Shown one piece after another: positions 1-64,000 of a DNA stretch of 64,000 nucleotides. The stretch is from contig JAGGZK010000042.1 in assembly GCA_021162065.1 (NCBI GenBank), forward strand, positions 506 to 64,505. The letters are read 5' to 3'. The notes below the pieces were generated by a model. The model was not told the DNA's origin, ran no database searches, and saw only the letters and a program-made list of their open reading frames with translations. This DNA is from Thermoplasmata archaeon. Its GTDB lineage: Archaea; Thermoplasmatota; E2; UBA202; JdFR-43. Position 1 is the first letter of the stretch. Each line of letters opens with the position of its first letter. The position numbers and the translations under genes are program-made.

Positions 1-924
1 CCGGAGCCCTATGCTTTCGTTGCTCCAAAGACGGATATACGCTTCACAGTACATCATGCCCTCTTTGGAAATGAGTCAACGGCGGGACAGTTCATAGGAA
101 AGACAGCAGGGGCAAATGCTGCCTATGTGGTGAGAAGCGTTCTTTATCCGGCAATAATATTCGGCAATCCATACCGCAACATTACCACATCTTCCCTCAT
201 GAATTACCAGGATGGAAATCAGGCGACGGGCAACGATGGCAAGAGATACAACGCCTATACCAGCAGATACATCGAAAAGTATTTCGGTGCTTATGGAAGG
301 GATTATCGCGGCCACTGTGCATGGGATAACCTTATAGTAGATCAGGAGAGAGCATCTCTCTACTACTATAGCGGGCATGGAACGGGAGGAGGCGGCGTAA
401 GCTATCATCCCGAGTTTGCAGGCCCGGATGCATGGCGCGGCTATGCCTACTGGAACGGAAAGACAGCAAGGAGCGGCGGCTTTACATGGTACGATGTCGA
501 TCCACCAAATCAGTACAATCTTGTGCATTTCAAGTGGGCCGATTACTACTGGCATAACTTGCATAGCCAGTTTGTGGCATGGATGAGCTGTACAACCTTT
601 GCCCACTATGGGCCGGAGATATATCTTGAGCATGGTGCCGTTGCCGCCTACGGAAATGCCAATACAGGCTTATCACCACACTGGGAGATACATGATATGC
701 AGTTCTTCAAGAGATGTGTTTATGAAGGAGAACCCATAGGTATCGCCTACAGCCACATATACTGGATATTCGAGAGAGACTTTACCACCATGGACCCAAC
801 AAGCATATACGGCAGCTTTGCTCTCAATATAGACAGCGACGAAGTGATATACGGCGACCCGATGCTTTACCTATACAGTCCCATGCACTGGACAATGCCA
901 GAGCCAGTTGACTCAAATCTCTGA
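1..924 (+). CDS. C-terminal part of a secreted clan-CD/C25 (gingipain-like) cysteine peptidase family protein; the reading frame is open from position 1, so the gene begins upstream of the window
   Basis: Frame 1 has no stop from nt 1 to 924. The track ORF 127..924 is only the part after an internal GTG. It contains YYYSGHGTGGGG and WMSCTTF segments (a His-Gly then Cys arrangement) and is Gly/Tyr/Trp-rich like the full-length C25-like protein at 49096..51036. Confidence 0.4.
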   Translation, partial: PEPYAFVAPKTDIRFTVHHALFGNESTAGQFIGKTAGANAAYVVRSVLYPAIIFGNPYRNITTSSLMNYQDGNQATGNDGKRYNAYTSRYIEKYFGAYGRDYRGHCAWDNLIVDQERASLYYYSGHGTGGGGVSYHPEFAGPDAWRGYAYWNGKTARSGGFTWYDVDPPNQYNLVHFKWADYYWHNLHSQFVAWMSCTTFAHYGPEIYLEHGAVAAYGNANTGLSPHWEIHDMQFFKRCVYEGEPIGIAYSHIYWIFERDFTTMDPTSIYGSFALNIDSDEVIYGDPMLYLYSPMHWTMPEPVDSNL

Positions 925-949
925 GCAAAAACCACCCCTCTCCCCTTTT

Positions 950-1738
950 TTAATTATCTCTTCTGAATTTTTTTAATATATTTTCCGGAGCACCTGCGAT
1001 TTTCACCAGAGATTGGGCTTCCATAAAGTGCATATCTCCGGGGATAACAATGCAGTGGGGTGGGGAGCCAAAATCCTCCTTCATCAGATCCTTAATATAT
1101 CCTGCTCTTATCATGGCATCGTTGCTGGATGCCCTGGCAACCACAGCTATGAGAGTATCTGCAGAAATTATTCCCTCTCCCTTTCTCCTCTCCATTTCCA
1201 GCAGTATTTCCATTCCCTCATTGGCGGTCATGGGCTTCTCGCCTATGTCCAGCAACAGAAGCGTGTGAAGCCCGGCCTTCACATTTTCCTTTATCCTGTC
1301 GTAGGGGGAAAGAGGGAAGTAGTTTTCATAGGGCCTTGCTATGCTTACCACCCTTCCGAATTTGTAAATCTGCAATCCGAGCAATCCGGCGGAGGCGGTG
1401 ATTATGCTTATTCCATGTATTAGGCTCGTTTCTATTCCCTCCTCCATCGCTCTGAGTCGAAGTTCCACATGGGTTGTTGCCATCATGGGATCTCCTGGAA
1501 CAAGAAGACATACATCCATTTCTTTTGCCTCCTCTATAATTTTGCCTCCTTCTTCCACCTCCTCCCTGCTCAGTATTTCCACCTTTTTCCCAATCATCTC
1601 TTCCAGTTTTTTCATATCCATATCCATAACACTGGTGTAGAGTTCCATATACACCCTGTCGCATTTTCTTGCCATCTCAAGCCCTTTAAGGGTGATGTCT
1701 CTCTCGTCATGCAAACCAATTCCAACGAATGCGAGCAT
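950..1738 (-). CDS. dph5: Diphthine synthase (diphthamide biosynthesis methyltransferase)
   Basis: MLAFVGIGLHDERDITLKGLE N-terminus and tetrapyrrole-methylase-like fold motifs typical of archaeal DphB. Start set at the second Met (the track ORF starts 5 codons earlier at 1753). Confidence 0.8.
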   Translation of the reverse strand: MLAFVGIGLHDERDITLKGLEMARKCDRVYMELYTSVMDMDMKKLEEMIGKKVEILSREEVEEGGKIIEEAKEMDVCLLVPGDPMMATTHVELRLRAMEEGIETSLIHGISIITASAGLLGLQIYKFGRVVSIARPYENYFPLSPYDRIKENVKAGLHTLLLLDIGEKPMTANEGMEILLEMERRKGEGIISADTLIAVVARASSNDAMIRAGYIKDLMKEDFGSPPHCIVIPGDMHFMEAQSLVKIAGAPENILKKFRRDN

Positions 1739-1772
1739 AAATGGTATATACACACCTCATTTTTATAGGATT

Positions 1773-2762
1773 GTGAAATGTCATTGCGTTATAGTGACGA
1801 AGGAGAAAGCCGAGGAGGTGAGACGCAAACTTGTTGATGAGGATTTGCTGGTTATGGGCTTAAGAATAAAAAGAGATGAGAAAAACGTTTATTTTCCGGT
1901 TAAAAAAAAGGTGGATATGGATGGCTGTTTTTCCTCCATGGAGGATTTTGAGGAGATTGGCAAGAAAAGTTATCTCGATATCCTCAAAGCAGCTGGCATA
2001 AGGCCAGAATCTATCTCCATAGATTTCATCGGCTCCATAGCTCTCCTGAGAATGAAGGACGAGTCCGTTGCTATAAAGGTGGCGGAGGCCCTTCTGGAAA
2101 CCAACAGAAATGTGAGAACCGTATGTCTCGACGGGGGGGTGGAGGGCGACTACAGGGTGAGAAATGTGGAGGTAATAGCAGGTGAGAAAAAAACAGAGGC
2201 CATTCATAGAGAATACGGCCTGAGAATCAAACTGGACGTGGCAAAAACATACTTCTCGCCCCGCCTTGCCACAGAGCGAATAAGGGTGGCGAAGCAGGTG
2301 GCGGAGGGAAGCGTTGTTGTAGACATGTTTGCAGGAGTTGCCCCCTTTAGCCTTGTTATCGCCAAATATGCCCGGCCATCGAAAATCTATGCCATAGATG
2401 TGAATCCCTATGCTGTCAGATATGCAAGGGAGAATGTGATGCTGAATGGCATGGCAGGAATAATAGAGGTTATTGAGGGGGATGCAAAGTATGTGATAAA
2501 AAAGTTACCCCATGCCAATCACATAATAATGAATCTTCCCCATAGTAGTTTTCATTTTCTGCCGGATGCCATCGGAAAAGGGGACATAATCCACTATTAT
2601 GAGATAATGGAAAGGGGGAGGGAAAAGGAGAGAATTGATGAGATATGCGGAGTTGCCAGAGAGCATGGGTTTGAAATAGAGGTAAAAAATCTGAGAGTGG
2701 TTGGAAGTTATTCGCCCTCGAAACAGAAAATGGGAATGGAGCTATATGTGAAGCCCATCTAA
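1773..2762 (+). CDS. trm5: tRNA (guanine37-N1)-methyltransferase Trm5 / Taw2 family
   Basis: Strong similarity to M. jannaschii Trm5b: VVVDMFAGVAPFS, YAIDVNP, IIMNLP, IHYYEI. The track ORF begins at 1692 inside dph5. The alignment indicates a GTG start at 1773 (VKCHCVIVTKEKAEEVRRKL matches the Trm5 N-terminus), giving 329 aa. Confidence 0.8.
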   Translation: MKCHCVIVTKEKAEEVRRKLVDEDLLVMGLRIKRDEKNVYFPVKKKVDMDGCFSSMEDFEEIGKKSYLDILKAAGIRPESISIDFIGSIALLRMKDESVAIKVAEALLETNRNVRTVCLDGGVEGDYRVRNVEVIAGEKKTEAIHREYGLRIKLDVAKTYFSPRLATERIRVAKQVAEGSVVVDMFAGVAPFSLVIAKYARPSKIYAIDVNPYAVRYARENVMLNGMAGIIEVIEGDAKYVIKKLPHANHIIMNLPHSSFHFLPDAIGKGDIIHYYEIMERGREKERIDEICGVAREHGFEIEVKNLRVVGSYSPSKQKMGMELYVKPI

Positions 2763-3794
2763 GTTTTCCAGTGCCTCTGTAAGGAGTTTTATGCTCTCTT
2801 CCAGATCATTCATGCTTATCACCTCCACTCCGGAATGCATGTATCTTGTTGGAACACTTATCACTCCCGAAGGTATGCCCTCCCTCGTTATGTGGATCAC
2901 CGCAGCATCTGTCGTTCCTCCCTCCGAGACCTCCATCTGATATTTTATTTTCCTCTTCTTTGCCACATTTTCCAGCCATCTTACAACAGAAGGATGGGAA
3001 ATCAATCCTCTGCCCGACGCATCTGCTACTGTGATGACAGCCCCTTCATCCAGTTTTATCTGCGAATTCCTTTCCTCCACTCCGGGATGGTCGCCCGCCA
3101 CCGCCACCTCGCACACTATGGCAACATCGGGATTCAATGAGAAGGCAGATGTCCTTGCTCCCTTCAGACCAACTTCCTCCTGAACTGTGCCGACAGCATA
3201 TATGGTAGCATTTCCCCTGTATCTCTTCACTGCTTCAATCATCATGGTTATGCCCACTCTATCATCCAAGGATTTTCCAGTCACCCTGTTGTTCGCAAGC
3301 CTCCTTATATCCATATCCAGTGTTATTGGGGTGCCTACCTTTATTCCCTTCCTTTCCACCTCCTCCCTGCTTTTTGCCCCTATGTCGATGAACATGTCCT
3401 CTGCCTTTATGGCTGATTTTTTGCCATCATCCTTCATCATATGGGGTGGTTTGCTTCCTATGACTCCGTATATTTTTCCTTTTTCTCCGTGAAGAATGAC
3501 CCTGGAATTGAGAAGCGTTGGATCATACCATCCTCCGAATTTCACAAACCTTATGAATCCATTTTTGTCTATATTCTTCACCACAAGCCCTATTTCATCC
3601 ATGTGGGCCGCCAGCATCACCGAGGGCTTTTTCCCCTTTTTGATGGCAATCAGATTCCCCATGCTATCGGTGCGGAACTCGTCCACATGGTCCTCCAGTT
3701 CCTCCCTTATTATCTCCCTTATCTTCTCCTCATAACCAGACGTTCCATGAGCATTTGCAAGTTTTTTCAGAAGGGAATAGGTTGAGTGTGCCAT
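2742..3794 (-). CDS. M42 family metallo-aminopeptidase (TET / FrvX-like)
   Basis: 350 aa. The N-terminus LLKKLANAHGTSGYEEKIREII, AAHMDEIGL and the dinuclear-metal ligand pattern are typical of TET aminopeptidases. Confidence 0.8.
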   Translation of the reverse strand: MAHSTYSLLKKLANAHGTSGYEEKIREIIREELEDHVDEFRTDSMGNLIAIKKGKKPSVMLAAHMDEIGLVVKNIDKNGFIRFVKFGGWYDPTLLNSRVILHGEKGKIYGVIGSKPPHMMKDDGKKSAIKAEDMFIDIGAKSREEVERKGIKVGTPITLDMDIRRLANNRVTGKSLDDRVGITMMIEAVKRYRGNATIYAVGTVQEEVGLKGARTSAFSLNPDVAIVCEVAVAGDHPGVEERNSQIKLDEGAVITVADASGRGLISHPSVVRWLENVAKKRKIKYQMEVSEGGTTDAAVIHITREGIPSGVISVPTRYMHSGVEVISMNDLEESIKLLTEALENLDGLHI

Positions 3795-3832
3795 AAAGGA
3801 AGTAATGCGGAGATGTTAAAAAATTTGCCCCT

Positions 3833-4063
3833 TCAGCCGCCTGTCGGGGAGATAAATATTGCCACCTCATCTTCATTATTCACGGCGTTGCTTACCTTTG
3901 CCTCCCTACCATTTATGGAAAATATGAGATGCTCCCTCAGGTTTTTAACCTCTTCTCTTTCCCTCTCCAGCACCCTGAGAATATCCTCTATGGTTTTTCC
4001 TTCCATCTCTCTTTCATCGCCGAAAATTCTCCTCATTTTGCCGTAGAACCTTACTCTAACCAT
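3833..4063 (-). CDS. MoaD/ThiS-family small ubiquitin-like protein (SAMP-like) ending in Gly-Gly
   Basis: 76 aa, beta-grasp-like sequence with C-terminal ...FISPTGG diglycine. Confidence 0.6.
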   Translation of the reverse strand: MVRVRFYGKMRRIFGDEREMEGKTIEDILRVLEREREEVKNLREHLIFSINGREAKVSNAVNNEDEVAIFISPTGG

Positions 4064-4098
4064 AACAATGTTTAAATACGCTCATCTTTTAAATTTTT

Positions 4099-4329
4099 AT
4101 GAAGGCCTTCGCACTGCTCACGGCGGCGATGCTTTTTTCGCTGATATTCTCCGCAACAGCCACCACCGTATTCTATGAACCCAAAGGATATGCAAAGGTC
4201 GACGGTTACATGGATATGAATCTGTCATTTATAGCTCCATTGCCCATAAACTACACCCTTGTGCCAGTGATGGCCCCCCATGAAATTTACCTCGGAAGCA
4301 ACGAATTCTTTATCGCAACGGAAATGTGA
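4099..4329 (+). CDS. Small hypothetical secreted protein
   Basis: 76 aa with an N-terminal hydrophobic signal-like segment MKAFALLTAAMLFSLIFSATA. No recognisable domain. Confidence 0.35.
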   Translation: MKAFALLTAAMLFSLIFSATATTVFYEPKGYAKVDGYMDMNLSFIAPLPINYTLVPVMAPHEIYLGSNEFFIATEM

Positions 4330-4594
4330 TTTTCCCTCTTTTTTATTTTTGTGATGATGGAAATGATGAATTTGAATTCCCAATCAACAATGAAAAATGA
4401 ATGAATTTAGGATTCTCCATTAAAATAAGACATCATAAAATCGAAATTTGTTTTCCAAAAAATGTGAGAATGATGTTGTAAATGCATTGGAAAATGAAAA
4501 TATTGAGGGTCCTTTGAAATTCAAACCTAAGAGAAGAAAACAACACCCCCAAAAAATCGACATCGTTGGTTGAAAAATAAGATAAGGCCAGTAG

Positions 4595-4668
4595 CGGGCT
4601 CGGGGGGATTCGAACCCCCGGCCAACAGGTTAAGAGCCTGTCGCTCTACCTAGCTGAGCTACGAGCCC
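4595..4668 (-). tRNA. tRNA-Lys (anticodon CUU)
   Basis: The reverse complement folds as a canonical cloverleaf: acceptor GGGCUCG/CGAGCCC, D-arm GCUC-AGCUAGGUA-GAGC, anticodon stem ACAGG/CCUGU with loop CUCUUAA (CUU), T-arm GGGGG-UUCGAAU-CCCCC. 74 nt, CCA not encoded. Confidence 0.85.
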
Positions 4669-4698
4669 CCATGCAAAATTATATTCTAATATAAAAAT

Positions 4699-5607
4699 TT
4701 GATGATGGCATGGAAATGTTTCATGAACCCTCTCTATATTGGGAACATTTGGATGATGAATCTGCAGGATACCAAAATCAAAAAATTCTTAAACACTCCC
4801 TTTATAGTTCTTAAGATGAAGGTGACCCTGCTCCTTTTGACCATAAATCTATTCTTGGCCATAACTGGAATATTTTTGTTCAGGGAGAGCAGGGTGAAAA
4901 ATATAAGATATGTGGATTTTCCCCAGCTGATAGCCCTCGGAATTCTTTTCATAACCGTATCCATTCTTTTCCTTGTATCCGTAAAGATAGACCCCATTGT
5001 CGATGCCAGATTTGGACTGGATTTCACACGGAAGATATACAATATGGAGGGGGACATAGTGGCCCTCTTCCAGACCATCCAGAATCCGGTGCTGGATTAC
5101 TATTTCGCCTTCGTTTACATGATAGGTTTTCCTTTTCTGATATACTTTACGCCCATCCTCTACATAATATCCAAGGATGTGGATTCCCTGAAATTTGCTG
5201 TCGTTGGATATGCCATAGCCATAGCCATAGCCCTTCCCTTTCTGCTGTTTTTCCCTGTGCACGATACATGGTGGACAAGCCAGAATTATGGATGGTATGA
5301 AGGGACGGAAATTCATTTTCGCCTTGAGGAGATATGGCCCAGTGTGGTGGAAGTATTTTTTAAATTCACCACTTTGAACAACTGCTTTCCGAGCATGCAT
5401 TCCGCCCTCTCCGCCCTCATGGCATATACGGCGTGGATAAGGAATTACAGGAGATACAAGTATGTGGCTCTTGCTCTCGCAATCTCCATTCCAATAGCCA
5501 CCCTCTATCTGGGAATACACTGGCTCACGGACGTCATAGGAGGTGAGGCGGTGGCCCTCATCTCCGTGGTGCTGGCCATGAAAATAACGGGAGTAAAATG
5601 GATATAG
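4699..5607 (+). CDS. PAP2-superfamily (type 2 phosphatidic acid phosphatase-like) polytopic membrane protein
   Basis: Multiple TM helices. PSMHSA (PSGH-like) and LGIHWLTDVIGG (H...D) motifs resemble PAP2 motifs 2 and 3. TTG start in the track, so the true start is uncertain. Confidence 0.5.
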   Translation: MMMAWKCFMNPLYIGNIWMMNLQDTKIKKFLNTPFIVLKMKVTLLLLTINLFLAITGIFLFRESRVKNIRYVDFPQLIALGILFITVSILFLVSVKIDPIVDARFGLDFTRKIYNMEGDIVALFQTIQNPVLDYYFAFVYMIGFPFLIYFTPILYIISKDVDSLKFAVVGYAIAIAIALPFLLFFPVHDTWWTSQNYGWYEGTEIHFRLEEIWPSVVEVFFKFTTLNNCFPSMHSALSALMAYTAWIRNYRRYKYVALALAISIPIATLYLGIHWLTDVIGGEAVALISVVLAMKITGVKWI

Positions 5608-6737
5608 CATGGTTTACCGATACATGGCTCCCTAATCGGGATGGAGTCGTTACCTCCCTCCTTTCCTTTCGCGGGGAAATGGAGAGAAGGGGGCATAACA
5701 TATACATATTTGCACCTGGAGAAAGTGATGGCAGAGAGGGTAACGTATTTTACTATAAAAGCAGGACCTTTCCTCCCTACCCTCAGTATAAATTTCCCAC
5801 TCCCCTTTCCCTTTTCTCCAGAAGAACAGTCAGGGCGATAAAAAAAATGAATGTGGACATAATCCATTCCCATTCTCCCGGAATAACAGGACTGCATGGA
5901 AGGATTGCAGCAAATAAGGCTGGAATTCCATTATTCTTCACCTTTCACACCTTCATAGACGACTCCGTATATCTCCTTTTCCGCAACAAATCTCTGCAGA
6001 ATGCTACAAAGCAATTCATCTATCGATGGCTCAGAATTTACACCCATCCATGCAGATGCATCATAGTTCCCAGCCCATATGTGAAAAGACGCCTTGCAGA
6101 GATAATCCCAAATGCAAGATTTGAAATTGTGCCTACGGGGATAGATCTGAAAAGATTTGAAGGAGGCGACGGGAGAAAAATAAAGGAGAAATTTCCTGAT
6201 AAAAAAATAATTCTCCACGTTGGAAGGGTGGTAAGGGAGAAAAATATCGAACTCATCATAAAGGCGGCTCCCCATATACTCAAAAAAATCGATGCCGTAT
6301 TTGTCATTGTCGGAGAAGGCCCTCACAAAGACATGCTTGAAAAAATGGTGAAGGAAAAACATCTCTCCCCTCATTTCATATTCACCGGCTTTGTCGATGA
6401 CCGGGAACTGATGGATTACTATAAGGCAGCAGATGTATTCGCCTTCCCTTCCAAATATGAAACGCAGGGTCTTGTGGCCCTGGAGGCGATGGCGGCGGGC
6501 GTGCCGGTTGTGGCCGCCCGTGAGAAGGCCCTTCCGGATTTCGTAAGGGATGGAGAAAATGGATATCTTGCGGATGCAGATGATGAAATGGAGTTCGCCG
6601 AGAAAATCATGAGGGCGATGGAGGAAAGGGATGTGATGGCGAGGGCAAGGAAGTTCGTTATGGATTACAGCATAGAGCGGATGGCCGAGAAACTGGAGGA
6701 GGTGTATGAGAAATATGGAGATAAAATGCAGGATTGA
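5598..6737 (+). CDS. Glycosyltransferase family 4 (GT-B, group 1 glycosyl transferase)
   Basis: N-terminus MDIAWFTDTWLPNRDGV, and C-terminal FPSKYETQGLVALEAMAAGVPVVA (EX7E-type motif). Overlaps the PAP2 gene by 10 bp. Confidence 0.85.
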   Translation: MDIAWFTDTWLPNRDGVVTSLLSFRGEMERRGHNIYIFAPGESDGREGNVFYYKSRTFPPYPQYKFPTPLSLFSRRTVRAIKKMNVDIIHSHSPGITGLHGRIAANKAGIPLFFTFHTFIDDSVYLLFRNKSLQNATKQFIYRWLRIYTHPCRCIIVPSPYVKRRLAEIIPNARFEIVPTGIDLKRFEGGDGRKIKEKFPDKKIILHVGRVVREKNIELIIKAAPHILKKIDAVFVIVGEGPHKDMLEKMVKEKHLSPHFIFTGFVDDRELMDYYKAADVFAFPSKYETQGLVALEAMAAGVPVVAAREKALPDFVRDGENGYLADADDEMEFAEKIMRAMEERDVMARARKFVMDYSIERMAEKLEEVYEKYGDKMQD

Positions 6738-6948
6738 GGTGGAATGCGGGAGCAGGAGAGAGGCGGAGATATTGAACAGGACATTGAGGGTGGATAACGA
6801 AGGCTATATCTCAAGCAGCGTTGCCGGAAAAGTACTGGTGGCTGAGGTGGAAGAAAATAACGCCATGTCTCTTCTTCATACCATAAATGATTTCCTCTCC
6901 TGTCTGCAGCTCGCCGTGGAGGGCATGAAAAGGTTGAAGGGCATTTAA
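6715..6948 (+). CDS. pcc1: KEOPS complex subunit Pcc1-like small protein
   Basis: 77 aa. The pattern IEVECGSRREAEILNRTL...VAEVEENNAMSLLHTINDFLSCLQLAV matches archaeal Pcc1 (IELGS.E.A..I..S..PE...V.VEA.D..ALRATVNSFLRWI). Confidence 0.6.
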   Translation: MEIKCRIEVECGSRREAEILNRTLRVDNEGYISSSVAGKVLVAEVEENNAMSLLHTINDFLSCLQLAVEGMKRLKGI

Positions 6949-6984
6949 ACCGTTAATTCTTTTAATGCCTTTTCTATTATATTT

Positions 6985-8574
6985 ATGCCAAAATACATCG
7001 TGGTGACAGGAGGGGTTTTATCTGGGCTCGGCAAGGGAATAGTTACCTCATCCATAGGTTTTCTTCTGAAAAATAAGGGATATAAAATAACGGCAATAAA
7101 AATAGACCCCTATCTCAACTGCGATGCCGGCACCATGAACCCATTCCAGCATGGAGAGGTTTTCGTTCTCGATGACGGAGGAGAGGTGGATCTGGACCTT
7201 GGCAACTATGAGCGTTTCATGGACATAAATCTGGGGAGGGATAACAACATAACCACTGGCAAAGTCTACAGGAATGTCATCGAGAAGGAGAGAAGGGGCG
7301 ACTACCTCGGCAAGACGGTGCAGATTGTCCCCCACATAACCAACGAGATAAAGGACTGGATAAGGAGGGTTGCCAAGGAAAGTGGGGCCGACATATGTGT
7401 GATAGAGATAGGCGGAACCGTGGGCGATATAGAGTCGATGCCCTTTCTGGAGGCGGTGAGGCAGCTTTATCTTGAGGAGGGGAGCGACAACGTTGTTTTT
7501 GTCCACACAACCCTCGTGCCGATACTGAAGGTGGTGGGGGAGCAGAAGACGAAGCCGACCCAGCATAGTGTGAAGGAACTGAGAGCCATAGGTATTTCCC
7601 CCGACATAATAGTGGCCCGCTCTCCCGTGCCCTTAGACAAATCCACAAGAGAGAAGATATCCCTCTTCTGTAATGTTCCTTCCGATGCGGTCATTTCCTC
7701 GCCGGATGTGGAATGCATCTATGAGGTGCCACTCATGCTTCAGGAGCAGGGGATAACAAAGCACATCCTTTCAAAACTCTCCCTTCCGTATAGGGAGGCA
7801 AAACTTGAGGAATGGAAGAAGTTTGTTGAAAAGGTTAAGAACGGGAGAAACAGGGTGAGAATAGCCATGGTGGGGAAATACACCGCCCTGGGAGATTCAT
7901 ATATAAGCATACTGGAAGCATTTCGCCATGCGGCGGCGGAAGTGGATGCAAAGGTGGAGGTGGTGTGGATAGAGGCAGAGGAGATAGAGGAGGGGAAGAA
8001 AATTGAGGATGTGGACGGAATACTGGTGCCGGGAGGTTTTGGAGAAAGGGGTGCAGAGGGCAAGATAAGGGCAATAGAGTTTGCCAGAGAGAACAAAATT
8101 CCCTTCCTCGGCATATGCTTTGGCTTTCAGCTTGCGGTGGTGGAATATGGCAGGAACGTGCTTGGTCTGGAGTGCCACTCCACGGAGATAAAGCCGAATG
8201 TAAAGCATCCCATCATCACCATCCTTCCCGAACAGTATGGAGTGGAGCAACTGGGCGGCACCATGCGTCTCGGCTCGCAGCCAATCACCATAAAGGAAGG
8301 GACACTTGCCCATTCCCTTTACGGAAAGAAAAAGATATATGAAAGGCATCGCCATCGCTATGAGGTGAACCCTGAGTATATAGATGAACTGGAGGGCAAA
8401 GGTCTAATTTTCTCGGGTATTGCGGAGGACAGGATAAGGATGGAGATTCTGGAGTTGCCAGAGCATCCATATTTCATAGCCTCCCAGTTTCATCCGGAGT
8501 TCAAATCCCGTCCTCTTAAACCAGCACCGCTCTTTTATGGATTCATAAAAGCAAGTGTGGAGAATAAGAGATAA
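6985..8574 (+). CDS. pyrG: CTP synthase
   Basis: [19 protein letters not shown]...[13 protein letters not shown] and a C-terminal class I glutamine amidotransferase domain (GICFGFQ, HPEF). Confidence 0.95.
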
Positions 8575-8575
8575 A

Positions 8576-9241
8576 ATGGCATACAGACTGGTGGCCTTTG
8601 ACATGGATGGCACTCTTCTGAAGGAAAGAACCATATTCCGTTTGGCGGAGGAGCGGGGTTTTGTTAACAAATTGAGGGAGATAATAGATGGGAAAAAATT
8701 CGGTTATGAGAAGACGATTGAAATCGCAAAATTTTTGAGGGGAATGGAAGTGGGGGAACTGCTGAAAATCTTCAGGGGGATACCTTTAAGGGAGAATGCC
8801 GATGAAGTGGTTAAGGAACTTAAGAAAAGAGATGTGATAACCGCTATAATAAGCAACAGTTATGACCTCGTTGTTAATGACCTCAAAAAAAGGTTGGGCA
8901 TGGATTATGCCTTTGCCAATACACTTGTGGTGGAAGATGGATTCATAACGGGGGAGGTGATTCCCCACAACAGAAATCTTGAGAAAAAATTCCCGGAATG
9001 CAGAATCCACTCCATATGCAAGAGAGATGTTTTCCTTTCCCTTTGCAGGGACATGGGTATTGACGCAAGAAATGCCATGGCTGTTGGGGATGGAGAGGTG
9101 GATATATGTATGCTCAGGGCAGCAGGGCTGGGGGTGGCGATAGGCGAAAATGAAAGGGTAAAAAGGGAGGCGAATGTTGTCATAGAAAATCTTATGGAAA
9201 TATTAAAATATGTGGATGGGGGTGAGGAGCATGGACATTAA
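8576..9241 (+). CDS. HAD-IB phosphoserine phosphatase (SerB)-like hydrolase
   Basis: FDMDGTLL motif I. LGMDYAFANTLVVEDGFITGEV and AVGDGEVDICMLRAAGLGVAIG closely parallel the M. jannaschii PSP (MJ1594). Start at the second Met. Confidence 0.75.
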   Translation: MAYRLVAFDMDGTLLKERTIFRLAEERGFVNKLREIIDGKKFGYEKTIEIAKFLRGMEVGELLKIFRGIPLRENADEVVKELKKRDVITAIISNSYDLVVNDLKKRLGMDYAFANTLVVEDGFITGEVIPHNRNLEKKFPECRIHSICKRDVFLSLCRDMGIDARNAMAVGDGEVDICMLRAAGLGVAIGENERVKREANVVIENLMEILKYVDGGEEHGH

Positions 9242-10430
9242 GCAGGAAGAGGTAACTACTCTCCATGAAATAAACATAAAAAGGGAAAATATCCTGAGCA
9301 AGGTGGAGGAGATATCGCAGGAAAGAAGGATATCCATCATAATGCCCATGCTTTACTCCGAATTGAAGAACGATGCCATAAAAAATATAATGAAGGGGCT
9401 GGGCAAGCTGAGATTTCACGGGGATATAATAATACCGCTATCGGCAAAAAATGAACATGAATTTGAGCATGTGAAGAAATTTTTTTCCGGCATGAAACAG
9501 GAGCATTACATAATATGGTGCAATGGCCCAAGGATAACAAGTTTTCTCGAGGATTTGAAGGAGGAAGGGATAAAGGCGATAAAGTATGAAGGTAAGGGAA
9601 GGGATGTGTGGATTGCCATGGGTGTGGCGACTCTCAACTCCTACGCCATAGCATTTCACGATGCGGATATAAGAACATACGACGAGATGATTCCCGCCAA
9701 ACTTCTCTTTCCCATACTCGAACCCAAACTGGATTTCAAATTCAGCAAGGGATATTATGCCAGAGTGAATCTGGAGACGGGAACCATATACGGGAGAGTT
9801 TTCCGCCTGTTTCTTCATCCTCTGCTCAAGGCTCTGGAGAATGAGATAGGTTATGAGCCCGATTTCCTGAATTTTCTGAGGGGCTTCAGGTATCCTCTGG
9901 CTGGGGAGTTTGCCATGACAAAGGATGTTGCCATAGACGTGGATATGCCGGGGGACTGGGGGATAGAGATAGGGGTGCTTGCCGAGATATACAGGAATGT
10001 GGCGAGAAAAAGAATCTGTCAGGTTGATCTCGGCATGTATGAGCACAAGCACCAGATTATGGGGGATAGAGAGAAGGGGCTCATAAGGATGGTGAGAGAT
10101 ATATTCAAAACCCTGCTGAGGGTACTGATTGAGGAGGACCACATCCAGGTATCGGAGGCGTTTCTTACCTCCCTGAGCGTCATATATCAGAGAGTTGCTC
10201 AGGACGCCATAAGGCAGTATCATGCAGACGCCATATTCAACTCCCTCAATTATGATAGGCATGAAGAGGAGAGCATGATGGAGAAGTTCAGCCGTCATAT
10301 TCTTGATGCGGGAATGGAATATCTGAGAAAGCCGATTGGCTCAAGGATACCGGATTGGCTGAGAACCATATCCGCAAAGAGAAAGGTGAGAGAGGAACTT
10401 TTTGAAATAGTGGTGGAAGAGAATGAGTGA
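9231..10430 (+). CDS. Retaining GT-A glycosyltransferase resembling mannosyl-3-phosphoglycerate synthase (MpgS, GT55-like)
   Basis: The motif order matches P. horikoshii MpgS: IMPMLYSE / GKGRDVWIAMGVA / FHDADIRTYDEMIP (DxD) / GEFAMTKDV...GWGIEIGVLAEI. Remembered alignment only. Confidence 0.5.
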   Translation: MDIKQEEVTTLHEINIKRENILSKVEEISQERRISIIMPMLYSELKNDAIKNIMKGLGKLRFHGDIIIPLSAKNEHEFEHVKKFFSGMKQEHYIIWCNGPRITSFLEDLKEEGIKAIKYEGKGRDVWIAMGVATLNSYAIAFHDADIRTYDEMIPAKLLFPILEPKLDFKFSKGYYARVNLETGTIYGRVFRLFLHPLLKALENEIGYEPDFLNFLRGFRYPLAGEFAMTKDVAIDVDMPGDWGIEIGVLAEIYRNVARKRICQVDLGMYEHKHQIMGDREKGLIRMVRDIFKTLLRVLIEEDHIQVSEAFLTSLSVIYQRVAQDAIRQYHADAIFNSLNYDRHEEESMMEKFSRHILDAGMEYLRKPIGSRIPDWLRTISAKRKVREELFEIVVEENE

Positions 10431-11601
10431 TTCAGAAAAGGCAGATATAGTTGTGGGAATTTTATGCAAAAATGTTGAGGCAACAATACTTCATGTTATG
10501 AATGTGGTGAACGATGGGTTGCACAGATACTTTTCAGAACACAAAAAGGCGATGGTGGTGAGCGACGGCTATTCTTCAGACAGAACAAAGGAACTGGCGG
10601 AACTGTTTCAACCCTATGAAGGAGTGAAGAAGATAATAACTTACGACAGGGAGCGGGGGGGAAAGGGCGGAGGGGTGAAAACCGTCCTTGCCATTGCGCA
10701 ACAGATGGATGCGAAGGTTGTCATTCTGCTTGATGGCGATTTGCTCAGCATAAGGCCCGAGTGGATATATGAGCTGGCAGCTCCCATTTTATATGGGCGT
10801 GCGGATTTGATGGTTCCATACTACATAAGGGACAAATATGATGGGGTGATAACCAATAACCTGGTATATCCATTCACCCGGGCATTATATGGTATAGACA
10901 TAAGACAACCCATCGCAGGAGAGTATGGGTTATCGAAGAAACTTTACGAGATGCTTCTCTCCCATCCTCTTTTTCCTCTGGATTTTGGGGTGGATATATT
11001 TATTGTCACCTCAGCGGCAGCCAGCAGAATGAGGATAATGGAGGGCATATTTTCCCTAAAAATTCATGAGTCCACGACCCATTATCTGGAGCCGGAGGAG
11101 TTGCTTCTTCCCATGTTCAGACAGGTTACTGGCACCATGTTCAAACTTGCGGAATATTATGAAGATTTCTGGAGAAATAACGGAAGCATATTTCATCACA
11201 ATACTGTGAACGAGTTCAACGGAAAAAAGCCGGTTCCGGTGAGAATAGATATGGAGAGGATGCGGAATTCTTTCAGAGAAGAATTTCTGAGATGGCAGGG
11301 AATAATAAAAAAAATTCTCCCGGAAGGAATAATGAAAAGGCTTGGTGATATGGACGGCGGGACGATAAAAAATCTTGACAGCGGCACCTGGGCGGAGATT
11401 GTGTATAACTTTGCCGCCGCTTATAAAAAAGCGGAGGAGAAGGAGAAAATCCTAGATGCCCTCAAAAGTCTATGGCTCGGTAGATTTCTCAGCTATGCCA
11501 TGGAAACGGAGAAGATGGACCTGATGGATGCGGAAAGGTTGATACAGGAACAGGCAAGAATATTTGAGGAAAAAAGGGAGTATCTTTTATCCATATACTG
11601 A
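10423..11601 (+). CDS. Glucosyl-3-phosphoglycerate synthase-like GT-A glycosyltransferase (GpgS, GT81-like)
   Basis: VGILCKNVEATI, GKGGGVKTVLAIAQQMDAKVVILLDGDL (DxD) and AGEYGLSKKLYEML...FGVDIFIV parallel mycobacterial GpgS blocks (PALNEEATI, GKGEALW...FIDSDL, SGEYAASRELL...YGVEIGLLID). Confidence 0.5.
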   Translation: MSDSEKADIVVGILCKNVEATILHVMNVVNDGLHRYFSEHKKAMVVSDGYSSDRTKELAELFQPYEGVKKIITYDRERGGKGGGVKTVLAIAQQMDAKVVILLDGDLLSIRPEWIYELAAPILYGRADLMVPYYIRDKYDGVITNNLVYPFTRALYGIDIRQPIAGEYGLSKKLYEMLLSHPLFPLDFGVDIFIVTSAAASRMRIMEGIFSLKIHESTTHYLEPEELLLPMFRQVTGTMFKLAEYYEDFWRNNGSIFHHNTVNEFNGKKPVPVRIDMERMRNSFREEFLRWQGIIKKILPEGIMKRLGDMDGGTIKNLDSGTWAEIVYNFAAAYKKAEEKEKILDALKSLWLGRFLSYAMETEKMDLMDAERLIQEQARIFEEKREYLLSIY

Positions 11602-11633
11602 TGAAAGTAGGGGCATTCTCCTGTAAAAATGAG

Positions 11634-11648
11634 AAATTTATATAAAAT
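11634..11648 (+). promoter_or_regulatory. Putative TATA box/BRE for the beta-helix surface protein gene, followed by a GGTGA Shine-Dalgarno near 11692
   Basis: AAATTTATATAAAAT about 55-65 bp upstream of the ATG at 11702. GAGAGGTGAAAAG sits immediately before the start. Confidence 0.3.
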
Positions 11649-11701
11649 ATTTTTTTATTTGAGGAAAAAAGATATTTAAAATAGCTGAGAGAGGTGAAAA
11701 G

Positions 11702-13693
11702 ATGAAGAAAATTTTAGTGTTTGGAATGATGTTGGTGTTTCTTATTGCTCTAAGAAGCAATGCCAACGGGGCACCGAGCACTGTATATGTTGATGATGAC
11801 TGGGCCGGGCTGCCAAACGGAACCGTGGTCAGCGGGCATATCATCGGCACCGATGCCTTTGCCTCCATCCAGGATGCGGTGAATGCTGTTGCAAGTGGAG
11901 GCACCGTATATGTCTGGAATGGAACATATAATGAGAATATAGACGTGACGAAGAGCGTTAGCATCATAGGCAATGAATCAGCAAGTTGTATAGTAAAGGC
12001 GGCGGATAATGCTGATTCTGTTTTTTGGGTGAATGCAGACCAGGTCACTATATCTGGACTTAATATCACAGGTGGAAGCAGAGGAGTTTTATTGCGTAGC
12101 GATACAGATTACTGCAACGTCTCCAATAACATCCTGTATAACAATGGATGGGGCATTGGAGTATTTGGTATAATTGGAGGAAGCACAACACTCTCTTACA
12201 TGGCCGATCATAATGTAATAATGAACAACACCATTTCACATAATGAGGAAGGAATATGGATGTATAAAGCCCAGTATAACAAGATAAAAGGAAACATAAT
12301 TTCATATAATACAAACAGGGGAATACACATGGATACCTACTCGAGATATAATTTGATAATCAATAATTACATCAGAAACAATCAATATGGAATCAGAATC
12401 GAAGATTCAACACCAACATCTATAGATAACCAGATATACAATAATTGTATTTATCACAATACTTATAACGCCAATGACACCTGCAGCAACATATGGAGTA
12501 TCTCAAAAACTGCAGGTCCCAATATAGTCGGTGGCCCATGGTTGGGCGGCAACTATTGGGGAGACTATGTGGGGACTGACGTCGATGGTGACGGAATAGG
12601 AGACACCCCATATACCATTCCCGATGGAGATAATCAAGATCAGTTCCCGTTAACAACTTCAATTTCCAATGTTAATAAGAACAAGTATTATCTCACGATA
12701 CAGGATGCAATAGATGATGCAAATGATGGCGAGATTGTTGTGGTTCATGACGGAGTTTACAGGGAAAATGTGAATATTGACAAAAGCATCACTCTGAAAA
12801 ATGGCTCAAAGCCGGTTATAGATGGAATGGGTGACATTGCAATAAATATCACCGCCAATAATGTGACCATAGAAGGATTTAACATAACCAACTCAAGTTG
12901 TGGTATAAAGTGCATCACCTCCGGCCTCCACATTCTCAACAATACACTCTACAACTGCAGTTATGGCATTGTTTTACTGCATTCCGACCACAATTACGTT
13001 TACAACAATAATATAAGTGGCGTGATTGCAGAGGATGCATGCGGCATTTATCTAGATTATGTGAACGATAGTACGTTCATAAACAACAGCATATTTGATT
13101 ACAGAATGGTTACAGGAAGCGCATGCGGCATCTATCTCGGATATTCCAGCAACAACACCTTTGATGGCGTATATATCCATAAACTGGATCTTGCAGTCCA
13201 GGTCGACTATGGAATATATATGAAAGAGGCAAATAATAATGCTCTTGAGGGCATCGAAATATGTGATTTGCATGGAGAATATGGATATGGAATCTATATC
13301 CAGAATTCGGATAACAATACCTTCAACGATTCGTATATTCATGACATAGATTCAACAGAGGGATATGCATTTTACTCCGACGAATGGGGCAGCAACAATT
13401 CTATATACAATATGACCGTCGCCAGTTATCTAACAACCATCTCCTTCACATACGGCAATGGAATCGCCCTGAATGGCGTGGACAATCCACATTCATCAAC
13501 TATGGCTTCTATACGCAAGTATGTGGAAATATATAACATGACCACAAACTCCTGGATAAATCTCACCATCAATTACACCGATGATGATGCTTACGGTGTA
13601 ACTGAGGAAACCATTGGCCTTTATCACTGGAACGAAACCACAGAAACATGGGAGGAAGTGGAGGCAAACCTGGACACAACCAGAACAGAATAA
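11702..13693 (+). CDS. Secreted right-handed parallel beta-helix repeat (NosD/pectate-lyase-like) protein
   Basis: Signal peptide MKKILVFGMMLVFLIALRSNANGAP. Many 20-25-aa repeats with N/G/I periodicity (NNTISHNEEGIWMY, NIISYNTNRGIHMD, IRNNQYGIRIED). 663 aa. Confidence 0.6.
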   Translation: MKKILVFGMMLVFLIALRSNANGAPSTVYVDDDWAGLPNGTVVSGHIIGTDAFASIQDAVNAVASGGTVYVWNGTYNENIDVTKSVSIIGNESASCIVKAADNADSVFWVNADQVTISGLNITGGSRGVLLRSDTDYCNVSNNILYNNGWGIGVFGIIGGSTTLSYMADHNVIMNNTISHNEEGIWMYKAQYNKIKGNIISYNTNRGIHMDTYSRYNLIINNYIRNNQYGIRIEDSTPTSIDNQIYNNCIYHNTYNANDTCSNIWSISKTAGPNIVGGPWLGGNYWGDYVGTDVDGDGIGDTPYTIPDGDNQDQFPLTTSISNVNKNKYYLTIQDAIDDANDGEIVVVHDGVYRENVNIDKSITLKNGSKPVIDGMGDIAINITANNVTIEGFNITNSSCGIKCITSGLHILNNTLYNCSYGIVLLHSDHNYVYNNNISGVIAEDACGIYLDYVNDSTFINNSIFDYRMVTGSACGIYLGYSSNNTFDGVYIHKLDLAVQVDYGIYMKEANNNALEGIEICDLHGEYGYGIYIQNSDNNTFNDSYIHDIDSTEGYAFYSDEWGSNNSIYNMTVASYLTTISFTYGNGIALNGVDNPHSSTMASIRKYVEIYNMTTNSWINLTINYTDDDAYGVTEETIGLYHWNETTETWEEVEANLDTTRTE

Positions 13694-14256
13694 ATGCAAA
13701 CCTCACATCCTTCAGCGAGTATGGAGTGTTTGCCACGGAAATGAATGTGAGCATCCATCTCTTCAATCCATGGAATCTGATAACGGTGCCGGTAAATGTC
13801 TCGCTTACTGCAAAATCTCTGGCGGAATTGATAGACGGATGCATGGTGATAACCCGATGGGATGCGGAAAAGCAGCGCTATTATGATTACATTGTCGGCA
13901 TAGATACCCCGGGCAACCCTGACTTTGATATAGAAGATGGCATTGCCTATTTTGTTGGTGTGAAATATCCCACATGGCTCAACATGACCGGGCAGCCCAT
14001 AGAGAACATAAGCATTGCATTGAAGCCGGGCTTAGATGCCATAGGATGGACCGATGCTGGCATAACAACGGCAGAAGATTTCGGAGGAAACATAGATAGC
14101 TGTGTTTACGTTGTCAAATGGAATGAGACATCGCAGGAATTTGAGACGCATATGGTTGGCACGGTGCCCAACAATAACTTTGCCATGGAGACAGGTAGGG
14201 GTGTATTCGTCTACATAGAGGGAAGCAGCGACGTGATGTGGTACGGCGGGAGATAA
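13648..14256 (+). CDS. Hypothetical protein, possibly the C-terminal domain of the preceding beta-helix protein separated by a frameshift
   Basis: Overlaps the 11702 ORF by 46 bp in another frame. It has no signal peptide but carries a WNETSQEFE motif that echoes WNETTETWEE at the end of the upstream ORF. Alternative start MNVS at 13741. Confidence 0.4.
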   Translation: MGGSGGKPGHNQNRINANLTSFSEYGVFATEMNVSIHLFNPWNLITVPVNVSLTAKSLAELIDGCMVITRWDAEKQRYYDYIVGIDTPGNPDFDIEDGIAYFVGVKYPTWLNMTGQPIENISIALKPGLDAIGWTDAGITTAEDFGGNIDSCVYVVKWNETSQEFETHMVGTVPNNNFAMETGRGVFVYIEGSSDVMWYGGR

Positions 14257-14334
14257 CCGCCCTCTCTCCCTTTCTTTTGATTTTTAACTAATTTTAACTG
14301 GCAAACCTTTATTTCTACCTTTCCTTTTATTTCC

Positions 14335-15066
14335 ATGATACCTCCGTCCCACCCGAGATATGAAAGTTTGATGCTAAGGAACAGAATCGCCGAGGGGGTG
14401 GAGAAGGGCATAGTTCATCCCACTGGTTTGATTGCCCATGGCAGGGGGGAAGCATTTGATTACCTCATAGGGGAAAAAACACAGCCCTTCGCCGAAAAAG
14501 CCATCGTGGCTGCTGCCGCCTATTTAAAAATGGCAGAGCATCCCGTCATCTCTGTAAATGGAAACACGGCGGTGCTTTCAGGAAGGGAAATTGTGGAACT
14601 TGCACAGGCCAGCAATGCAATAATCGAGGTAAATCTTTTTCACAGGAGTGGGGAGAGGATAAAAAAAATAATCAATCTTTTGAGGGGATTTGGCGGGGAG
14701 AAAATACTGGGAATGGAGGGGGATGCAAGGATAGAAGGGATAGAGCATGACAGGGCCATATGCAGCAGGGAAGGCATATACTCCGCGGATGTCATCCTTG
14801 TGCCTCTGGAGGATGGAGACAGATGTGAGGCCTTGAAGAAAATGGGAAAGATTGTACTCACCATAGACCTCAACCCTCTCTCCAGAACCGCAAGGACGGC
14901 GGATGTCACCATAGTGGATAATATAGTCAGGGCAATACCTCTAATAAAAAAGTTTTATCTGGAGATGGAGAGGCCGGATGAGGTTATAGAAAAATGGGAC
15001 AATGCCAACAATCTAAAGGAGGCGTTGCATTTCATATCCAGAAGGTTGCAGGAGATGGAATTATAA
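14335..15066 (+). CDS. Archaeal 4-phosphopantoate--beta-alanine ligase (phosphopantothenate synthetase, DUF137/COG1701)-like
   Basis: 243 aa. The HPTGLIAHGRGEAFDYLIGE block resembles the conserved motif of archaeal PPS. Assigned from memory without a search. Confidence 0.45.
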   Translation: MIPPSHPRYESLMLRNRIAEGVEKGIVHPTGLIAHGRGEAFDYLIGEKTQPFAEKAIVAAAAYLKMAEHPVISVNGNTAVLSGREIVELAQASNAIIEVNLFHRSGERIKKIINLLRGFGGEKILGMEGDARIEGIEHDRAICSREGIYSADVILVPLEDGDRCEALKKMGKIVLTIDLNPLSRTARTADVTIVDNIVRAIPLIKKFYLEMERPDEVIEKWDNANNLKEALHFISRRLQEMEL

Positions 15067-15068
15067 AT

Positions 15069-16217
15069 TTATGAACCCTGCTTTTCAGAACTCTCGCCCC
15101 GATATACAATTTTGAGGAGAGGGGGCGTAATGAGTGAAGAAACTATAACAAGAAGTATTGTGGATGCCAGCACCTGATGCGCCAGAGCATCGTTGAATAT
15201 TTTCATGGACATCTCTATGGTTACCACCACCAGCGCCACCTCCATACGGGGCATCATCCCTACTCCAACGGCAAGTGCATCTCTCGCCCTGAATCCACAG
15301 ACCTTTGCCCCAGCAGAGCATCCTATTATTTTTCCCATGAGGGCCATGGGTATGAATAGGAGGACGAGTTTGCCCATATCTCCAAGGGCGTTGAAATCGA
15401 AGGAGGCCCCCACCCATATGAAAAACAGGGGAATGAGAAAAACCTCTCCCATCTGTCGCATGAAGTCATCTATTCTCCTCCTCTGCGGCAAATTGCTGAA
15501 TATGAGCCCGGCAAAGAAGGCGCCCGTCACCGCCGCCAGTCCGAGGTCAACAGCCACAGCAGAGAAGATGAAGGCGAAGGCAATGGCGGCGGTGAGCATG
15601 AGGCGGGGTATTCCTATTTTTATCCCCCTCATTCTTCTTATTATAAGCACGGCCGCCATGAATATCAGGAAGAAGATGAAAATCTTGAATATGAGCATTG
15701 CTGGCTCTCCCTGTCCCAGCGTGATGGAAAGCACAACTATGCCGAGAACATCATCCAGCACCGCCACGGTGAGAATCAACTCCCCCACCTTGGAATGGAG
15801 GGCATGCATTTCCATTAAAGTGCGCACTGTAATGCCCACGCTGGTGGCCACCATTATGTTCCCTATGGCGATACTCGTCCTTATATCATAGCCTAGAATA
15901 TGTCCTGCTATCACTCCAAAGAGAAAGGCTATGCTTACGTCGAAAAGTGACGTGAGCAGCCCCTTTTTTCCGGCAGTCTTTATCTCATCCACTCCTATTT
16001 CCAAACCGGAGATGAAAAGGAGAAGAATTATGCCCATCTCTCCCAGTCCTTCTGTTACGGGAGATAGATACTTCATTCCGAAGAGTTTCCCTGCTATAAA
16101 GGGTCCCACCACTATACCTGTCAGAATTTCCCCTATCACGGCTGGCTGCTTCAGCTTCTCGAACGCGAAACCCAGTATCTTTGCCAGTAGTAGTGCTACA
16201 CCTATCTCCAGTAACAT
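15069..16217 (-). CDS. Monovalent cation:proton antiporter-2 (Kef/NapA-type) membrane protein
   Basis: MLLEIGVALLLAKILGFAFEKLKQPAVIGEILTGIVVGP N-terminus and about 12 TM helices. No fused RCK/TrkA domain. Confidence 0.8.
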   Translation of the reverse strand: MLLEIGVALLLAKILGFAFEKLKQPAVIGEILTGIVVGPFIAGKLFGMKYLSPVTEGLGEMGIILLLFISGLEIGVDEIKTAGKKGLLTSLFDVSIAFLFGVIAGHILGYDIRTSIAIGNIMVATSVGITVRTLMEMHALHSKVGELILTVAVLDDVLGIVVLSITLGQGEPAMLIFKIFIFFLIFMAAVLIIRRMRGIKIGIPRLMLTAAIAFAFIFSAVAVDLGLAAVTGAFFAGLIFSNLPQRRRIDDFMRQMGEVFLIPLFFIWVGASFDFNALGDMGKLVLLFIPMALMGKIIGCSAGAKVCGFRARDALAVGVGMMPRMEVALVVVTIEMSMKIFNDALAHQVLASTILLVIVSSLITPPLLKIVYRGESSEKQGS

Positions 16218-16693
16218 TATCTCTTCCCCAGCAGTATCTGAAGGATATAATGAACGGTGATTTCCCCCATTATTTCATCGTTTTCCACAACAGGGCAGCG
16301 TCTCACCCGGGCATTCACCATTCTCATGAGCACATTACCAATGGTTTCATCGGGGGAACAGGTGATGAGTTGCTTATGCATTATATCCGATGCCCTCCTG
16401 GCGGTGCCGTATTGGAGGGAGATGGAATATTTTTTTCCGAAAACGTATTTGGGCAGTCTGGTGGGGGATATGAGGCGGAGAATATCGCTTTCCGTTATTA
16501 TCCCGCAGAGCTTTTTTCCTCCTCTTTTTTCCACAACCCATACATGATCGCGGGATGTGAGAATGCTGAGAACTGTTTCGATATCCGCATCCTTTTCCAC
16601 CATGGGAAGGTTCCACATCTGCTTGTCATCAAGTATATCTCTCACCTTCTTTTCATGAAGCTCCTGGAGATTCACAATGTGATATCTTTTCAT
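16217..16693 (-). CDS. CBS domain pair protein
   Basis: Two CBS motifs (VRDIL...VVEKRGGKKLCGIITESDILR and ASDIMH...CPVVENDEIMGEITVHYIL). The stop abuts the start codon of the antiporter gene. Confidence 0.75.
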   Translation of the reverse strand: MKRYHIVNLQELHEKKVRDILDDKQMWNLPMVEKDADIETVLSILTSRDHVWVVEKRGGKKLCGIITESDILRLISPTRLPKYVFGKKYSISLQYGTARRASDIMHKQLITCSPDETIGNVLMRMVNARVRRCPVVENDEIMGEITVHYILQILLGKR

Positions 16694-16753
16694 GAGTTAA
16701 ATTTTTCTGTAAATTTATGAATACAAATTTAAATTCCCTCCCCTTTTCTTTTT

Positions 16754-18214
16754 ATGAAATTCGACCTGCGATGCAGCATTCAACTGAGCAGAGATGCTGA
16801 CGACATCAGAGAAGAATTCAGAAAATTTATGGGGGGTATCAAAATAGATGCGGAACTGGAATGGGAGATAAATGGCGATATGCTTCTATTGCATATTGTT
16901 TCCACAGATAGAAGGAGCCATGAATGGGCGCTCCGCCTTTATAAAAAACTCGCTCCCTTCTTCGGTAAAAACAAGATTGGGATGAGGGGCATACATGTGG
17001 ACAGATACGAGGTGGAGTTTGAACTGGAGAGGGAGGCAATCAAACCCGTTGCAATCCCCTTTGCCACTGTTGAAATCGATGGCAAAATGGCAAGAATTCT
17101 CATTGAGGATAAGGGCGAGGAGTTCATACGTCAGAATTATGTGGACAGGATGGTGAGGAGGATAAGGGAGAAGGTGGAGCATCAGTACTATGAGGGAAAG
17201 AAGGAATACTGGCATCTCATATGGCAAAGCGAGGAAAAGGAGGCAAAGTGGAATAAGGATCCATCTGAGGAACTGCAGAGAAGGGGATGGATCAAACTCA
17301 TGGGGAAGGGCAGATGGTTCTATTTTCCGCCCGCCGCCGCTATAATGAGGGCAATGGAAAGGATTGCCATAGAGAATGTGGTTAGGCCGCTGGGTTTTAA
17401 GGAAGTGATAGAGCCCATGCACGTTACCTTCGACACTTGGATAAAGACGGGGCATCTGGAGGGGATGCCCGGGGAGATTTACTACATATGTGAGCCTGAG
17501 AGCAGGGAAAGGGAAGAGTGGGAGCGCTTCGTGGATTTACTTAAGATAACCAGGAAGGTGGATGAGGAGGAGCTGCTGAAACACCTGAAGCCGCCCAGGG
17601 AAGGGGTGTGCTATGCCCAGTGTCCGAATATATATACTGCTCTTGCGGGAAAAACACTGGCGGAGAAAAATCTTCCCCTCCTAATATTTGACCGCTCTAC
17701 GCCTTCCGATAGATATGAGGCGGGAGGGAAGCATGGCATAGAGAGGGTGGATGAGTTTCACCGTATAGAGATTGTTTATATAGGCACGGAGGAGCAACTC
17801 AGGGAGATAAGGGAGGAATTGATGGAGAGATATTCCCATGTTTTCAATAAAATTCTGGACCTGGAATGGAGAATGGCCAGAGTGACGCCCTTCTACCTCC
17901 AGCAAGCGGGCATAGATGGGGAGGAGAAGGAGGAAATCAAGGGAACGATAGATTTCGAGGCATGGCTTCCGTATCGGGGAGATAGAAGCAAAGAGTGGCT
18001 GGAGATACAGAATGTTTCCATTGTTGGGGATAAATATACGAAGGCATTCAACATAAAGGGGCAGAAGAGCGAGTTATGGAGCGGATGCTCCGGCATAGGG
18101 CTGGAAAGATGGATGGTGGCCTTTCTTGCCCAAAAAGGAATGGAGCCCGATGAGTGGCCGGATGGCTTCAAAAAATACCTGCCGGAGTTGCCAGAAATGC
18201 CGGAATTCCTCTGA
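16754..18214 (+). CDS. serS: Methanogen-type (atypical, zinc-dependent) seryl-tRNA synthetase
   Basis: Close match to the Methanosarcina barkeri atypical SerRS throughout: MKF.L...I.LS N-terminus, VCYAQCP, VFDRS..S.RYE.GG.HGIERVDEFHRIEIV.IGT, FQNVSI.GDKY.K.FN.K, and the class II motif 3 WSGCSGIGLERW. Confidence 0.85.
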   Translation: MKFDLRCSIQLSRDADDIREEFRKFMGGIKIDAELEWEINGDMLLLHIVSTDRRSHEWALRLYKKLAPFFGKNKIGMRGIHVDRYEVEFELEREAIKPVAIPFATVEIDGKMARILIEDKGEEFIRQNYVDRMVRRIREKVEHQYYEGKKEYWHLIWQSEEKEAKWNKDPSEELQRRGWIKLMGKGRWFYFPPAAAIMRAMERIAIENVVRPLGFKEVIEPMHVTFDTWIKTGHLEGMPGEIYYICEPESREREEWERFVDLLKITRKVDEEELLKHLKPPREGVCYAQCPNIYTALAGKTLAEKNLPLLIFDRSTPSDRYEAGGKHGIERVDEFHRIEIVYIGTEEQLREIREELMERYSHVFNKILDLEWRMARVTPFYLQQAGIDGEEKEEIKGTIDFEAWLPYRGDRSKEWLEIQNVSIVGDKYTKAFNIKGQKSELWSGCSGIGLERWMVAFLAQKGMEPDEWPDGFKKYLPELPEMPEFL

Positions 18215-18275
18215 AGCACTCCACTCCTTTAACATTCCGATATCTTCTTATATGAAATGGATAATAACCATTTAT

Positions 18276-18587
18276 ATGGAAGAAGGCGAGATGGAACAGC
18301 GAGCTCCACTGCCCAATAAAAGCAATGGAGAGATATTTGCTGTTGTGGAGCAGCACATGGGGGGAGGCAGACTGCGCATAATATGCGAGGACGGCAAGGC
18401 CAGAATGGCGAGGATACCGGGCAAAATAAGGAAAAGGAAGTGGATAAAGGTTGGAGATTTACTCATAGTTAAACCGTGGGATTTTCAGGATGAAAAGGCA
18501 GATGTGATATACCGATATACCCCCACCCAGGTATCCAATCTCGCCAGAAGGAATTTAATTCCCGAAAGTTTAAGCGTGTTCATATGA
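18276..18587 (+). CDS. eif1a: Translation initiation factor 1A (aIF-1A)
   Basis: EIFAVVEQHMGGGRLRIICEDGKARMARIPGKIRKRKWIKVGDLLIVKPWDFQDEKADVIYRY is the canonical a/eIF1A OB-fold signature. The start is trimmed to the in-frame ATG at 18276 because the track ORF runs back into serS. Confidence 0.85.
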   Translation: MEEGEMEQRAPLPNKSNGEIFAVVEQHMGGGRLRIICEDGKARMARIPGKIRKRKWIKVGDLLIVKPWDFQDEKADVIYRYTPTQVSNLARRNLIPESLSVFI

Positions 18588-19303
18588 GCTGGGAAGCAGA
18601 AGTGGAAAAACTTTTGAGCATTACGGAAGGGGAGGTTTTTGAGAAGGCCACACTCAAGGCATTGTGGAAACTCATGAACTCCGGCGTCATAGAAAGATTT
18701 GAATTTCCCATATCAACGGGTAAGGAAGGGAATGTTTTCAGGGCGAGAGGCAACCATGGCATGGTGGCCGTGAAGATATACAGAATAAATACCGCCACCT
18801 TCCGCAGCATCTCCAAATATCTCATGTACGAGCCGCCCCAGAAGGTGAAGAGGGACAGGAGAAGCATAATCTTCGCATGGGCTCTGAAGGAATTCAACAA
18901 TCTAAGGAAACTCGACAGGGCGGGTGTCAGGGTGCCAAAGCCCATTGCAAGGGAGGGAAATATCATAGTGATGGAGTACATAGGCACGGAGGAGCAGCCG
19001 GCTCCGCTGCTGAAGGATGCGGCCATCGAGAATTATGAGGAAGTTTTTTCAAGATTGAGGGAATACATGAGAATAATGTATCAGGAGGCAGGGCTTGTTC
19101 ATGCGGATTTTTCGGAGTACAATGTTCTTGTCAATGGGGATGACGTGGTGATAATAGATGTGGGGCAGACGGTGAGCAGGGACAATCCGGTTGCCATGGA
19201 ATTTCTGATGAGGGACGTGAGAAACATCGCAAACTTTTTCAGAAAGGTTGTAAATGTGGATGAGGAGGAATTGCTGAAATATGTGGTGGGTGATTCGGAA
19301 TGA
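18584..19303 (+). CDS. rio1: RIO-type serine/threonine protein kinase (Rio1-like)
   Basis: VAVKIYR lysine motif, LVHADFSEYNVL catalytic loop, IIDVGQ metal-binding loop. No N-terminal wHTH, so it is Rio1-like rather than Rio2. 4-bp overlap with aIF1A. Confidence 0.85.
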   Translation: MSWEAEVEKLLSITEGEVFEKATLKALWKLMNSGVIERFEFPISTGKEGNVFRARGNHGMVAVKIYRINTATFRSISKYLMYEPPQKVKRDRRSIIFAWALKEFNNLRKLDRAGVRVPKPIAREGNIIVMEYIGTEEQPAPLLKDAAIENYEEVFSRLREYMRIMYQEAGLVHADFSEYNVLVNGDDVVIIDVGQTVSRDNPVAMEFLMRDVRNIANFFRKVVNVDEEELLKYVVGDSE

Positions 19304-19836
19304 GATATATCAAGATACCCAGGGATAGGGTTGCGGTTCTCATAGGCAAGAATGGAGAGGTAAGGAAAAAAATAGAGGAGCAGGGGGTGAAACTGGAGAT
19401 AGACTCCTCCACCGGCGATGTGAAGATAATGGCCGACGATGGCCTGAAAGAAATGCTGGCGGAGAATGTGGTGAGGGCTATAGGAAGGGGATTTTCCCCG
19501 GAGAAGGCCATGCTTCTCTTCCGCGACGATTATTATTTCGAACTCATGGACATAAGGGACTGGGCGGGGAAGAGGATCAATCATGTGAAGCGACTTGCGG
19601 GGAGAATAATAGGGAAGGAGGGAAAGGCAAGAAGATACATTGAGGAGATAACGGGCGCCCATATATCCGTGTATGGCCATACGGTTGCCATAATAGGAAG
19701 GATAGGGGAGATGGAGATGGCGAAGAGGGCAATAGAGATGCTTCTTGAGGGGGCGAGCCATCAGACGGTTTACCGCTTCATTGAAAAGGAGAAGAGGAGA
19801 AGGAAGCTGGAGGAGTTCGGCATCTACAGAAGATGA
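19300..19836 (+). CDS. KH-domain RNA-binding protein (Dim2/Pno1-like, two KH domains)
   Basis: VLIGKNGEVRKKIEE and IIGKEGKARRYIEEITGA GxxG KH motifs. It sits in the conserved aIF1A-Rio1-KH arrangement. Confidence 0.75.
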   Translation: MRYIKIPRDRVAVLIGKNGEVRKKIEEQGVKLEIDSSTGDVKIMADDGLKEMLAENVVRAIGRGFSPEKAMLLFRDDYYFELMDIRDWAGKRINHVKRLAGRIIGKEGKARRYIEEITGAHISVYGHTVAIIGRIGEMEMAKRAIEMLLEGASHQTVYRFIEKEKRRRKLEEFGIYRR

Positions 19837-19884
19837 GGCACGGCGGGTAGAAAATAATTTATTTTCATCTCCCTTTTCATAACC

Positions 19885-21099
19885 ATGAAGATGCATTCTC
19901 TTGCTCCATTCATACTGATTCTGTTTTTGATAACTGCAGCGGGAAATATCTGGCAGCCCCATGATTTTTCCGGATTGGAAAAGAGTGGTGGCAATTTTGG
20001 CATTCAGTGGCAGCAGAGCTATGGCCGCCTGCCCTGGTGGAGCGCCCGGTATGAAGGACCACAGCCTGTGGGCGATTGCGACAATGATGGCAAAAATGAG
20101 TTGCTTATTGGTGGAAGAGATCCTTTCCTCAGAGTGATGAAGTATGATGAAGGCAGGGGCTATTACGAGCAGGTGAGGATAGTTGACCCTGTCTGGGGTC
20201 TTGGCTACAATTTCATGGGAATCCCCGAGCCCTTCGGTTCAGCCACCGGCTTCAGCATTGCGGATATTGATAATGATGGTAAAAATGAGATTGGGGTTGC
20301 GTGGGGGCGCCACTTTTCCGCCTTCAAGTGGGATGGGAAGGAATACAGAAAGATGGGGATGTATGCTATTGTAACTGAAGGATGGGGAACGACGCTGGAC
20401 TGCATCGTTGGCGATTGCGATAACGATGGCAAAAATGAGGTGGTGGTTACAGGTGGCTATTCCGACAGCATTGCCGAGGTCATAGTGCTTGAGTGGGATG
20501 GAGAAAAGTTTGTTAAGGAATCGGAATGGAATTATCCCGGCAATTACTGGGTGTATTTTCCCTGGATAGCAGATGTGGATGAGGATGGAAAAAATGAGTT
20601 GCTGGTGAATACCGATGCCACCATAGCGCTGAACTGGGAAAATGATGAATGGAAGGAGGGAGTAATAGCATATCACAATCAATCATATCCCTTCGCGTGT
20701 GTGGCGAAGGACAGTGATGGAGATGGAAAGCCGGAAATTCATGTCACCTTCTATGCCCCCATGCTGAAGATTTATGAGTATGAGAATGGTTCATATATTG
20801 AGAAGGCCAGTTTTTACTGGGAGGGGGAAGAAGGAACCATAGAGGCCATCGATGTGGGCAATGTTGACAACGATGCCATGCCTGAGATTGCGGTGGGAAC
20901 CAACTATGTTCATGTGCTTCAGTGGAATGGTGAGGAATATGAGGAAGAGTATCTCATAAATTCCACCCATGGGCTGCTTGCCGTAACATGCATTGGCGAT
21001 TTTGACAATGATGGCATGAATGAAATAAATGCCGCCTCCGTTGGCGAGCCGCTGGGCGGGAAATATGAGGCATGGATTCTGAAATACGGATATGAATGA
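19885..21099 (+). CDS. Secreted FG-GAP / integrin-alpha-like seven-bladed beta-propeller protein with Ca-binding DxDxDG loops
   Basis: Signal peptide. Seven repeats of D(C/I/V)DNDGKNE (DCDNDGKNE, DIDNDGKNE, DCDNDGKNE, DVDEDGKNE, DSDGDGKPE, NVDNDAMPE, DFDNDGMNE) at about 50-aa intervals. Confidence 0.6.
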   Translation: MKMHSLAPFILILFLITAAGNIWQPHDFSGLEKSGGNFGIQWQQSYGRLPWWSARYEGPQPVGDCDNDGKNELLIGGRDPFLRVMKYDEGRGYYEQVRIVDPVWGLGYNFMGIPEPFGSATGFSIADIDNDGKNEIGVAWGRHFSAFKWDGKEYRKMGMYAIVTEGWGTTLDCIVGDCDNDGKNEVVVTGGYSDSIAEVIVLEWDGEKFVKESEWNYPGNYWVYFPWIADVDEDGKNELLVNTDATIALNWENDEWKEGVIAYHNQSYPFACVAKDSDGDGKPEIHVTFYAPMLKIYEYENGSYIEKASFYWEGEEGTIEAIDVGNVDNDAMPEIAVGTNYVHVLQWNGEEYEEEYLINSTHGLLAVTCIGDFDNDGMNEINAASVGEPLGGKYEAWILKYGYE

Positions 21100-21103
21100 T
21101 TTA

Positions 21104-22102
21104 TCAATTCCACTCCAGCCAAGTTGCCGTTGAGTTTACTTCCAGTCGGGCGTTGCTTTCATAGTGGCTGTTGTAAGTCCAGTTTAGGTATTGTGACGCG
21201 CCACCTCCAGTCATCAGAGCAAAAAAGCGGTTGGAATGGAAGCCAAAGGCGTAATGGTGGAGAATCCACTCATCAAAGGTCATGTCCACCGGCACCCATC
21301 CATAGTTGGGAAGATAAATCAGCACCATTCTATGGAAAATGTCATCCGGATATGGCGGTTTCTCCGCCAGATATGTGCCACCCTTGTATTTTGCCGGAAT
21401 GCCTGCGGCCCTGCATAACGAAATGTAGGCGAAGCAGTATTCCGAGCATGAGCCATTCCCTCTTTTGAGCACCGTGGGGGCATCATCCCACCTGTCATCT
21501 ATGGCATAGTCCAGCGTTTTTATCACGTAGTCATGAAGTTTTATTGCCTTGATGAGGATATTATTTACACCTGTCGTGATATTCTCCACTATTCCCTGAA
21601 TGAAAGGATCATTTATTTTGTACATTTCCCCGTCGCATGTATAATTCTCCTTTATGGGGGAAGGAATATCGTTGTTCACAAGGAAAGGAAGAAGGATATA
21701 TCTTATGTTGTATATCTTTGCCTTTACCTCCCATGAAATTTCCCTTTTTTCTCCCGGCGGGAGAATGAAATGGTAACATGCAACCTCCTGCCCGTATTTA
21801 TCCTGGAGTATTTCATCAGGCTCTGGAATAAATTCAATGTCCATTATCTCCTGGTTTGGAAGGGATGGAGGAATGGCGAAATATGCGGTTATGTTTGCCG
21901 TCATGCTATCATTATTCCTGACCACATCTCTGTACTGGATGACAACATCCTTGCCTCCCCATCTCCAGAAGAGAAAGGGAGGAATGGATGCTTTGCTTGC
22001 TGCTCTTTCTTCCCTTTTCTCCTTATTTTTGAGTATAAATCCATTTGTTGTGGCGCACATTAGAAGAACCACAATAAGGATTGCCAACACTCCCCTTTTC
22101 AT
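21104..22102 (-). CDS. Secreted transglutaminase-like (papain-fold) domain protein
   Basis: Signal peptide MKRGVLAILIVVLLMCATTNG. GSCSEYCFAYISLCRAAGIPAKY is a Cys-containing transglutaminase-core-like motif, followed by His and Asp. Confidence 0.55.
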   Translation of the reverse strand: MKRGVLAILIVVLLMCATTNGFILKNKEKREERAASKASIPPFLFWRWGGKDVVIQYRDVVRNNDSMTANITAYFAIPPSLPNQEIMDIEFIPEPDEILQDKYGQEVACYHFILPPGEKREISWEVKAKIYNIRYILLPFLVNNDIPSPIKENYTCDGEMYKINDPFIQGIVENITTGVNNILIKAIKLHDYVIKTLDYAIDDRWDDAPTVLKRGNGSCSEYCFAYISLCRAAGIPAKYKGGTYLAEKPPYPDDIFHRMVLIYLPNYGWVPVDMTFDEWILHHYAFGFHSNRFFALMTGGGASQYLNWTYNSHYESNARLEVNSTATWLEWN

Positions 22103-22280
22103 GTTTGTTTAATGGCGGAGGAAATAAAAAAGTTTTTATACCCGGATTTTTCCACACGAAATGGGCTATGCCATAAACTCAAAATGAAAAAAGTTAAAAA
22201 ATGATGTATAATTCTTATCTTAGAAATGGGTTTTAATCCGCCAAAAATCAGAAAACTTTTTAAACCCTTTCTGTATTACA

Positions 22281-22356
22281 ATTGTCGGACAATGACGGAC
22301 ATTGTTGGACAAAAGGGTCCGAAAGGACGCCAATATGTCCGCCGTGTGTCCGTAGG
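22281..22356 (+). promoter_or_regulatory. Phased operator-like array of YGGACA / TGTCCG half-sites upstream of the RHH (CdrS-like)-ftsZ pair
   Basis: Three direct CGGACA, CGGACA, TGGACA at 10-bp spacing. Then a central GGTCCgaaaGGAC palindrome. Then two TGTCCG (reverse complement of CGGACA) at 11-bp spacing. The array lies between a TATA-like TTTTTAAAC (22256-22264) and the ATG at 22366. Confidence 0.45.
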
Positions 22357-22365
22357 TGAATAAAA

Positions 22366-22593
22366 ATGGAAACGGAGAAAGTGACCGTAAGACTGCCAGT
22401 GCATCTCGTTCATGCCATAGATACCTTTATAAATATGGGGGAATTCGCCTCCCGCTCGGAGGCAATCAGAAGGGCATTGAATAAGTTTGTAAAGGAACTC
22501 ATGCAGGATTTCCAGGAAAAGACAGAGATGTGGATGAAACTTCAGGAACTTCAGGCATTTACCGAGGAGATAGAAAAGTTGAGGAAAAAGTAG
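22366..22593 (+). CDS. cdrS: Ribbon-helix-helix (CopG/CdrS-like) transcriptional regulator immediately upstream of ftsZ
   Basis: [34 protein letters not shown] is a beta-strand plus two-helix RHH fold. 75 aa. The gene order RHH-ftsZ2 matches the conserved cdrS-ftsZ2 pair of Euryarchaeota. Confidence 0.6.
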
Positions 22594-22645
22594 CGGTATA
22601 TGGGAGGGGATGGGATGCCGCTGCTACCAGCCAAGGGAGGATAAG

Positions 22646-23716
22646 ATGAAAAGTATAATTGAAAACGCGATGAAATATGGGAGCGAGAGGCAAGTTGACA
22701 TAAAGGATTTTGGTGTAGCCAAGATTCTGGTGGTCGGAGTAGGAGGTGCCGGAGGAAATACTGTAACCAGGCTGCATGAGATAGGCATCAACGGAGCGGA
22801 GACAATAGTCATAAACACCGATAAGCAGGCACTGGACCTGGCGAAGGCGAACAAAAAACTTCTGATAGGCAAGGCAATAACCAGGGGCTTAGGAGCGGGA
22901 GGATACCCGGATGTTGCGAAGAGATGTGCCGAGGAGTCCAGAGACGAAATCGAGGAAATAATAGGGGAGCCGGACCTTGTCTTCATAACGGCAGGAATGG
23001 GTGGAGGCACAGGCACAGGAGCATCTCCGATGGTGGCAAAGATAGCAAAGAGACAGGGGGCAATAGTTGTTGGCATGGTTTCCATACCATTCAGGGTGGA
23101 GAGAGGAAGGATGCTGAGGGCGGAGCAGGGACTTGAATCATTGAGGAAGGAATGCGATTCCGTCGTTATCCTGGATAACAACAAACTGCTGGATTTTGTT
23201 CCCCATTTGCCCATAGATAAGGCATTCTCTGTGATGGACCAGCTCATAGCAGAGACGGTTAAGGGTATTTCGGAAACCATAGTGGAGCCATCGCTTATCA
23301 ATTTGGATTACGCCGACGTGAAAACCATAGTTTCCGGAGGAGATGTGGCGGCAATGCTCTGGGGTGAAGGAACAACGAGAGATGGGCCTGAGGCAATAGC
23401 ACACGAGGCCATGCATCATCCACTGCTGGAGGTGGATTTCAAGGGAGCCAAGGGATGCCTTATTCACATAACCGGTGGACCGGACATGTCCTTGGAGTTT
23501 GCGGAGAAGGTTGCGGAGTACATGACCCAGGAGTTGGATCCATACGCCAATGTGATAATGGGTGCAAGGGTGAATAATGACTACAACGGAAAGTGCAGGA
23601 TAATGGCCATAATGACAGGTGTTTCCTCGCCATACATACTCTCCCCCAAGGATCAGCCGGTTGTTCTGCCCCGCTGGGAGAACGGTCAGAAAAATGGAAT
23701 AGACATAATCGGCTAA
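22646..23716 (+). CDS. ftsZ: Cell division GTPase FtsZ
   Basis: [10 protein letters not shown] tubulin signature, [13 protein letters not shown]4 loop, NTD and C-terminal domain. Start at the second Met (the track ORF starts at 22610). Confidence 0.95.
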
Positions 23717-23727
23717 ATCTTTTCCCC

Positions 23728-24945
23728 CTATATCTTTATTTTTTCTCCATTTTTTGGCATGTAGACGTTGGCATCCACATCATCTGCAAGTGCCTCTGGA
23801 TTTTCGGAATGCACTATGACAACATTTTCCGGGGAGCATTTATTTATAAATTTCACAAGTTCGCTGTGGCCCGCATGGGCGGAAAAATCATAAAACTTTA
23901 CCTGGCAGTTTACTCTGGTTTTCACTCCATACAGGTTTATCTCCCCATTTTCCAGAAGCATCCTGCCGTTGGTTCCCTCCACCTGATAGCCCGTTATTAT
24001 GACAGCAGATTTGGGGTCATCCTTTATCTTATCTATGTACCATAACACAGGCCCTCCATTCAGCATCCCGCTGGTGGTGAGCACTATCCCGGATTTGAGG
24101 GCGAGTTTTTTGCCATGATCGGAGTAAACGAGGTTTGCGTTGTCCATGGCCTTTTTCAGCTCTGCAGGCGAGCGAAGGTATCCTCCATGTTTGAGCAGGA
24201 TATCGGATATCTTCCTGCCCATTCCTTCCAGCCAGAACTCATGGCCCGCTCCATTGAGAACCATGGCCAGTTCCTGCGTTCTCCCCACGGCAAAGGCGGG
24301 TATTATCACCTTCCCTCCTCTATTAACTATGTCCTCCACCTCGTCCAGAAATTCCCTCTCCAGCTGGGGGCGGGGAGGATGCTCCACGCCAGCATATGTT
24401 CCCTCTATGAAAAGCGTCTCGCATCTCACCGGCTCCGCTCCTCTGAGGAGATGGCTGTCAACCGTATTTATGTCAAAGGCGTAAAGGATGGAGAAATCTA
24501 CAAGTTCCACCATGGCCGAGCCGGGTATATGGCCCGCTGAATGAAACCTCACCCTTATTCCGTCTATTTCCCTCTCATCCCCTATCTCCATCCTCCTGAA
24601 TTTATCGGAAGAGATTTCCACCTCATTCAGGCCATAGGGATATGGATGCCCCTTGGAATCGGCTATTTTTACGGCATCTCTGAAAAGAATATCGGATATC
24701 TCTCTCGTTATGTCGGTGGAAAAAATTCTTGTGCCATATCTGCTGCACAGCCAGGGAACCATGCCCGAATGGTCAAGATGGGCATGGGTTATTATGGCGT
24801 TCTTTACGGGAGGAGATTCCATGGGGTAAAGAGGTGGCTCCTCAGGCATTATACCATAGTCAATGAGAAGTTTTTTGCCCTCAATTTCATTAAAAACGCC
24901 CAATCTGCCGACTTCCCTGCCTCCGCCGAGTATTGTTGCTTCCAT
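23728..24945 (-). CDS. Metallo-beta-lactamase / beta-CASP family ribonuclease (aCPSF2 / RNase J-like)
   Basis: HAHLDHSG motif 2, downstream His/Asp beta-CASP motifs (HSAGH, SAHAGH). 405 aa. Confidence 0.7.
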   Translation of the reverse strand: MEATILGGGREVGRLGVFNEIEGKKLLIDYGIMPEEPPLYPMESPPVKNAIITHAHLDHSGMVPWLCSRYGTRIFSTDITREISDILFRDAVKIADSKGHPYPYGLNEVEISSDKFRRMEIGDEREIDGIRVRFHSAGHIPGSAMVELVDFSILYAFDINTVDSHLLRGAEPVRCETLFIEGTYAGVEHPPRPQLEREFLDEVEDIVNRGGKVIIPAFAVGRTQELAMVLNGAGHEFWLEGMGRKISDILLKHGGYLRSPAELKKAMDNANLVYSDHGKKLALKSGIVLTTSGMLNGGPVLWYIDKIKDDPKSAVIITGYQVEGTNGRMLLENGEINLYGVKTRVNCQVKFYDFSAHAGHSELVKFINKCSPENVVIVHSENPEALADDVDANVYMPKNGEKIKI

Positions 24946-24991
24946 TGTTGCTCAACCTTTGCTGATTTTTAGTTATAATATTTCCCTATTT

Positions 24992-25507
24992 TTAATTTTC
25001 TGTGAGGCGCTCTATTTTCATCCCCCTGTATTCGAGGCGATGGGAGCGCTTCACTATGCATCTCATCTGGACCGGCGAGAAGTTAAATTCCTTCTCCACC
25101 TCCCTGCTCAACTCGCCATTATCGCCCACATACTGATATATCTTCTCCTCCACCTCATTAAATTCCTTCTCGTCCATCAGTATTATGGAAAAAACATCCC
25201 TTATCATGTCAATGGAGGTCATCACATGGATGTGGAAGGAAGAGTAGAACGCATGATACTCCTTCTTTGCCTTGCCGTTTTCGGACATTGTCCATCTGGA
25301 GTCAACCATTCTTATCTTTTCAAAGAACTTGAGTGCCTTCACCCCCTCTTCCCCATATCTCTCCTCTATTTCCTCCAGCGTCACCCAGTCGGTGGAGACA
25401 TCGTTGAACACATTTATTTTAACATCATTATCGAATGCTCTTGAAAGCCATGAAAGGTCGGTCACATCATTAATAAGCTTTGCCTGCATCATGAATATAT
25501 AATGCAC
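24992..25507 (-). CDS. Hypothetical protein
   Basis: 171 aa, acidic and Lys-rich. No motif I can assign. Confidence 0.4.
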   Translation of the reverse strand: MHYIFMMQAKLINDVTDLSWLSRAFDNDVKINVFNDVSTDWVTLEEIEERYGEEGVKALKFFEKIRMVDSRWTMSENGKAKKEYHAFYSSFHIHVMTSIDMIRDVFSIILMDEKEFNEVEEKIYQYVGDNGELSREVEKEFNFSPVQMRCIVKRSHRLEYRGMKIERLTEN

Positions 25508-25522
25508 AATCTGCTTAAATTT

Positions 25523-26359
25523 CTATGCCTTCTGGGCTATCGCCACCCCAAGAACAGCCATCAGCCCCGCCAGCAGGGCGATCATCCTTGCCTTCTCATC
25601 CAGAAAGATGCTGGAGGATGCGAGGGCGAAGAGAGGGATAAGGTAGGTGAAGAAGGAGAGGCGAGATATTTCCATCCTCTCCATGGCCTTATACCACATT
25701 ATGTAGGCGACGAAGGTGGTGAAGAAGGAAAGGAAAAGCAGGTATTTCATTCCCTCCATTTCAAAACGAATATTCTCCATAAAAATCATGGGTGCGAGAA
25801 AGAATGTGCCCATTATGGAAGATAGGGAAATAACATGCAATGCTTTATTTCCATCATTGAGTAAACTCTTTGCCACTATCCCTCCGATGGAATAGGAGAT
25901 GGCCGAGAGAAGGACAAGTAGATTCCCTTTCATATCTCCCCCGCTTTCCGGACTGATGAGAATGTAAACCCCCATTATGGCGATTATTATGCCGACTATC
26001 TTGTAAATGTTAATTTTTTCTCGCAGGAAGATATACGCCAGAATAACCGTATATATCGGGCCTGTACTCTGAATAAAACCGGTTATATGGGCTGATGTGC
26101 TCTGCAGCCCGAAATTCTGCAGAATGGTCGGCAGGGTTACACCGGTTAAACCGAGAAGGGCAATCCTTTTTATGCCAATTCCTCTGAAGTTGCTCAGGGG
26201 AAGGGAAACCATGAGAAAGAGAATGCTGGCTATCAGATATCTCACAAAGGCGAAGGTTATGGGGGAAAAATAATCCAGCCCCATTTTGGTTATGGGAAAG
26301 GAGACTCCCCATATGGCCGCAGAGAGTGTTGCATATACCGCAAACTGATATCTTTCCAC
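25523..26359 (-). CDS. EamA / drug-metabolite transporter (DMT) family permease
   Basis: Ten TM segments in two EamA halves. WGVSFPITKMG N-terminal motif. Confidence 0.8.
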   Translation of the reverse strand: MERYQFAVYATLSAAIWGVSFPITKMGLDYFSPITFAFVRYLIASILFLMVSLPLSNFRGIGIKRIALLGLTGVTLPTILQNFGLQSTSAHITGFIQSTGPIYTVILAYIFLREKINIYKIVGIIIAIMGVYILISPESGGDMKGNLLVLLSAISYSIGGIVAKSLLNDGNKALHVISLSSIMGTFFLAPMIFMENIRFEMEGMKYLLFLSFFTTFVAYIMWYKAMERMEISRLSFFTYLIPLFALASSSIFLDEKARMIALLAGLMAVLGVAIAQKA

Positions 26360-26561
26360 AATGTGTATGCCTTAGGGGATTAAAATGTATCTCTCTGCCA
26401 ACACTGCATCGTCTCACCGAAAAATTTATAAACCATTTTACCCCCTCCCCTGCCTTATATATCCCATGGCCGATATATTATCAAGTAAAACGCCTGTATA
26501 TAAAGCGCCCTGATGTGGGCACAGGCTCTGCATCCCCTCCTCTTTTCTGTTTTTATTCCCT

Positions 26562-27973
<1,412 letters not shown>

Positions 27974-28026
27974 TTACCCTTGGATGCTGGAAATTCATTC
28001 ATCTTTAAGGAGGAAATGGGGCAATT

Positions 28027-28040
28027 AAATATATATATTT
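28027..28040 (+). promoter_or_regulatory. Putative TATA box (AAATATATATATTT) and downstream AGGAGG Shine-Dalgarno (28057-28062) for the EF-1alpha gene
   Basis: AT-rich TATA-like element about 30 bp upstream of the likely transcription start. A strong SD lies 7 nt before the ATG at 28069. Confidence 0.35.
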
Positions 28041-28068
28041 GAACGTATTTACTTGCAGGAGGATTAAA

Positions 28069-29355
28069 ATGGCAGCGGAAAAACCCCACTTAAATCTGGT
28101 AATAATAGGGCATGTCGACCACGGCAAATCAACGCTGGTGGGCAGATTACTGTTGGACACGGGCCAGATAGAGGAGCATATCATAAAGAAGTACGAGGAA
28201 GAGGCAAGAGCAAAGGGCAAGGAAAGCTTCGCACTGGCATGGGTCATGGACAGATTGAAGGAAGAAAGGGAGAGGGGCGTGACGATAGATGTGGCTCATC
28301 GCCGCTTCGACACCGACAAGTACTACTTCACCATCATCGATGCCCCCGGCCACCGTGACTTCGTGAAGAACATGATTACAGGAACCAGCCAGGCGGATGC
28401 AGCCGTGCTGGTGATAGCAGCTCCAGAAGGCGTGATGGCCCAGACAAAGGAGCATGCTTGGCTTGCGAGAACGCTCGGCGTCAACCAGCTCATAGTGGCC
28501 ATAAACAAGATGGACGCCACCAAGCCGCCATATGATCAGAAGAGATATGAGGCGGTGAAGGAGGAGGCGGAGAAACTGCTGAAGGGTATCGGCTACAAGG
28601 ATGTGCCTTACATACCAATATCTGCATGGGCTGGAGATAATGTGCTGGAGAAGAAGAACCTGAGCTGGTATGATGGACCGACACTCCTTGAGGCACTCAA
28701 CAATTTGAAGGTTCCACCAAAGCCCACTGACAAGCCGCTGAGATGGCCCATTCAGGATGTGTATTCCATTACAGGTGTGGGCACTGTGCCTGTGGGCAGA
28801 ATTGAGACAGGAGTAATGAAGCCCGGAGACAAGCTCATATTCCTGCCCTCAACACAGCCCAAGGGTGTGATAGGAGAGGTGAAGAGTATCGAGATGCATC
28901 ATGAGCAGATTCCACAGGCGGAGCCCGGAGATAATGTTGGCGTGAACGTCAGAGGAGTCGGCAAGAAGGACATAAGGAGAGGAGATGTTGCCGGGCCTGT
29001 TGACCATCCTCCGACAGTGGCAAAGACCTTCATAGCGAGAATAATGATTCTCAACCATCCATCTGTGGTTACCGTTGGCTATACACCAGTCTTCCATTGC
29101 CACACCGCACAGGTCGCATGCAGGTTTGAGGAGCTGCTGAAGAAATTCGATCCCAGGACTGGAGAAGTGGTGGAGGAGAATCCGCAGTTCCTGAAGACCG
29201 GAGATGCAGCACTGGTGAAGGTAAGGCCGACACGCCCCATGGTGGTGGAGAAGGCCAAGGAGTTCCCGGAGCTTGGAAGATTTGCAATTAGGGATATGGG
29301 CCAGACCGTCGCTGCGGGAGTGGTTGAAGACGTGGAACCAAGGGAGTTGAAGTAA
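28069..29355 (+). CDS. tuf: Translation elongation factor 1-alpha (EF-Tu family)
   Basis: [40 protein letters not shown]. The track ORF starts 10 codons upstream. The conserved N-terminus fixes the start at 28069. Confidence 0.95.
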
Positions 29356-29359
29356 TAAC

Positions 29360-29671
29360 ATGGCGCAGGTAGCAAGAATAACATTAACGGGCACCGATGC
29401 GGGAAAGGTGGACGAGGTCTGCCAGCAGATAAAGAGGATAGCAGAGCGCACCGGCATAAGGATGCGCGGTCCCATACCACTGCCCACAAAAAGGCTTGTG
29501 GTGCCCTGCAGAAAGAGCCCCGATGGAGAGGGCTCGGAAACGTGGGACCGATGGGAGATGCGCATTCACAAGAGGCTGATAGAGATAGATGCACAGGATA
29601 GGGCTCTCCGCCAGTTAATGCGTGTCCAGGTGCCCGACGGAGTGAACATAGAGATAATGCTGAAATCCTGA
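29360..29671 (+). CDS. rps10: 30S ribosomal protein S10 (uS10)
   Basis: [42 protein letters not shown] matches archaeal S10. It follows tuf, as is universal. Confidence 0.92.
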
Positions 29672-29723
29672 ACCCCTCTTCCCCTTTTAAATTAATTTTT
29701 GAGTTTTATTCATCCTTTACACA

Positions 29724-29735
29724 ATTTTTTATATC
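29724..29735 (+). promoter_or_regulatory. Putative TATA box for tRNA-Ser
   Basis: TTTTTTATATC centred about 27 bp upstream of the tRNA 5' end at 29757. Confidence 0.35.
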
Positions 29736-29756
29736 TTTTCTTTATTCACATTTAAC

Positions 29757-29843
29757 GCTGAGGTAGCCAAGCCCGGACCAAGGCGCAGGCCTTGAGAGCC
29801 TGTGGGGCTATGCCCCGCGAGGGTTCAAATCCCTCCCTCAGCG
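29757..29843 (+). tRNA. tRNA-Ser (anticodon UGA) with long variable arm
   Basis: Acceptor GCUGAGG/CCUCAGC, anticodon stem CAGGC/GCCUG with loop CUUGAGA (UGA), long extra arm UGGGGCUAUGCCCCGC, T-arm GAGGG-UUCAAAU-CCCUC, discriminator G. 87 nt. Confidence 0.85.
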
Positions 29844-29919
29844 CTTTTTTAATATTAATTTCCCCGGCACAGCAAAATCTCGATAAAGATTTATTAACAC
29901 AGAAGGGTATTAGGAGGAG

Positions 29920-30795
29920 ATGCAGAAAGAACATGCAATCCTTGTTTCCATCGTTGCTCTCATATGGGGCGGCTCTTTCATTGCGGTGAAAATTGGTGTT
30001 GAGAGCATTTCCCCAGTAACCCTTGCTTTTTTCAGATTTGCAGTGGCTTCTCCTTTAATGTTTTTAATCTTGGCTGGAAAGGGAAAGATTGTCAGAGTTT
30101 CTCCAAACGAGATTCCGTTGCTGATTGTTCTGGCTTTAACTGGTGTAACCTTGCTTTATATTCTTCAATTTACAGGTATCAAATATACCTCCGCCACAAA
30201 TTCCGCTCTCCTTATCAATACAAATGTCCTTTTCATCGCCATATTTTCATGGATTTTTCTGAAAGAGACCTTCTCATACAGAAAATTAATGGGAGTACTG
30301 CTTGCATTCACTGGTGCCATATTTGTAATTTCAAAGGGTTCTCTTTCCATATCCCCATCGATGAAGGGAGATATGCTTATTCTTCTCTCTGCTATATGCT
30401 GGGCAGTTTACAGCATAGTGGGAAAGAAATTGCTGGAGAAATATGATGCCCTGTCTCTAACAACCTATGCCTTCGTCATAGGTACTTTTCTTTTCATTCC
30501 ATTTGTTTACCATGACCTGTGGAGCATAAAGATAACCATAAAAGAGTGGGCAGTTATTTTATATCTCGCCCTCCTATGTTCGGTATTTGCTTATGTTGCC
30601 TGGTATTATGCTTTGAAAAGGGCGGATGCAACAGAGGTGGCTATTTTTTTGAATTTAATACCTCTTTTTACAATGTTTCTCGCCCACCTTGTTTTAAAAG
30701 AAAGGATAACCATATTCACCCTGATCGGGGCATCTTTTATCATCTATGGCATATATGTCACTCTGTCAGAGAAAAAGGGTGAGGGATATGGATAA
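29920..30795 (+). CDS. EamA / DMT family permease
   Basis: LVSIVALIWGGSFIAVKIG N-terminal EamA motif. Two 5-TM repeats. Confidence 0.8.
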   Translation: MQKEHAILVSIVALIWGGSFIAVKIGVESISPVTLAFFRFAVASPLMFLILAGKGKIVRVSPNEIPLLIVLALTGVTLLYILQFTGIKYTSATNSALLINTNVLFIAIFSWIFLKETFSYRKLMGVLLAFTGAIFVISKGSLSISPSMKGDMLILLSAICWAVYSIVGKKLLEKYDALSLTTYAFVIGTFLFIPFVYHDLWSIKITIKEWAVILYLALLCSVFAYVAWYYALKRADATEVAIFLNLIPLFTMFLAHLVLKERITIFTLIGASFIIYGIYVTLSEKKGEGYG

Positions 30796-30860
30796 ATTTA
30801 ACAAATCTTTCCAGAGATTACAATACAAAACCATATAAATTCTCTCTCCTTAGAATTTTA

Positions 30861-31247
30861 ATGTCGGATGCCATAATGGAGGTGGATGATTTATCGTGGA
30901 GCAAAATATTTGAGAAGGAGGGAATGGCCGTTGTTGTTATGTTCTACAGCCCCACCTGCGCCCACTGCAGGGAAATGGAGCCCTATTTCACTGAATATGC
31001 GTTGAGATATCAAGGAAAGGTTATTTTTGCAAAGGTAAATGTCATGAGAAGCCCCTATGTGGTTAAAAGATATGGAATAATGAGCACTCCCACCTTCAAG
31101 TTCTTCTGTGATGCCCGCCCGGTGGAGGAGATAGTGGGCGCCGTCTATCCACCTCTCCTGAAAAAGACCATAGAGGATGTGCTGAAATACGGTAGGGAAT
31201 GTGTGAAAAGCTCCACTCCCATCCATGAGATAACGGGATACGGATAA
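30861..31247 (+). CDS. Thioredoxin-fold protein (CxxC = CAHC)
   Basis: FYSPTCAHCREMEP active-site context and PTF cis-Pro motif. Confidence 0.7.
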   Translation: MSDAIMEVDDLSWSKIFEKEGMAVVVMFYSPTCAHCREMEPYFTEYALRYQGKVIFAKVNVMRSPYVVKRYGIMSTPTFKFFCDARPVEEIVGAVYPPLLKKTIEDVLKYGRECVKSSTPIHEITGYG

Positions 31248-31538
31248 TCAGATCTTCTCTATTTTTCCACTCCTTCCCGTAGAAATCTGCAACTGGTTAT
31301 TCCACTCCTTTACCCATCCATCCGTGATTTTTATTATGTCATTCTCCTCCACCATGTCAATCTCATCGTTCCACAGGGTTATCTGAACCCTGCCCCCTTC
31401 ATCGTCCTCTCCAATCAGGTCGCATACCTTTGCTGTGCCGCCATATCTCCTGAAAACTTCCCTCGGTTCCTTCTTTTCCACTATCTTCAGAACAATTTCA
31501 TCCACATTCTTATTTGCCTTCAATTCAGATACCTTCAT
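31248..31538 (-). CDS. Small OB-fold nucleic-acid-binding protein (RPA-like / tRNA_anti-like)
   Basis: About 96 aa, with a beta-rich pattern (VDEIVLKIVEKKEPREV...GRVQITLWNDE...IKITDGWVKEWNNQLQIS) typical of single-OB proteins. The start is moved to the internal Met at 31538 to avoid reading through the neighbouring stop. Confidence 0.45.
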   Translation of the reverse strand: MKVSELKANKNVDEIVLKIVEKKEPREVFRRYGGTAKVCDLIGEDDEGGRVQITLWNDEIDMVEENDIIKITDGWVKEWNNQLQISTGRSGKIEKI

Positions 31539-31573
31539 TTTATCGCAGAATATGGGCGACGTTATATTTAAAA

Positions 31574-32152
31574 TCACCGCATGCCTGCTCCCCATCTTTC
31601 CATGTATATCATCTCCTTTACATCTCTCCTCCCCTCCCTTCTTTTCTCATCCGCAGAGTATCCAACAGGAAGTATCACCTCCAGTTTATAGTCATCATCA
31701 ACTTCCAGAAATTTCTCTATCTCTCTTGGGTTTGGAGGTGTGTATGTTACCGTGGCAAGCTCCTTCTCCTCCAGAGCAAGGAGAAGATAGCCAATCATGA
31801 GCCATGTGGACTGGATGAAATAGGGTGCCCTTCTCCATGAAAAAACCAGAAGTAGAAAGGGAGCATCTTCCAGAAAATCCTTTTTCCATGTTATTTTTCT
31901 CTCCGCCATCCACCTCCTCAATTCCTCCCATGCCCTCTCGTGAAAGTCCCTCTCCGCCCTCTCGCATATCTCTCTAACCTTCCTTTTCCTCTCCCCATCT
32001 CCCAGAATCAGAAATCTCCATGGCTGCATGTTCATGCCGGACGGCGCCTCCCTCGCCACCTCGATGCAGTGGAGCAGATCATCCATATCTATTTTCTTTC
32101 CGGAAAACCTTCTCACCGTTTTTCTTCTTCTCGCCAGATGGAGCAGATCCAT
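31574..32152 (-). CDS. Nitroreductase family protein
   Basis: RRKTVRRFSGKKI...APSGMNMQPWRF is the nitroreductase FMN-binding signature. Confidence 0.75.
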   Translation of the reverse strand: MDLLHLARRRKTVRRFSGKKIDMDDLLHCIEVAREAPSGMNMQPWRFLILGDGERKRKVREICERAERDFHERAWEELRRWMAERKITWKKDFLEDAPFLLLVFSWRRAPYFIQSTWLMIGYLLLALEEKELATVTYTPPNPREIEKFLEVDDDYKLEVILPVGYSADEKRREGRRDVKEMIYMERWGAGMR

Positions 32153-32171
32153 GGAAATAATCTCCTGTTTA

Positions 32172-32864
32172 TTAATAAACTTCCTTCATCGTTTCATGCA
32201 TGGCTATCTTTATGCCCTTCACCATTTCCTCCAACTCCATACCGTAACTCTTCTGGGATTTGAGGGGTGGAAGATGAATGAATCCAGCGGGGGTGCTTTT
32301 CCCATTCTCCTCCATGTAAAGAAGGGTGGAATAGAAGACATAGTTGCAGGAGTATGTTCCGGCAAAATAGGAAATCCTTGCATCCGTGCCGTTCTCTTCA
32401 ATACTTTCCACTATTTTTTCCACGGGCAGGGTGGAGAACATAAAAAGAGGAGCACCCCTCTCTATCCTCCTCCATCCAAGAAATTTATCTCCTAAATACA
32501 TGCTTTTTATGTTGAGGGCCACCTTCTCCACCTCAATTTTCCTCGCATATCCATCAAGCCCCATGCATATCACCGCCACCGGCTCGTATTTTTCGATGGC
32601 CTTCCTTATCTTTTCTGCCGATTGGTTAAAGTCAACCGGAAGGATAATCGCCATTACCATTGCACCATCCACCGTGCTTCCATTCATCTCCTCCACCACC
32701 ATCTCGGATGGATTTACGGCATAGCCATCAAATGGCCCAAACCCGGTAAGGAGGATGTAGTTACTGCTATTGCTGCCACCATGCGAGAAAGCAGGCACAG
32801 GGGCTGCGATTATGAGAAGGGATAGAATCAGAGCATATTTCATAAACAAAAAACGTTTTTTCAT
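32172..32864 (-). CDS. pcp: Pyroglutamyl-peptidase I (pyrrolidone-carboxylate peptidase, C15) with an N-terminal signal-peptide-like segment
   Basis: ILLTGFGPFDGYAVNPS, KIEVEKVALN (Glu), AGTYSCNYVFY (Cys) and GFIHLPP (His) match the Pcp catalytic triad context. The N-terminus MKKRFLFMKYALILSLLIIAAPVPAFS is hydrophobic. The track ORF extends 100 codons further upstream, which I rejected. Confidence 0.8.
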   Translation of the reverse strand: MKKRFLFMKYALILSLLIIAAPVPAFSHGGSNSSNYILLTGFGPFDGYAVNPSEMVVEEMNGSTVDGAMVMAIILPVDFNQSAEKIRKAIEKYEPVAVICMGLDGYARKIEVEKVALNIKSMYLGDKFLGWRRIERGAPLFMFSTLPVEKIVESIEENGTDARISYFAGTYSCNYVFYSTLLYMEENGKSTPAGFIHLPPLKSQKSYGMELEEMVKGIKIAMHETMKEVY

Positions 32865-32930
32865 ATAAGAATTTGCCCGATGAAGACACTTTCCAAAAAC
32901 TTTAATATCCTTCCCATCTTTTCTGCTTGG

Positions 32931-34646
32931 ATGTATATAAGGCAGCCCATAGTGGCAGTGCTGGGCCACGTCGATCACGGCAAGACAACGTTGCTGGACT
33001 ACATTAGGGGCTCCTGCGTGGCGGAGAGGGAAGCGGGGGCAATAACCCAGCATATAGGGGCGACGGAGGTGCCTGTCGAAACTATATACCACATATGCGG
33101 GAATCTGCTCAAAAATAAAAAGTTCAAAATCCCCGGGCTGCTTTTCATCGACACCCCGGGCCATTTCGCCTTCACCACCCTGAGGGCAAGAGGGGGGGCG
33201 CTGGCTGACCTGGCCATTCTGATAGTGGATATCAATGAGGGGATGATGCAGCAGACGGAGGAGTCCATTGAAATTCTCAAAAAATACCGCACCCCCTTTG
33301 TTGTCGCTGCCAACAAGATAGACGCCATAACCGGATGGAGGAGGGTTGATGGCATCATAAGCCAGCGGCTGGCCAGGCAGAATGAAAGGGTTCAGAGGGA
33401 GTTTGATGAGAAGTTTTACAAACTCGTTGGCAACCTTTATGAGAGGGGCTTTTCAGCCGACAGATATGACAGGATAAAGGATTTCACCAAAAATGTTGCC
33501 ATTGTCCCCATTTCCGCCAAGACAGGTGAGGGGGTGCCGGAACTTCTGATGATTCTCATAGGGCTTGCTCAGCGATTTCTGGAGCATCAGCTCATGACGG
33601 AGGAGAGTGAGGCGGAGGGCACGGTGCTGGAGGTGAAGGAGGAGAAGGGCCTTGGCACCACCATAGATGCGATAATCTACAATGGAATAATAAGGGAGGG
33701 GGACAAAATAGTGATAGGGGGGAGGAGAGAGCCTTTCGTAACCAACATAAGGGCGCTCCTGAAGCCAAAGCCCTTAGATGAGATAAGGGATCCATCAGAC
33801 CGTTTCATGAATGTTAAGGAGGCGCATGCCGCCTGCGGGATAAAGATAGCAGCTCCCAATCTGGAAAATACCTTTGCTGGCGCTCCTCTCAAGGTGGTGA
33901 AAAATCTGGAGGAGGACATAAAGAAGATAAACAGGGAGATGAGCATAGACATAAAGGGGGAGGATGAGGGAATAATACTGAAGGCGGATGCCATCGGCTC
34001 CATAGAGGCGTTGTATTACATGCTGAAGGAAAAGGGCATCCCGGTGAGAAAGGCGGAGGTGGGAGATATATCAAAGAGGGACATAGTGGAGGCGCAAACC
34101 AATGCCGACCCGCTCAACCGTCTCGTTCTGGGTTTCAATGTGAAGATATTGCCGGAGGTGGAGGATACGGGAGAGGTGGCTATTATAACCGATAAGATAA
34201 TATATCATCTTCTGGAGGAACTGGATGAATGGAGGGAGAGGAGGAAAAAGGAACTGGAGGAGGAGAAGAGAAAGGAAATCACCCATCCGGGAATGATTCT
34301 TTTCCTGCCCGATTTTACCTTCAGAGTAAGCAAACCCGCCATTGTGGGGGTGAGGGTGCTGGCTGGTGAGATAAGGCCGGGGCAGAAGCTTATAAGGGAC
34401 GATGGCAAGCCGGTTGGCAAGATAAAGAGCATACAGGCGGAGAAGCATACAATTCAGAAGGCAATACAGGGAATGGAGGTGGCGGTTGCCATAGAAGGGG
34501 CTACGGTGGGAAGACAGATAAAACCGGGCCAGATTATGCTGGTGGACATAAGCCAGAGCGAAATCCAGAAATTGCTGGACATGGATTTGAGCCCGGATGA
34601 AATGGATATTCTAAACAAACTCATCAGGATAAAGAGAGAGAAATGA
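32931..34646 (+). CDS. infB: Translation initiation factor aIF5B (IF2 homologue)
   Basis: RQPIVAVLGHVDHGKTTLLDYIRGS, DTPGH, NKID GTPase motifs and the C-terminal beta-barrel domains. No intein-sized insertion. Confidence 0.9.
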   Translation: MYIRQPIVAVLGHVDHGKTTLLDYIRGSCVAEREAGAITQHIGATEVPVETIYHICGNLLKNKKFKIPGLLFIDTPGHFAFTTLRARGGALADLAILIVDINEGMMQQTEESIEILKKYRTPFVVAANKIDAITGWRRVDGIISQRLARQNERVQREFDEKFYKLVGNLYERGFSADRYDRIKDFTKNVAIVPISAKTGEGVPELLMILIGLAQRFLEHQLMTEESEAEGTVLEVKEEKGLGTTIDAIIYNGIIREGDKIVIGGRREPFVTNIRALLKPKPLDEIRDPSDRFMNVKEAHAACGIKIAAPNLENTFAGAPLKVVKNLEEDIKKINREMSIDIKGEDEGIILKADAIGSIEALYYMLKEKGIPVRKAEVGDISKRDIVEAQTNADPLNRLVLGFNVKILPEVEDTGEVAIITDKIIYHLLEELDEWRERRKKELEEEKRKEITHPGMILFLPDFTFRVSKPAIVGVRVLAGEIRPGQKLIRDDGKPVGKIKSIQAEKHTIQKAIQGMEVAVAIEGATVGRQIKPGQIMLVDISQSEIQKLLDMDLSPDEMDILNKLIRIKREK

Positions 34647-36511
34647 ATCTCTTCCCCTACAAACCCAGGAGGAATCAGGAGAAAATTGTGAGGGTTATAG
34701 AGGATGCGCTAAGGGATGGAAAGCATCTCATTCTTGAAGCACCTGCTGGCTCAGGAAAAACAATATGTTCCCTCGCCGCCGCCCTTTCCTTTGCTAAGGA
34801 AAATGGAATGGGCATTGTTTATCTCACCCGCACCAACTCCCAGCAGAAACAGGCAATAAAGGAGCTCAAAGAGATGAACGTTGAGGGGATAAGGGCGGTG
34901 AGCATTCAGGGGAGGGCAAACATGTGTCTTCTGATGGAGGAAATTCCCTCGCTCCAGGAAAAATACGCGGGCAATGAGGAGGTGGCAAGATTATGCAGGG
35001 CGAGGAAAAAGAAGAGCATGGAGGCGCTGAGAGGGGAGAAGGTGGAGAACAGATGCCCCTTCTTCGAGAATTTCATCCTTACCCGGGATGATTTGAAGTT
35101 TGACAGGGTGGTTGCGGCTGAGGAACTTATGGAATACGGGAGAAAATATCGCATATGCGCATATGAAGTCAATAAAATGCTCGCCAGGAAGGCAGACATA
35201 ATAATAGCACCCTACATATATATATTCGATGAGTTTTTGCGGGAATCCTTCATCTCAAATTTTGGATATGCCCTGGAGAACAGCATACTGATAGTGGATG
35301 AAGCCCACAACCTGCCGGACTTCTGCCGCGAGTTGCTCTCCTTTTCCCTTTCATTGAATACCGTAAAGGGAGCGCTGAAGGAAGTAGAGGATTACGGAAT
35401 TAATGACTCGCAACTCCTCCATCTGATGGAGGCACTGGAGAGAATCCTGGAGAGAATGAAAAATGATATTCAGTTTTCGGAGACCAGCGATGCCCTTCTT
35501 CCGGAAAATAAACTCACGGAGGAGATGAAAAGGGAAGGGGTGGACGTGGCGAAGTTGAAGGACATGGGGGAAAGGATGGTGACATATGGTGACATAATAG
35601 CAGACATAAAGGAAAGCAGAAACATGATACCCCGCTCATTTGTGAGAAGCGTGGGCAATTTCCTTCTCAGATGGATTGAGATGAACGAAAAATGGGTGAA
35701 GATTGTGGAAAAAAATGAGGATAGTATAAAAATAGAGGGCTACTGTTTAGATGCTTCCCTCGCCTCATCCATCATAAACTCCTTTTACGCCAGCATCCAT
35801 ATGTCAGGAACGCTTCAGCCCATGGATGAATACAGGGACAGCATGGGTATCGATGCCTCCATGGCCACATTTCCCTCCCCCTTTCCGGAGAAGAACAGAA
35901 AGATAATCTACGTCAATGGGGTGAGCACCCGCTACTACATGGACGATGCCATGGTGGAAAAAATAGTCCGAGGACTGGAAAAAATATTCTCCACCATAGA
36001 GCGCAACACCCTCGTTCTTTTCCCCTCCTACTCAGTCCTTGGCAGATTTCTGGAGAAAATTAATGTTAAAAGAGGACTATACATGGAGGAGAGGGGGGAG
36101 AGGCAGGAGAGCATAATGGGAAAGCTCAGTGAATTCAAGGAAAAGGGCGGCATATTCCTCTCAGTTATGGGGGGAAGACTGGCGGAGGGCATTGACTTCC
36201 CCTCGGAGGAACTGGAGATGGTGATAATAGTGGGCATTCCATATCCTCCGCCGTCGGCAAAACAGGGTGCTCTCCAGGCGTACTACGATGCCAAATATGG
36301 TGATGGATGGAAATATGTGATGGAGGCCAGCGCCATAAGGAAGATGATGCAGGCCATAGGCCGCCTGATAAGGAGTGAAAATGACAGGGGGGTGGCGATA
36401 ATATTTGACGAGAGGGCAAAAAGATTCAGAAAATACATGAAGATGGAGCAGGCAGGGAATGCCGAGGAGGCGGCGGAAATGGCAAGAAGATTTTTTTCCC
36501 GGAGCGGCTAA
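34643..36511 (+). CDS. xpd: XPD/Rad3-family 5'-3' DNA helicase (FeS-cluster helicase)
   Basis: EAPAGSGKT Walker A, VDEAHNL DEAH box. Four Cys (NMCLL, RLCRAR, NRCPFF, ICAYE) form the FeS domain. 4-bp overlap with infB. Confidence 0.8.
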   Translation: MNLFPYKPRRNQEKIVRVIEDALRDGKHLILEAPAGSGKTICSLAAALSFAKENGMGIVYLTRTNSQQKQAIKELKEMNVEGIRAVSIQGRANMCLLMEEIPSLQEKYAGNEEVARLCRARKKKSMEALRGEKVENRCPFFENFILTRDDLKFDRVVAAEELMEYGRKYRICAYEVNKMLARKADIIIAPYIYIFDEFLRESFISNFGYALENSILIVDEAHNLPDFCRELLSFSLSLNTVKGALKEVEDYGINDSQLLHLMEALERILERMKNDIQFSETSDALLPENKLTEEMKREGVDVAKLKDMGERMVTYGDIIADIKESRNMIPRSFVRSVGNFLLRWIEMNEKWVKIVEKNEDSIKIEGYCLDASLASSIINSFYASIHMSGTLQPMDEYRDSMGIDASMATFPSPFPEKNRKIIYVNGVSTRYYMDDAMVEKIVRGLEKIFSTIERNTLVLFPSYSVLGRFLEKINVKRGLYMEERGERQESIMGKLSEFKEKGGIFLSVMGGRLAEGIDFPSEELEMVIIVGIPYPPPSAKQGALQAYYDAKYGDGWKYVMEASAIRKMMQAIGRLIRSENDRGVAIIFDERAKRFRKYMKMEQAGNAEEAAEMARRFFSRSG

Positions 36512-37377
36512 GGAGTCAAAATCTCGCACCCATCTTGCTTCACATACAGTGTATGCTCCGCCTGCGAAACAATGCCACCCTTCACCTCCACAAGTTTGAA
36601 GTATGGGGCGATGAGGCGGCGCTTCATCAAAAATGCGATTTTGAGAGGAGTTTTCTCCCCGTATATATCATAGAGCCATCTCTCAGCAAAGGGCAGCCCA
36701 TGGAATCTTTTCTTTATCTCCCTCACCATTGGGGAGTTGCTGCTCAGACGGTATATGTTCCCTATTCCCTCATCCACCACTATGCCGTCTCCGTTGGTCA
36801 CGAAGGGCTCTATGGCTATCACCTCCCCCTCCTTCAACCTCCTTCCCATTTTCCTGTAATAGTTGGGAATGGATATGCCCGCATGGAGATTATATCTCTC
36901 CAGAGAGTGACCCTGAAGATTTTTTACGGGAACAAATCCTTGCTCTATTATCTTCTCCTCTATGGCTCTGCTTATCTCCTCTATCTTCACCCCGGCTTTT
37001 ACCACTCTAATTGCCTCATGGAGGGCCATCTTTGCGGTTTCTATCAAATCAGCATATAGGGATGTGCCCACCTCCACGGTGGCGGCGGTGTCGCCTATGT
37101 AGCCATCGACATGTGCCCCCACATCGATTTTCACCACATCCCCTCTTTTGAAAACCTTTTCATCGTGCTTTGAGGGGGTGTAATGGGCGGCTGTGCTGTT
37201 GACGGATATGTTCACAGGGAATGCCAGCTCCGCCCTCTGGAGTATGTAATCCTCAATATACTCAGCCACCTCGAGATAGCTTCTCCCCTCCTTTACATAT
37301 GCTATGCCTTTCCTTCTTGCCTCTCCGGCAATCTTTCCCGCCTCCTTGTAGAGGTCATAATCTTCCATATATCTCAT
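36508..37377 (-). CDS. map: Methionine aminopeptidase type 2 (archaeal)
   Basis: Pita-bread fold motifs: KIDVGAHVDGYIGDTA, HGISIPNY-like HAG, EPF. Confidence 0.85.
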   Translation of the reverse strand: MRYMEDYDLYKEAGKIAGEARRKGIAYVKEGRSYLEVAEYIEDYILQRAELAFPVNISVNSTAAHYTPSKHDEKVFKRGDVVKIDVGAHVDGYIGDTAATVEVGTSLYADLIETAKMALHEAIRVVKAGVKIEEISRAIEEKIIEQGFVPVKNLQGHSLERYNLHAGISIPNYYRKMGRRLKEGEVIAIEPFVTNGDGIVVDEGIGNIYRLSSNSPMVREIKKRFHGLPFAERWLYDIYGEKTPLKIAFLMKRRLIAPYFKLVEVKGGIVSQAEHTLYVKQDGCEILTP

Positions 37378-37930
37378 CTCCTCCTATTGCTCCCTCCCTG
37401 ATGATTTTTAACTTTCCCTCCGAGACATCCACGACTGTGGAGGGTGTGCATGGCAGTTTTCCATAATCCATATAAAATGCCACTCCCCCACCGAGCTGTT
37501 CCTTCGCCTCCTCAATTGTGCATGGCTGCTTTCCTCCATGCAGATTTGCGCTGGTGGCGGTTATTACGACCTCGGCTGCAATTTCCCTCGCTGCTTGGCA
37601 GTCCACCACCCTTATGCCCACGCTATCTTTGGATATGATATCCGGAACAATATCTCTTTTTTTAAGTATGATGGTTATGGGGCCGGGCATAAAGGCATTT
37701 ATTATTTTTTCCGCCAAAGGGTTCAAAAACGCATACTCTCCCATCTCCTCCACGGAAGAGAGCATTATGGCAAGGGGCATGTGAGACGGCCTTCTTTTTA
37801 TCTCATAAACCCTCCTTACCGCATCCTCGTTAAATATGTCCGCTCCCAGTCCGTAGAGGGTATCGGTTGGATAAACCACCAGTTCTCCTTTCCTCAGAAT
37901 CTCTATCGCCTTTCTCACATCACTTCTCAT
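37355..37930 (-). CDS. L-threonylcarbamoyladenylate synthase, short YrdC/TsaC-type (Sua5 N-domain only)
   Basis: LVVYPTDTLYGLGAD and SANLHG YrdC signatures. 191 aa, with no C-terminal Sua5 domain. Confidence 0.8.
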   Translation of the reverse strand: MRSDVRKAIEILRKGELVVYPTDTLYGLGADIFNEDAVRRVYEIKRRPSHMPLAIMLSSVEEMGEYAFLNPLAEKIINAFMPGPITIILKKRDIVPDIISKDSVGIRVVDCQAAREIAAEVVITATSANLHGGKQPCTIEEAKEQLGGGVAFYMDYGKLPCTPSTVVDVSEGKLKIIREGAIGGDEIYGRL

Positions 37931-38381
37931 TTTTAATCAGGTCTCCAAGGGTGAGGGGGCGTGCCTCCTTCTTTTTTATCACCCCTCCTTCCACCTCCTG
38001 AAATAAACTTATGCCCAGAAGCTTCTCTATCTTTTTCACCGTGGCATCGGGAGGGCGAAGCTCCTCATTTTCTATCTTGGCGATGGTATTGGTTTTCTCT
38101 CCCACCTTTGCGCCCATTTCCTCTCTCGTCATACCCGCCTTCTCCCTCGCCTCCCTTATTTTCTTTCCCCATCCCGGCACCAGTTCCTGCTTCATCTCCT
38201 CGAAAACATCTCTGGAATAGGGAAGGGTTTTTTTCTTTGGTTTGAGAACAGGAGATGCTCTTTTTTCCGGAAGAACCATGCCATATTTGCTGCAATCCTG
38301 ACACACAAGCATTTCCACCCCCTCCACCAGGGCACGCTTCAACTTTGCCTCCTTTCCGCATATTTCACATCTCATTACCAT
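37920..38381 (-). CDS. Archaeal MBF1-like protein (N-terminal zinc ribbon + XRE-type HTH)
   Basis: CEICGK...CQDCSKYG zinc ribbon followed by KIREAREKAGMTREEMGAKVGEKTNTIAKIEN HTH. The track ORF has about 70 spurious extra N-terminal codons. Confidence 0.65.
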   Translation of the reverse strand: MVMRCEICGKEAKLKRALVEGVEMLVCQDCSKYGMVLPEKRASPVLKPKKKTLPYSRDVFEEMKQELVPGWGKKIREAREKAGMTREEMGAKVGEKTNTIAKIENEELRPPDATVKKIEKLLGISLFQEVEGGVIKKKEARPLTLGDLIKNEK

Positions 38382-38455
38382 GCAATGCTTTCCCACAATA
38401 TGAATTTTTTCGATGATGGGAGAAAAATATAAATGCCACATATATTGGAGAACAC

Positions 38456-39697
38456 GTGAAGGTTTACCTGGAAGTATATGGATGTGCGGCCAACCAGGGC
38501 GATGCATCCATAATGAAGGGAATGCTGCTCCAGCAGGGCCATGAACTTGTGGGTAGCGAGGAGAAGGCGGAGGCGGCCATAATAGTGACATGCACAGTCA
38601 TAGACACAACCCAGCAGAGAATGCTCCATCGCATAAAAAGTTTGAAGGGAAAGGTGGGCAGGTTAATGGTGGCGGGATGCATGGCTTCCGCTCAGGGGGA
38701 GCTCATAAAAAAGGTTGCTCCAGATGCCATTCTTCTTTCTCCCCGTCACATCCATCATGTATGCGAGGCTCTGGAGGGAAGACATATTTCTCCAACAGAA
38801 ATGCCCAAAGTCGGATTGCCCAGAAAGTATGATTTGAGGATGAACATCCCCATATCAGATGGTTGCATGTACAACTGTTCCTACTGCATAACCAAGAGGG
38901 CAAGGGGAAAACTCGTTTCCTATCCCATGGAGAAACTGGTGGAGGACATAAAAAAGGCGGTGGAGAATGGGAGCAAGGAGATACGACTCACCGCTCAGGA
39001 TACCGCCTCGTATGGATTTGATGGCAACGCCAATCTACCCCAACTCATAAAGGAGGTTGCCTCCATCGAAGGCGATTTTCGCATAAGGGTGGGGATGATG
39101 CATCCCCTTTCCGCTATGAGAATACTGGATGAACTGCTGGAGGTATATGAGAGCCGGAAGGTTTACAAATTTCTGCATCTCCCGCTGCAGTCAGCATCTC
39201 CCCGCATCCTGAAGGCCATGAGAAGGGGCTACAGCATGGAAGACTTCATGGAAATCGTTGCCGCCTTCAGAAAAAAATTCAGGGATTTCACCCTCGCCAC
39301 CGACTTCATAGTGGCGTTCCCGGGAGAGAGCCAGGAGGATTTTGAGATGAGTTTGGAGGCCCTGAAAAAAATTAAACCCGATGTGACCAACATAACCCGC
39401 TTTTCTCCCCGCCCCGGGACCGATGCCTGGAAGATGAAAAGGATGGATACGAGGGTGGCGAAGGAGCGCTCCAGGGTGATGACGGAGATAGCCGAGAAGA
39501 TTGCCTTAGAGCGGAATAGGGGGAGGGTGGGGAAGGAATATGAGATTCTGGTGCTGGAGAGGTACAGGGGAAAATATGTGGGGAAGAGCGAGGCATATAC
39601 CTCTGTTTTTATCGATGATGCCTCCATCGGAGAGTTTGTCAGGGTAAGGGCAAAGGAGGCGACTCCCACCCATCTTGCAGGGGAGAGGGTGACTTAG
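38456..39697 (+). CDS. Archaeal-type MiaB-like radical-SAM methylthiotransferase (MtaB/CDKAL1 family, ms2t6A-forming)
   Basis: N-terminal UPF0004/MTTase domain (VYLEVYGCAANQGD), radical SAM CMYNCSYC, C-terminal TRAM domain. Confidence 0.8.
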   Translation: MKVYLEVYGCAANQGDASIMKGMLLQQGHELVGSEEKAEAAIIVTCTVIDTTQQRMLHRIKSLKGKVGRLMVAGCMASAQGELIKKVAPDAILLSPRHIHHVCEALEGRHISPTEMPKVGLPRKYDLRMNIPISDGCMYNCSYCITKRARGKLVSYPMEKLVEDIKKAVENGSKEIRLTAQDTASYGFDGNANLPQLIKEVASIEGDFRIRVGMMHPLSAMRILDELLEVYESRKVYKFLHLPLQSASPRILKAMRRGYSMEDFMEIVAAFRKKFRDFTLATDFIVAFPGESQEDFEMSLEALKKIKPDVTNITRFSPRPGTDAWKMKRMDTRVAKERSRVMTEIAEKIALERNRGRVGKEYEILVLERYRGKYVGKSEAYTSVFIDDASIGEFVRVRAKEATPTHLAGERVT

Positions 39698-39744
39698 CGT
39701 GGGGGATATGCAATATATTTAAATGGTGAGCAATTTACCTAAGC

Positions 39745-40323
39745 ATGATTGAGGAAGGGACAACGGTGCTTCCAGGAGATAAGGTGGCGGTAAGCGAGGA
39801 ACTGAAGGCAGGGAAGAGCACCTATGAGGAAAACGGCGAGATAATAGCTGCTGTGGTGGGAAAATTCAGGGTGAACAGAGAGGAGATGTCGGCGGAGGTG
39901 GAGCCCCTTTCATCCACTCCCCTTCTGCTCCATATCGGTGACACCGCCATAGGGGAGGTGAAACAGGTGACGGAGGCCATGGTCATCCTCAAAATAATTC
40001 ACATAGCGGGTAAGCACAGGCAGGTGGCGGGGGAGAGGGATGCCGCCATCCATATATCCAATGTGAGCGATGAGTTTGTGGAAAGCCTGAAGGGAAAATA
40101 CAGGATAGGGGATATTTTGAGAGGAAAAATCATAAGGGTGGAGCCGGCCATCCAGATGTCCACAAGGGGGAAGGAGTTTGGGGTCATCAAGGCGTACTGC
40201 ACCAATTGCAGAAGCCCCCTTGTAAAAAAAGGGGAAATTCTGGAATGTCCCTCCTGCGGGAGGGTGGAGGAGAGAAAAATTGCGGATGATTATGGAGCAG
40301 GAGATCTTGACAGGGTGATATGA
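39745..40323 (+). CDS. csl4: Exosome complex RNA-binding subunit Csl4
   Basis: N-terminal domain, central S1 domain, and C-terminal zinc ribbon CTNC...CPSC. Confidence 0.7.
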   Translation: MIEEGTTVLPGDKVAVSEELKAGKSTYEENGEIIAAVVGKFRVNREEMSAEVEPLSSTPLLLHIGDTAIGEVKQVTEAMVILKIIHIAGKHRQVAGERDAAIHISNVSDEFVESLKGKYRIGDILRGKIIRVEPAIQMSTRGKEFGVIKAYCTNCRSPLVKKGEILECPSCGRVEERKIADDYGAGDLDRVI

Positions 40324-40593
40324 ATGGAGATAAAAATAAAGAAGGAAAGTGCCAAGGAAATGGAATTTGAGGTGATAAGCGAGAAAACCATACTCAATCC
40401 CCTCAAGGAGAAGTTGCTGGAATACGAGGAGGTGGAGTATGCGGAGTGGAATGTGCCGCATCCACTTGTAGCAAACCCGGAGTTCTATGTGAGGGTGAGT
40501 AAAGGAAAGGCAAAGGATGTGGTGAAGAAGGCGGTGAGGGAGCTTAAAGAGGAGATAGAAGAACTCATGAAGCAGCTGGAGGAAAAGGAGTAA
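40324..40593 (+). CDS. rpoL: DNA-directed RNA polymerase subunit L (Rpo11)
   Basis: 89 aa. EFEVISEKTILNPLKEKLL...EWNVPHPL matches the Rpo11 pattern (HPL motif). Confidence 0.7.
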   Translation: MEIKIKKESAKEMEFEVISEKTILNPLKEKLLEYEEVEYAEWNVPHPLVANPEFYVRVSKGKAKDVVKKAVRELKEEIEELMKQLEEKE

Positions 40594-41859
40594 ATGGACG
40601 AGGACATAGGCATAGAGGTTTTCATCACCTCCTCTGAGGGGATAGGGGGTAAAATAAAGAAGGAGCCAGAAGATTTTGTTGTGGAAGAGGTCTCCATTTA
40701 TCCTCCTCCCTCCAATGGCAGATATGTTATAGCCAGGGTGAAGGCGAGAAACTGGGAGGCCAACAGGCTGGTTGAAAAGATGGCTTACCGCCTTGGCATA
40801 TCCCCCAATTCCATTGGATATGCCGGAATAAAGGACAAGAGGGCGGTGACGGTGCAGATAATGTCCTTTCCGGCGAGCATAAAAAAGGTTGCATCCCTTT
40901 CCCTTCAGGATGTGGAGGTGGAGGTGCTCTACAAGTCCTCCAGACCGGTTTATTCCGGTAAACTCATCGGGAACAGGTTTCACATAGTGGTCAGGGATGT
41001 GGAGAAGCCGGAGAATGTGGAGGAGGTGATGGGGGAGATAGAGCAGATGGGATACATGCCCAATTTTTTCGGGGTGCAGAGATTCGGGATAGCAAGGCCC
41101 ATAACCCATGTGGTTGGAAAACATCTCATAAAAAATGAGATAAGGGAGGCGGTGATGAGCTACGTGGCGAATCCCATGGAGGGGGAGGATGAGGAAAGTT
41201 ATGAAGCCAGAAAATTTCTTCAGGAAACGGAGGATTTTGAGGAGGCGTTGAAGATATACCCCAAAAAACTTGTTTTTGAGAGGAGAATCATAGAGCATCT
41301 TTCCACTCATCCCGGTGAATGGAAGGAGGCATTGCTGTTGCTGCCCAAGAATCTCATACGGCTTTTTGTGCATGCGTACCAGTCCTATCTTTTTAACAGG
41401 ATTGTTTCCCTGAGAGTTAAAAGAGGCATACCCCTGAATGAAGCGGTGGTGGGGGATATAGTGATACCATGGGAGAAGGAGATGGTGATACAGAGTTATG
41501 AGGGCATAATGGTGGAGGATTACAATCTCGATAAGATAAATAGGAGAATAAGGAGTGGCAAATGCTTCCCCTCGGCGGCGATAGTGGGCCATGGGCTGCT
41601 TAGGGCGAAGGGCACCATGGGGGAAATCGAGGAGGAAATCATGGAGGCGGAAAACATAGGGGAGGAAGAGTTCATAATGAGACATTTTCCGGGCATGGAG
41701 GGGCGTGGAATGAGAAGGGTCATCATGATTCCCCTGAAAAGAATAATATGGAATTTTGATGGCTCGAATCTTTTTCTCAACTTTTTCCTTCCTCGGGGTT
41801 GCTACGCCACTTCCCTGCTGAGGGAGATAATGAAGCCGGAGAGTGTTTTCAGCTACTGA
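40594..41859 (+). CDS. truD: tRNA pseudouridine(13) synthase TruD/Pus7 family
   Basis: GIKDKRAVT (GxKD catalytic Asp motif) and overall TruD-like length and pattern. The start codon abuts the rpoL stop. Confidence 0.75.
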   Translation: MDEDIGIEVFITSSEGIGGKIKKEPEDFVVEEVSIYPPPSNGRYVIARVKARNWEANRLVEKMAYRLGISPNSIGYAGIKDKRAVTVQIMSFPASIKKVASLSLQDVEVEVLYKSSRPVYSGKLIGNRFHIVVRDVEKPENVEEVMGEIEQMGYMPNFFGVQRFGIARPITHVVGKHLIKNEIREAVMSYVANPMEGEDEESYEARKFLQETEDFEEALKIYPKKLVFERRIIEHLSTHPGEWKEALLLLPKNLIRLFVHAYQSYLFNRIVSLRVKRGIPLNEAVVGDIVIPWEKEMVIQSYEGIMVEDYNLDKINRRIRSGKCFPSAAIVGHGLLRAKGTMGEIEEEIMEAENIGEEEFIMRHFPGMEGRGMRRVIMIPLKRIIWNFDGSNLFLNFFLPRGCYATSLLREIMKPESVFSY

Positions 41860-42647
41860 TGCGATTTTCCGCTGAAGTCCTGAACCTCATATTCTATCTC
41901 CTCTATGCTCTCCGCGTTATACTCCTCAATCTTTGATATGGCGTATCTTATTTCCTTCTCCTCCCCTGCAAGTACCACATTGAGTCCCTTCTGGGCCATT
42001 TCCATGGCGGTGTTTATGGCGCAGAATTCAAAATCCGGTTTTATTCCCGCCTTCTCCATAACCACCTTTCCTATGGCATCCGTTGTTCCTATCCTGTCCG
42101 CCTTTGTTCCATCAAGAAAATCCACCAATTTTTTTATATCAACGCCTCTGCTTCCTCCTTTTGTGGCGGGGGGCAGCATGAGCAGAAAAATTTTTCCGAG
42201 AGAGAGGTCTATTATGCCCTTTATATTCTTTACAGCCACATCCTCTCCCTTTGCCACATTCTCCACGGCCTTCGCTGTGGCCTTGCCATGTCCTCTTCCG
42301 GCATGGAGATAGCCGTTTTTCATGAAGAGATGAACCGTCTCCCCTTCCCGGATATCGTCGTCTGCTATGGCGACACTGTACTCCATCATGTTGAGTTTCC
42401 TTTTCCTCTCCTCAAGATACTTTTCAAGCTCCTCAAGATATGAGAATATGGTTTCTATTCCCTTCACCGTTGCCCTGTATTTTCCCCTGACTATTTCTAT
42501 AAGCCCGTCTTCCCTCATCCTCTTCATGTATTCATGCACTCCCTGCTTGGTTATGCCAATCTTCTCCGCAATCTGGTCCAGGGTGTGATATTCCCCGCTG
42601 GCCACCTCCAGCAGAATCATGTATTTTCGGGGCAGAATCTCACTCAT
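41853..42647 (-). CDS. Putative transcriptional regulator with N-terminal winged-helix domain and uncharacterised C-terminal domain
   Basis: N-terminal wHTH-like segment LDQIAEKIGITKQGVHEYMKRMREDGLIE. The C-terminal about 150 aa is unassigned. Confidence 0.4.
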   Translation of the reverse strand: MSEILPRKYMILLEVASGEYHTLDQIAEKIGITKQGVHEYMKRMREDGLIEIVRGKYRATVKGIETIFSYLEELEKYLEERKRKLNMMEYSVAIADDDIREGETVHLFMKNGYLHAGRGHGKATAKAVENVAKGEDVAVKNIKGIIDLSLGKIFLLMLPPATKGGSRGVDIKKLVDFLDGTKADRIGTTDAIGKVVMEKAGIKPDFEFCAINTAMEMAQKGLNVVLAGEEKEIRYAISKIEEYNAESIEEIEYEVQDFSGKSHQ

Positions 42648-43311
42648 TTTTCCTCCCCTCTGCCTTTATCTTTTTCACTCCATCATTCGTGCCAACTATT
42701 ACCTCATCCGCCATGTCTATGAAGAGGCCATTCTCCACCACTCCAACGATGGAATTTATCTCATCATGCAGTTTCCTGTAATCCTCCATGGCCTCATAAT
42801 GACAATCCAGAATGTAGTTTCCATTATCCGTAACAAATCCATGCCTTAACTGTGGATTAAAATTGAGGGATGCGAGTTTGTCTGCTGTCCTTTTCCATCC
42901 AAATTTCACCACCTCCACGGGCAGGGGAAAGGAGAAGCGAGTTACCATCTTCCTTTCATCCACTATTATTACCTCCTTTCTTGTGCATGACGCCACCATT
43001 TTCTCTCTAAGCAATGCTCCTCCCCCTCCCTTTATGAGGTTGAGATGCGCGTCCACCTCATCCGCCCCATCTATGGTTATGTCTATGGCATCGTAATCGT
43101 TAATGTCCGCCAGTTTTATCCCCGCCTCCTTTGCAATCCTCTCACTCTCCAAAGATGTGGCTATTCCCACAATTTCCATGCCCTCCCTCACCATTTTTCC
43201 TATCTCGATAATCGCATATTTTGCCGTGGAGCCGGTTCCCAGCCCAACAACCATGCCATCTTTGACGCGCTTCACCGCCTCCATCGCCGCCAGTTTCTTC
43301 AACTCCTCCAT
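42640..43311 (-). CDS. rpiA: Ribose-5-phosphate isomerase A
   Basis: VVGLGTGSTA, DGADEVD, KGGGGAL motifs. Confidence 0.9.
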   Translation of the reverse strand: MEELKKLAAMEAVKRVKDGMVVGLGTGSTAKYAIIEIGKMVREGMEIVGIATSLESERIAKEAGIKLADINDYDAIDITIDGADEVDAHLNLIKGGGGALLREKMVASCTRKEVIIVDERKMVTRFSFPLPVEVVKFGWKRTADKLASLNFNPQLRHGFVTDNGNYILDCHYEAMEDYRKLHDEINSIVGVVENGLFIDMADEVIVGTNDGVKKIKAEGRKNE

Positions 43312-43330
43312 AATGGTAAGGGTGAAAATC

Positions 43331-43340
43331 TTTATAAAGG
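43331..43340 (+). promoter_or_regulatory. Putative TATA box (TTTATAAAGG) for the RNase P RNA gene
   Basis: About 25 bp upstream of the predicted 5' end of the RNA at about 43356. Confidence 0.35.
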
Positions 43341-43355
43341 ATGCATATAATTGAA

Positions 43356-43665
43356 ATGGGTGCCGGGAGTGGGTGGGCGGCTCACGGTTCTGCTCGCCAG
43401 AACTGAGGAAATTCCCCCCTCATTCCTGGGCCAGGGGTGTAAAAACCGGGGCGAGAGCCCCGACGGGAGGCGCAGAAACGACACAGCCTGCAGCGAGGAT
43501 GATTCCCTGCGGATGACGCTGCTGCAGGATCTGGTGAAACGGCCCCCGCCCTGGAGCAAGTCCAAATACCGGTAGGGTTGCCCAGGACCGCCCGGAGGTA
43601 GGACGCTTAGATGAATGCCGCCTAAAACAGAAGGGGGATTACGGCCCACACCCGGCACCTCTCAT
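43356..43665 (+). ncRNA. rnpB: RNase P RNA (type A)
   Basis: Universally conserved regions are present in order: GAGGAAAUUCCCCC (P4 5' strand), GGUGAAACGG...GGAGCAAGUCCAAAUACC, UAGAUGAAUG, ACAGAAGGGGGAUU (P4 3' strand, complementary to AAUUCCCCC). The P1 helix is GGGUGCCGGG/CCCGGCACC. A GC-rich island with no credible ORF. Confidence 0.88.
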
Positions 43666-43797
43666 GATTCCGCATTCTGGCAAAATGATGGATAGAAAAT
43701 GGGGATGGCATGGCATTCTGTCATCGTTTATTCCCTCTTCATTAACACTTTCAGAAATTTATGGGAATGCAACAAAACGTGTTTTTGGAAACTCTCT

Positions 43798-44205
43798 TCA
43801 CCACAGCACCAGCACCGTGTAATCCAGAGCCACTGGCTCCTCAATATCTATGGCGGTTCCGGCGGCGACGAGCACATATATGCCTCTATCCGCCTGAAGA
43901 GTACAGCCCCAGCCGTCGTTTTTGTTGAAGTCCCACTGGCTTGCCGTCATGTTTTTCTCTCTTGCATCGTAGAGGGCAAAATGGGTTGAGATTATGTTGT
44001 CGCTTCCCCTCGCGCTCACCTCCACCTCATATCCCATTCCTATCCAGACAACGGCATTCTTTATGGAGAATATTTTCTCCCCATGCCAGTATATGCCCGG
44101 AGCCGGTTCATCAATTTTTATCCAGGAATCCGTGATGGCGGGTGATGATGGCATGTTGATTATGAACAGAATGGCAACAACTCCAAACGCCACAAACCCT
44201 TTCAT
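43798..44205 (-). CDS. Hypothetical small secreted protein
   Basis: 135 aa, N-terminal signal-like MKGFVAFGVVAILFIINMPSSPA. Confidence 0.4.
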   Translation of the reverse strand: MKGFVAFGVVAILFIINMPSSPAITDSWIKIDEPAPGIYWHGEKIFSIKNAVVWIGMGYEVEVSARGSDNIISTHFALYDAREKNMTASQWDFNKNDGWGCTLQADRGIYVLVAAGTAIDIEEPVALDYTVLVLW

Positions 44206-44446
44206 ACTAAAAGAGTTTTTGCGAGTATAAATAATTAACTGAATGGGTTGCTGGCAATGTTCAAGAATTGAAAATTTAAAAATAAGAAATGCTCATGAAA
44301 TTGTAAAGCAATGATATCATAAATTGGCTCGATTACCACTTCCAGATGGATAATGAAATGGCGTATATTTTTACTATGGTTTCATTAGGTTAACAGTGCC
44401 ATCAAACATAACAAAATCTATATAAGTATTGGATATTTCCTTTAAT

Positions 44447-46369
44447 ATGAAAAGGGTACTTGTTGTGGCATTGCTGTTACTTTTTACTTTCTCCGCCTAT
44501 GCACAGGAGACACCCTATTACTTTCACAATGATAAAAACCCCGACCATGAGGAATATTATTTGATGGATTATTCCCGCCCCACCGGCGGATATTATAGCT
44601 CCGTTGATCTCGATTCAGGAGCGGTGACATGGGCGACCCCCGCCTTCACCAAGGATACCAAGATAAACGGGGATGTGAAGGTGACGCTTTTCGTGGAGGC
44701 CTATTTCATAAGAGCAGATGTGCTCCCATTCCAGATGAGAATACTGAAGGTTTCCCTTGTTGATATAGCTCCTTCAGGCAATGTGGATGTGATAAAGGCG
44801 ACCAGACCCACGCCCATCATGTTCATGAAAAATGAGACCCTGAAATCGGTGACCTTCAAGATAAGCAACGTGGAGGCGGTGATTCCGGAGGACCATTGCC
44901 TGGGCATAAAGGTTGAGAAGTCCTTTGACCTCTTTTCCTTCTTCCCCCTTACCGTTCTCTCACCCTTTTTCTCCACCAACATACTGTTTGACTCCTCCAC
45001 CACCGAATCCTATGCCTCCATACCCATAAATATCACGGCGGGAGGCATAAGTGTGGAGTGTTTCAATCAGGAGAAGGATGTCAAGCCGGGAGAGGATGTG
45101 ATATACACCATCCTGGTTTACAACAACGGAAATCAGAATGAGACGGTCCATCTTTCCATCGGTGATGTGGCCGAGGGATGGAATGTGGAACTCAGCAAGG
45201 AGGTATTCAACATACCTGCCAAATCATTCAAGGACGTGGATATCACGGTGACCGCTCCCCAAAACGCCCAGCAGGGGGATTTCCTCAATGTCACCATATA
45301 CGCCCAGGGCATCACAGGAACCGATTCCATATGGCTCAACACCACCATAGCCCCTCCGGAGTATGGGGTTAAGGTGACCGCCCAGCAGAATGAGGTGAAT
45401 GCATCTCCCGGAGAGACAGCCACCTTCACCTTCACCGTCGAAAACAATGGCGATTTATACACCACATACAATCTTTTCGTCACCTGCGTGTGGGATTATA
45501 CCCTGGAAAGAAGCAGTATCGCTTTGGATGCGGGGGAAAGGCAGGATGTGAGGGTATTTGTGAAGGTGCCGGAGAACGCCACCAATGGAACAACCCGTGT
45601 GGTGGCTTTGACGGCGGAGTGCGTGGATGCGGACAAGCAGAGCACTGCCCAGGCGACACTCCGTGTCTACTATGAGACAACGCCGGGTGGCGGCGGTGGC
45701 GGCAACCTTGGCGCAACCATAGGACTTGCCCTGTTTGTGCTGGGAGTCATAGCCCTTCTGGTTATAGCATATTATCTCGGCAGGGTCGCCACCAAGAGCA
45801 TAGTTCTGGAATGCGATGAGAGGATGATGGAGATTCCTCCCGGAGGAAGTGCCACCTTCAGGATAAGGGCGACCAATCCCATGGAGGAGGGGAAGAGAAA
45901 ATACAGATTCAGGATAGAGGGAAGGATACCCGAAAACTGGAAGGTGGAACTTAGCAGGGAGGAGATGACGCTGGAGAGCGGAGAAGAGGGAGAGTTAGAG
46001 GTTAGAGTTGATGCTCCCTCTGATGCAAGCATGGACGAATGGGCATCCATAGATGTTGTCGCCCTGCCGGAAAAGGGCAAGGGAGAGAGTATAAATCTGA
46101 TGATTTCCATAAGGGAGCCCAGGGAAATGCTTCATACGGAGATGACGCATGAGCCCAAGGAATTCGGCGAGGGAGATAGAATAGTCACCAAGGTAAAGGT
46201 GGAGAACAGGGGGGAGAAGGCGGCGGAGAACAAAAAGGTGATACTGCTGGTGAATGGAAAGGAGAAGAACAGGATAGAGGGAGTCACCATACCGCCCGGC
46301 GCCGCCGTGGAGATAGAACTTCCATGGATTGCCGAGGAGGAGAACGAGGTAGAGATAAGGATAGAATAG
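44447..46369 (+). CDS. Surface-anchored protein with CARDB/Ig-like repeat domains and a single TM helix
   Basis: Signal peptide. Repeated beta-sandwich-like segments (VKPGEDVIYTILVYNNGNQNETV, ASPGETATFTFTVENNGD, EGDRIVTKVKVENRGE). A Gly-rich linker then the TM helix LGATIGLALFVLGVIALLVIAYYL, followed by a further about 190-aa domain. Confidence 0.5.
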   Translation: MKRVLVVALLLLFTFSAYAQETPYYFHNDKNPDHEEYYLMDYSRPTGGYYSSVDLDSGAVTWATPAFTKDTKINGDVKVTLFVEAYFIRADVLPFQMRILKVSLVDIAPSGNVDVIKATRPTPIMFMKNETLKSVTFKISNVEAVIPEDHCLGIKVEKSFDLFSFFPLTVLSPFFSTNILFDSSTTESYASIPINITAGGISVECFNQEKDVKPGEDVIYTILVYNNGNQNETVHLSIGDVAEGWNVELSKEVFNIPAKSFKDVDITVTAPQNAQQGDFLNVTIYAQGITGTDSIWLNTTIAPPEYGVKVTAQQNEVNASPGETATFTFTVENNGDLYTTYNLFVTCVWDYTLERSSIALDAGERQDVRVFVKVPENATNGTTRVVALTAECVDADKQSTAQATLRVYYETTPGGGGGGNLGATIGLALFVLGVIALLVIAYYLGRVATKSIVLECDERMMEIPPGGSATFRIRATNPMEEGKRKYRFRIEGRIPENWKVELSREEMTLESGEEGELEVRVDAPSDASMDEWASIDVVALPEKGKGESINLMISIREPREMLHTEMTHEPKEFGEGDRIVTKVKVENRGEKAAENKKVILLVNGKEKNRIEGVTIPPGAAVEIELPWIAEEENEVEIRIE

Positions 46370-47635
46370 TCATGCGGTTGTTATATTCACCCCTCTTATG
46401 AGGGCGTGGGATGCAAATACGGGATACTCCGTTTCCCACCAGTATATCTGCTTCCTTTCCTTTGAAAGGGCTTCCAGATTTTTCAGCATCCTCTCCATGT
46501 TATCACTCACCCTTATTCCTTTTATGCCTTTTTTAATTTCTCCATTCTCTATGAGGGCAGCCCCGTCCCTTGCTACCGTGGAGAAATCTCCCGTGGAATA
46601 GTTATGAAATCTGGTGTACCACACGTTCCCTATTATGATGCCTTTCCTTATCTCTTCCACCATTTCCTCCATACTCCTTCTTTCTCCCTCAACAACCAGA
46701 TTCCAGGGGTGGGGGGCTACGATGCCCGCATTTCCCGTACTCCTTACTCCATGAAGGGCGGCGGTGGTGCCGTTGTGAAGGTAATTCTTTAAAATCCCCT
46801 TTTCCACTATCGGAGTTTCTGAGGTGGCGACGCCCTCGTCGTCGAATTTTCTGGAGAAGATGCCATCCCTCTCCACACCGCTGTCATATATGCTAAGATT
46901 CTCGCTGCACACCCTGCTCCCAATCTTTTCCCTCAGGAAGGAATAGCCGGCATCAACCGCAAAGGCGGAGGAAAAGGCGCCAAAGTTTGAGATTATGTCG
47001 GCAAAGGCCATGGGGGCAAGGATTATGTCGTATTTCCCCTCTTCCACCTTCTCCGGATTTTTCCCCATCTCAGCCATTCTGGACGCCTCTGCGCCCACCT
47101 CCTCTTCTATGGCGTCAATGCTTCTGGAGCAGCTCACCGCGTGCCCCGAAGATTTCGCATCGAAAACCCTCATGGAGAGATATGAGCCGCTGTTTTTATC
47201 CTCCGCCTCCACTCCCAGAGAATTTTCCACCCTTATCTTCTCCACCCATGAATACATGACCCCTGCCACCTCCTCTTTGTTCGCTGCCGTCATCGCCGCC
47301 TCCACCCTCTCCTTCATCTTATCCTCAAGAAGAACGTCGGCATCAAAAATTTTTGTGTTTCTGTAGTTTTTCCCAGTTCCTATGGTGAAGGGCGATGGGG
47401 CAACATGGGGAAAAACCTTTTCCGCCCTCTCCATGGCCTTCTTTACCTTCCTCTCATCCGGATTTTCGATGGAGAAGTTGAGCAATCTTCCGTCCCTGTA
47501 CAAAAACAGTTCCATGCTCCTGTCCTTCCATTCCTTAACCGTCTCTATTTTTCCCCCGTAGAACTTTATCTGCTTCGTTGTCTCCTCTTTCTCCAGAATC
47601 ACATAGCCATCGTATTTCTTCAGAAGAGATATCAT
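46370..47635 (-). CDS. pmbA: PmbA/TldE-family protein (TldD/PmbA peptidase partner)
   Basis: TldD/PmbA fold pattern without HExxxH. Directly downstream of tldD with a 4-bp overlap. Confidence 0.65.
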   Translation of the reverse strand: MISLLKKYDGYVILEKEETTKQIKFYGGKIETVKEWKDRSMELFLYRDGRLLNFSIENPDERKVKKAMERAEKVFPHVAPSPFTIGTGKNYRNTKIFDADVLLEDKMKERVEAAMTAANKEEVAGVMYSWVEKIRVENSLGVEAEDKNSGSYLSMRVFDAKSSGHAVSCSRSIDAIEEEVGAEASRMAEMGKNPEKVEEGKYDIILAPMAFADIISNFGAFSSAFAVDAGYSFLREKIGSRVCSENLSIYDSGVERDGIFSRKFDDEGVATSETPIVEKGILKNYLHNGTTAALHGVRSTGNAGIVAPHPWNLVVEGERRSMEEMVEEIRKGIIIGNVWYTRFHNYSTGDFSTVARDGAALIENGEIKKGIKGIRVSDNMERMLKNLEALSKERKQIYWWETEYPVFASHALIRGVNITTA

Positions 47636-49002
47636 TTTATCACCATATCTCGCAACCTCAAATCAACACCTCCCGTTGAAACCTCTATTCCCTGCATTGG
47701 ATCTCCTTTCCCGCAGGTGGCGGGATAAAATTCCAGATTTTTTCCGGCAGCATCCACCTTCCTGTAAAAGTCGAAGGTGGATATCTCTATGGCGGGATGC
47801 CTTGCTATGCCTGCCACCTCTCCATTTTTTATGATATATGCCTCCTCTCCTACATATTTCTGATTTATCCTCATATCATCTATGTTCCATTCCATGAAGG
47901 TGACCATGTAAACCCCCTCCTTTACCTCCTCCATCATTTCCTCAATATTATAATCGCCCGGCATGAAGTAGGTGTTTGCCATTCTCACTATGGGCTCCTT
48001 TCCATAGGTTGTCCTTGCCGCCGCATTGCTGCTGCAACCCATTTCATATGCTGTCTCCCTGCTGTGGAGAAATTCCCTTACAATTCCCTTCTCTATGAGC
48101 ATTCTTTTCCCTGCCCTGATGCCCTCGTCATCATATAGATAATATCCATAGCTTCCGGGAATGGTGGGGTCATCCGCCACACTTACACATTCACTGGCAA
48201 ACTCCTCGCCCAGCAGCGCGGGGGAAGCATATGACTTCCCTGCCTGCGCCGCCTCCCTTCCAAGGATGCGATCTGCTTCAAAGGGATGCCCGCAGCTTTC
48301 ATGGGCTATGAGGCCGGTTATTTGCGGTCCCATAATGACATCGCCCCTCTCCGGCGGCTTCTCGCCATGCTTTATAAGGTCTGAAAGAAATCCAGCATCA
48401 TGCCGCAGGAACTCCTCCACTTTCCATTCCTTTACCGCATCCCAACCTCCAGCATTTCCGAATTCGCGGTTCATCTGCTCCGTTTTGCCTTCCTCTGAAA
48501 CCGTAAGGAGATAGTAGAGATATGTCCTGGGGATGAGGGATTTTATTTTGCTTCCCTCGCTATTCACATAAAGCTTCTCCACCACCTCATCCGTATAGGA
48601 GAAAATTCTGCTGTGGTCGCTCACCTCTGCATCCATGGCATGGAGATACTCCATCTTTTCATCCATTCCCGCCTCCCTAGCCTTTATCCCATATTTTCCC
48701 TCCTCCATCCTCTCCTCACTCATCCCCACCTTTTTGCTCCCAATGCGGGCCATTTTCTCCGCCCTTTCCACCCCCCTTTTTATCTCTTCCCTGCTGACGA
48801 TGTTTGAGAAGTAGAATCCCATGCCCCCGTCCACGACCCTTATGGAAAAGCCGAGATTCTCCGTTACATTGTTATCTCTCATCACTCCATTGACGAGCAT
48901 GATATCATTTCTTATTCTCCTCTCCAGTCTTATCTCCACATATTTTGCCCTGCATATGTTAAGGCCATATTCCGCCAGCCCTTCATCCAGCTGGAAGTCC
49001 AT
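47632..49002 (-). CDS. tldD: TldD-family metallopeptidase
   Basis: HESCGHPFEAD (HExxxH), GxC motif region, 456 aa. Confidence 0.75.
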   Translation of the reverse strand: MDFQLDEGLAEYGLNICRAKYVEIRLERRIRNDIMLVNGVMRDNNVTENLGFSIRVVDGGMGFYFSNIVSREEIKRGVERAEKMARIGSKKVGMSEERMEEGKYGIKAREAGMDEKMEYLHAMDAEVSDHSRIFSYTDEVVEKLYVNSEGSKIKSLIPRTYLYYLLTVSEEGKTEQMNREFGNAGGWDAVKEWKVEEFLRHDAGFLSDLIKHGEKPPERGDVIMGPQITGLIAHESCGHPFEADRILGREAAQAGKSYASPALLGEEFASECVSVADDPTIPGSYGYYLYDDEGIRAGKRMLIEKGIVREFLHSRETAYEMGCSSNAAARTTYGKEPIVRMANTYFMPGDYNIEEMMEEVKEGVYMVTFMEWNIDDMRINQKYVGEEAYIIKNGEVAGIARHPAIEISTFDFYRKVDAAGKNLEFYPATCGKGDPMQGIEVSTGGVDLRLRDMVIK

Positions 49003-49095
49003 ATGGGTAATATTTCCCTCCTATTTATTTTCATCATCCCGCCCATTCTCCATAAAAGTTAAATGCTTTATCTGATTAGGTTAGTGGGGATAAAA

Positions 49096-51036
49096 ATGAA
49101 GGGATACTGGATTATACTGGTTGCCATGGGATTGATTCTGGCGAATGTGGCAGTGGTGGGGGTAAATAGGCATGTTGTCAGTGAGAAAGGCATGGAGGCG
49201 ATAGCAGACAAGATACACTTTTCCACATACAATCTCAGGGAGAATGGGGAGTATCTGAACGTGGTTATGGAGAATGCAAGGTATCTTCACAGGGCGGGAG
49301 AGCCGGTGCTTCCCTACTACACAAAAACCTACTATTTTCCTCTGGGAACAAGGGTGAAGGTGGAATGCATACCGGAAAGCATAGAGGTGGAGAAGGTTGG
49401 CAGAAGAATAATGCCTGCCTCAGAGCCCACGCCTCTCAACAGCATGGGTGAAACAAAGGAAATCATAAAGGAGGAGGTGTATGCCAGCAGCAAAGCATAT
49501 CCCGATGCATGGTATTCATACAATCTTGGGGGAGGACTTGTCGACGGAAAGCATGTTACCATACTTTCTCTCCATATATATCCTGTAAGGTATATTCCCG
49601 CCGCCGGCGAGATACAGTTCTCTAAGAATTTCCAGGTGAGGATAGATTATTCCCTGCCTGATAGGGGCATGGACACGGTGGACACCTATGACCTCGTCAT
49701 AATATGTCCGAGCGAGTGGAAGGGCGCCATAGATACGCTGAAGCAGCACAAGGAGAGCCACGGGGTAAAGACGCTGGTGAAGACCGTGGAGGATATAGTG
49801 GCCACCTATGACGGCAGGGACGGGGCGGAGAAGATAAAGTACTTCATCAAGGATGCCATAGAGGAATACGGCATAAAATATGTGCTTCTTGTTGGGGGCA
49901 AGAAATCCTACTTTACAGGAAACTGGGGATATGATGGCCCGACCCACCATGACGACAGCCTCTGGTACTGCCCGGTGAGATATGTGGCGCTCGATGACAA
50001 CGCGGAGAAGGGATACATAAGCGATTTGTACTTTGCTGACATCTACGATGCTTACGGCAATTTCTCATCCTGGGATAGCAACGGCGATGGAATATTCGGT
50101 GCCTGGTCCTTTAAGTATGGAAAGGACACCATGGACTTTTACCCCGATGTTTATGTTGGCCGCCTTGCCTGCAGGAGCGAGAAGGAGCTGCAGAACGTCA
50201 TGAACAAGATAATAACCTACGAGAACGGCAATGTGAAGAGTGAGGAATGGTTCAACAGGATGCTGCTGGTTGGAGGAGATACCTTCAACGATGCCGATAA
50301 TCTTCCCGAGGGAGAGATATCTACTGAGTGGTTCTATGACCATTACATGGCTGGAGATTTTGATAAAACCAGTTTGTTCGTCACCGATGGCACACTCACC
50401 TACGGGCATACCGAGCCCAATGAACTGGCGGGAAGATTTGCCTGGGTGAATGTGATAAAGGAGTTCAGTAAGGGATACGGCTTCGTTGTCTTCGACGGCC
50501 ATGGAAGCCCGACGGCATGGGCCACCCATTTTCTGGGCTATGCAAGTCACACTGACCCGTGGGTTAACGGGCTTATGACCTACAATATGGATCTCCTCCA
50601 GAACAAGAACATGCCCTCCATATTCATCATAGGGGGATGCCACAACAGCGAGTTCAACATAAGCCTGATGGACTTCATGAACAACGAATGGACATACCAG
50701 CCCACCTACGAATGCTTCGGATGGCACATTGTCAAGATGGCGGACAGGGGGGCGATAGCAAGCATAGGAAATACCGGCCTCGGATATGGAGAGAGCGGCG
50801 GCGACAGGAACGGCAATGGAGTGCCAGATTGCGTGGAGTACAATGGTGGATACATAGAGGACAGGTTCTTTGAGGCATATGGTGTGGAAGGAAAGGACGT
50901 GCTTGGAGAGACATGGGGAACGGCCATAACAAACTACATAAACACATTTCCACCACTGGAGGACAGAATAGATGCCAAAACCATAGAGGAATGGGTGCTG
51001 CTTGGGGACCCATCCCTCAAGATAGGGGGCTACTGA
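49096..51036 (+). CDS. Secreted peptidase C25 (gingipain-like, clan CD) family protein
   Basis: Signal/TM segment MKGYWIILVAMGLILANVAVVG. VVFDGHGSPTAWATHF (His-Gly) and PSIFIIGGCHNSEF (Cys) are spaced about 40 aa apart, as in gingipain catalytic dyads. Confidence 0.65.
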   Translation: MKGYWIILVAMGLILANVAVVGVNRHVVSEKGMEAIADKIHFSTYNLRENGEYLNVVMENARYLHRAGEPVLPYYTKTYYFPLGTRVKVECIPESIEVEKVGRRIMPASEPTPLNSMGETKEIIKEEVYASSKAYPDAWYSYNLGGGLVDGKHVTILSLHIYPVRYIPAAGEIQFSKNFQVRIDYSLPDRGMDTVDTYDLVIICPSEWKGAIDTLKQHKESHGVKTLVKTVEDIVATYDGRDGAEKIKYFIKDAIEEYGIKYVLLVGGKKSYFTGNWGYDGPTHHDDSLWYCPVRYVALDDNAEKGYISDLYFADIYDAYGNFSSWDSNGDGIFGAWSFKYGKDTMDFYPDVYVGRLACRSEKELQNVMNKIITYENGNVKSEEWFNRMLLVGGDTFNDADNLPEGEISTEWFYDHYMAGDFDKTSLFVTDGTLTYGHTEPNELAGRFAWVNVIKEFSKGYGFVVFDGHGSPTAWATHFLGYASHTDPWVNGLMTYNMDLLQNKNMPSIFIIGGCHNSEFNISLMDFMNNEWTYQPTYECFGWHIVKMADRGAIASIGNTGLGYGESGGDRNGNGVPDCVEYNGGYIEDRFFEAYGVEGKDVLGETWGTAITNYINTFPPLEDRIDAKTIEEWVLLGDPSLKIGGY

Positions 51037-51052
51037 CCTCTTCCCCTTCTTT

Positions 51053-51922
51053 TTATTTATACAATTTCACCACATTTGTTCCCTGTTTTAATCCCATGTC
51101 CTCTGCTATGCTCTCGCATTTTATTCTGAGGAGATATGCTATGGGTCTGTAATCTGTTTCCGAAAATGCCTCATAGTTTGCCATACCCTTGCTTATTATG
51201 AGAGACGCATTCCTCATCCTTTCCTCCAGCTCTTTCGATATTTTATGGAAATCCACACCCACCGCAAAACTTCCCGTGGTCATTATCTCATCCACCACCT
51301 CATCAAAACCCAGGGCGATGACGTCCTCGTAGGTGGCATCCGTCAGGATTGGAACTTCCTTGCACACAAGGGTGAGGTGTATGTCATAGTTTTCCTTCAA
51401 TATTTTGCATACCAGTTTGTCGAACACCACCTCTCCGCAGTTGTCTGTGAAGTAAAGAACATCTCCATGAAGAAGCTTTTTCATTTCTTCTATGTCGTTG
51501 TAGGCAAGCCCCTCTTCCATGTAATCCCAGAATTTGGTGAGAAGATGCTCTGGACTGGAGGCGCTCCCTGCTATGCCAAAGTCCACGGAGTTGCCCGCAA
51601 TGGATGCCAGTATCGCCTCCTCAAGCATGTCCTCGCTCTCCGCCACCCTTTTCTCCACCTCCGGAAGAATCTGAAGCGCCACCCTGTTGCTCCTCTCCTT
51701 CAAATCTTTGTAGGGGTCATCTACTCCCAGAAGGTGGTAGGCAAGGGAATGTATCTCCGTTGCTATCTCAGCGGAGCCCCTTTCCATGGTGTATATCTCC
51801 GCCATTTTCTCAAGAATTTTCTTCATGATTTCCGTTTTCTTCCTCTCATCATCCATAACAAGATTACTCTCGTAAAGCACCCTGTTGAGAAGGCATGGAA
51901 CACATCTCGGCTTCATCTTCAT
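51053..51922 (-). CDS. DUF89 (ARMT1-like) metal-dependent phosphatase family protein
   Basis: The YFTDNCGEVVFDKL segment matches the DUF89 DNxGE...D metal-binding signature. 289 aa. Confidence 0.5.
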   Translation of the reverse strand: MKMKPRCVPCLLNRVLYESNLVMDDERKKTEIMKKILEKMAEIYTMERGSAEIATEIHSLAYHLLGVDDPYKDLKERSNRVALQILPEVEKRVAESEDMLEEAILASIAGNSVDFGIAGSASSPEHLLTKFWDYMEEGLAYNDIEEMKKLLHGDVLYFTDNCGEVVFDKLVCKILKENYDIHLTLVCKEVPILTDATYEDVIALGFDEVVDEIMTTGSFAVGVDFHKISKELEERMRNASLIISKGMANYEAFSETDYRPIAYLLRIKCESIAEDMGLKQGTNVVKLYK

Positions 51923-51981
51923 GAGGGGGTAAAGCGAATAGTGTTAAAATCTTTTTTATACCTCTCTCCCATTCATATCTC

Positions 51982-52305
51982 ATGAGAGAGATCCATGCCC
52001 ATGACTTTGAGGATTTTATAACCAAAAACAGGGTGGCCGTGGTGGATTTCTGGGCTCCCTGGTGCTCGCCATGCATAGCCATGGAGCCGGCGCTGAAGAG
52101 AATAGAGGAGGAGGCAAGGGACATTGCCTTTGCAAAACTTAATGTGGATGAGAATCCAGAGGTGGCGAGGGACTACGGAGTCATGAGCATCCCCACACTT
52201 ATTGTATTCATAAATGGAAGGGAGATGGACCGCATCATCGGCTCTCAGTCGGAGGACGCGTTGAGGGAGCGTCTCTCCAACTACAGCGGAAGTTTCTCCC
52301 CGTAG
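51982..52305 (+). CDS. trx: Thioredoxin
   Basis: VVDFWAPWCSPCIAM (WCxxC), SIPTLIVF. Confidence 0.85.
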   Translation: MREIHAHDFEDFITKNRVAVVDFWAPWCSPCIAMEPALKRIEEEARDIAFAKLNVDENPEVARDYGVMSIPTLIVFINGREMDRIIGSQSEDALRERLSNYSGSFSP

Positions 52306-52808
52306 AACTCATTTATGAGTTCCGCTGCCGACACATACCATGCAAGGAAGGCGCATATCAGCCCCACTCCTCCCCCTATCTGTGTGCTGTATCCATAAAT
52401 TATGGATGCTCCAAGAATAAAGAATGTGAGCCAGAGGGTGAGGAACACAAGGGAAAGTGCCTTTCCTATCTTCATGGATGGAATCCACATGTAGAAGGTG
52501 AATATTCCCCATGCGATAAGCATGAGCCCTACAGCCTTCTCCTGAAATTCATATATGCCCAGGGCTGCGAGAAGTTCCATGGTTCCGAAGGCAATCCAGA
52601 AGGCACCGTAGGAAGAGAAGGCCGTGCCAGCGAAATTATTCTCCTTCTTGAAACTCCACATTCCTGCGGCAAACTGGGCCATTCCACCATAAAAGAAGGC
52701 GAGGGGTATGACGACACTTGCTTCTATAACCTCCAGATTTGCCATGGAAAGCACAAAGGTTGTTAGGGCAAAGGCAGCCAGTCCGAGAGGTGCTGGATTC
52801 AGTTTCAT
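52281..52808 (-). CDS. GPR1/FUN34/YaaH family acetate/succinate transporter
   Basis: NPAPLGLAAFALTTFVLS signature motif, six TM helices. Confidence 0.8.
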   Translation of the reverse strand: MKLNPAPLGLAAFALTTFVLSMANLEVIEASVVIPLAFFYGGMAQFAAGMWSFKKENNFAGTAFSSYGAFWIAFGTMELLAALGIYEFQEKAVGLMLIAWGIFTFYMWIPSMKIGKALSLVFLTLWLTFFILGASIIYGYSTQIGGGVGLICAFLAWYVSAAELINEFYGEKLPL

Positions 52809-52976
52809 GAAGTGGAATATGTGGCAGATATAAAAATTTTAAGAAATTTTTTGGAGGAGAATAGGGGATGAAAGATTTATACAGGCTATACGGATAAATG
52901 ATGTTGCCAGCAATCCCATTTCGTTTGTTTCCTTTCCAAACAATAAATCCTATTAACCACCTTTTCTTTTTGAATG

Positions 52977-53930
52977 ATGAAGGTTGCCGTCACAGGTGGG
53001 ACAGGGTTTATAGGGAAATATCTGGTTAATGAACTGCTGAATAATGGTTATGAAGTCAGGGTCATAGCAAGAAGAGATGTCCATATGGATGGGGTGGAGG
53101 TGGTAAGGGCTGATATAACAGATTTTCATGCCCTGGCGAAGGCATTTAAAGGGGCAGATGCGGTTTTCCATAACGCCGCCCTTGCCTCGGATAGAGGAAG
53201 AAGAAAAGATTTTGAGAGGGTGAATGTGGGGGGAACGGAAAATGTGGCGAGGGCATGCATGGAAAATGGGATAGAGAGGATAATATATACAAGCACGGCT
53301 GGAATATATGGCTTCCCAAACACAGAGGAGTGGATAGATGAGGAATGGGGGGAGAAACCGCTGAACGACTACCACAAATCAAAGCTCATGGGGGAGAAGG
53401 TGCTGCTGGGTTACGATGACATCATCACATCCATAATACGTCCTCCTCTTGTGCTCGGGGCAGGGGGAAATGCGGCGAGGGTAATCCTTTCCGGAATAGA
53501 GGAGGGAAGCATGGTTTATGTGGGGGATGGAAGCAACTACATACCCATTGTTCATCCCTCCGATGTCGCCCAGTGCCTTCGCCTTGCCCTTGAGAGAGAC
53601 GGAAGGGGGGAAATCTTCAATGTCGTGAGTTTTGTTTGCAGGATAGGGGAAATGTTTCGGGAGATTGCAACGCAGCTTGGTGTGGAGCCCCCCCGCAAAC
53701 ATGTTCCGTATGCCCTTGCCTATCTCATCGCATTTTTTTCGGAGAAATTTTCCCGGGACGGCATAACCAGATTTAGAGTAAAATCCCTGGGGACAACCAG
53801 GAGAATAAGCTGGGAGAAGGCGGAGAAGATGCTCGGCTATAAACCACGCTACGATTTGAAGAAAACGGTGGAGGACATGGTCTCCTGGTACATGGAGGAG
53901 AGAAACTCATCCAGCAAATCCCCCAGATAG
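52977..53930 (+). CDS. NAD-dependent epimerase/dehydratase (extended SDR)
   Basis: VAVTGGTGFIGKYL Rossmann motif, YHKSK catalytic Tyr-x3-Lys. Confidence 0.8.
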   Translation: MKVAVTGGTGFIGKYLVNELLNNGYEVRVIARRDVHMDGVEVVRADITDFHALAKAFKGADAVFHNAALASDRGRRKDFERVNVGGTENVARACMENGIERIIYTSTAGIYGFPNTEEWIDEEWGEKPLNDYHKSKLMGEKVLLGYDDIITSIIRPPLVLGAGGNAARVILSGIEEGSMVYVGDGSNYIPIVHPSDVAQCLRLALERDGRGEIFNVVSFVCRIGEMFREIATQLGVEPPRKHVPYALAYLIAFFSEKFSRDGITRFRVKSLGTTRRISWEKAEKMLGYKPRYDLKKTVEDMVSWYMEERNSSSKSPR

Positions 53931-55201
53931 CTCTCTTCCATTTCTCCATTTTTAAGCATGTGCATATTGCCTATCACCGTTTCCATTATTTTCTCCCTGC
54001 TCAGCTCCTTCATGTCATATCCGCTCGCCTTCCAGAATAGGAGACGCTGAAGAAGGGAGAAGGCAATCATCTCCCTCACCCCATCTATCTCCTTGTTGGT
54101 GAAGAATATTATGCCCACTCCATCATCTCTGAAAACCATGATGGTTGCCACCCCATACAGCCCGCCAGTATGGCCTATCTCCTCCCCTCCCCTTCTGTGC
54201 CATATCTGGAATCCCAGCCCGTAGTCGAAGCTGTAGCCGGTGTATGCCTGGATGCTATGCATCTCCTCAACGCTTTCCTCGTTCAATATTCTAACGCCGT
54301 CATAAACTCCGCCATTCATGTGGGCTATGAGGAAATGGGAGAGATCTTCCACCGTCGTTCTCAACCCGCCGGCGGGATAAACCAGTATCCCGTACTGGAG
54401 GAGGGGATAGTAATCGCCCCTGTAAATCATGTAAGGTGTGGCAACCCTTCCCACATCAAGGCGGGAGAGGCGGAAGCTGGAGTTGTACATGTGCAATGGC
54501 TCAAATATATTTTCCCTGCAGTAGTCATCGAAGGACATGCCGGAAACGCGCTCCACCACATATCCCAGTATTCCATAGCCAACGTTGGCATATCTCATCT
54601 CCTCTCCCGGAGCATAGTCCGCCCACACCTGGGGGATGTAGATGCTTCCATCTGGCAGCAGATATTCCTCAAGCCATGGATAGGGATAGCCCTCTATCTC
54701 CGGATCGCCTGGAATGTAGGCGTAGAAGGTTGGTGGGTCGCTGTTCAAACTGGATGTGTGGGAGAGAAGCATTCTTATGGTTATGGGTTTATCCGGGTAA
54801 TTCGGGTTTCTCAAAGAAAATGGAAGATATTTATTCACATCATCATCTATGTTCAGCATTCCCTTCTCCTGCAGCTGCATTATGGCGGTGGCGGTGAAGG
54901 TTTTGGAGATGGAGGCAACAAGGTAGATGGTGTCCACATCCGCATTTATGCCCCTCTCGATATTGCATGTTCCATATGCCTTTGCCCATACCAGTTCATC
55001 ATCCTTAATAATGGCCGCCGAGATGGATGGCATGTGTCCCAGTTTCATCACCGCCTTTATGAGGGCATCGAATGCCTCCTCATTCAGATGAATTTCTTCA
55101 TCCAGTGTAACATTTTGTGCCTCCCTCTTTTCCATGAACCCTCCCATGGATGAGGCGGAAAGCAGAAAAATTGCCAGCAGAGGAAGAAGTTTGGCATGCA
55201 T
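53849..55201 (-). CDS. Secreted serine hydrolase of the class C beta-lactamase / penicillin-binding protein family
   Basis: Signal peptide. SISKTF (SxxK), YAN and HTGG (KTG-like) motifs. Confidence 0.75.
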   Translation of the reverse strand: MHAKLLPLLAIFLLSASSMGGFMEKREAQNVTLDEEIHLNEEAFDALIKAVMKLGHMPSISAAIIKDDELVWAKAYGTCNIERGINADVDTIYLVASISKTFTATAIMQLQEKGMLNIDDDVNKYLPFSLRNPNYPDKPITIRMLLSHTSSLNSDPPTFYAYIPGDPEIEGYPYPWLEEYLLPDGSIYIPQVWADYAPGEEMRYANVGYGILGYVVERVSGMSFDDYCRENIFEPLHMYNSSFRLSRLDVGRVATPYMIYRGDYYPLLQYGILVYPAGGLRTTVEDLSHFLIAHMNGGVYDGVRILNEESVEEMHSIQAYTGYSFDYGLGFQIWHRRGGEEIGHTGGLYGVATIMVFRDDGVGIIFFTNKEIDGVREMIAFSLLQRLLFWKASGYDMKELSREKIMETVIGNMHMLKNGEMEESYLGDLLDEFLSSMYQETMSSTVFFKS

Positions 55202-55241
55202 GGAAAAAAACAGGAAAGAATATTTAATCGTTTTCTGGCGG

Positions 55242-55538
55242 TCAGTACTCCCTCCACTTGTATCCGCATTTGGTGCAGGTGTATATCCTTGTCTCCGGCT
55301 CGTCCGCCGCCCTGGTCTGGCGGAGAATCCAGTATGCCTCGTTATGCCCGCATTTTGGACACACCACGTTGGTTTTCGGGAGGAGCTGCATGTCTTCCTC
55401 TATTATGGCGGAGTCCAGGTCGCGCCTCTTGGAAACTATGATTTTTTCCCCCTCCTTTTTCTGCTTGTATCCGCATCTTCTGCACATCATGTATTCTCCC
55501 TCTGGATATAGAAGGGAGCCGCATTTGGGACAGAACAT
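55242..55538 (-). CDS. tfs: Transcription factor S / RNA polymerase subunit M (TFIIS-type zinc ribbon)
   Basis: MFCPKCGSLLYP...CRRCG N-terminal ribbon. C-terminal CPKCGHNEAYWILRQTRAADEPETRIYTCTKCGYKWRE. Start moved to the internal Met. Confidence 0.8.
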   Translation of the reverse strand: MFCPKCGSLLYPEGEYMMCRRCGYKQKKEGEKIIVSKRRDLDSAIIEEDMQLLPKTNVVCPKCGHNEAYWILRQTRAADEPETRIYTCTKCGYKWREY

Positions 55539-55634
55539 GGAAAAAGGAAGGAAAGGAGATATAAATAATTTGTCAGTTGCGAGGGCTATCAAAATCGCAA
55601 TTTTATTATACCGAGAGGGGATTTTCTTTCAAAG

Positions 55635-56729
55635 ATGAAAACATTGATTCTCTGTATCGACAGGGATAATGATCTCGGCAGGAAGGCAAATTTTCCTTCC
55701 CCCATCATAGGGAGGGAGGCTAATCTCAGGGCTGCGGAGGCTCTGGCTTTAGCAGATCCTGAGGACTCGGACACCAACTGCCTCTTTGCCGCCATCTCCA
55801 CCTATGACTCCCTCATAAATGAGGGGCAGGATGCCGAGATAGTCACCATATGCGGCGACATAAGCGTTGGGCTGAACTCGGATACCAAAATAGCAGAGCA
55901 GCTGGATGAGGTGCTGAAAAAGGTGAAGGCGGACAGGGTCATTCTGGTGAGCGATGGGGCAGAGGATGAATACATCATTCCGCTGGTGGAATCAAGAATC
56001 AAGATAGATGGGGTGAAGAGGATTGTGGTGAAGCAGAGCCAGACCTTAGAGGGCACCTACTACCTCATAAAGAGGCTGATGGATGATGAGAAACTCCAAA
56101 AGAGATTCATGCTTCCTCTCTCCATTGTATTTCTCATATGGGGCTTTTCCGCCATACTGGGGGCCATATCCGTTGGATTTTCCATAATTCTGATGGTGCT
56201 GGGCTTCTATCTTCTGGTAAGGGTCTTCCACATGGAAAAGATGCTCACACAGATAGGCAGGGAGATAATAACGGGACTGAGAATGGGCAAGATGACCCTC
56301 TTTTCCGCCATCCTCGCCATACTGATGGTGATAATCTCTCTCGTCTCCGCCTACAGGTTGCTGGAGGGCAGGGAGTTGATGGCTGGGGAATATGTAATCC
56401 AGTTCATAAATCAGGTTCTTTGGTGGATGATTGCCGCCGGGCTGCTGGTGGCACTGGGCAGGGTGATAGACGCATACTTCAAGGAAAAGAAGGTTCTGTG
56501 GACCTACTCCATTTTGCCCTTCACCGCCATAGCATTCGGATTGATTTTATCCGCATCCCTCAACATCCTCATTGAGGTGGCGCATGAGAAGTCCCTTCAC
56601 TTCATCTTCACCCAGAGAATTCTATCCATACCTTTTCTGGCGAAGATTATAGGGGGGCTGCTGGTGGCCTTCATAGGGAGCGTTCTTTATCACATACTCG
56701 AAGACATATATAAGGAGGAAAAGAAATGA
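55635..56729 (+). CDS. DUF373 family archaeal membrane protein
   Basis: MKTLILCIDRDNDLGRKA N-terminal signature of DUF373, a cytosolic domain followed by 6-7 TM helices. Confidence 0.55.
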   Translation: MKTLILCIDRDNDLGRKANFPSPIIGREANLRAAEALALADPEDSDTNCLFAAISTYDSLINEGQDAEIVTICGDISVGLNSDTKIAEQLDEVLKKVKADRVILVSDGAEDEYIIPLVESRIKIDGVKRIVVKQSQTLEGTYYLIKRLMDDEKLQKRFMLPLSIVFLIWGFSAILGAISVGFSIILMVLGFYLLVRVFHMEKMLTQIGREIITGLRMGKMTLFSAILAILMVIISLVSAYRLLEGRELMAGEYVIQFINQVLWWMIAAGLLVALGRVIDAYFKEKKVLWTYSILPFTAIAFGLILSASLNILIEVAHEKSLHFIFTQRILSIPFLAKIIGGLLVAFIGSVLYHILEDIYKEEKK

Positions 56730-58201
56730 TAGAGATTGTAATCGCAATTTTTGCTGTATGGGTCATTATTCTGTATGCTGCCAGAAGATGGGGGGAAAAA
56801 TACGGTATGGACATATCCGGCCCTCTCCTGATGTGGAAGACGGAGAAGGGGAAGAAACTGATTGACAGAATCGCCCGCAGAAAGGGATGGAAGGTGTATG
56901 GCAACATCGCCATCATGGTGGCGGTGGCGGCCATGTTCGCCACATCCTATCTGATAGTGATGAATGTCGTCATCTCCTTCCAGATTTCTCCTGAAAATGC
57001 CCCGTCGCCCCGTCTCATGCTGGGCATTCCCGGAATAAATCCCATAATACCCATCGGTTATGGTATAATTGCCCTTGCCATTGCCATAATAATCCATGAG
57101 TTTTCCCACGGCATCCTTGCAAGGTTTGAGAGAATAAAGGTGAAGGCGCTGGGTCTGGTTTTTCTTATAGTTCCGATAGGCGCCTTTGTGGAGCCGGATG
57201 AGGGGCAACTCCAGAAGGTGAAGAGGGCCAAGAGGGCAAGGGTTTTTGCCGCAGGTCCCACCTCCAACATAATACTGGCTATCGTATGCATTCTTCTCCT
57301 CTCCTTTGTTTTCGCCCCCGCCATAACCCCGAAGGAGGAGGGGGTCATCCTTGCCCAGGATTTTGGAGGGGTGGAGAGATGGAGCGTTATTGTTGCCATA
57401 AATGAGGTAAAAGTATCTACATCCTCCGCCATAGAGAAAATGTTGAAGGGGGTGAAGGCGGGAGAATTCTATAAGATTGAGGTGAGGAGGGATGGAAACG
57501 AGATAAACATAACCATTCCTCGAGGGATATATGTGGCAGAGGTTGTGGATAACTCGCCAGCCGATGGAAAAATACAGAAGGGGAGCATAATATGCAGGAT
57601 GAACAACGAGAGCATGTTGAACCAGAGCACATTCCTTGATTTCATGGGCTCCATGAGGGCCGGAGAGAGTGTTAACATATCTCTTTACTACAATGGTAAC
57701 TTTTCCACCATTTCGGTAACACTGGCGGATCGCTACGACTTTGTGGGCGATGAAAAGGGGAAGGGTTTTCTGGGGATACAGGCATACGGAATTGAGGATG
57801 TAATAATAGATGAATCCTATTTCTCTTCCATCTACAACCCCCTGAAAGGGCGATTTCTGCCATACCTTGCCCTGCCGTTTATGGGTCTCTCTCCTCCTCC
57901 AGAGGAAATAATGGATTTGTACACCCCCTCACCCCTCTTCTGGAGCATCTACAATCTTCTCTACTGGATATTCTGGCTCAATTTTGCCGTTGGAACCTTT
58001 AATGCCCTTCCCGCAATACCCCTGGATGGGGGTTACATATTCAGGGATGGGGTGAGCTATCTGTTCTCATTATTCCCCAGAACCAGAAAGAAGGCAGAGA
58101 AGATTTCATCCATGGTGGCGAGTGCAATCTCAGTGATGCTTTTCATATCTGTATTCGCGATAATTCTAATACCCCGCCTCAGGGAGATTATCTCCTTCTG
58201 A
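56726..58201 (+). CDS. Site-2 protease (peptidase M50) with PDZ domain
   Basis: IIHEFSHGILA HExxH in a TM helix, an internal PDZ-like segment, and the C-terminal LDGG motif (PAIPLDGGY). 4-bp overlap with the DUF373 gene. Confidence 0.8.
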   Translation: MIEIVIAIFAVWVIILYAARRWGEKYGMDISGPLLMWKTEKGKKLIDRIARRKGWKVYGNIAIMVAVAAMFATSYLIVMNVVISFQISPENAPSPRLMLGIPGINPIIPIGYGIIALAIAIIIHEFSHGILARFERIKVKALGLVFLIVPIGAFVEPDEGQLQKVKRAKRARVFAAGPTSNIILAIVCILLLSFVFAPAITPKEEGVILAQDFGGVERWSVIVAINEVKVSTSSAIEKMLKGVKAGEFYKIEVRRDGNEINITIPRGIYVAEVVDNSPADGKIQKGSIICRMNNESMLNQSTFLDFMGSMRAGESVNISLYYNGNFSTISVTLADRYDFVGDEKGKGFLGIQAYGIEDVIIDESYFSSIYNPLKGRFLPYLALPFMGLSPPPEEIMDLYTPSPLFWSIYNLLYWIFWLNFAVGTFNALPAIPLDGGYIFRDGVSYLFSLFPRTRKKAEKISSMVASAISVMLFISVFAIILIPRLREIISF

Positions 58202-61200
58202 TGTAGAGGAATGCTATGCACACCAGCAGGAACAGGACGAAAGGTGGAATAATCCATATCGTCTGGCTTTTTATTTCTCCTCCAGAGGCAGCATAGGCGA
58301 CGAGCTGTTTCGTTGCAGGATCGTAATAATGGTCGTATTCTCCATCTCCATTGGAATCAAAGAATATTTCATCTATCCCATCATCGTTCTTGTCCTGCAT
58401 CATCACATCCCTTGTTATGTTGGCATCCCTGTCCCAGTAGACGTAATCTCCCTGCTCCTCAACCCACTCAACCCACAGGAGATATCCTATTTGACCGTCA
58501 ATACTCACGTTTATGGTTCCCGTGGCATTTGTGGGATCGGAGCCAATCTCTCGCTCTATAATGTCAGGGACATCATCCATGTCGTAATCCGAGGGGATGG
58601 TGAAGTAGTATGTGGATGAGATGTTGAAGTTTTCATTGGCTGAGGAATCAACGGCCTTTATGTAATAGTAATACTCTCCCGGCTTGGCATAACTCGTCTT
58701 GAAATAGTATATGTTGTTCTCTCCGCCCTTCATCTCATGTGATTCCTCATTTCCTTCATCCCCTATAACTATTATTGCCTCCTTTATGCCCGTTTCATCG
58801 CTTATGTATGCGGAGATGTTAACATCTCCCTTCACCACCTGCCTTCCGTCCGGTGGGTCTATGGAGACGGCCTTTATCACCGGCCCATCGGTTTCGATGC
58901 CTTCATAAACTATTCTGATTTGCCTCTCTCCGCTCTCGGCCATGTTGGGCACCGTTGCCGTGTCCCACGCTCTTATGAGAATGGTATAATATCCGACATT
59001 ATTGAAGGAGAGAGAGAAGGAATACAAGTCGGTGGTTCCAACCCTTTTCATGCAGTAGGAGGATTCCTTGCTTCCATTCAATATCACCACCATGGCCTTG
59101 TCTATGGTGGTGTCCTCATCATATATGGTGGCGGATATATTCACACTATTTCCCATGCTCTGAATCGCCGGCTCTATGGTTATATCATCTATGACAGGAG
59201 GAGTTAAGTCATCCTCTCCTCCCACCTTTATGTCCTTTATGACCGTATTATCTGCGGTATTCTTCTCCTCGTCACAGGATACCTCCACCATTATGGTGTG
59301 CACCCCTTCCTTTTCAGCCGTCCATGGATAGAAGACCTTTATCCAGTTCTTTGCCTCTATAAACTCCTCGATACTTTTCTCGGTAACGAGAACGAATTTC
59401 CCTCCCTTCTCCTCAAAGATTCTTATGCTGGCGGTGGTGTTTGCATGGCCGGCGTTATGAACTATTATGGATATGTTCACCGTTTCATTTATTCCGGGAT
59501 GACTCGGGGAGAAGAGAATGTCCTCGGCAGTTATCTTCAAATCCGGTTTTGCCTCCACCGTTATGAAGTCGGGATACCAGTTATTATTCATGTTTGACTC
59601 CGGTATCGCCCCATTTTCGTTTATCCTTGCGACAACCTTCCATTTTCCTTCTCCATCATCCGTTCCATAGGTGGCGAGCCATGAGAAGTCAACCTTTTTG
59701 CTTTCACCCACAGCAAGTCCCGCTATGGACTTCTTCATCCTTATGTGCTCACCATCCTCCTGATATACTGTGAGTGTGATATTTATGGGCGTGTCCGCAT
59801 CCACGGATTTCTTCCCCTCATTTTTAACATACACGGTGAAATTGATGGTTTCTCCCTCCTTTATGGTGGAGGGATGCTCTATCTTGTAAACATCCAGGTC
59901 TGCCGCCTCGTCCACATCAATGGCTATGCTCCTCTCAATTCTGTAATCAGAGCCATCCGCCATTATTATGTCAAGTCTCCATCTTCCCTTCTCCGCATTT
60001 CCGTAGAAAGTGTAGAAGTTGTCCAGACTCCATTTAGTTCTGTCCGTTGCATTGAAGGGCGTGAAGGAATAGCCGAGGTCGTCGATGTAAATGGTTCCCT
60101 CGCTTCCAGTTTCCTTGGCCACCATTCGAATCTCCACAGCGGTTACCCTTCCTCCTTCCCTTCTCCATGAATTCAGAACCGCGGATGGAATATCATATCT
60201 GTGCCACTCCCCGTCTCCCTCCAAATCATTTAAATAAACATGGTAAAATCTCGGCTTTGAGCCGATGGTGAGGAGTGTGTAGTTCAGCATTACATACGCC
60301 GATGATTTCTCCACATTGTACCAGAAATACAACTCGGGAATTTCGGAAAGGGATATGCCATAGGTTATGTTCTGTCTGAAGCCCGCAACATCACCGGGCT
60401 GCACCTCTCTGTTCTGATAGTTCCAGTTGCCCTCGTAATTGCTGAATCTCAACTCCACGGCGCGCTCGCCGGTGTGCACAACGCTGCTCTGCAATTTGGA
60501 GGATGTGGTTTTTTCATTGGAGGAATAGACGTAGGTGTAGTATTCCTCCTCGAAACTGGGATCCGGAAGGGGCATGGAGGTTTTTACAACCTTTGATGAT
60601 GGGGAATATAATTTTGCCATTACTTCTCTGGGGGCGGCAACGCTGTTCACCTCTATATGTTCTATGGTGTCCATGCCATCCACTCCGGCAACATAATACT
60701 GGGGGCTGTCATCCATGTCACTCCACCATCCATGGGTGTTATTCTGGAATATATGAATTTCAGCATCGGGGGTCTCTATCCAGAAGGAGTCAAGATATGC
60801 AACAATTTCACGCTGCTCCGTTGATATACTTGAATCGGTTATCTCCACCTTGAATGAAACTGAAACCGAACCCTTATTTCTGAAATATGAGGTAACATTC
60901 TTTGTCACCTCTATCCACCCTCCTGTGGAGGTGCCGCTTTCTATGGACTCGCCGTCCAGCATGAGATGCCACTGCACTCCGTCCAGGTCAAAAATGGTGA
61001 ATATCTTTGCATGGAGGATGTAATAAGTTTTTCCGCCATCCGGCACGTCTATTGTCTGGTATATCTTGGCATAGCCGGGCATCCATATGTATCCATTTCC
61101 CATCATCCCCTTGGAGTATATCCTGTAGCACTTGTCCTTTTCCACAGGGTCATCGGCATACCCGATCTCCCATTTTATGCTGCCCTCCGTGGTATTCTTC

Positions 61201-62099
61201 CACTGGGTGGAATATATGTCTTCAAATTCGCCGTTCTTGAATCCCGCCTTTATCCTTGCAAACTCCCCCCTCTTGTTACCATTTTCCACCGTATCCCAGT
61301 AAATGTAATAACATCTCCTCTCATGAGGGCTTAGGCTGCCCTCCATGGTCCATATCACAGTCACATTGGCATTTTTTACGGCATCATAGTCATCGGAAAG
61401 TATGATTTCCCTTCCAACGTTTCTCTCCACCTTCCAGGTATCGTTGTCAAGAGAATATTCTATGACTCTGACGGAAGGCGGGTAGAAGGTTCTTTTTGCA
61501 AAACTCCCTGCCTGGAGGTAGGATATATTGTCCATGAGGCGGGTGAAGTTTATGGTGCAGTAAACCATCTTGTCGCTGTAAACGAAATTCTCCCTCTCTC
61601 CCATCATGGATGCGGTCACGGGAACGCGATAATGCCAGTTACTGTCCCACCACTCAGCCTTTTCAGGTGAGGGAGGAAAGGGAGGATATATGGGTTTCTG
61701 CACCTCCACCTCTATGCTTATCAGATTGTTATCCTCATTTTCCTCCTCTATGCGGCTGTTGTAATCGGCAAATATGAACAGGGTGTGGCTTCCCTCCCTG
61801 GCCATCCAGTAAAGGCTCACATACTGCTTTTCCCCCTCTCCAAGGGATGATATTTCCACCTCGTATACCGCCTCGCTCCTGTTATCCACGTAGAGAGCAA
61901 CGCCTATATCTTCCGCTGCCGCACCGCTGTTGCCCACGGTTACGTTAAGTATTACCTGATCCCCTTCATAGATGTCCGTGGAGGAGAGGCTTACATCTCC
62001 CACATATATATCTGGCAGGCCCTGAGAAACTGCCGATGGCGCAATGGAGGATACAAGAAGCACTAATGCGACTAATATTATTTCTCCCTTCAATTTCAC
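58188..62099 (-). CDS. Giant (1303 aa) surface protein with CARDB/Ig-like and beta-sandwich domains and a C-terminal TM anchor (possible S-layer or sheath component)
   Basis: Signal peptide MKLKGEIILVALVLLVSSIAPSAVSQG. Multiple CARDB-like segments (VILNVTVGNSG, INFTVYVKNEGKK, VNISIIVHNAGHAN). An acidic DxDxDG-like tract near the C-terminus. Terminal IIPPFVLFLLVCIAFLYIRRR. Confidence 0.55.
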   Translation of the reverse strand: MKLKGEIILVALVLLVSSIAPSAVSQGLPDIYVGDVSLSSTDIYEGDQVILNVTVGNSGAAAEDIGVALYVDNRSEAVYEVEISSLGEGEKQYVSLYWMAREGSHTLFIFADYNSRIEEENEDNNLISIEVEVQKPIYPPFPPSPEKAEWWDSNWHYRVPVTASMMGERENFVYSDKMVYCTINFTRLMDNISYLQAGSFAKRTFYPPSVRVIEYSLDNDTWKVERNVGREIILSDDYDAVKNANVTVIWTMEGSLSPHERRCYYIYWDTVENGNKRGEFARIKAGFKNGEFEDIYSTQWKNTTEGSIKWEIGYADDPVEKDKCYRIYSKGMMGNGYIWMPGYAKIYQTIDVPDGGKTYYILHAKIFTIFDLDGVQWHLMLDGESIESGTSTGGWIEVTKNVTSYFRNKGSVSVSFKVEITDSSISTEQREIVAYLDSFWIETPDAEIHIFQNNTHGWWSDMDDSPQYYVAGVDGMDTIEHIEVNSVAAPREVMAKLYSPSSKVVKTSMPLPDPSFEEEYYTYVYSSNEKTTSSKLQSSVVHTGERAVELRFSNYEGNWNYQNREVQPGDVAGFRQNITYGISLSEIPELYFWYNVEKSSAYVMLNYTLLTIGSKPRFYHVYLNDLEGDGEWHRYDIPSAVLNSWRREGGRVTAVEIRMVAKETGSEGTIYIDDLGYSFTPFNATDRTKWSLDNFYTFYGNAEKGRWRLDIIMADGSDYRIERSIAIDVDEAADLDVYKIEHPSTIKEGETINFTVYVKNEGKKSVDADTPINITLTVYQEDGEHIRMKKSIAGLAVGESKKVDFSWLATYGTDDGEGKWKVVARINENGAIPESNMNNNWYPDFITVEAKPDLKITAEDILFSPSHPGINETVNISIIVHNAGHANTTASIRIFEEKGGKFVLVTEKSIEEFIEAKNWIKVFYPWTAEKEGVHTIMVEVSCDEEKNTADNTVIKDIKVGGEDDLTPPVIDDITIEPAIQSMGNSVNISATIYDEDTTIDKAMVVILNGSKESSYCMKRVGTTDLYSFSLSFNNVGYYTILIRAWDTATVPNMAESGERQIRIVYEGIETDGPVIKAVSIDPPDGRQVVKGDVNISAYISDETGIKEAIIVIGDEGNEESHEMKGGENNIYYFKTSYAKPGEYYYYIKAVDSSANENFNISSTYYFTIPSDYDMDDVPDIIEREIGSDPTNATGTINVSIDGQIGYLLWVEWVEEQGDYVYWDRDANITRDVMMQDKNDDGIDEIFFDSNGDGEYDHYYDPATKQLVAYAASGGEIKSQTIWIIPPFVLFLLVCIAFLYIRRR

Positions 62100-62130
62100 A
62101 CCCCTTTAATCTAATTTTTGGTTATATAAT

Positions 62131-63348
62131 TTATGGTATATATGGGATGAAAGCCAGTATATCCATTTCATCCCTCGCAACTTCATCACCATATGCGTAA
62201 ACCTTTATATAATGTTTGCCAAAGGTGAAGGAGTTAACCGTCCACTCATAGGGCGGCGAATACACCCATTTCCACATTCTGTCATCCATGGCGAATATCA
62301 CCTTGTCCACATCTCCATCCACCTCCGCAACCACGTTCACATGTCCTATTATTACCGTAATCCCCCTCATCCCCAGATACCATGTCCTCACAATTATGGG
62401 AATTATGGGCCTGCTGAATATGTAGAGATAGCCCTCCTTTGGCTCCTTTATTTCCACATATGTTTTTATCTGCTTATCTCCCATCTCTGCCATCACGGCA
62501 GCAAAAAGCTTGGCCACCTTTGCGGCATAGGTGAAATTTATTTTGTCTATGCTGTCCTCTGGAGAGTGGCCGTAGGGGTAGCTGTCGTAATGGGCTATGA
62601 ATATGGCATCATATCCATAATCTATGTATGCCTCATGGTCGCTTCCAGGATAATTTGGGACCCGCTCCACATTCAGCCCTATGAGGTCATGGTATTTTTC
62701 CGCAGTATTGATGACAAAATCCGTCAAATTTTTTCCTCTTTCCGTTTCAAAAATTCTAATGTATTTTCCTCCCTTCTCTGTTTCGGCATATCCCACCATA
62801 TCGAGGTTGTAAACCCCTATTATTTTTTCTCCCTTAGCATATGCATCCATGGCATAGCTGTAACTGCCGTAGGTGCCCTCCTCCTCCCCCGTATATATTA
62901 TGAATTTAAGTGTATGCAAAAAGTGGTAGTGGCTTAGTATCCTTGCAATGGTCATCACCACCGCCACGCCCGAGCCGTCATCATCGGCCCCTGGAGAGGT
63001 GGGGACTGCATCAATATGGGCTCCAATTATAATGGTGTAGTTATCCTCCCCTTTTAGGGTAGCCACTATGTTCCTATCCTCAAAACCGCTCATTTTCCAT
63101 TCATGATACTCCACATCCAGCCCCATACTTTCAAATTTTTCATATACCCACTCCTCGGCCCTCCTGCACTCCTCACTTCCTGTATATCTCACTCCAAATC
63201 TCTCAAGATTGGATAGGTAATACTCCACCGCCCCCGGCGTTATCTCCCCTATTATCTTTTTAGTCGCCCCATCATCCCCGGCGGCGGGCATGAGAGGCGC
63301 CACCAGAAGAATCGCCGCCACAAACGCCATGAATGCCCTGTATCCCAT
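62131..63348 (-). CDS. Secreted M28 family metallo-aminopeptidase
   Basis: Signal peptide. HIDAVPTSPGADDDGSGVAVV (the GAxDxxSG M28 zinc-site signature). Sits 31 bp upstream of the giant surface protein gene on the same strand. Confidence 0.75.
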   Translation of the reverse strand: MGYRAFMAFVAAILLVAPLMPAAGDDGATKKIIGEITPGAVEYYLSNLERFGVRYTGSEECRRAEEWVYEKFESMGLDVEYHEWKMSGFEDRNIVATLKGEDNYTIIIGAHIDAVPTSPGADDDGSGVAVVMTIARILSHYHFLHTLKFIIYTGEEEGTYGSYSYAMDAYAKGEKIIGVYNLDMVGYAETEKGGKYIRIFETERGKNLTDFVINTAEKYHDLIGLNVERVPNYPGSDHEAYIDYGYDAIFIAHYDSYPYGHSPEDSIDKINFTYAAKVAKLFAAVMAEMGDKQIKTYVEIKEPKEGYLYIFSRPIIPIIVRTWYLGMRGITVIIGHVNVVAEVDGDVDKVIFAMDDRMWKWVYSPPYEWTVNSFTFGKHYIKVYAYGDEVARDEMDILAFIPYIP

Positions 63349-63515
63349 GCCAATACATCCGAAGAATGTTTATATCTCTTATGTTGATTTAATGAAAAAT
63401 TTATGGACTGAAGAAAAGTTGCTGGCATGATTATATGGCAGGCTAAGCTCTCCTCCACGAGCCACAAATCTGCAATAACTTTAAATATGCATAAAATCTT
63501 TCTTTAGTGATTGGC

Positions 63516-64000
63516 ATGGAGGAGATATACGGAATTGAAGAGTTTAAAGCAAATTTTAGGAAAGTAATAGATGAGATAGACATGATTGTCAAAGGTGCTT
63601 ATAAGGAGAAGGAGGCCCTTGAAAAACTAAAAAGAATTTTTTCCGATGAGCAGATAACCCGCCTCGAAGAGCTTATGGAGGCCATGAGAAAAAGGATAAA
63701 CGATGCTGAAGAGAGGGCGCTGGCATCCCTGCAGGAGGCCGAGAGATACAAAAATGAACTGGAAAAGGAGAAGATGCGACTGGAGAAGTTGTGGGATGCC
63801 TACAAGAAGCAGGAAGACGAATTCATGGAAAAGGACGCAAGGATAGCCGAGCTGGAGAGCATGATGGAGGAGAAGGACAGGGAGATTGAGGAACTCAGGA
63901 AGCAGATAGGCGAGATGCAGGAGCTGAAGGAGAAATATGAGATTCTTGATATGCTCAAAAAGGAACTGGCGGAGAAGCAGAAGGAACTGGATGAACTCAA
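63516..64000 (+). CDS. Coiled-coil protein, N-terminal 161 codons only; the ORF runs off the window end
   Basis: Open frame from the ATG at 63516 to the window edge. Heptad-rich E/K/L sequence (LEKEKMRLEKLWDAYKKQEDEFMEKDARIAELES...). Not in the ORF track because it has no stop within the window. Confidence 0.45.
   Translation, partial: MEEIYGIEEFKANFRKVIDEIDMIVKGAYKEKEALEKLKRIFSDEQITRLEELMEAMRKRINDAEERALASLQEAERYKNELEKEKMRLEKLWDAYKKQEDEFMEKDARIAELESMMEEKDREIEELRKQIGEMQELKEKYEILDMLKKELAEKQKELDEL

Follow-up and report, generated by a model that had tools for sequence, protein, structure and literature searches.

An uncultured marine-sediment archaeon of the Thermoplasmata has three overlapping genes, within the 64,000-nucleotide stretch of DNA that was analyzed (the window), which are read here, with a probability of roughly 0.6, as an operon for glucosylglycerate (GG), a stress-protectant sugar acid, with two routes to this one solute. 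In the first route GpgS (ORF2) would join NDP-glucose and 3-phospho-D-glycerate to give glucosyl-3-phosphoglycerate (GPG), and the HAD-IB phosphatase encoded by the translationally coupled upstream gene (ORF1) would dephosphorylate GPG to GG. In the second route the GgS-like ORF3 would glycosylate free D-glycerate in one step. The HAD-IB enzyme would occupy the phosphatase slot of the pathway by non-orthologous displacement, with the Asp/Lys core kept but other residues in place of those by which a phosphoserine phosphatase recognizes its substrate's amino and carboxylate groups. The substrates, sugar donor, product and phosphatase targets are those that we infer from the family-level identities of the genes, the fold, the conserved residues and the synteny, and the original prediction of a glycosyl-glycerate compatible-solute locus is supported.

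Organization of the locus

The features of the locus are collected in Table 1. The coordinates of the three ORFs agree with gene calls made independently on public contigs of identical sequence, which confirms the originally described row of three consecutive overlapping genes directly after pyrG. ORF1 and ORF2 overlap by 11 nt (9231-9241) and ORF2 and ORF3 by 8 nt (10423-10430), with a 1-nt spacer separating the end of pyrG from the start of ORF1, and pyrG and the triplet are probably co-transcribed. The position of pyrG upstream of the cluster is confined to the closest ~12 relatives' loci, the upstream gene in other relatives being PheRS-beta or thymidylate kinase. The beta-helix gene located 3' of the triplet is missing from the otherwise identical contigs L002 and L003, and the end of the operon is therefore placed at 11601; in the AT-rich stretch that follows, the transcription unit probably ends and the promoter of the next gene, which varies between strains, probably lies.

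Table 1. Features of the candidate GG locus, with positions counted from the first nucleotide of the window
Feature	Position	Strand	Description
pyrG (CTP synthase)	6985-8574	+	529-aa ORF; PF06418 CTP_synth_N, PF00117
ORF1, HAD-IB phosphatase	8576-9241	+	221 aa; ATG start at 8576, alternative GTG start at 8555
ORF2, GpgS (activity predicted)	9231-10430	+	399 aa; called start 9231, mechanical ORF from 9210
ORF3, predicted GgS-like single-step glycosyl-glycerate synthase	10423-11601	+	392 aa; GT-A domain and C-terminal helical domain
AT-rich intergenic stretch with T-runs	11602-11701	+	sequence

Dozens of Thermoplasmatota genomes at species level repeat the order HAD-GpgS-ORF3 between flanking genes that vary, an arrangement far beyond chance. 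A PAP2 gene and a glycolipid-type GT4 are found a few genes upstream of the triplet.

Sequence relationships of ORF2

ORF2 aligns with the GpgS_Meth model NF040724 over positions 1-398 of 402 with a score of 541.5 bits (E 1e-162), set against a curated equivalog cut-off of 700, and homologues at 74% identity bear the GpgS name at both NCBI and JGI. The nearest solved structures are the mycobacterial GpgS (E 4e-12), with an alignment spanning the GT-A core, and the Rubrobacter MpgS of GT81. The GT-A catalytic motifs, the GKG lysine and the DXD motif, are present: K122, D144 and D146 do not vary among 14 sequences, and the GKGRD and HDADI stretches are kept. From its sequence ORF2 is assigned as a GpgS of the Methanococcoides burtonii type, with EC 2.4.1.266 as the predicted activity. 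The original prediction had described this middle gene as MpgS-like (GT55), an assignment that is not retained given the full-length match to GpgS_Meth: no Pfam family is matched at E<=0.01, the Pfam family of GT55 MpgS being PF09488, and the PDB search returns no match to the P. horikoshii (GT55) MpgS at E<=1.

Fold and predicted active site of ORF3

The best fold match of the AF2 model of ORF3 (pLDDT 88.8) is the Rhodothermus marinus mannosylglycerate synthase (MGS), which is matched over its full length with a TM of 0.73-0.78, whereas GpgS structures match the model over the GT-A domain alone. MGS is also the best match of the ORF3 family profile against the PDB (E 3.8e-5). Across 57 homologues there is no variation at K81, D104-x-D106, R136, D140, T144 and H215, and all of these residues except H215 align to K76/D100/D102/R131/D135/I138-T139 of MGS, where Thr-139 and the Ile-138 main chain bind the glycerate carboxylate (PMC2581804). 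ORF3 is a soluble enzyme of the GT-A type, with the metal-binding residues kept and a predicted glycerate-carboxylate site. ORF2 and ORF3 are both related to retaining glycerate/phosphoglycerate glycosyltransferases, as anticipated when the pair was first described as retaining-type GT-A enzymes. The proposed likeness of the third gene to GpgS (GT81) stands as a distant relationship (PRK13915, E 7e-11) but not as its closest one, which by both structure and profile is to MGS.

A place for ORF3 among the GT2-type enzymes that glycosylate glycans or lipids, outside solute synthesis and with HAD and GpgS alone forming the pathway, is highly improbable. The weak match to PF00535 (35.7 bits), a weak AglJ match, the many pipeline names of homologues reading "glycosyltransferase involved in cell wall biosynthesis" and the PAP2 and GT4 genes upstream would all suit such a role. 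Against it, ORF3 has no hydrophobic or transmembrane segment (maximum 19-residue KD hydropathy 1.49), the structures of Dol-P-Man synthase and ArnC/GtrB give a TM of 0.40-0.45 with the model, well below the values for MGS, and in almost all of the 80 species examined ORF3 is the gene directly 3' of GpgS. Membership of the dolichyl-phosphate families of GT2, named in the original prediction as the outcome adverse to it, is not indicated in substance: the PF00535 match is weak, and ORF3 has no hydrophobic segment and aligns with MGS over its full length.

Some homologues of ORF3 are called "glucosylglycerate synthase" by JGI and NCBI, a Thermococcus GT81 gene is given as "Glucosylglycerate synthase" (PMC8790579), and a gain of GGS is placed at the Thermoprofundales ancestor (PMC9585477). 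Pipeline names, fold, residues and context together predict that ORF3 is a single-step synthase like GgS, the enzyme of EC 2.4.1.268. All Thermococcales have members of this family, as do Chloroflexi, next to iolG-like oxidoreductases and glycogen phosphorylase; GG is not known from these organisms, so that family members may differ in their acceptor or donor.

The original prediction also raised a sequential route of the mannosylglucosylglycerate (MGG) type. On such a reading ORF3 would transfer a further hexose to GPG or GG, giving a diglycosyl-glycerate such as mannosylglucosylglycerate or glucosylglucosylglycerate, and the HAD would act on the phosphorylated diglycoside. We know of no second transferase assigned to glucosylglucosylglycerate. 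GT4 is a GT-B-fold family, and some relatives have an extra GT4 gene between GpgS and ORF3, which would suit a sequential route. So would the presence of two transferases and one phosphatase, as many genes as the phosphorylating MGG route has (PMC3736172), and the accumulation of glucosylglucosylglycerate by Persephonella marina, given in a reference of PMC5381378. MggA and MggS, however, are GT4 enzymes (PMC3736172), whereas ORF3 is a GT-A enzyme with the MGS fold and its carboxylate-binding Thr/Arg, the extra GT4 is missing from the operon in the window, and NF041101 (MggS) is not found among the NCBIfam matches of ORF3. In a Chloroflexi locus a separate MggS-like GT4 (NF041101, E 2.6e-75) lies directly upstream of the ORF3 homologue; as the acceptor of MggS is GG (PMC3736172), this pairing fits ORF3 as a maker rather than a consumer of GG. 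A bacterial locus (L169) combines a GT4, a Usp-GpgS (NF010496, 384 bits, cut-off 262), a histidine phosphatase and a GgS-like gene. Sequential glycosylation is very unlikely in our estimation, and two alternative routes to one product appear the better reading.

Sequence features of ORF1

ORF1 falls within the Pfam families PF00702/PF12710, its best PDB match is the phosphoserine phosphatase (PSP) of Methanocaldococcus jannaschii (E 1e-28), and it scores 67.1 bits with the HAD-IB model TIGR01488, above the cut-off of 45. By sequence it is a HAD-IB phosphatase with a PSP-like fold, as originally described. With the serB model TIGR00338 it scores 117.4 bits, below the cut-off of 144.15. In an NCBIfam scan no match to the MpgP/GpgP type (HAD-IIB, TIGR01486) is obtained, just a fragmentary one to NF001218 (E 7.8e-4, 19 bits). 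The catalytic residues of HAD motifs I-IV (DxD, S/T, K, DD), namely D11, D13, T15, S/T99, K144, D167 and D171, are kept in 51 ORF1 orthologues. Differences occur at the two positions which in M. jannaschii PSP bind the amino group (Glu-20) and the carboxylate (Arg-56) of phosphoserine: position 20 is arginine in 50 of the 51 orthologues and position 56 is isoleucine in 48, ORF1 included in both cases. Further changes compared with PSP are G100 to D/N and N170 to V/I, and the clade has an 11-amino acid insertion ahead of the motif-III Lys.

Genomic linkage of the phosphatase

Of 72 Thermoplasmatota genomes that could be assessed at species level, 50 have the HAD gene immediately before GpgS even though the genes further upstream differ, with a median distance of 10 nt from the HAD stop to the GpgS start (range -70 to +30, n = 53). 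The HAD is missing in 22 of the 72. Viewed from the HAD, GpgS comes next in 64 of the 77 assessable closest metagenomic homologues; the other 13 loci have HAD-MPE (metallophosphoesterase), HAD-GT4 or HAD-GgS instead, so the HAD is not strictly dedicated to GpgS. The use of a SerB-family HAD in place of the usual MpgP/GpgP type, pointed out in the original prediction, is borne out as a conserved pairing and hence is not an accident of one genome. HAD and GpgS occur without GgS in at least 7 loci, and HAD and GgS without GpgS in 2 metagenomic loci, which have the order HAD-GgS-MPE.

In three relatives' loci (L065, L077 and L081) the GgS-like gene is followed by one for a phosphatase of the canonical MpgP type, and the HAD-IB is missing. 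The phosphatases of L065 and L081 score 211-217 bits with TIGR01486 (cut-off 165), and that of L077 is 64-69% identical to them. HAD-IB and the MpgP-type phosphatase are never found in one locus (Fisher p = 0.026, with the MpgP type carried by three related lineages). A search of the operon and of the 64-kb window found no second phosphatase. Two unrelated kinds of GpgP have been described, one HAD-like and the other a histidine phosphatase (PMC3240985). ORF1, we infer, is probably a non-orthologous GpgP that has displaced the canonical phosphatase.

Alternatively, ORF1 could be the SerB of the organism, placed beside a 3-phosphoglycerate (3-PGA)-consuming enzyme or pyrG for regulatory or historical reasons, with GPG dephosphorylated by an unlinked enzyme. 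The best named matches of ORF1 are indeed SerB models and the M. jannaschii structure, its catalytic core is intact, and the 22 GpgS loci without the HAD imply an unlinked GpgP in at least some lineages. A genuine SerB is nonetheless quite unlikely with both Glu-20 and Arg-56 lost, positions 100 and 170 changed across the clade and the TIGR00338 score short of its cut-off, and with a linkage to GpgS that holds in both directions and across genomic contexts.

A second alternative takes the HAD-IB as a dedicated 3-PGA (or 2-phosphoglycerate) phosphatase supplying D-glycerate to single-step synthases (GgS/MGS), here ORF3, with GPG dephosphorylated by a metallophosphoesterase, by an enzyme encoded elsewhere or promiscuously by the same HAD. 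Phosphoserine and 3-phospho-D-glycerate differ solely at C2 (NH3+ in place of OH), the amino-binding Glu-20 is the residue exchanged for arginine, and C1-capped HAD-IB enzymes usually favour small substrates. To our knowledge no source of D-glycerate has been assigned for the single-step synthases. The two HAD-GgS-MPE loci would also suit this activity, and a metallophosphoesterase follows the GgS-like gene in 31 relatives' loci, where it could be the real GpgP. The linkage of the HAD, however, is tightest and commonest to GpgS, it persists in the loci that have no GgS, the three loci with a canonical GpgP have GgS yet no HAD, the window offers no other phosphatase for GPG, and futile hydrolysis of 3-PGA would be costly. 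We regard a dedicated 3-PGA phosphatase as unlikely.

Comparison with characterized pathways

P. marina reportedly has an operon-like ggs-gpgS-gpgP cluster with two GG pathways, in work attributed to Fernandes et al. 2007 and Costa et al. 2007. The gene content of this cluster is given in Table 2 of PMC5381378, and the window has, by prediction, a counterpart for each of its three functions: a GpgS of the kind found in M. burtonii and P. marina, a GT-A synthase of the one-step GgS type, and a phosphatase. The set is matched exactly, MpgP-type phosphatase included, in the Thermoplasmatota loci L065, L077 and L081. The window differs in having a PSP-like HAD-IB upstream of gpgS in place of the MpgP-type HAD-IIB, and in its host, an archaeon of marine sediments. 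In the gpgS-gpgP pair of M. burtonii, said to have been described by Costa et al. 2006, an MpgP homologue is reported to serve as GpgP. NF040724 is built on the M. burtonii GpgS, with which ORF2 aligns end to end (541 against the cut-off of 700), and both systems are archaeal and share the two-step route through GPG, for the window as predicted.

The R. marinus MGS (GT78; PDB codes 2bo4 and 2y4j) has the two-domain architecture and fold of ORF3 at 16-18% identity, and the DXD motif, Lys, His, Arg and carboxylate-binding Ile-Thr are common to both (PMC2581804). MGS glycosylates free D-glycerate in one step, as is predicted for ORF3, and prefers GDP-mannose. It is classified in GT78, whereas the Thermococcus gene that, like the family of ORF3, carries the GgS label is placed under GT81 (PMC8790579). 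The MGG pathways of Petrotoga mobilis and Rhodopirellula baltica (GpgS, MggA and MggB, or GgS and MggS) start likewise from GpgS/GgS and have a similar gene count, but their second transferases are GT4 enzymes (PMC3736172), for which the operon in the window has no gene; MggS-like and other GT4 genes lie beside the cluster in some relatives only.

The mycobacterial GpgS (Rv1208, GT81) is distant from ORF2, and its partner GpgP (Rv2419c) is a histidine phosphatase whose family has phosphoserine phosphatases and phosphoglycerate mutases among its relatives (PMC3240985). Although its fold differs from that of ORF1, this GpgP is a precedent for a GPG phosphatase recruited from an unrelated family. 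In mycobacteria GG feeds methylglucose lipopolysaccharide rather than, or not only, osmoprotection. The L169 locus couples the mycobacterial-type GpgS and histidine phosphatase with an ORF3 homologue. M. jannaschii PSP (HAD-IB, PDB code 1f5s) is the closest solved relative of ORF1 and has identical catalytic motifs, differing from it in Glu-20 and Arg-56 and in the 11-residue insertion; the genomic partner of ORF1 is GpgS, not the genes of serine biosynthesis.

What would be new in this locus is a PSP relative in place of the usual phosphatase of an otherwise known GG pathway. The PSP-like HAD-IB clade marked by Arg-20, Ile-56 and the insertion before the motif-III Lys may be an unrecognised enzyme of glycerate-solute metabolism, and could add a third structural class to the two known for glucosyl-3-phosphoglycerate phosphatases.

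Gene Organization

The ORF map of the window bears out the original prediction of three close-packed genes on the plus strand, which form a putative glucosylglycerate (GG) operon and encode a HAD-IB phosphatase (ORF1), a probable glucosyl-3-phosphoglycerate synthase (GpgS, ORF2) and a protein resembling single-step glucosylglycerate synthase (GgS, ORF3). In the gene calls of identical public contigs (from Thermoplasmata archaeon MAG GCA_054010735.1 as well as from two metagenome assemblies), ORF1 overlaps ORF2 by 11 nt and ORF2 overlaps ORF3 by 8 nt, and a 1-nt spacer separates the end of pyrG (8574) from the HAD start. No hydrophobic segment is found in any of the three proteins. The spacer 3' of position 11601 is AT-rich with T-runs, and the transcription unit is taken to close with ORF3 because the next gene is absent from otherwise identical contigs.

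Coordinates of the operon, its upstream array and two comparison loci
Feature	Position	Strand	Remarks
ORF1, HAD protein, 221 aa	8576-9241	+	Gene calls on identical public contigs
ORF2, 399 aa	9231-10430	+	Gene calls on identical public contigs; mechanical ORF start 9210
ORF3, 392 aa	10423-11601	+	Gene calls on identical public contigs
PAP2 phosphatase	4699-5607	+	Heads same-strand array
GT4	5598-6737	+	Best match monoglucosyl-diacylglycerol synthase (183 bits)
Pcc1/KEOPS	6706-6948	+	Overlaps GT4; array continues into pyrG and the GG operon
GT4, 395 aa, of relative L017	L017:2380-3567	-	Opposite strand, after GpgS
Locus with ORF3-family gene, Pyrococcus furiosus (L084)	CP003685.1:1630428-1643585		iolG-like context

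A gene of the NosD/parallel β-helix surface type lies directly 3' of the operon in the window (11702-14256, plus strand) and in public contig L001 (L001:10130-12685), and is missing from L002 and L003, contigs that are otherwise identical. Loss of 1 nt from a C-run near 13680, be it a frameshift or an error of assembly, divides its 851-amino acid frame of L001 into ORFs of 663 and 202 amino acids in the window. On the other side, a tRNA-Lys (CTT) gene (4594-4668, minus strand) is placed just upstream of the PAP2 gene heading the long same-strand array, in which the successive PAP2, GT4 and Pcc1/KEOPS genes overlap (4699-6948). PAP2 and GT4 together resemble a glycolipid module and are kept upstream of the cluster in the closest relatives only. 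A search of the rest of the 64-kb window for phosphatases, ser genes and NDP-sugar enzymes returned, apart from housekeeping genes, just an ARMT1-like damage-control phosphatase and an NAD-epimerase, and no gene within the 64 kb matched an MpgP-type (mannosyl-3-phosphoglycerate phosphatase) enzyme or a metallophosphoesterase.

The Two Glycosyltransferases

ORF2 aligns end to end with NCBIfam NF040724, the Methanococcoides-type glucosyl-3-phosphoglycerate synthase, at 541 bits (E = 1e-162), a score below the equivalog cut-off of 700 bits; no Pfam family is assigned. Homologues at 74% identity carry the name GpgS from NCBI and JGI, and the nearest solved structures are actinobacterial GT81 GpgS and MpgS (mannosyl-3-phosphoglycerate synthase), not GT55 MpgS. 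The model match, the homologue names and the GT81 structures together mean that the earlier description of the middle gene as MpgS-like (GT55) was wrong.

ORF3 has only remote similarity to ORF2 and to GT81 GpgS, and BLASTP of the two ORFs finds the P-x-AGE-Y/F motif in common and nothing more. An AlphaFold model built with 57 homologues as input (pLDDT 88.8) aligns from end to end with the structure of Rhodothermus marinus mannosylglycerate synthase (MGS), C-terminal helical domain included (TM 0.73-0.78), and GpgS structures match the model over the GT-A domain only. A GT2-type role for ORF3 is a rival assignment, but polyprenyl-phosphate GT2 structures fit the model less well than MGS. MGS is also the top match of the ORF3 family profile against the PDB (E = 3.8e-5), and the profile alignment places ORF3 Lys-81, Asp-104-x-Asp-106, Arg-136, Asp-140 and Ile-143-Thr-144 opposite MGS Lys-76, Asp-100/Asp-102, Arg-131, Asp-135 and Ile-138-Thr-139. 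The aligned Lys, Asp, Arg and Thr residues are invariant in the ORF3 family and Ile-143 is nearly so. In MGS the D-glycerate carboxylate is held by the Ile-138 main chain and the Thr-139 side chain, and Lys-76, Asp-100 and Asp-102 belong to the conserved catalytic and metal network (PMC2581804). The invariant ORF3 His-215, outside the aligned stretch, may be the counterpart of the Mn-binding MGS His-217.

Several ORF3 homologues carry the JGI or NCBI name glucosylglycerate synthase; a Thermococcus gene annotated in this way has been placed under GT81 (PMC8790579), and the synthase is reported to have been acquired at the root of the Thermoprofundales (MBG-D) (PMC9585477). The sole match in a family-against-family hhalign of ORF3 with GpgS was rejected as evidence of homology, as it joins N-terminal extensions of some ORF3 homologues to the GpgS C terminus and arises from over-long gene calls that read out of the upstream gpgS. 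In such over-long or fused database entries the extension is the C terminus of the upstream GpgS (columns 5-47 of the ORF3 family alignment against columns 363-405 of the GpgS alignment).

Conservation and Modularity in Thermoplasmatota

A scan with the GpgS alignment, taking one genome per species, yielded 80 loci, all from Thermoplasmatota save one probably mis-binned contig; the peptide patterns used were so specific that they recovered Thermoplasmatota alone and missed both M. burtonii and P. marina. The exception, a GpgS/GgS-like locus (QNBN01000175.1) in a Guaymas MAG labelled "Spirochaetes bacterium", is probably mis-binned because its genes are 56-58% identical to Thermoplasmata ones. 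An ORF3 homologue directly follows GpgS in nearly all 80 loci, and the HAD gene is directly upstream of GpgS in 50 of the 72 with enough upstream sequence, its stop codon lying a median of 10 nt from the GpgS start. Genes farther upstream vary among relatives (pyrG, Phe-tRNA synthetase β or thymidylate kinase). In the reciprocal scan of metagenome contigs with the HAD alignment, GpgS was immediately downstream in 64 of 77 assessable loci among the 80 closest homologues.

The cluster is modular, with genes added or missing between relatives. In 31 Thermoplasmatota species (e.g. L031:8226-8828 and L054:12558-13172) the GgS-like gene is followed, at a distance of 15-130 nt, by a calcineurin-like metallophosphoesterase of 200 amino acids with a weak YfcE-family match. 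The metallophosphoesterase gene directly adjoins the HAD gene in eight metagenomic loci having neither transferase, and its product may serve as a further phosphatase or as an alternative one. The counts do not bear out mutual exclusion of HAD and metallophosphoesterase (odds ratio 0.375, p = 0.15); the two occur together in 15 genome loci. Minority gene orders are HAD-metallophosphoesterase, HAD-GT4 and HAD-GgS-metallophosphoesterase.

About ten genome loci carry an additional GT4 gene between GpgS and the ORF3 homologue. The opposite-strand arrangement of L017 recurs in L018, L024, L030, L035, L040, L044, L050 and L052, the last without a GgS-like gene. A rival reading of the operon is a sequential route to a diglycosyl-glycerate, and in the lineages that have it the inserted GT4 may convert GG into a diglycoside; the 395-amino acid protein is not matched by the model for MggS, a GT4 enzyme of mannosylglucosylglycerate synthesis, and neither the inserted GT4 nor the metallophosphoesterase is present in the window. 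The GT4 of the window itself is 24-27% identical to the inserted enzymes and was rejected as an MggA or MggS, given its closest relative and its PAP2 partner.

Most informative are three loci (L065, L077 and L081) in which GpgS and the GgS-like gene are followed by a canonical MpgP-type HAD-IIB phosphatase. Scans with TIGR01486 (cut-off 165) gave 211-217 bits for the L065 and L081 phosphatases, to which that of L077 is 64-69% identical. HAD-IB is absent from all three, and no locus has both phosphatase types (p = 0.026, the three lineages being related).

The HAD-IB Phosphatase

The best relative of ORF1 with a structure is the phosphoserine phosphatase of M. jannaschii (E = 1e-28), and a genuine SerB is accordingly one rival identity; on the SerB model ORF1 scores 117, under the cut-off of 144. 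Alignment of 51 ORF1 orthologues with the M. jannaschii enzyme shows the catalytic residues Asp-11, Asp-13, Thr-15, Ser/Thr-99, Lys-144, Asp-167 and Asp-171 to be invariant. Glu-20 and Arg-56, which in phosphoserine phosphatase hold the amino group and the carboxylate of the substrate, are replaced by Arg in 50 of 51 and by Ile in 48 of 51 orthologues, respectively. Gly-100 is changed to Asp or Asn, Asn-170 to Val or Ile, and 11 residues are inserted ahead of the motif III lysine. A single-sequence AlphaFold model of the HAD protein was unusable (pLDDT 42).

The best reading of ORF1 is a non-orthologous glucosyl-3-phosphoglycerate phosphatase (GpgP), because its tightest linkage is to GpgS, HAD with GpgS and no GgS (at least seven loci) is commoner than the reverse (two loci), clusters with a canonical GpgP lack it, and a GpgP from an unrelated family has precedent (PMC3240985). 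A 3-phosphoglycerate phosphatase supplying D-glycerate to GgS is attractive because 3-phosphoglycerate carries a hydroxyl where phosphoserine has its amino group, and the Glu that binds this amino group has been exchanged; this reading is considered unlikely beside the GpgP assignment.

Homologues outside the Phylum

A bacterial cluster that includes a GT4 comprises a Usp domain fused to an actinobacterial-type GpgS (above the model cut-off), then a histidine phosphatase and then a GgS-like gene (L169:1265-3713). The phosphatase (170 amino acids) has a PspA-type phosphoserine phosphatase as its best model and is a second example of a "phosphoserine phosphatase-like" enzyme at the place of GpgP. 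The GgS-like domain also occurs fused to Usp and to TrkA-N (P0264 and P0267). One Chloroflexi ORF3 homologue adjoins an MggS-like GT4 (NF041101, E = 2.6e-75), and the acceptor of MggS is GG (PMC3736172).

Throughout Thermococcales and in Chloroflexi, ORF3-family genes are found beside iolG-like oxidoreductases of the GFO/IDH/MocA type (one or two per locus) and often glycogen phosphorylase, and no GpgS adjoins them in the four such loci compared (L084, L086, L167 and L168). This suggests that the iolG-linked branch of the "GgS" family has a different, uncharacterized role or substrate; the iolG/glycogen phosphorylase context has no bearing on GG.

Discussion

From the observed family identities, fold, residues and synteny we infer the substrates, donor nucleotide and product of a pathway in which GpgS would join NDP-glucose and 3-phosphoglycerate into glucosyl-3-phosphoglycerate, the translationally coupled HAD-IB enzyme would remove the phosphate, and the GgS-like enzyme would convert D-glycerate to the same solute in one step. 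The operon would thus hold two routes to one solute, like the P. marina cluster, which reportedly also combines two routes to glucosylglycerate; the gene set of L065, L077 and L081 (GpgS, GgS-like, MpgP-type) is also that of the P. marina cluster.

Neither the pathway nor its two-route layout is new, GpgS in these MAGs has been named by annotation pipelines, and the searchable literature on the GgS of this archaeal group amounts to a single sentence, on the Thermoprofundales (PMC9585477). The same searchable literature yielded nothing on a conserved phosphoserine phosphatase-like HAD-IB in the phosphatase position or on a modular cluster with alternative phosphatases. Within one cluster family this position is taken either by an MpgP-type HAD-IIB or by a phosphoserine phosphatase-like HAD-IB, possibly also by the metallophosphoesterase, and in a bacterial cluster built on the other GpgS type by a histidine phosphatase. 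This would be a clear-cut case of non-orthologous displacement in nature. Annotators should be warned that the label "phosphoserine phosphatase" is probably incorrect in these genomes. With the pathway known, the field is unchanged by these results, and their main value is in annotation correction, the enzymology of HAD specificity and a prediction of stress physiology for uncultured sediment archaea. Glucosylglycerate is a stress solute and polysaccharide primer of patchy distribution. The analysis suggests that its operon is conserved across many uncultured sedimentary Thermoplasmatota, which gives a testable prediction on the osmotic or nitrogen stress response of abundant sediment archaea.

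Follow-up and report, generated by a model that had tools for sequence, protein, structure and literature searches.

The gene serS, at positions 16754..18214 (+) of the window (the 64-kb stretch of DNA analysed here), encodes a type-2 (methanogen-type, zinc-dependent) seryl-tRNA synthetase (SerRS) of 486 aa. Reading frame, Pfam, NCBIfam, PDB match and fold all confirm a genuine, full-length member of this enzyme type, and the type is settled. We propose, with a probability of about 0.82, that an uncultured Thermoplasmatota archaeon, not a methanogen and related to JdFR-43/Thermoprofundales, uses it as its working SerRS, that it has a long history of vertical inheritance, and that its clade is a sister group of the Methanosarcinales/ANME enzymes and not an offshoot of them.

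The reading frame is intact and occupies exactly these positions, from an ATG start to a TGA stop. Its product is 100% identical to MCD6481351.1, a protein from a 'Thermoplasmata archaeon' MAG that NCBI names serine--tRNA ligase; as a housekeeping gene serS is unremarkable and of a familiar kind, and public annotation of it is already present. An A/T-rich, TATA-like box, AATTTAAATT, can be read at 16726..16735 (+), 19-28 nt 5' of the ATG, and suggests that the transcript may be leaderless or carry a short leader. The gene is under strong purifying selection (dN/dS ~0.05), with values of 0.059 and 0.048 for its two nearest orthologues, the only ones used since dS is saturated beyond them. Its GC content resembles that of the surrounding DNA.

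Profile searches recover both domains of the enzyme. PF18490 (tRNA_bind_4) covers residues 1-143 (E 5e-21, 75.7 bits against a cutoff of 25) and tRNA-synt_2b (PF00587) covers residues 289-460. The top NCBIfam model is the type-2 serine--tRNA ligase NF002120 (E 3e-143, 478 bits). By sequence, the closest solved structure is the SerRS of M. barkeri (2cim, E 2.5e-126, query residues 35-485), followed by that of M. kandleri (3w3s, E 6.8e-69). Although the Pfam cutoffs are passed, the NCBIfam equivalog cutoffs are missed, as NF002120 demands 611 bits and TIGR00415 (serS_MJ) returns 273.2 bits against 489.55. Since both scores fall below the equivalog level, the window SerRS is a divergent branch of the type-2 family, and its clade probably lies outside the diversity used to set the curated thresholds. 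Some members of this clade are named only 'aminoacyl--tRNA ligase-related protein'. The canonical serS model TIGR00414 matches in the core only, at 31.6 bits against a cutoff of 301.65.

The predicted fold agrees with this assignment along the whole length. The AlphaFold model (pLDDT 80.5) aligns with 2cja, 2cim and 3w3s at TM 0.74-0.78 over ~500 columns, as against 0.44-0.50 for canonical SerRS and ~0.45 for amino acid:carrier-protein ligases (Foldseek TMq 0.43). A canonical SerRS is ruled out by the TIGR00414 score, by these TM values and by the missing coiled-coil N-terminal arm. The N-terminal tRNA-binding domain (residues 1-143, 16754..17182 (+)), defined by Pfam, model and alignment, is modelled as β-sheet plus helices, its blocks mostly above 90 in pLDDT. 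Aligned to relatives of ~500 aa, it has lost ~11 residues from the stretch that joins the first helix to the following strand. The class II catalytic core spans approximately residues 170-486 (17262..18211 (+)), as placed by the tRNA-synt_2b match, the 2cim alignment and the motifs. Between motifs 1 and 2 the core carries an insertion, modelled as helices 253-266 and 271-277. Motif 2 (R337, E339; fHRIE) and motif 3 (G444-C-S-G-I-G-L-E-R452) are intact and invariant in 119 aligned sequences (118 homologues and the query). Low model confidence is found in the active-site loops 283-286, 316-333 and 384-392.

The predicted zinc ligands are Cys290 (codon 17621..17623 (+)), Glu339, which is also the motif-2 glutamate (17768..17770 (+)), and Cys445 inside motif 3 (18086..18088 (+)), each invariant in 119/119 sequences. 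A tag-corrected alignment puts them exactly on the Cys/Glu/Cys triad of M. barkeri SerRS, which we take to be Cys306, Glu355 and Cys461, in agreement with the tag-corrected PDB numbering. Across a family-wide alignment of 45 sequences, ~30 of them full-length clusters, the triad is kept in all but one, P0324, which has Gln for Glu. In the N-terminal domain, Arg61, Lys64 and Arg78 correspond to M. barkeri Arg76, Lys79 and Arg94, basic residues needed for serylation of tRNA-Ser. Arg78 is invariant; positions 61 and 64 vary within the window's clade (Q/R/N and K/N). The earlier note on this DNA had called a rare methanogen-type SerRS over its whole length, with an idiosyncratic N-terminal tRNA-binding domain and a zinc-site region, and had set it apart from the canonical form. 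All of this is borne out: NF002120, 2cim and the fold support the first point, PF18490 the second, the invariant triad the third, and the TIGR00414 and TM values the last.

The presumed substrate lies in the same window. A tRNA-Ser(UGA) at 29757..29843 (+), supported by ARAGORN, by the Rfam tRNA model (56.8 bits) and by its sequence and fold, has G1:C72, G73 and G30:C40 together with a long extra arm whose foot has unpaired bases. It thereby carries all four identity elements reported for the methanogenic-type enzyme, namely G73, G1:C72, G30:C40 and the long extra arm (PMC9976931). Judging from its M. barkeri homologue, the protein would work as a class II synthetase in which Cys290, Glu339 and Cys445 would hold a zinc ion. 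Serine would coordinate this zinc through its amino group in place of a water, and threonine would be sterically disfavoured; this follows the type-2 mechanism summarised in PMC7373986. Serine would be activated with ATP through Arg337 of motif 2 and Arg452 of motif 3. tRNA-Ser would be held by its long extra arm in the globular N-terminal domain, Arg61, Lys64 and Arg78 included, with the acceptor end (G1:C72, G73) reaching into the active site. For the window enzyme, we infer zinc binding, catalysis and a dimeric state.

Comparison with known systems sharpens the assignment. The M. barkeri structures (2cim, 2cj9, 2cja and 2cjb) reportedly come from Bilokapic et al. 2006. That enzyme and ours have the same two-domain architecture, align over their full length, and have in common motifs 2 and 3, the zinc triad and the equivalents of Arg76, Lys79 and Arg94; no gaps interrupt the 2cim alignment at the insertion between motifs 1 and 2, and the folds agree at TM 0.74-0.77. 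They differ in length (502 against 486 aa), ours having ~11 residues deleted after the first helix of the N-terminal domain, and are only ~44% identical overall. The M. barkeri protein belongs to a separate clade and a methanogen host, whereas the window host is not a methanogen. M. kandleri SerRS, solved in complex with tRNA-Sec (3w3s), has the same fold (TM 0.78) and the same zinc ligands, and its N-terminal domain binds the extra arm and outer corner of the tRNA. At ~30% identity (Foldseek) it is more distant, and it stands for the branch of Class I methanogens (TIGR00415), across the family tree from the window enzyme. Canonical SerRS (TIGR00414; T. thermophilus 1sry) shares the class IIa core and presumably the same reaction, and it likewise relies on the long extra arm and G73 of tRNA-Ser (PMC7373986, PMC9976931). 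It has a coiled-coil arm and no active-site zinc, whereas the window SerRS lacks such an arm and matches it in the core only. The carrier-protein ligases (Bll0957/Atu2573, NF005479) descend from type-2 SerRS in their catalytic core, which is homologous to that of the window protein; their substrates are carrier proteins, and the N-terminal tRNA-binding domain, complete in the window protein, is missing from them.

The gene sits in a housekeeping and translation block in which a CBS gene, serS, eIF-1A, Rio1 and KH/Dim2 are followed by FtsZ, PyrBI, EF-1alpha and the tRNA-Ser. The block is syntenic in relatives with at least 75% identity, and across relatives the identity of SerRS tracks that of its syntenic neighbours. 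Below ~75% identity synteny is not conserved, and it is therefore uninformative on deeper inheritance. Pfam and precomputed annotation of the ORFs of at least 120 aa in the 64-kb window, including every ORF of at least 400 aa, gave no second serS or other aminoacyl-tRNA synthetase, as the earlier note had said of serS, and no mcr or other methanogenesis gene. The window does hold many peptidases, including a C25 gingipain-like one.

Orthologues are present in at least 31 Thermoplasmatota species representatives, all uncultured and sampled from vent or hydrothermal and subsurface sites; the nearest are Auka, Guaymas, JdFR-43 and HyVt MAGs. Each species sampled in the clade has kept the enzyme, and identities within the clade run from 55 to 89%, a spread similar to that seen across all of the Methanosarcinales clade. 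In trees built by neighbour joining from Kimura-corrected distances with 100 bootstraps (not maximum likelihood), the Thermoplasmatota and Altiarchaeota enzymes form a deep clade of their own (bootstrap 100). This clade is sister to, and not nested in, a clade of Methanosarcinales, ANME and Syntropharchaeia enzymes, also with bootstrap 100. Monophyly of the Thermoplasmatota sequences has only 61-66% support. The nearest named cluster outside Thermoplasmatota and Altiarchaeota is that of Methanofastidiosa. Besides the Altiarchaeota, type-2 clusters also come from MAGs labelled Aenigmarchaeota, Bathyarchaeota, Caldarchaeales and Thermoproteota. Public sequences comprise ~30 full-length clusters at 50% identity, of which all except one have the zinc triad and many come from non-methanogens, so the methanogen-only distribution of textbooks does not hold. 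A literature search returned no papers on SerRS in Altiarchaeota or using the phrase 'methanogen-type SerRS'.

The earlier note had taken the enzyme as a strong phylogenetic marker and concluded that the organism is a methanogen, a close relative of one, or a lateral recipient of the gene. As type-2 SerRS occurs in non-methanogens, including this Thermoplasmatota host and the other lineages named above, the strong marker falls away. A host that is a methanogen or a close relative would fit the origin of the best characterised homologues in methanogens, the position of Methanofastidiosa as nearest named cluster, and the presence within Thermoplasmatota of the methanogenic Methanomassiliicoccales. 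We nevertheless regard such a host as very unlikely. According to PMC4427996, the Methanomassiliicoccales rely instead on a common SerRS of bacterial type, and the JdFR-43/Thermoprofundales (MBG-D) lineage is described in the literature as peptide users. The host is a peptide-degrading Thermoplasmatota archaeon and not a methanogen, because the identical sequence is that of a 'Thermoplasmata archaeon' MAG, the at least 31 closest species are all uncultured Thermoplasmatota, and the window is rich in peptidases yet without methanogenesis genes among its annotated ORFs. There is similarly little chance that serS was gained recently from a methanogen, for example a member of the Methanosarcinales. 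Transfer has been proposed by Fournier et al. (PMC4427996), and M. barkeri is the top PDB match; against this stand the sister position of the clade, its internal diversity, the synteny and the unremarkable GC content. Judged from the sequences, serS is not a recent import from methanogens, because it falls in a separate deep clade with full bootstrap support and its divergence matches that of its syntenic neighbours. An ancient transfer into the Thermoplasmatota lineage, of the kind envisaged by Fournier et al. 2015 (PMC4427996), may have occurred.

The gene could also be an auxiliary paralogue beside a canonical serS elsewhere in the genome, used perhaps under certain conditions or for particular tRNAs. 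Both SerRS types are reported in M. barkeri (PMC9976931), the common archaeal type is found in Thermoplasmatales proper (PMC4427996), and the genome was examined over 64 kb only. We consider an auxiliary role unlikely, given the retention of serS in every sampled species of the clade under a dN/dS of ~0.05, its core translation neighbourhood, its intact catalytic and tRNA-binding residues and the single serS among the annotated ORFs of the window, although none of these points is decisive. On the preferred reading of a working housekeeping enzyme, we infer that the cell has no other SerRS. An amino acid:[carrier-protein] ligase, a truncated type-2 SerRS homologue that loads carrier proteins and not tRNA, would account for the weak core similarity to Bll0957-type ligases (NF005479 at 55.6 bits; structure 3mey at E 5e-4; the TMq given above). 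Such ligases are ~300-350 aa long and consist of the catalytic domain only, whereas the window protein has 486 aa and includes the entire N-terminal tRNA-binding domain, modelled with confidence and retaining its key basic residues. The NF005479 score is far under its cutoff of 357, and neighbourhood annotation gave no carrier-protein gene adjacent to serS. Domain content and scores effectively refute this identity, and the best matches are to the methanogen type (478 bits) and to neither the canonical SerRS nor the ligases.

Reviews up to 2023 still call type-2 SerRS specific to methanogenic archaea (including PMC7373986 and PMC9976931). The restriction to methanogens is a property of the name and not of the enzyme, and SerRS type cannot serve to call an organism a methanogen. 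Curated annotation thresholds are affected too, as some type-2 enzymes are currently labelled 'aminoacyl--tRNA ligase-related' or 'hypothetical'. The wide distribution also bears on the hypothesis that the rare SerRS entered a methanogen ancestor from a pre-LUCA lineage, with occasional secondary transfers (Fournier et al. 2015, PMC4427996). A broader reading, which we offer tentatively and hold to be possible although doubtful, is that type-2 SerRS may be no methanogen speciality. It may instead be a broadly distributed archaeal form (Thermoplasmatota/Thermoprofundales, Altiarchaeota, Methanofastidiosa, Aenigmarchaeota, Bathyarchaeia, Caldarchaeales and other Thermoproteota) of early archaeal origin, later replaced repeatedly by the common type and possibly the sole SerRS in the window's non-methanogen lineage. 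Because the type-2 tree is deep and structured by lineage, such an early origin would be more consistent with it than the alternative proposed in 2015, a single import into a methanogen ancestor with occasional secondary transfers.

The serS gene at 16754-18214 (+ strand; 486 codons, ATG start, TGA stop) encodes a type-2 seryl-tRNA synthetase (SerRS), the zinc-dependent form known from methanogens. The earlier note had proposed this identity, and profiles, PDB sequences and fold all bear it out. The top NCBIfam model is NF002120, type-2 serine--tRNA ligase (E 3e-143), followed by TIGR00415 (serS_MJ); the protein misses the equivalog cutoffs of both (478 vs 611 bits and 273 vs 489.55 bits). The N-terminal tRNA-binding domain of atypical SerRS, also recognised in the note, is matched by Pfam tRNA_bind_4 (PF18490; residues 1-143, E 5e-21) and the class II core by tRNA-synt_2b (residues 289-460). 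Among all PDB sequences the best match is M. barkeri SerRS (2cim; E 2.5e-126, query 35-485), then M. kandleri SerRS (3w3s; E 6.8e-69); the remaining matches have E of at least 5e-4. Identity to the Methanosarcina enzyme is about 44%. An AlphaFold2 model from a 42-sequence alignment has a mean pLDDT of 80.5, with N-terminal domain blocks mostly above 90 and three active-site loops poorly predicted. It aligns with the M. barkeri and M. kandleri structures over about 500 columns (TM 0.74-0.78; Foldseek E 1e-49 to 3e-39). In contrast, canonical SerRS structures superpose on the catalytic core alone (TM about 0.42-0.50) and the canonical model TIGR00414 scores 31.6 bits, which sets the protein apart from the coiled-coil-arm form. 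Identity as an amino acid:[carrier-protein] ligase was rejected on similar grounds: the corresponding NCBIfam model scores 55.6 bits and Bll0957 structures align with the catalytic core alone (TM about 0.42-0.50).

Once the 20-residue tag of the 2cim chain is corrected for, Cys290, Glu339 and Cys445 align to M. barkeri Cys306, Glu355 and Cys461, which we take to be the zinc ligands, reportedly described by Bilokapic and co-workers in 2006. This triad, motif-2 Arg337 and motif-3 G444..R452 are invariant across 119 aligned sequences (118 homologues and the query). In a family-wide alignment of 45 sequences, including about 30 full-length 50%-identity cluster representatives, 44 carry the triad; the exception, representative P0324, has Gln for Glu. 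P0324 and P0320 are divergent, shorter clusters (442-463 aa) that group with bootstrap 100 and could be paralogues with changed function. Across the insertion that separates motifs 1 and 2, the alignment with M. barkeri is gap-free. The sole visible structural difference is a deletion of ~11 residues in the window's subclade, after the first helix of the N-domain and before the next strand, and this accounts for the length of 486 rather than about 500 residues. Arg61, Lys64 and Arg78 (the last invariant) are the counterparts of M. barkeri Arg76, Lys79 and Arg94, N-domain residues with a pronounced effect on tRNA serylation (Jaric et al. 2009, cited in PMC4666401).

A tRNA-Ser(UGA) gene (29757-29843) lies ~11.5 kb downstream of the end of serS. 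Its G1:C72 and G30:C40 pairs, its discriminator G73 and its long extra arm, the foot of which holds unpaired bases, correspond to the identity set reported for the M. barkeri methanogenic-type enzyme (Korencic et al. 2004, summarised in PMC9976931). The annotated window ORFs of at least 120 aa, which include all those of 400 aa or more, contain no second aminoacyl-tRNA synthetase, as the note had observed for serS; coexistence of a canonical serS elsewhere in the genome, as reported for M. barkeri, seems improbable.

The serS start is sound, since the ATG at 16754 is the earliest start codon in frame and all close homologues (484-486 aa) share the MKFDL N-terminus. A TATA-like A/T-rich element, AATTTAAATT, lies ~19-28 nt upstream of the ATG and would suit an archaeal promoter whose transcript has at most a very short leader. 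The divergent CBS-domain gene (16217-16693, -) is separated from serS by an A/T-rich spacer of only 60 bp (16694-16753), in which the promoters of both must sit.

Elsewhere in the window, an archaeal RNase P RNA (43365-43653, +) matches Rfam model RF00373 over its full length with 190 bits; it lies between the ribose-5-phosphate isomerase gene and a small ORF and is usable as an independent lineage marker. A tRNA-Lys(CUU) lies at 4594-4668 (-). ORFs of 406 aa (9210-10430, +) and 202 aa (13648-14256, +) lack Pfam matches even at E 0.1; the latter is a gene call in public assemblies and has a 34% match in a relative's locus (L015). The 591-aa ORF at 39910-41685 (-) is almost certainly a shadow ORF, having no Pfam match and overlapping, on the opposite strand, the well-supported TruD gene (40594-41859, +) and an exosome Csl4/ECR1_N-like gene (39745-40323, +). 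The mechanical ORFs for a C15 peptidase (32172-33164, -) and aIF5B (IF-2/EF-Tu domains; 32880-34646, +) overlap by ~285 nt on opposite strands; as residues before 137 lie outside the C15 domain, translation of the peptidase probably starts at an internal Met.

The note had taken the enzyme to mean that the host is a methanogen, a close relative of one or a recipient of the gene by lateral transfer. The evidence points elsewhere. The SerRS is identical to MCD6481351.1, "MAG: serine--tRNA ligase [Thermoplasmata archaeon]", which sits on a 70.5 kb contig, and is also encoded on contigs of a JGI metagenome and of ENA samples labelled SPET22-1. Scanning GTDB with a single genome for each species gave 36 serS loci: 31 in MAGs labelled Thermoplasmatota, Thermoplasmata or Thermoplasmatales, among them Auka (AUK), Guaymas (B78_G9), Juan de Fuca (JdFR-43) and HyVt isolates, one labelled just "archaeon" and four in Altiarchaeota. 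Identity is about 60-89% for the Thermoplasmatota-labelled loci and 51-53% for the Altiarchaeota. Among its annotated ORFs the 64-kb window has no mcr or other methanogenesis gene. The window encodes M42, C15 pyroglutamyl, M24, M28 and PDZ-containing M50 peptidases, a TldD/PmbA pair, a C25 (gingipain-like) peptidase with propeptide and a beta-lactamase-fold hydrolase, with peptidase-type genes at 2742-3794 (-), 32172-33164 (-), 36508-37377 (-), 46370-49002 (-), 49063-51036 (+), 53849-55201 (-), 56726-58201 (+) and 62131-63348 (-), a number unusually high for 64 kb. Large surface or adhesion proteins are probably encoded at 58188-62099 (-; 1303 aa, with repeats of CARDB, DUF11 and Ig-like domains) and at 44429-46369 (+; 646 aa, with VWA7-Ig, NPCBM-associated and CARDB domains). 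Given the Thermoplasmatota relatives, the lack of mcr in the window and its peptidases, the host is therefore a Thermoplasmatota heterotroph and not a methanogen. The 75% SerRS identity and synteny shared with L009, a relative's locus, suggest that it may belong to or stand near the JdFR-43 family. Within Thermoprofundales (the former MBG-D), JdFR-43 corresponds to the thermophilic subgroup B (PMC9585477), and proteins and peptides are believed to be its food (PMC10811742); the peptidase richness fits the protein-degrading lifestyle described for Thermoprofundales (PMC9585477).

A recent import from a methanogen is likewise contradicted. The gene sits in a core housekeeping neighbourhood, with phosphopantothenoylcysteine synthetase, a Na+/H+ antiporter and the CBS protein on one side and eIF-1A, Rio1 kinase and a KH (Dim2/Pno1-like) protein on the other, followed by FtsZ, beta-CASP nuclease, PyrI/PyrB and EF-1alpha. 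Its GC content equals that of its surroundings. Synteny from PPS_PS through Na/H, CBS, serS, eIF-1A, Rio1 and KH to FG-GAP and transglutaminase is kept down to about 75% identity, and SerRS identity tracks that of the neighbours (88% vs 77-98% in L001; 75% vs 70-77% in L005, L007 and L009), which argues for vertical inheritance of serS within the lineage. That serS is in use is indicated by strong purifying selection: against the two closest orthologues, dN/dS is 0.059 (L001, 89% identity) and 0.048 (L002, 84% identity), with dS saturated beyond these. In a tree built by neighbour joining from Kimura distances (484 columns, 100 bootstraps, M. kandleri as root), whose named sequences from the M. 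barkeri query covered Methanosarcinales, ANME-2, Methanoperedens, Methanothrix and Syntropharchaeia, Methanosarcinales group with Syntropharchaeia (bootstrap 100). The sister clade, also with bootstrap 100, unites Thermoplasmatota and Altiarchaeota, with Thermoplasmatota monophyletic at 66%. The window SerRS thus lies outside the methanogen sequences, which speaks decisively against its recent acquisition from a methanogen. Ancient transfer into the host lineage, at its base, is conceivable and was proposed by Fournier et al. in 2015 (PMC4427996). According to the same paper, Thermoplasmatales proper have the common archaeal SerRS and Methanomassiliicoccales a bacterial-type one.

When 1.84 billion cluster representatives were scanned exhaustively with HMMER, 58 matched at E <= 1e-30, and there were about 30 full-length clusters. 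Taken as deposited MAG labels, possible contamination included, clusters belong to Methanofastidiosa (P0280), which a distance-based tree places as sister to the Thermoplasmatota and Altiarchaeota clade (bootstrap 92), to a second Altiarchaeota type (P0285), Thermoproteota (P0291), Aenigmarchaeota (P0295), Caldarchaeales (P0304) and Bathyarchaeota (P0308). Six homologues (P0014, P0047, P0285, P0455, P0483 and P0484) are named 'aminoacyl--tRNA ligase-related protein' or 'hypothetical protein', probably because, like the window SerRS, they fall below the NCBIfam equivalog cutoffs. With the enzyme in a Thermoplasmatota host and in other MAGs not labelled as methanogens, its standing as the strong phylogenetic marker that the note had supposed is not supported. 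Recent reviews still call it methanogen-specific (PMC7373986, PMC4666401, PMC9976931), and its occurrence near Thermoplasmatales was noted already in 2015. By its sequence the window SerRS is a further member of a known enzyme kind, already named serine--tRNA ligase in GenBank, and the wider point is limited to how far the type-2 family reaches past methanogens. The picture is coherent all the same: the "methanogen-type" name reflects the place of first discovery rather than the actual range of the enzyme.

Follow-up and report, generated by a model that had tools for sequence, protein, structure and literature searches.

The GGACA/TGTCC motifs that precede a cell-division operon in a Thermoplasmata MAG are real and non-random, and have the appearance of a protein-binding array that is regular in spacing and begins at the predicted transcription start. 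The operon consists of a CdrS-like ribbon-helix-helix (RHH) gene followed, in the same orientation, by ftsZ. The best explanation, which we hold with about even confidence, is that the stretch is dual-coded. As DNA, the start site and the leader would be covered by an array of helically phased operator boxes, and the leader transcribed from it would form a conserved 5'-terminal hairpin. The binder of the candidate array is probably the RHH protein itself. This arrangement of an array with a conserved hairpin has not yet been described for the CdrS-type regulator family. The stretch had originally been predicted to be an autoregulatory operator, an interpretation that the analysis supports in part. 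Positions refer to the window, the whole 64-kb stretch of DNA that was analysed.

Genes and promoter of the operon

The array lies, as originally predicted, in the interval that separates the TATA box from the ATG of the CdrS-like RHH gene that precedes ftsZ (Table 1). The gap from the RHH stop codon to ftsZ is 52 nt, and the two genes are probably co-transcribed. The same gene order is found at loci L053, L054, L056 and L060. The upstream neighbour of the operon is a divergent transglutaminase-like gene, and no cdrL-like gene was found adjoining the operon in the window.

The best NCBIfam match of the RHH protein is haloarchaeal CdrS, NF058555 (37.9 bits, E 1.3e-9), a score that lies under the 100-bit equivalog cut-off of a model that is itself haloarchaeal. 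The score with aCcr1_fam NF053762 is weak (22.3 bits against a cut-off of 60), which leaves the protein outside that family. Almost no variation is seen in its N-terminal strand, T-x-K-(I/V)-T-V-R-L-P. The AlphaFold model (pLDDT 78) has an N-terminal strand region, a helix at residues 12-23 and a single long helix at residues 30-74. A search of solved structures with the RHH protein returned insignificant ferritin matches only.

The TATA-like sequence is TTTTTAAAC at 22257-22265 (TATA box 22257-22264). In an alignment with 35 unique orthologous promoters, the element made up of the BRE-like purine run and the TATA box corresponds to (A)AAATAGAAAnnTATATAAAC. Archaeal promoter geometry suggests that this element is the promoter of the RHH-ftsZ operon, and the distance from the TATA box predicts +1 at ~22287 +/- 2.

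A second element of this region, the TGTATTAC box, lies just outside the coordinates of the original prediction, 2 nt upstream of the array stretch. It is moderately conserved (gTATTAc); its distance to the TATA box is constant whereas its distance to the palindrome described below varies by 0-6 nt. The box fits the aCcr1-box consensus, published as A(T/G)G(A)TA(G)A(T/G)TACN / AGTATTA (PMC9976878, PMC9976892), and may be an alternative RHH site beside the palindrome. The YGGACA array does not match the aCcr1-box; only the neighbouring TGTATTAC does. GTATTAC and TGTATTA occur in the window at chance level, and their other copies, including four of GTATTAC, are all within ORFs.

Table 1. Features of the RHH-ftsZ operon and its leader (window coordinates)
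Feature	Position	Strand	Basis or remark
BRE-like purine run (AGAAAAC) and TATA box TTTTTAAA(C)	22250..22265	+	sequence; putative promoter of the RHH-ftsZ operon
TGTATTAC box, ~-15 to -8	22272..22279	+	promoter-proximal element or aCcr1-box-like RHH site
Palindrome TTGTC-G-GACAA, candidate core operator	22282..22292		centre at G22287, where transcription is predicted to begin
Three tandem 10-bp units, TGTCGGACAA / TGACGGACAT / TGTTGGACAA	22283..22312	+	palindrome-like, each <=1 mismatch; the direct copies of the original prediction
Leader hairpin	22286..22352	+	P1 22286-22294 / 22343-22352, bulge G22346
Leader helix P2	22296-22302 / 22335-22341	+	folding
Leader helix P3	22304-22310 / 22329-22334	+	folding
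Leader helix P4	22317-22320 / 22325-22328	+	GAAA loop 22321-22324 as cap
Two TGTCCG copies	22336..22352	+	3' strands of P2 and P1
Shine-Dalgarno AGGTGA (22354-22359) and ATG (22366-22368)	22354..22368	+	outside the predicted hairpin, single-stranded
CdrS-like ribbon-helix-helix protein, 75 aa, candidate array binder	22366..22593	+	PF01402 E 1.7e-7
ftsZ	22646..23716	+	Tubulin/FtsZ_C domains; TIGR00065 E 1e-114

The start-site palindrome and the phased boxes

The five YGGACA copies, the central GTCC-N4-GGAC and the dyad axis had been predicted exactly, in sequence and in coordinates. CGGACA at 22286 and 22296 and TGGACA at 22306 follow each other on the + strand in 10-bp steps. In the centre, GTCC (22317-22320) and GGAC (22325-22328) flank GAAA. 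TGTCCG, which is CGGACA on the - strand, occurs at 22336 and 22347, an 11-bp step. Measured from the TGTC at the start site, the TGTC boxes of these two copies are 53 and 64 bp away, or ~5 and 6 turns of the helix. The end of the array needs a minor correction: the distance from the end of the last TGTCCG to the ATG is 13 nt and not 10 bp as had been stated. TRF reports a period of 10 bp with 2.7 copies at 22286-22312, and a repeat search pairs ATTGTCGGACAA with ATTGTTGGACAA at a separation of 20 bp.

The clustering of these motifs is far from random. Over the whole 64-kb window YGGACA occurs at the chance rate (55 copies against 52 +/- 8 expected). The window gives no sign of a regulon. Five of the 55 copies are inside 67 bp, where 0.058 would be expected. 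A Poisson estimate for such a cluster is ~5e-9 per 67-bp span, or ~5e-6 when corrected for the ~1000 spans per window. The GACA/TGTC cluster, six in 80 bp, is also the densest in the window (block shuffles gave a mean of 4.5 and a maximum of 7), and no other dense cluster of this kind was found in the 64 kb. A YGGACA cluster at 49670-49710 was rejected as a second target; it lies inside a 657-aa ORF. In the distant locus L056 the TATA box is preceded upstream by four (G)YAGGAC(A) repeats in direct orientation; these had seemed to favour GGACA as a recognition box but are missing in its relatives L060-L062, and were likewise rejected.

The sole sequence-invariant piece across ~40 orthologous promoters, whose proteins are 49-95% identical, is the 11-bp palindrome TTGTC-N-GACAA. 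The exact sequence TGTCNGACA occurs a single time in the window. There are 13 matches with one mismatch, two of which adjoin the exact copy at 10-bp steps; outside the locus, matches to TGTCNGACA with up to one mismatch are at chance level in the window. Of 52 loci, 48 have a single TGTCNGACA at the RHH promoter, and it is additionally present in L053, L054 and L059. L053 and L054, with homologs that are 50-52% identical, retain the palindrome. In L059 the module of palindrome and hairpin stays with the RHH gene though ftsZ is not adjacent, which fits autoregulation. A more distant clade of 79-aa RHH proteins has TGTCNG(A/T)C at the palindrome position. In groups C and D a duplicated promoter ~100 bp upstream carries additional tandem palindromes at 12-bp spacing; these extra copies are 83-117 bp from the main palindrome and their phase is not consistent.

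Conservation of the half-sites, expected from the original prediction, holds for the first copy, which falls within the invariant palindrome, but hexamers 2-5 and the central GTCC-N4-GGAC are conserved only in the closest relatives (92-95% identity). Among the tandem units, the second is not conserved in orthologous leaders. The third, TTG(C/T)TGGACAA, 20-21 bp from the first, is kept in the window group and in L003/L004/L028, L024/L050 and L032.

The spacing is conserved more widely. Boxes of the GACAAA/TTTGTC type recur in every leader at multiples of ~10.7 bp from the start-site palindrome, and the top enriched 4-mer pair in the leaders is GACA/TGTC (49 against 10.6 +/- 3.1 expected). Boxes of the same orientation are found at 10, 20/21, 31, 43/44 and 64 bp, and at 21, 42, 53, 64/65, 75 and 96 bp. 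The helical phasing first seen in the window is borne out across lineages: GACA/ACAA and TGTC/TTGT are phased at 10.7 with R 0.75-0.92 and a phase offset of zero. The span of the hairpin or dyad is quantised at 32/42/64-66/74-75/87/96 nt, with a best period of 10.85 and a Monte-Carlo P of 0.004-0.01; these phasing statistics are post hoc, come from related lineages and reflect few independent events (six length classes and ~13 distinct box positions). A-tract words are also phased (CAAA R 0.82, AAAA R 0.70), which would fit intrinsic curvature too. Alternatively, the periodicity could come from growth of the hairpin by duplication of a 10-11-nt arm unit, with no protein required.

The covarying leader hairpin

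The leader of the window folds into nested helices with an MFE of -32.7 kcal/mol (z -3.96); none of 200 shuffles was equally stable. All 36 orthologous leaders fold as well, with a mean z of -4.6, and in 30 of them nt 64-66 or 75 is the pairing partner of the first nucleotide. In the orthologs the hairpin starts at the palindrome centre and ends just 5' of the Shine-Dalgarno sequence, with P1 closing a few nt 5' of a GGGGG/GGAGG/GGTGA run in every case. The Shine-Dalgarno sequence and the AUG of the window have mean predicted unpaired probabilities of 0.90 and 0.88. The right half of the palindrome doubles as the 5' strand of P1. The left half is invariant though the hairpin does not need it.

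Pairing is maintained by compensatory change. Double changes occur at 10 of the 14 P1 pairs, in 31 alignment cells against 11.4 +/- 2.5 in shuffles. Of all P1 cells, 85% are paired as compared with 29-39% in slid controls, and none of 500 shuffles matches the observed score. Covariation extends to the palindrome centre, N, and the nucleotide that it pairs with (G-C, U-A, A-U, U.G and G.U). In L001 CGGACA has become CAGACA along with a change of the P2 copy of TGTCCG to TGTCTG. Other lineages have their own complementary arms: AAUGACGU/ACGUCAUU, AAGGC/GCCUU, ACGAUGUACA/UGUACAUCGU and AAGGAGGUCAU/AUGACUUCCUU. RNAalifold on a MAFFT alignment of all 36 leaders yields zero pairs because the length classes misalign, and alignments per length class were used instead; the 76-nt class gives 11 pairs, two of them covarying. 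The covariance model R1 matches 22287-22367 (68 bits, E 4e-11) and no other site in the window, with one match per locus. An Rfam scan of 22150-22450 found no match better than E 2.4 / 17 bits, and four related loci had none either. The apical part of the leader changes fast, even between relatives that are 92-95% identical.

The original prediction of a dyad-symmetric operator is supported with respect to the phased boxes and the palindrome, but the symmetry is kept by base-pairing covariation, and a folded transcript had not been considered. Covariation at sequence-variable positions points to a folded transcript and is not explained by a conserved DNA-binding protein. Arm mismatches on the + strand comprise 10 G.U and 18 A.C; with no excess of G.U over A.C the pairing is not assignable to the sense transcript from sequence alone. 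The MFE of the + strand is lower than that of the - strand in 22 of the 36 leaders.

Several known kinds of element were considered and rejected. A riboswitch would have a conserved unpaired core, whereas the interior sequence, the length (span 32-96 nt) and the branching vary here by lineage. For an intrinsic terminator or attenuator, P1 is followed by UAGGUGAAUAAAAAUG and there is no T-run before the ATG. An RNA thermometer does not agree with a Shine-Dalgarno sequence that is predicted unpaired. A C/D-box or k-turn RNA would need box C or box D, and neither is present. A MITE was rejected on the uniqueness of the palindrome in the window and the orthologous position of the element.

Possible mechanisms and known systems

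In the dual-coded account RHH dimers would nucleate on the palindrome TTGTC-N-GACAA, which straddles the predicted +1. They would then spread cooperatively over the further (G)ACAAA / TTTGT(C) boxes, which lie on the same helix face at ~10.7-bp multiples and reach the Shine-Dalgarno sequence. Helix 2 is extended by a C-terminal helix of 30 residues, which may provide the cooperative contacts. Bound RHH protein would cover the start site and the early transcribed region, and the outcome would most likely be negative autoregulation. Since the boxes come as inverted pairs and their flanks appear to be selected to pair, the transcript would fold into a 65-nt hairpin. Its first pair would include the first transcribed nucleotide(s), and it would close ~2 nt 5' of the exposed Shine-Dalgarno sequence. 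As a 5'-terminal stem, such a hairpin would most likely serve to stabilise the mRNA and to compact a long, box-filled leader, leaving translation unblocked.

A possible alternative, tentatively entertained, is that the element acts as RNA only. The leader would be a conserved structured 5' UTR, either a stability element or a factor-bound cis-regulatory RNA, and the boxes would not be read on the DNA. It is conceivable, at the same tentative level, that GACA/UGUC are then stem blocks derived from arm duplications, with the palindrome arising from a TTGTC preference of the initiator region. In its favour, the strongest signals in quantitative terms are those of covariation and stability. Helices P1-P4 account for all five half-sites and the central palindrome; the rapid apical change among close relatives and the single covariance-model match per locus also fit, and the period of 10.85 is as near to that of A-form RNA (11) as to that of B-DNA (10.5). 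Folding, however, gives no reason for the invariant left half of the palindrome, which either precedes the predicted +1 or lies at it and, if transcribed, would compete with the hairpin. Nor does a hairpin predict a quantised distance across the loop, or zero-offset phasing to an untranscribed TGTC. The sequence of the third box, TTGCTGGACAA, is kept where its pairing partners are not, and duplicated upstream promoters carry tandem palindromes of their own. The missing G.U excess, the lack of a riboswitch-like conserved unpaired core and the lack of an Rfam match also count against a purely RNA-level function.

The model of the original prediction, in which a dyad array of RHH half-sites is an autoregulatory operator and the hairpin an unselected by-product, is unlikely. 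It accounts for the phasing, the enrichment of boxes, the palindrome at the predicted start and the adjacent RHH gene, and known RHH operators (MetJ, Arc, CopG, omega, ParR) are indeed short tandem or inverted repeats that are cooperatively bound by contacting RHH dimers. It does not account for positions between and beyond the boxes that differ fully between lineages yet remain complementary, or for the lack of conservation of hexamers 2-5 and the central GTCC-N4-GGAC. The recognition strand of the protein is nearly invariant and so a conserved protein cannot explain the symmetric drift. Template-switch homogenisation of quasi-palindromes could mimic compensation; it is not known, however, for arms 40-90 nt apart.

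A stronger form of the dual-coded account is a dual DNA/RNA control element of archaeal cell division, of a kind not described before, whose GACAAA/UUUGUC boxes would serve twice: the RHH protein or a partner would read them on promoter DNA and also in the mRNA hairpin, as a duplex. This we consider quite improbable. If true, it would couple cdrS-ftsZ autoregulation to post-transcriptional control of stability or translation through a single palindromic code, and leader length would be strictly tied to helical phase. A further reading, very unlikely in our view, is that another reader is at work (for instance a factor of the Lrp-like or another type, a chromatin protein that binds phased A-tract-containing DNA, or the RHH protein through TGTATTAC only): the fit of TGTATTAC to the aCcr1-box, the A-tracts among the phased words and the binding of CdrL, not CdrS, at the Halobacterium cdrS promoter (PMC7439475) speak for it, but the operon has a divergent transglutaminase-like gene and no cdrL-like gene beside it, and in L059, where ftsZ is elsewhere, the RHH gene still has the module of palindrome and hairpin.

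For uncultured hydrothermal Thermoplasmata the dual-coded account offers a concrete cis-element, an 11-bp start-site palindrome with phased boxes, and a candidate autoregulatory loop without need of CdrL. The covarying leader hairpin is new to Rfam. Leader length apparently changes only in steps of ~10.7 nt, a simple prediction for more genomes. To our knowledge, CdrS-type RHH proteins are the sole known transcriptional regulators of FtsZ-based archaeal division, and control of the cdrS operon is known in haloarchaea only, through a second protein, CdrL.

Cooperative RHH operators have regular spacing and often overlap the promoter of the regulator's own gene. The putative array resembles these (MetJ metboxes, Arc, CopG, omega heptads, ParR/parC iterons) in having units every 10, 10 and 11 bp and a box phase that is conserved across lineages. 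With a 9-bp palindrome at ~10.7-bp multiples, often 21-22 bp apart, it is an exact match to none of them, and we know of no such operator that is a conserved RNA hairpin as well. Stem-loops that stabilise mRNA from its 5' terminus, the ompA-type leaders, are known from bacteria. The leader here is similar in that a stable helix starts at the predicted 5' end, or within one nt of it, and leaves the ribosome-binding site free, a geometry that suggests its putative stabilising role.

The closest likeness in gene arrangement is to cdrS-ftsZ2 of Halobacteria, where a small RHH gene is also directly upstream of ftsZ and co-oriented with it, and CdrS is the best NCBIfam match. The Thermoplasmata protein differs in its 75-aa length with a C-terminal helix extension. 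Against the dual-coded account, CdrS of Haloferax binds for the most part 41-110 nt upstream of the TSS, and its sites have a positive effect; the cdrS promoter itself is not among the 18 CdrS ChIP sites (PMC8406309). The ChIP-seq motif of CdrS is reported to be symmetric, suggesting that a multimer binds, and the Haloferax cdrS mRNA has a 5' UTR (PMC8406309). CdrS has also been reported to affect its own expression (PMC12699388). Also at odds with that account, the protein that binds the cdrS promoter of Halobacterium is another one, CdrL (PMC7439475), whereas no cdrL-like gene adjoins the operon here.

The other relative is aCcr1, an RHH cell-cycle repressor of Sulfolobales whose binding is proposed to block formation of the pre-initiation complex (PMC9976878, PMC9976892). 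Both are small RHH proteins, the one a cell-cycle regulator and the other a candidate for such a role, and a box with the aCcr1 consensus adjoins the array here. The boxes of the array itself are TGTC-N-GACA / GACAAA and not AGTATTA, and the putative target is the protein's own operon with ftsZ whereas that of aCcr1 is cdvA. In addition the copies here are more numerous, helically phased across ~65 bp, and overlap a covarying RNA hairpin.

The array and its promoter

Reading of the sequence from 21900 to 22800 bore out the positions that the original prediction had given to the YGGACA/TGTCCG half-sites. The array has a period of 10 bp (TRF), copies 1 and 3 are parts of the 12-mers ATTGTCGGACAA and ATTGTTGGACAA found by repeat search, and the ORFs 3' of it encode a 75-aa ribbon-helix-helix (RHH) protein and then FtsZ. 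In a pattern search YGGACA occurs in the whole window at chance frequency (55 vs 52 +/- 8 expected), with 5 of the 55 copies inside one 67-bp stretch where 0.058 are expected. A second small cluster, 3 copies in 40 bp within a 657-aa ORF, is most likely a coding coincidence.

The top NCBIfam match of the RHH protein is haloarchaeal CdrS, under the cut-off; the aCcr1 match is weaker. The homologs are all in Thermoplasmata MAGs, many of hydrothermal origin. In the structural model helix 2 is extended as a 45-residue helix. The gene convergent with ftsZ encodes a 405-aa beta-CASP/metallo-beta-lactamase RNase, aCPSF-like and lacking the KH domains that aCPSF1 has at its N terminus, and the RHH-ftsZ-betaCASP order is also found in L053, a related locus. 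It may be by chance that a 5'-end-dependent RNase adjoins an operon whose transcript would begin with a 5'-terminal stem.

Comparison of 51 related loci from two collection scans, with more distant loci added by profile search and contig look-ups, showed a common upstream layout. BRE/TATA is followed after ~8 variable nt by (G)TATTA(C) and, 0-6 nt further on, by the palindrome TTGTC-N-GACAA; next come a variable leader (30-100 nt), a G-rich SD and ATG. The palindrome TGTCNGACA is exact at the promoter position in 48 of 52 loci and occurs once in the 64-kb window. Its distance from the TATA box (first T at -30) predicts that it is centred on +1. It is kept in L053 and L054, whose RHH homologs are 50-52% identical, and in L059, whose RHH gene does not adjoin ftsZ. 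Copy 1 lies within this invariant palindrome; conservation did not extend to copies 2, 4 and 5 or the central GTCC-N4-GGAC, which are present in the two closest relatives only.

A more distant clade with a 79-aa RHH protein (PF17723) in a conserved TPR-RHH-ftsZ arrangement retains TGTCNG(A/T)C at the palindrome position. Its leader starts with a conserved TGTCNG(A/T)C(A/T)TATGCCATACA, ~18 nt past the TATA box, an AGATATC box stands in place of the GTATTAC of window-type loci, and one contig has a PRC-barrel gene further upstream. In the window, a 12-nt inverted repeat (83% complementary) flanks the BRE/TATA region; it is seen in the closest relatives only (L001, partly L002).

Coordinates of features in the window and, where a locus handle (L) is given, in related loci
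Feature	Position	Strand	Basis
Inverted repeat AATGGGTTTTAA / TTTAAACCCTTT	22225-22236 / 22259-22270		
TATA-like TTTTTAAAC	22257-22265		sequence reading
aCcr1-box-like TGTATTAC	22272-22279		
CGGACA (copies 1, 2)	22286, 22296	+	sequence reading
TGGACA (copy 3)	22306	+	sequence reading
GGTCCgaaaGGAC, central segment	22316-22328		sequence reading
TGTCCG (copies 4, 5)	22336, 22347		sequence reading
AGGTGA (SD)	22354-22359		sequence reading
ATG	22366		sequence reading
beta-CASP RNase gene	23728-24945	-	
Second YGGACA cluster	49670-49710		pattern search
657-aa ORF	49063-51036	+	
Upstream module	L010 1259-1340; L018 2791; L019 2800; L020 2792; L021 2793; L037 742; L048 258-300; L049 543-590		
79-aa RHH clade	L056 1260-1500; L060 960-1200; L062 960-1200		

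Two groups of loci, C and D, have one or two extra palindromes (12 bp apart where two) ~100 bp upstream. These palindromes sit in what looks like a duplicated BRE/TATA module, an apparent duplication seen in two lineages 83-117 bp upstream of the RHH promoter. After the second BRE/TATA come tandem TGTC-N-G(A/G)C units, between one and four in number and spaced 12 bp in L048 and L049, then a G+C-rich hairpin and a T-run. No Rfam family matches the module. It could be a tandem promoter yielding a small RNA, or an auxiliary operator set.

The leader hairpin

The window leader folds as one long hairpin (-32.7 kcal/mol, z -3.96) in which helix P1 joins copy 1 to copy 5, P2 joins copy 2 to copy 4, and P3 partly pairs copy 3 with GCCAAU. 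The central palindrome makes up the apical stem P4, closed by a GAAA loop. The SD and AUG are unpaired, and this leader has no U-run 3' of the hairpin. Comparable folding was found in 36 of 36 unique orthologous leaders (mean z -4.6); in 30 of them the first nucleotide, the palindrome centre, has its partner a few nt 5' of the SD, at nt 64-66 or 75.

The distal part of the closing helix is unrelated in sequence between lineages, with complementarity retained. In L001, copy 2 has changed from CGGACA to CAGACA and its partner, copy 4, from TGTCCG to TGTCTG; the central N of the start-site palindrome covaries with the base following TTTGTC. RNAalifold predicted 14 pairs in the 65-nt class, 10 with double changes. 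The pair-count control gave 85% paired vs 29-39% with slid partners, compensatory cells numbered 31 vs 11.4 +/- 2.5, and the covariation score was reached by 0 of 500 shuffles. A covariance model from this alignment gave one match per locus, in the window at 22287-22367 only, and an Rfam scan gave no family matching the leader.

The RHH recognition strand is nearly invariant among homologs, so such symmetric drift of the arms cannot be protein-driven. It calls for base pairing, the mRNA being the simplest setting. Arm mismatches show no G.U excess (G.U 10 vs A.C 18) and the + strand fold is slightly more stable than the - strand, in 22 of 36 leaders, so the strand of pairing was assigned from context rather than from how the arms pair.

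A second motif, (A)TGGCA...TGCC, often GGCAAA(T)TTGCC, was found in the leaders of L009, L011, L016, L022, L023, L032, L034, L035 and L010-type loci. Among leader 4-mer pairs it ranks next in enrichment after GACA/TGTC (42 occurrences), and it is absent from the window's own leader.

Phased boxes and proposed dual coding

The hairpin alone leaves some features unexplained. The palindrome's left half lies outside the fold and is nevertheless invariant, and the third unit, TTG(C/T)TGGACAA, 20-21 bp from the first, is kept in several lineages despite a different pairing context. Within leaders no 4-mer pair is more over-represented than GACA/TGTC (49 vs 10.6 +/- 3.1 expected). Boxes of the same orientation are in phase with the start-site box, at multiples of ~10.7 bp and an offset of zero (R 0.75-0.79 for GACA, 0.86-0.88 for TGTC, 0.91-0.92 for ACAA and TTGT). 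Closing-pair spans in all related leaders (window 22287-22351, equivalents in L001-L059) fall into classes of 32, 42, 64-66, 74-75, 87 and 96 nt, with a best period of 10.85 (R 0.94, Monte-Carlo P 0.004-0.01). Three loci of one lineage (L003, L006, L005) have the same closing helix and lengths differing by +11 and +21 nt. Leader indels thus appear quantised at ~10.7-10.85 nt. Helical phasing and quantised indels together are the pattern expected from a protein complex on one DNA face. We take this as moderate evidence, the statistics being post hoc and drawn from related lineages. Alternatively, the periodicity may reflect hairpin growth through duplication of a 10-11-nt arm unit.

We favour, with confidence near the midpoint, a region that is dual-coded as a DNA operator array and an RNA leader hairpin. 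On the DNA, a dimeric protein would nucleate at the start-site palindrome, and the phased boxes would permit cooperative spreading as far as the SD, repressing initiation. The RHH protein encoded next door is the natural candidate, as the module travels with its gene and the long modelled helix (30-74) could make dimer-dimer contacts. In the transcript, the inverted boxes together with flanks under selection would fold into a hairpin at the 5' end. The ribosome-binding site stays exposed outside this hairpin, which would fit a role in stabilisation or compaction.

Pairing in RNA only would account for the covariation and leaves the invariant left half and third unit unexplained; we consider it rather unlikely. 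An operator acting in DNA only, as originally predicted for autoregulation of a cell-division operon, fits the phased boxes and overlooks the covarying hairpin; the motif observation holds and the interpretation as a whole is partly supported, a purely DNA role being improbable. Least probable is recognition by some other protein, or via the neighbouring TGTATTAC box. That box is moderately conserved at a constant distance from the TATA box and may just as well be a promoter-proximal element as an aCcr1-type site.

Relation to described regulators

Among described cases the Sulfolobales regulator aCcr1 comes nearest; its box resembles the window's TGTATTAC. Haloarchaeal CdrS has the same synteny and likewise a symmetric motif. 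It activates, mostly from sites 5' of promoters; the cdrS promoter is not among its reported sites, and in Halobacterium that promoter is bound by CdrL. The classical RHH operator arrays of MetJ, Arc, CopG, omega and ParR are mechanistic analogues. None of these systems is known to have both phased boxes and a leader hairpin that covaries; by its sequence, the element is a candidate RHH promoter-proximal operator array over an undescribed conserved leader hairpin, so far limited to one Thermoplasmatota clade.
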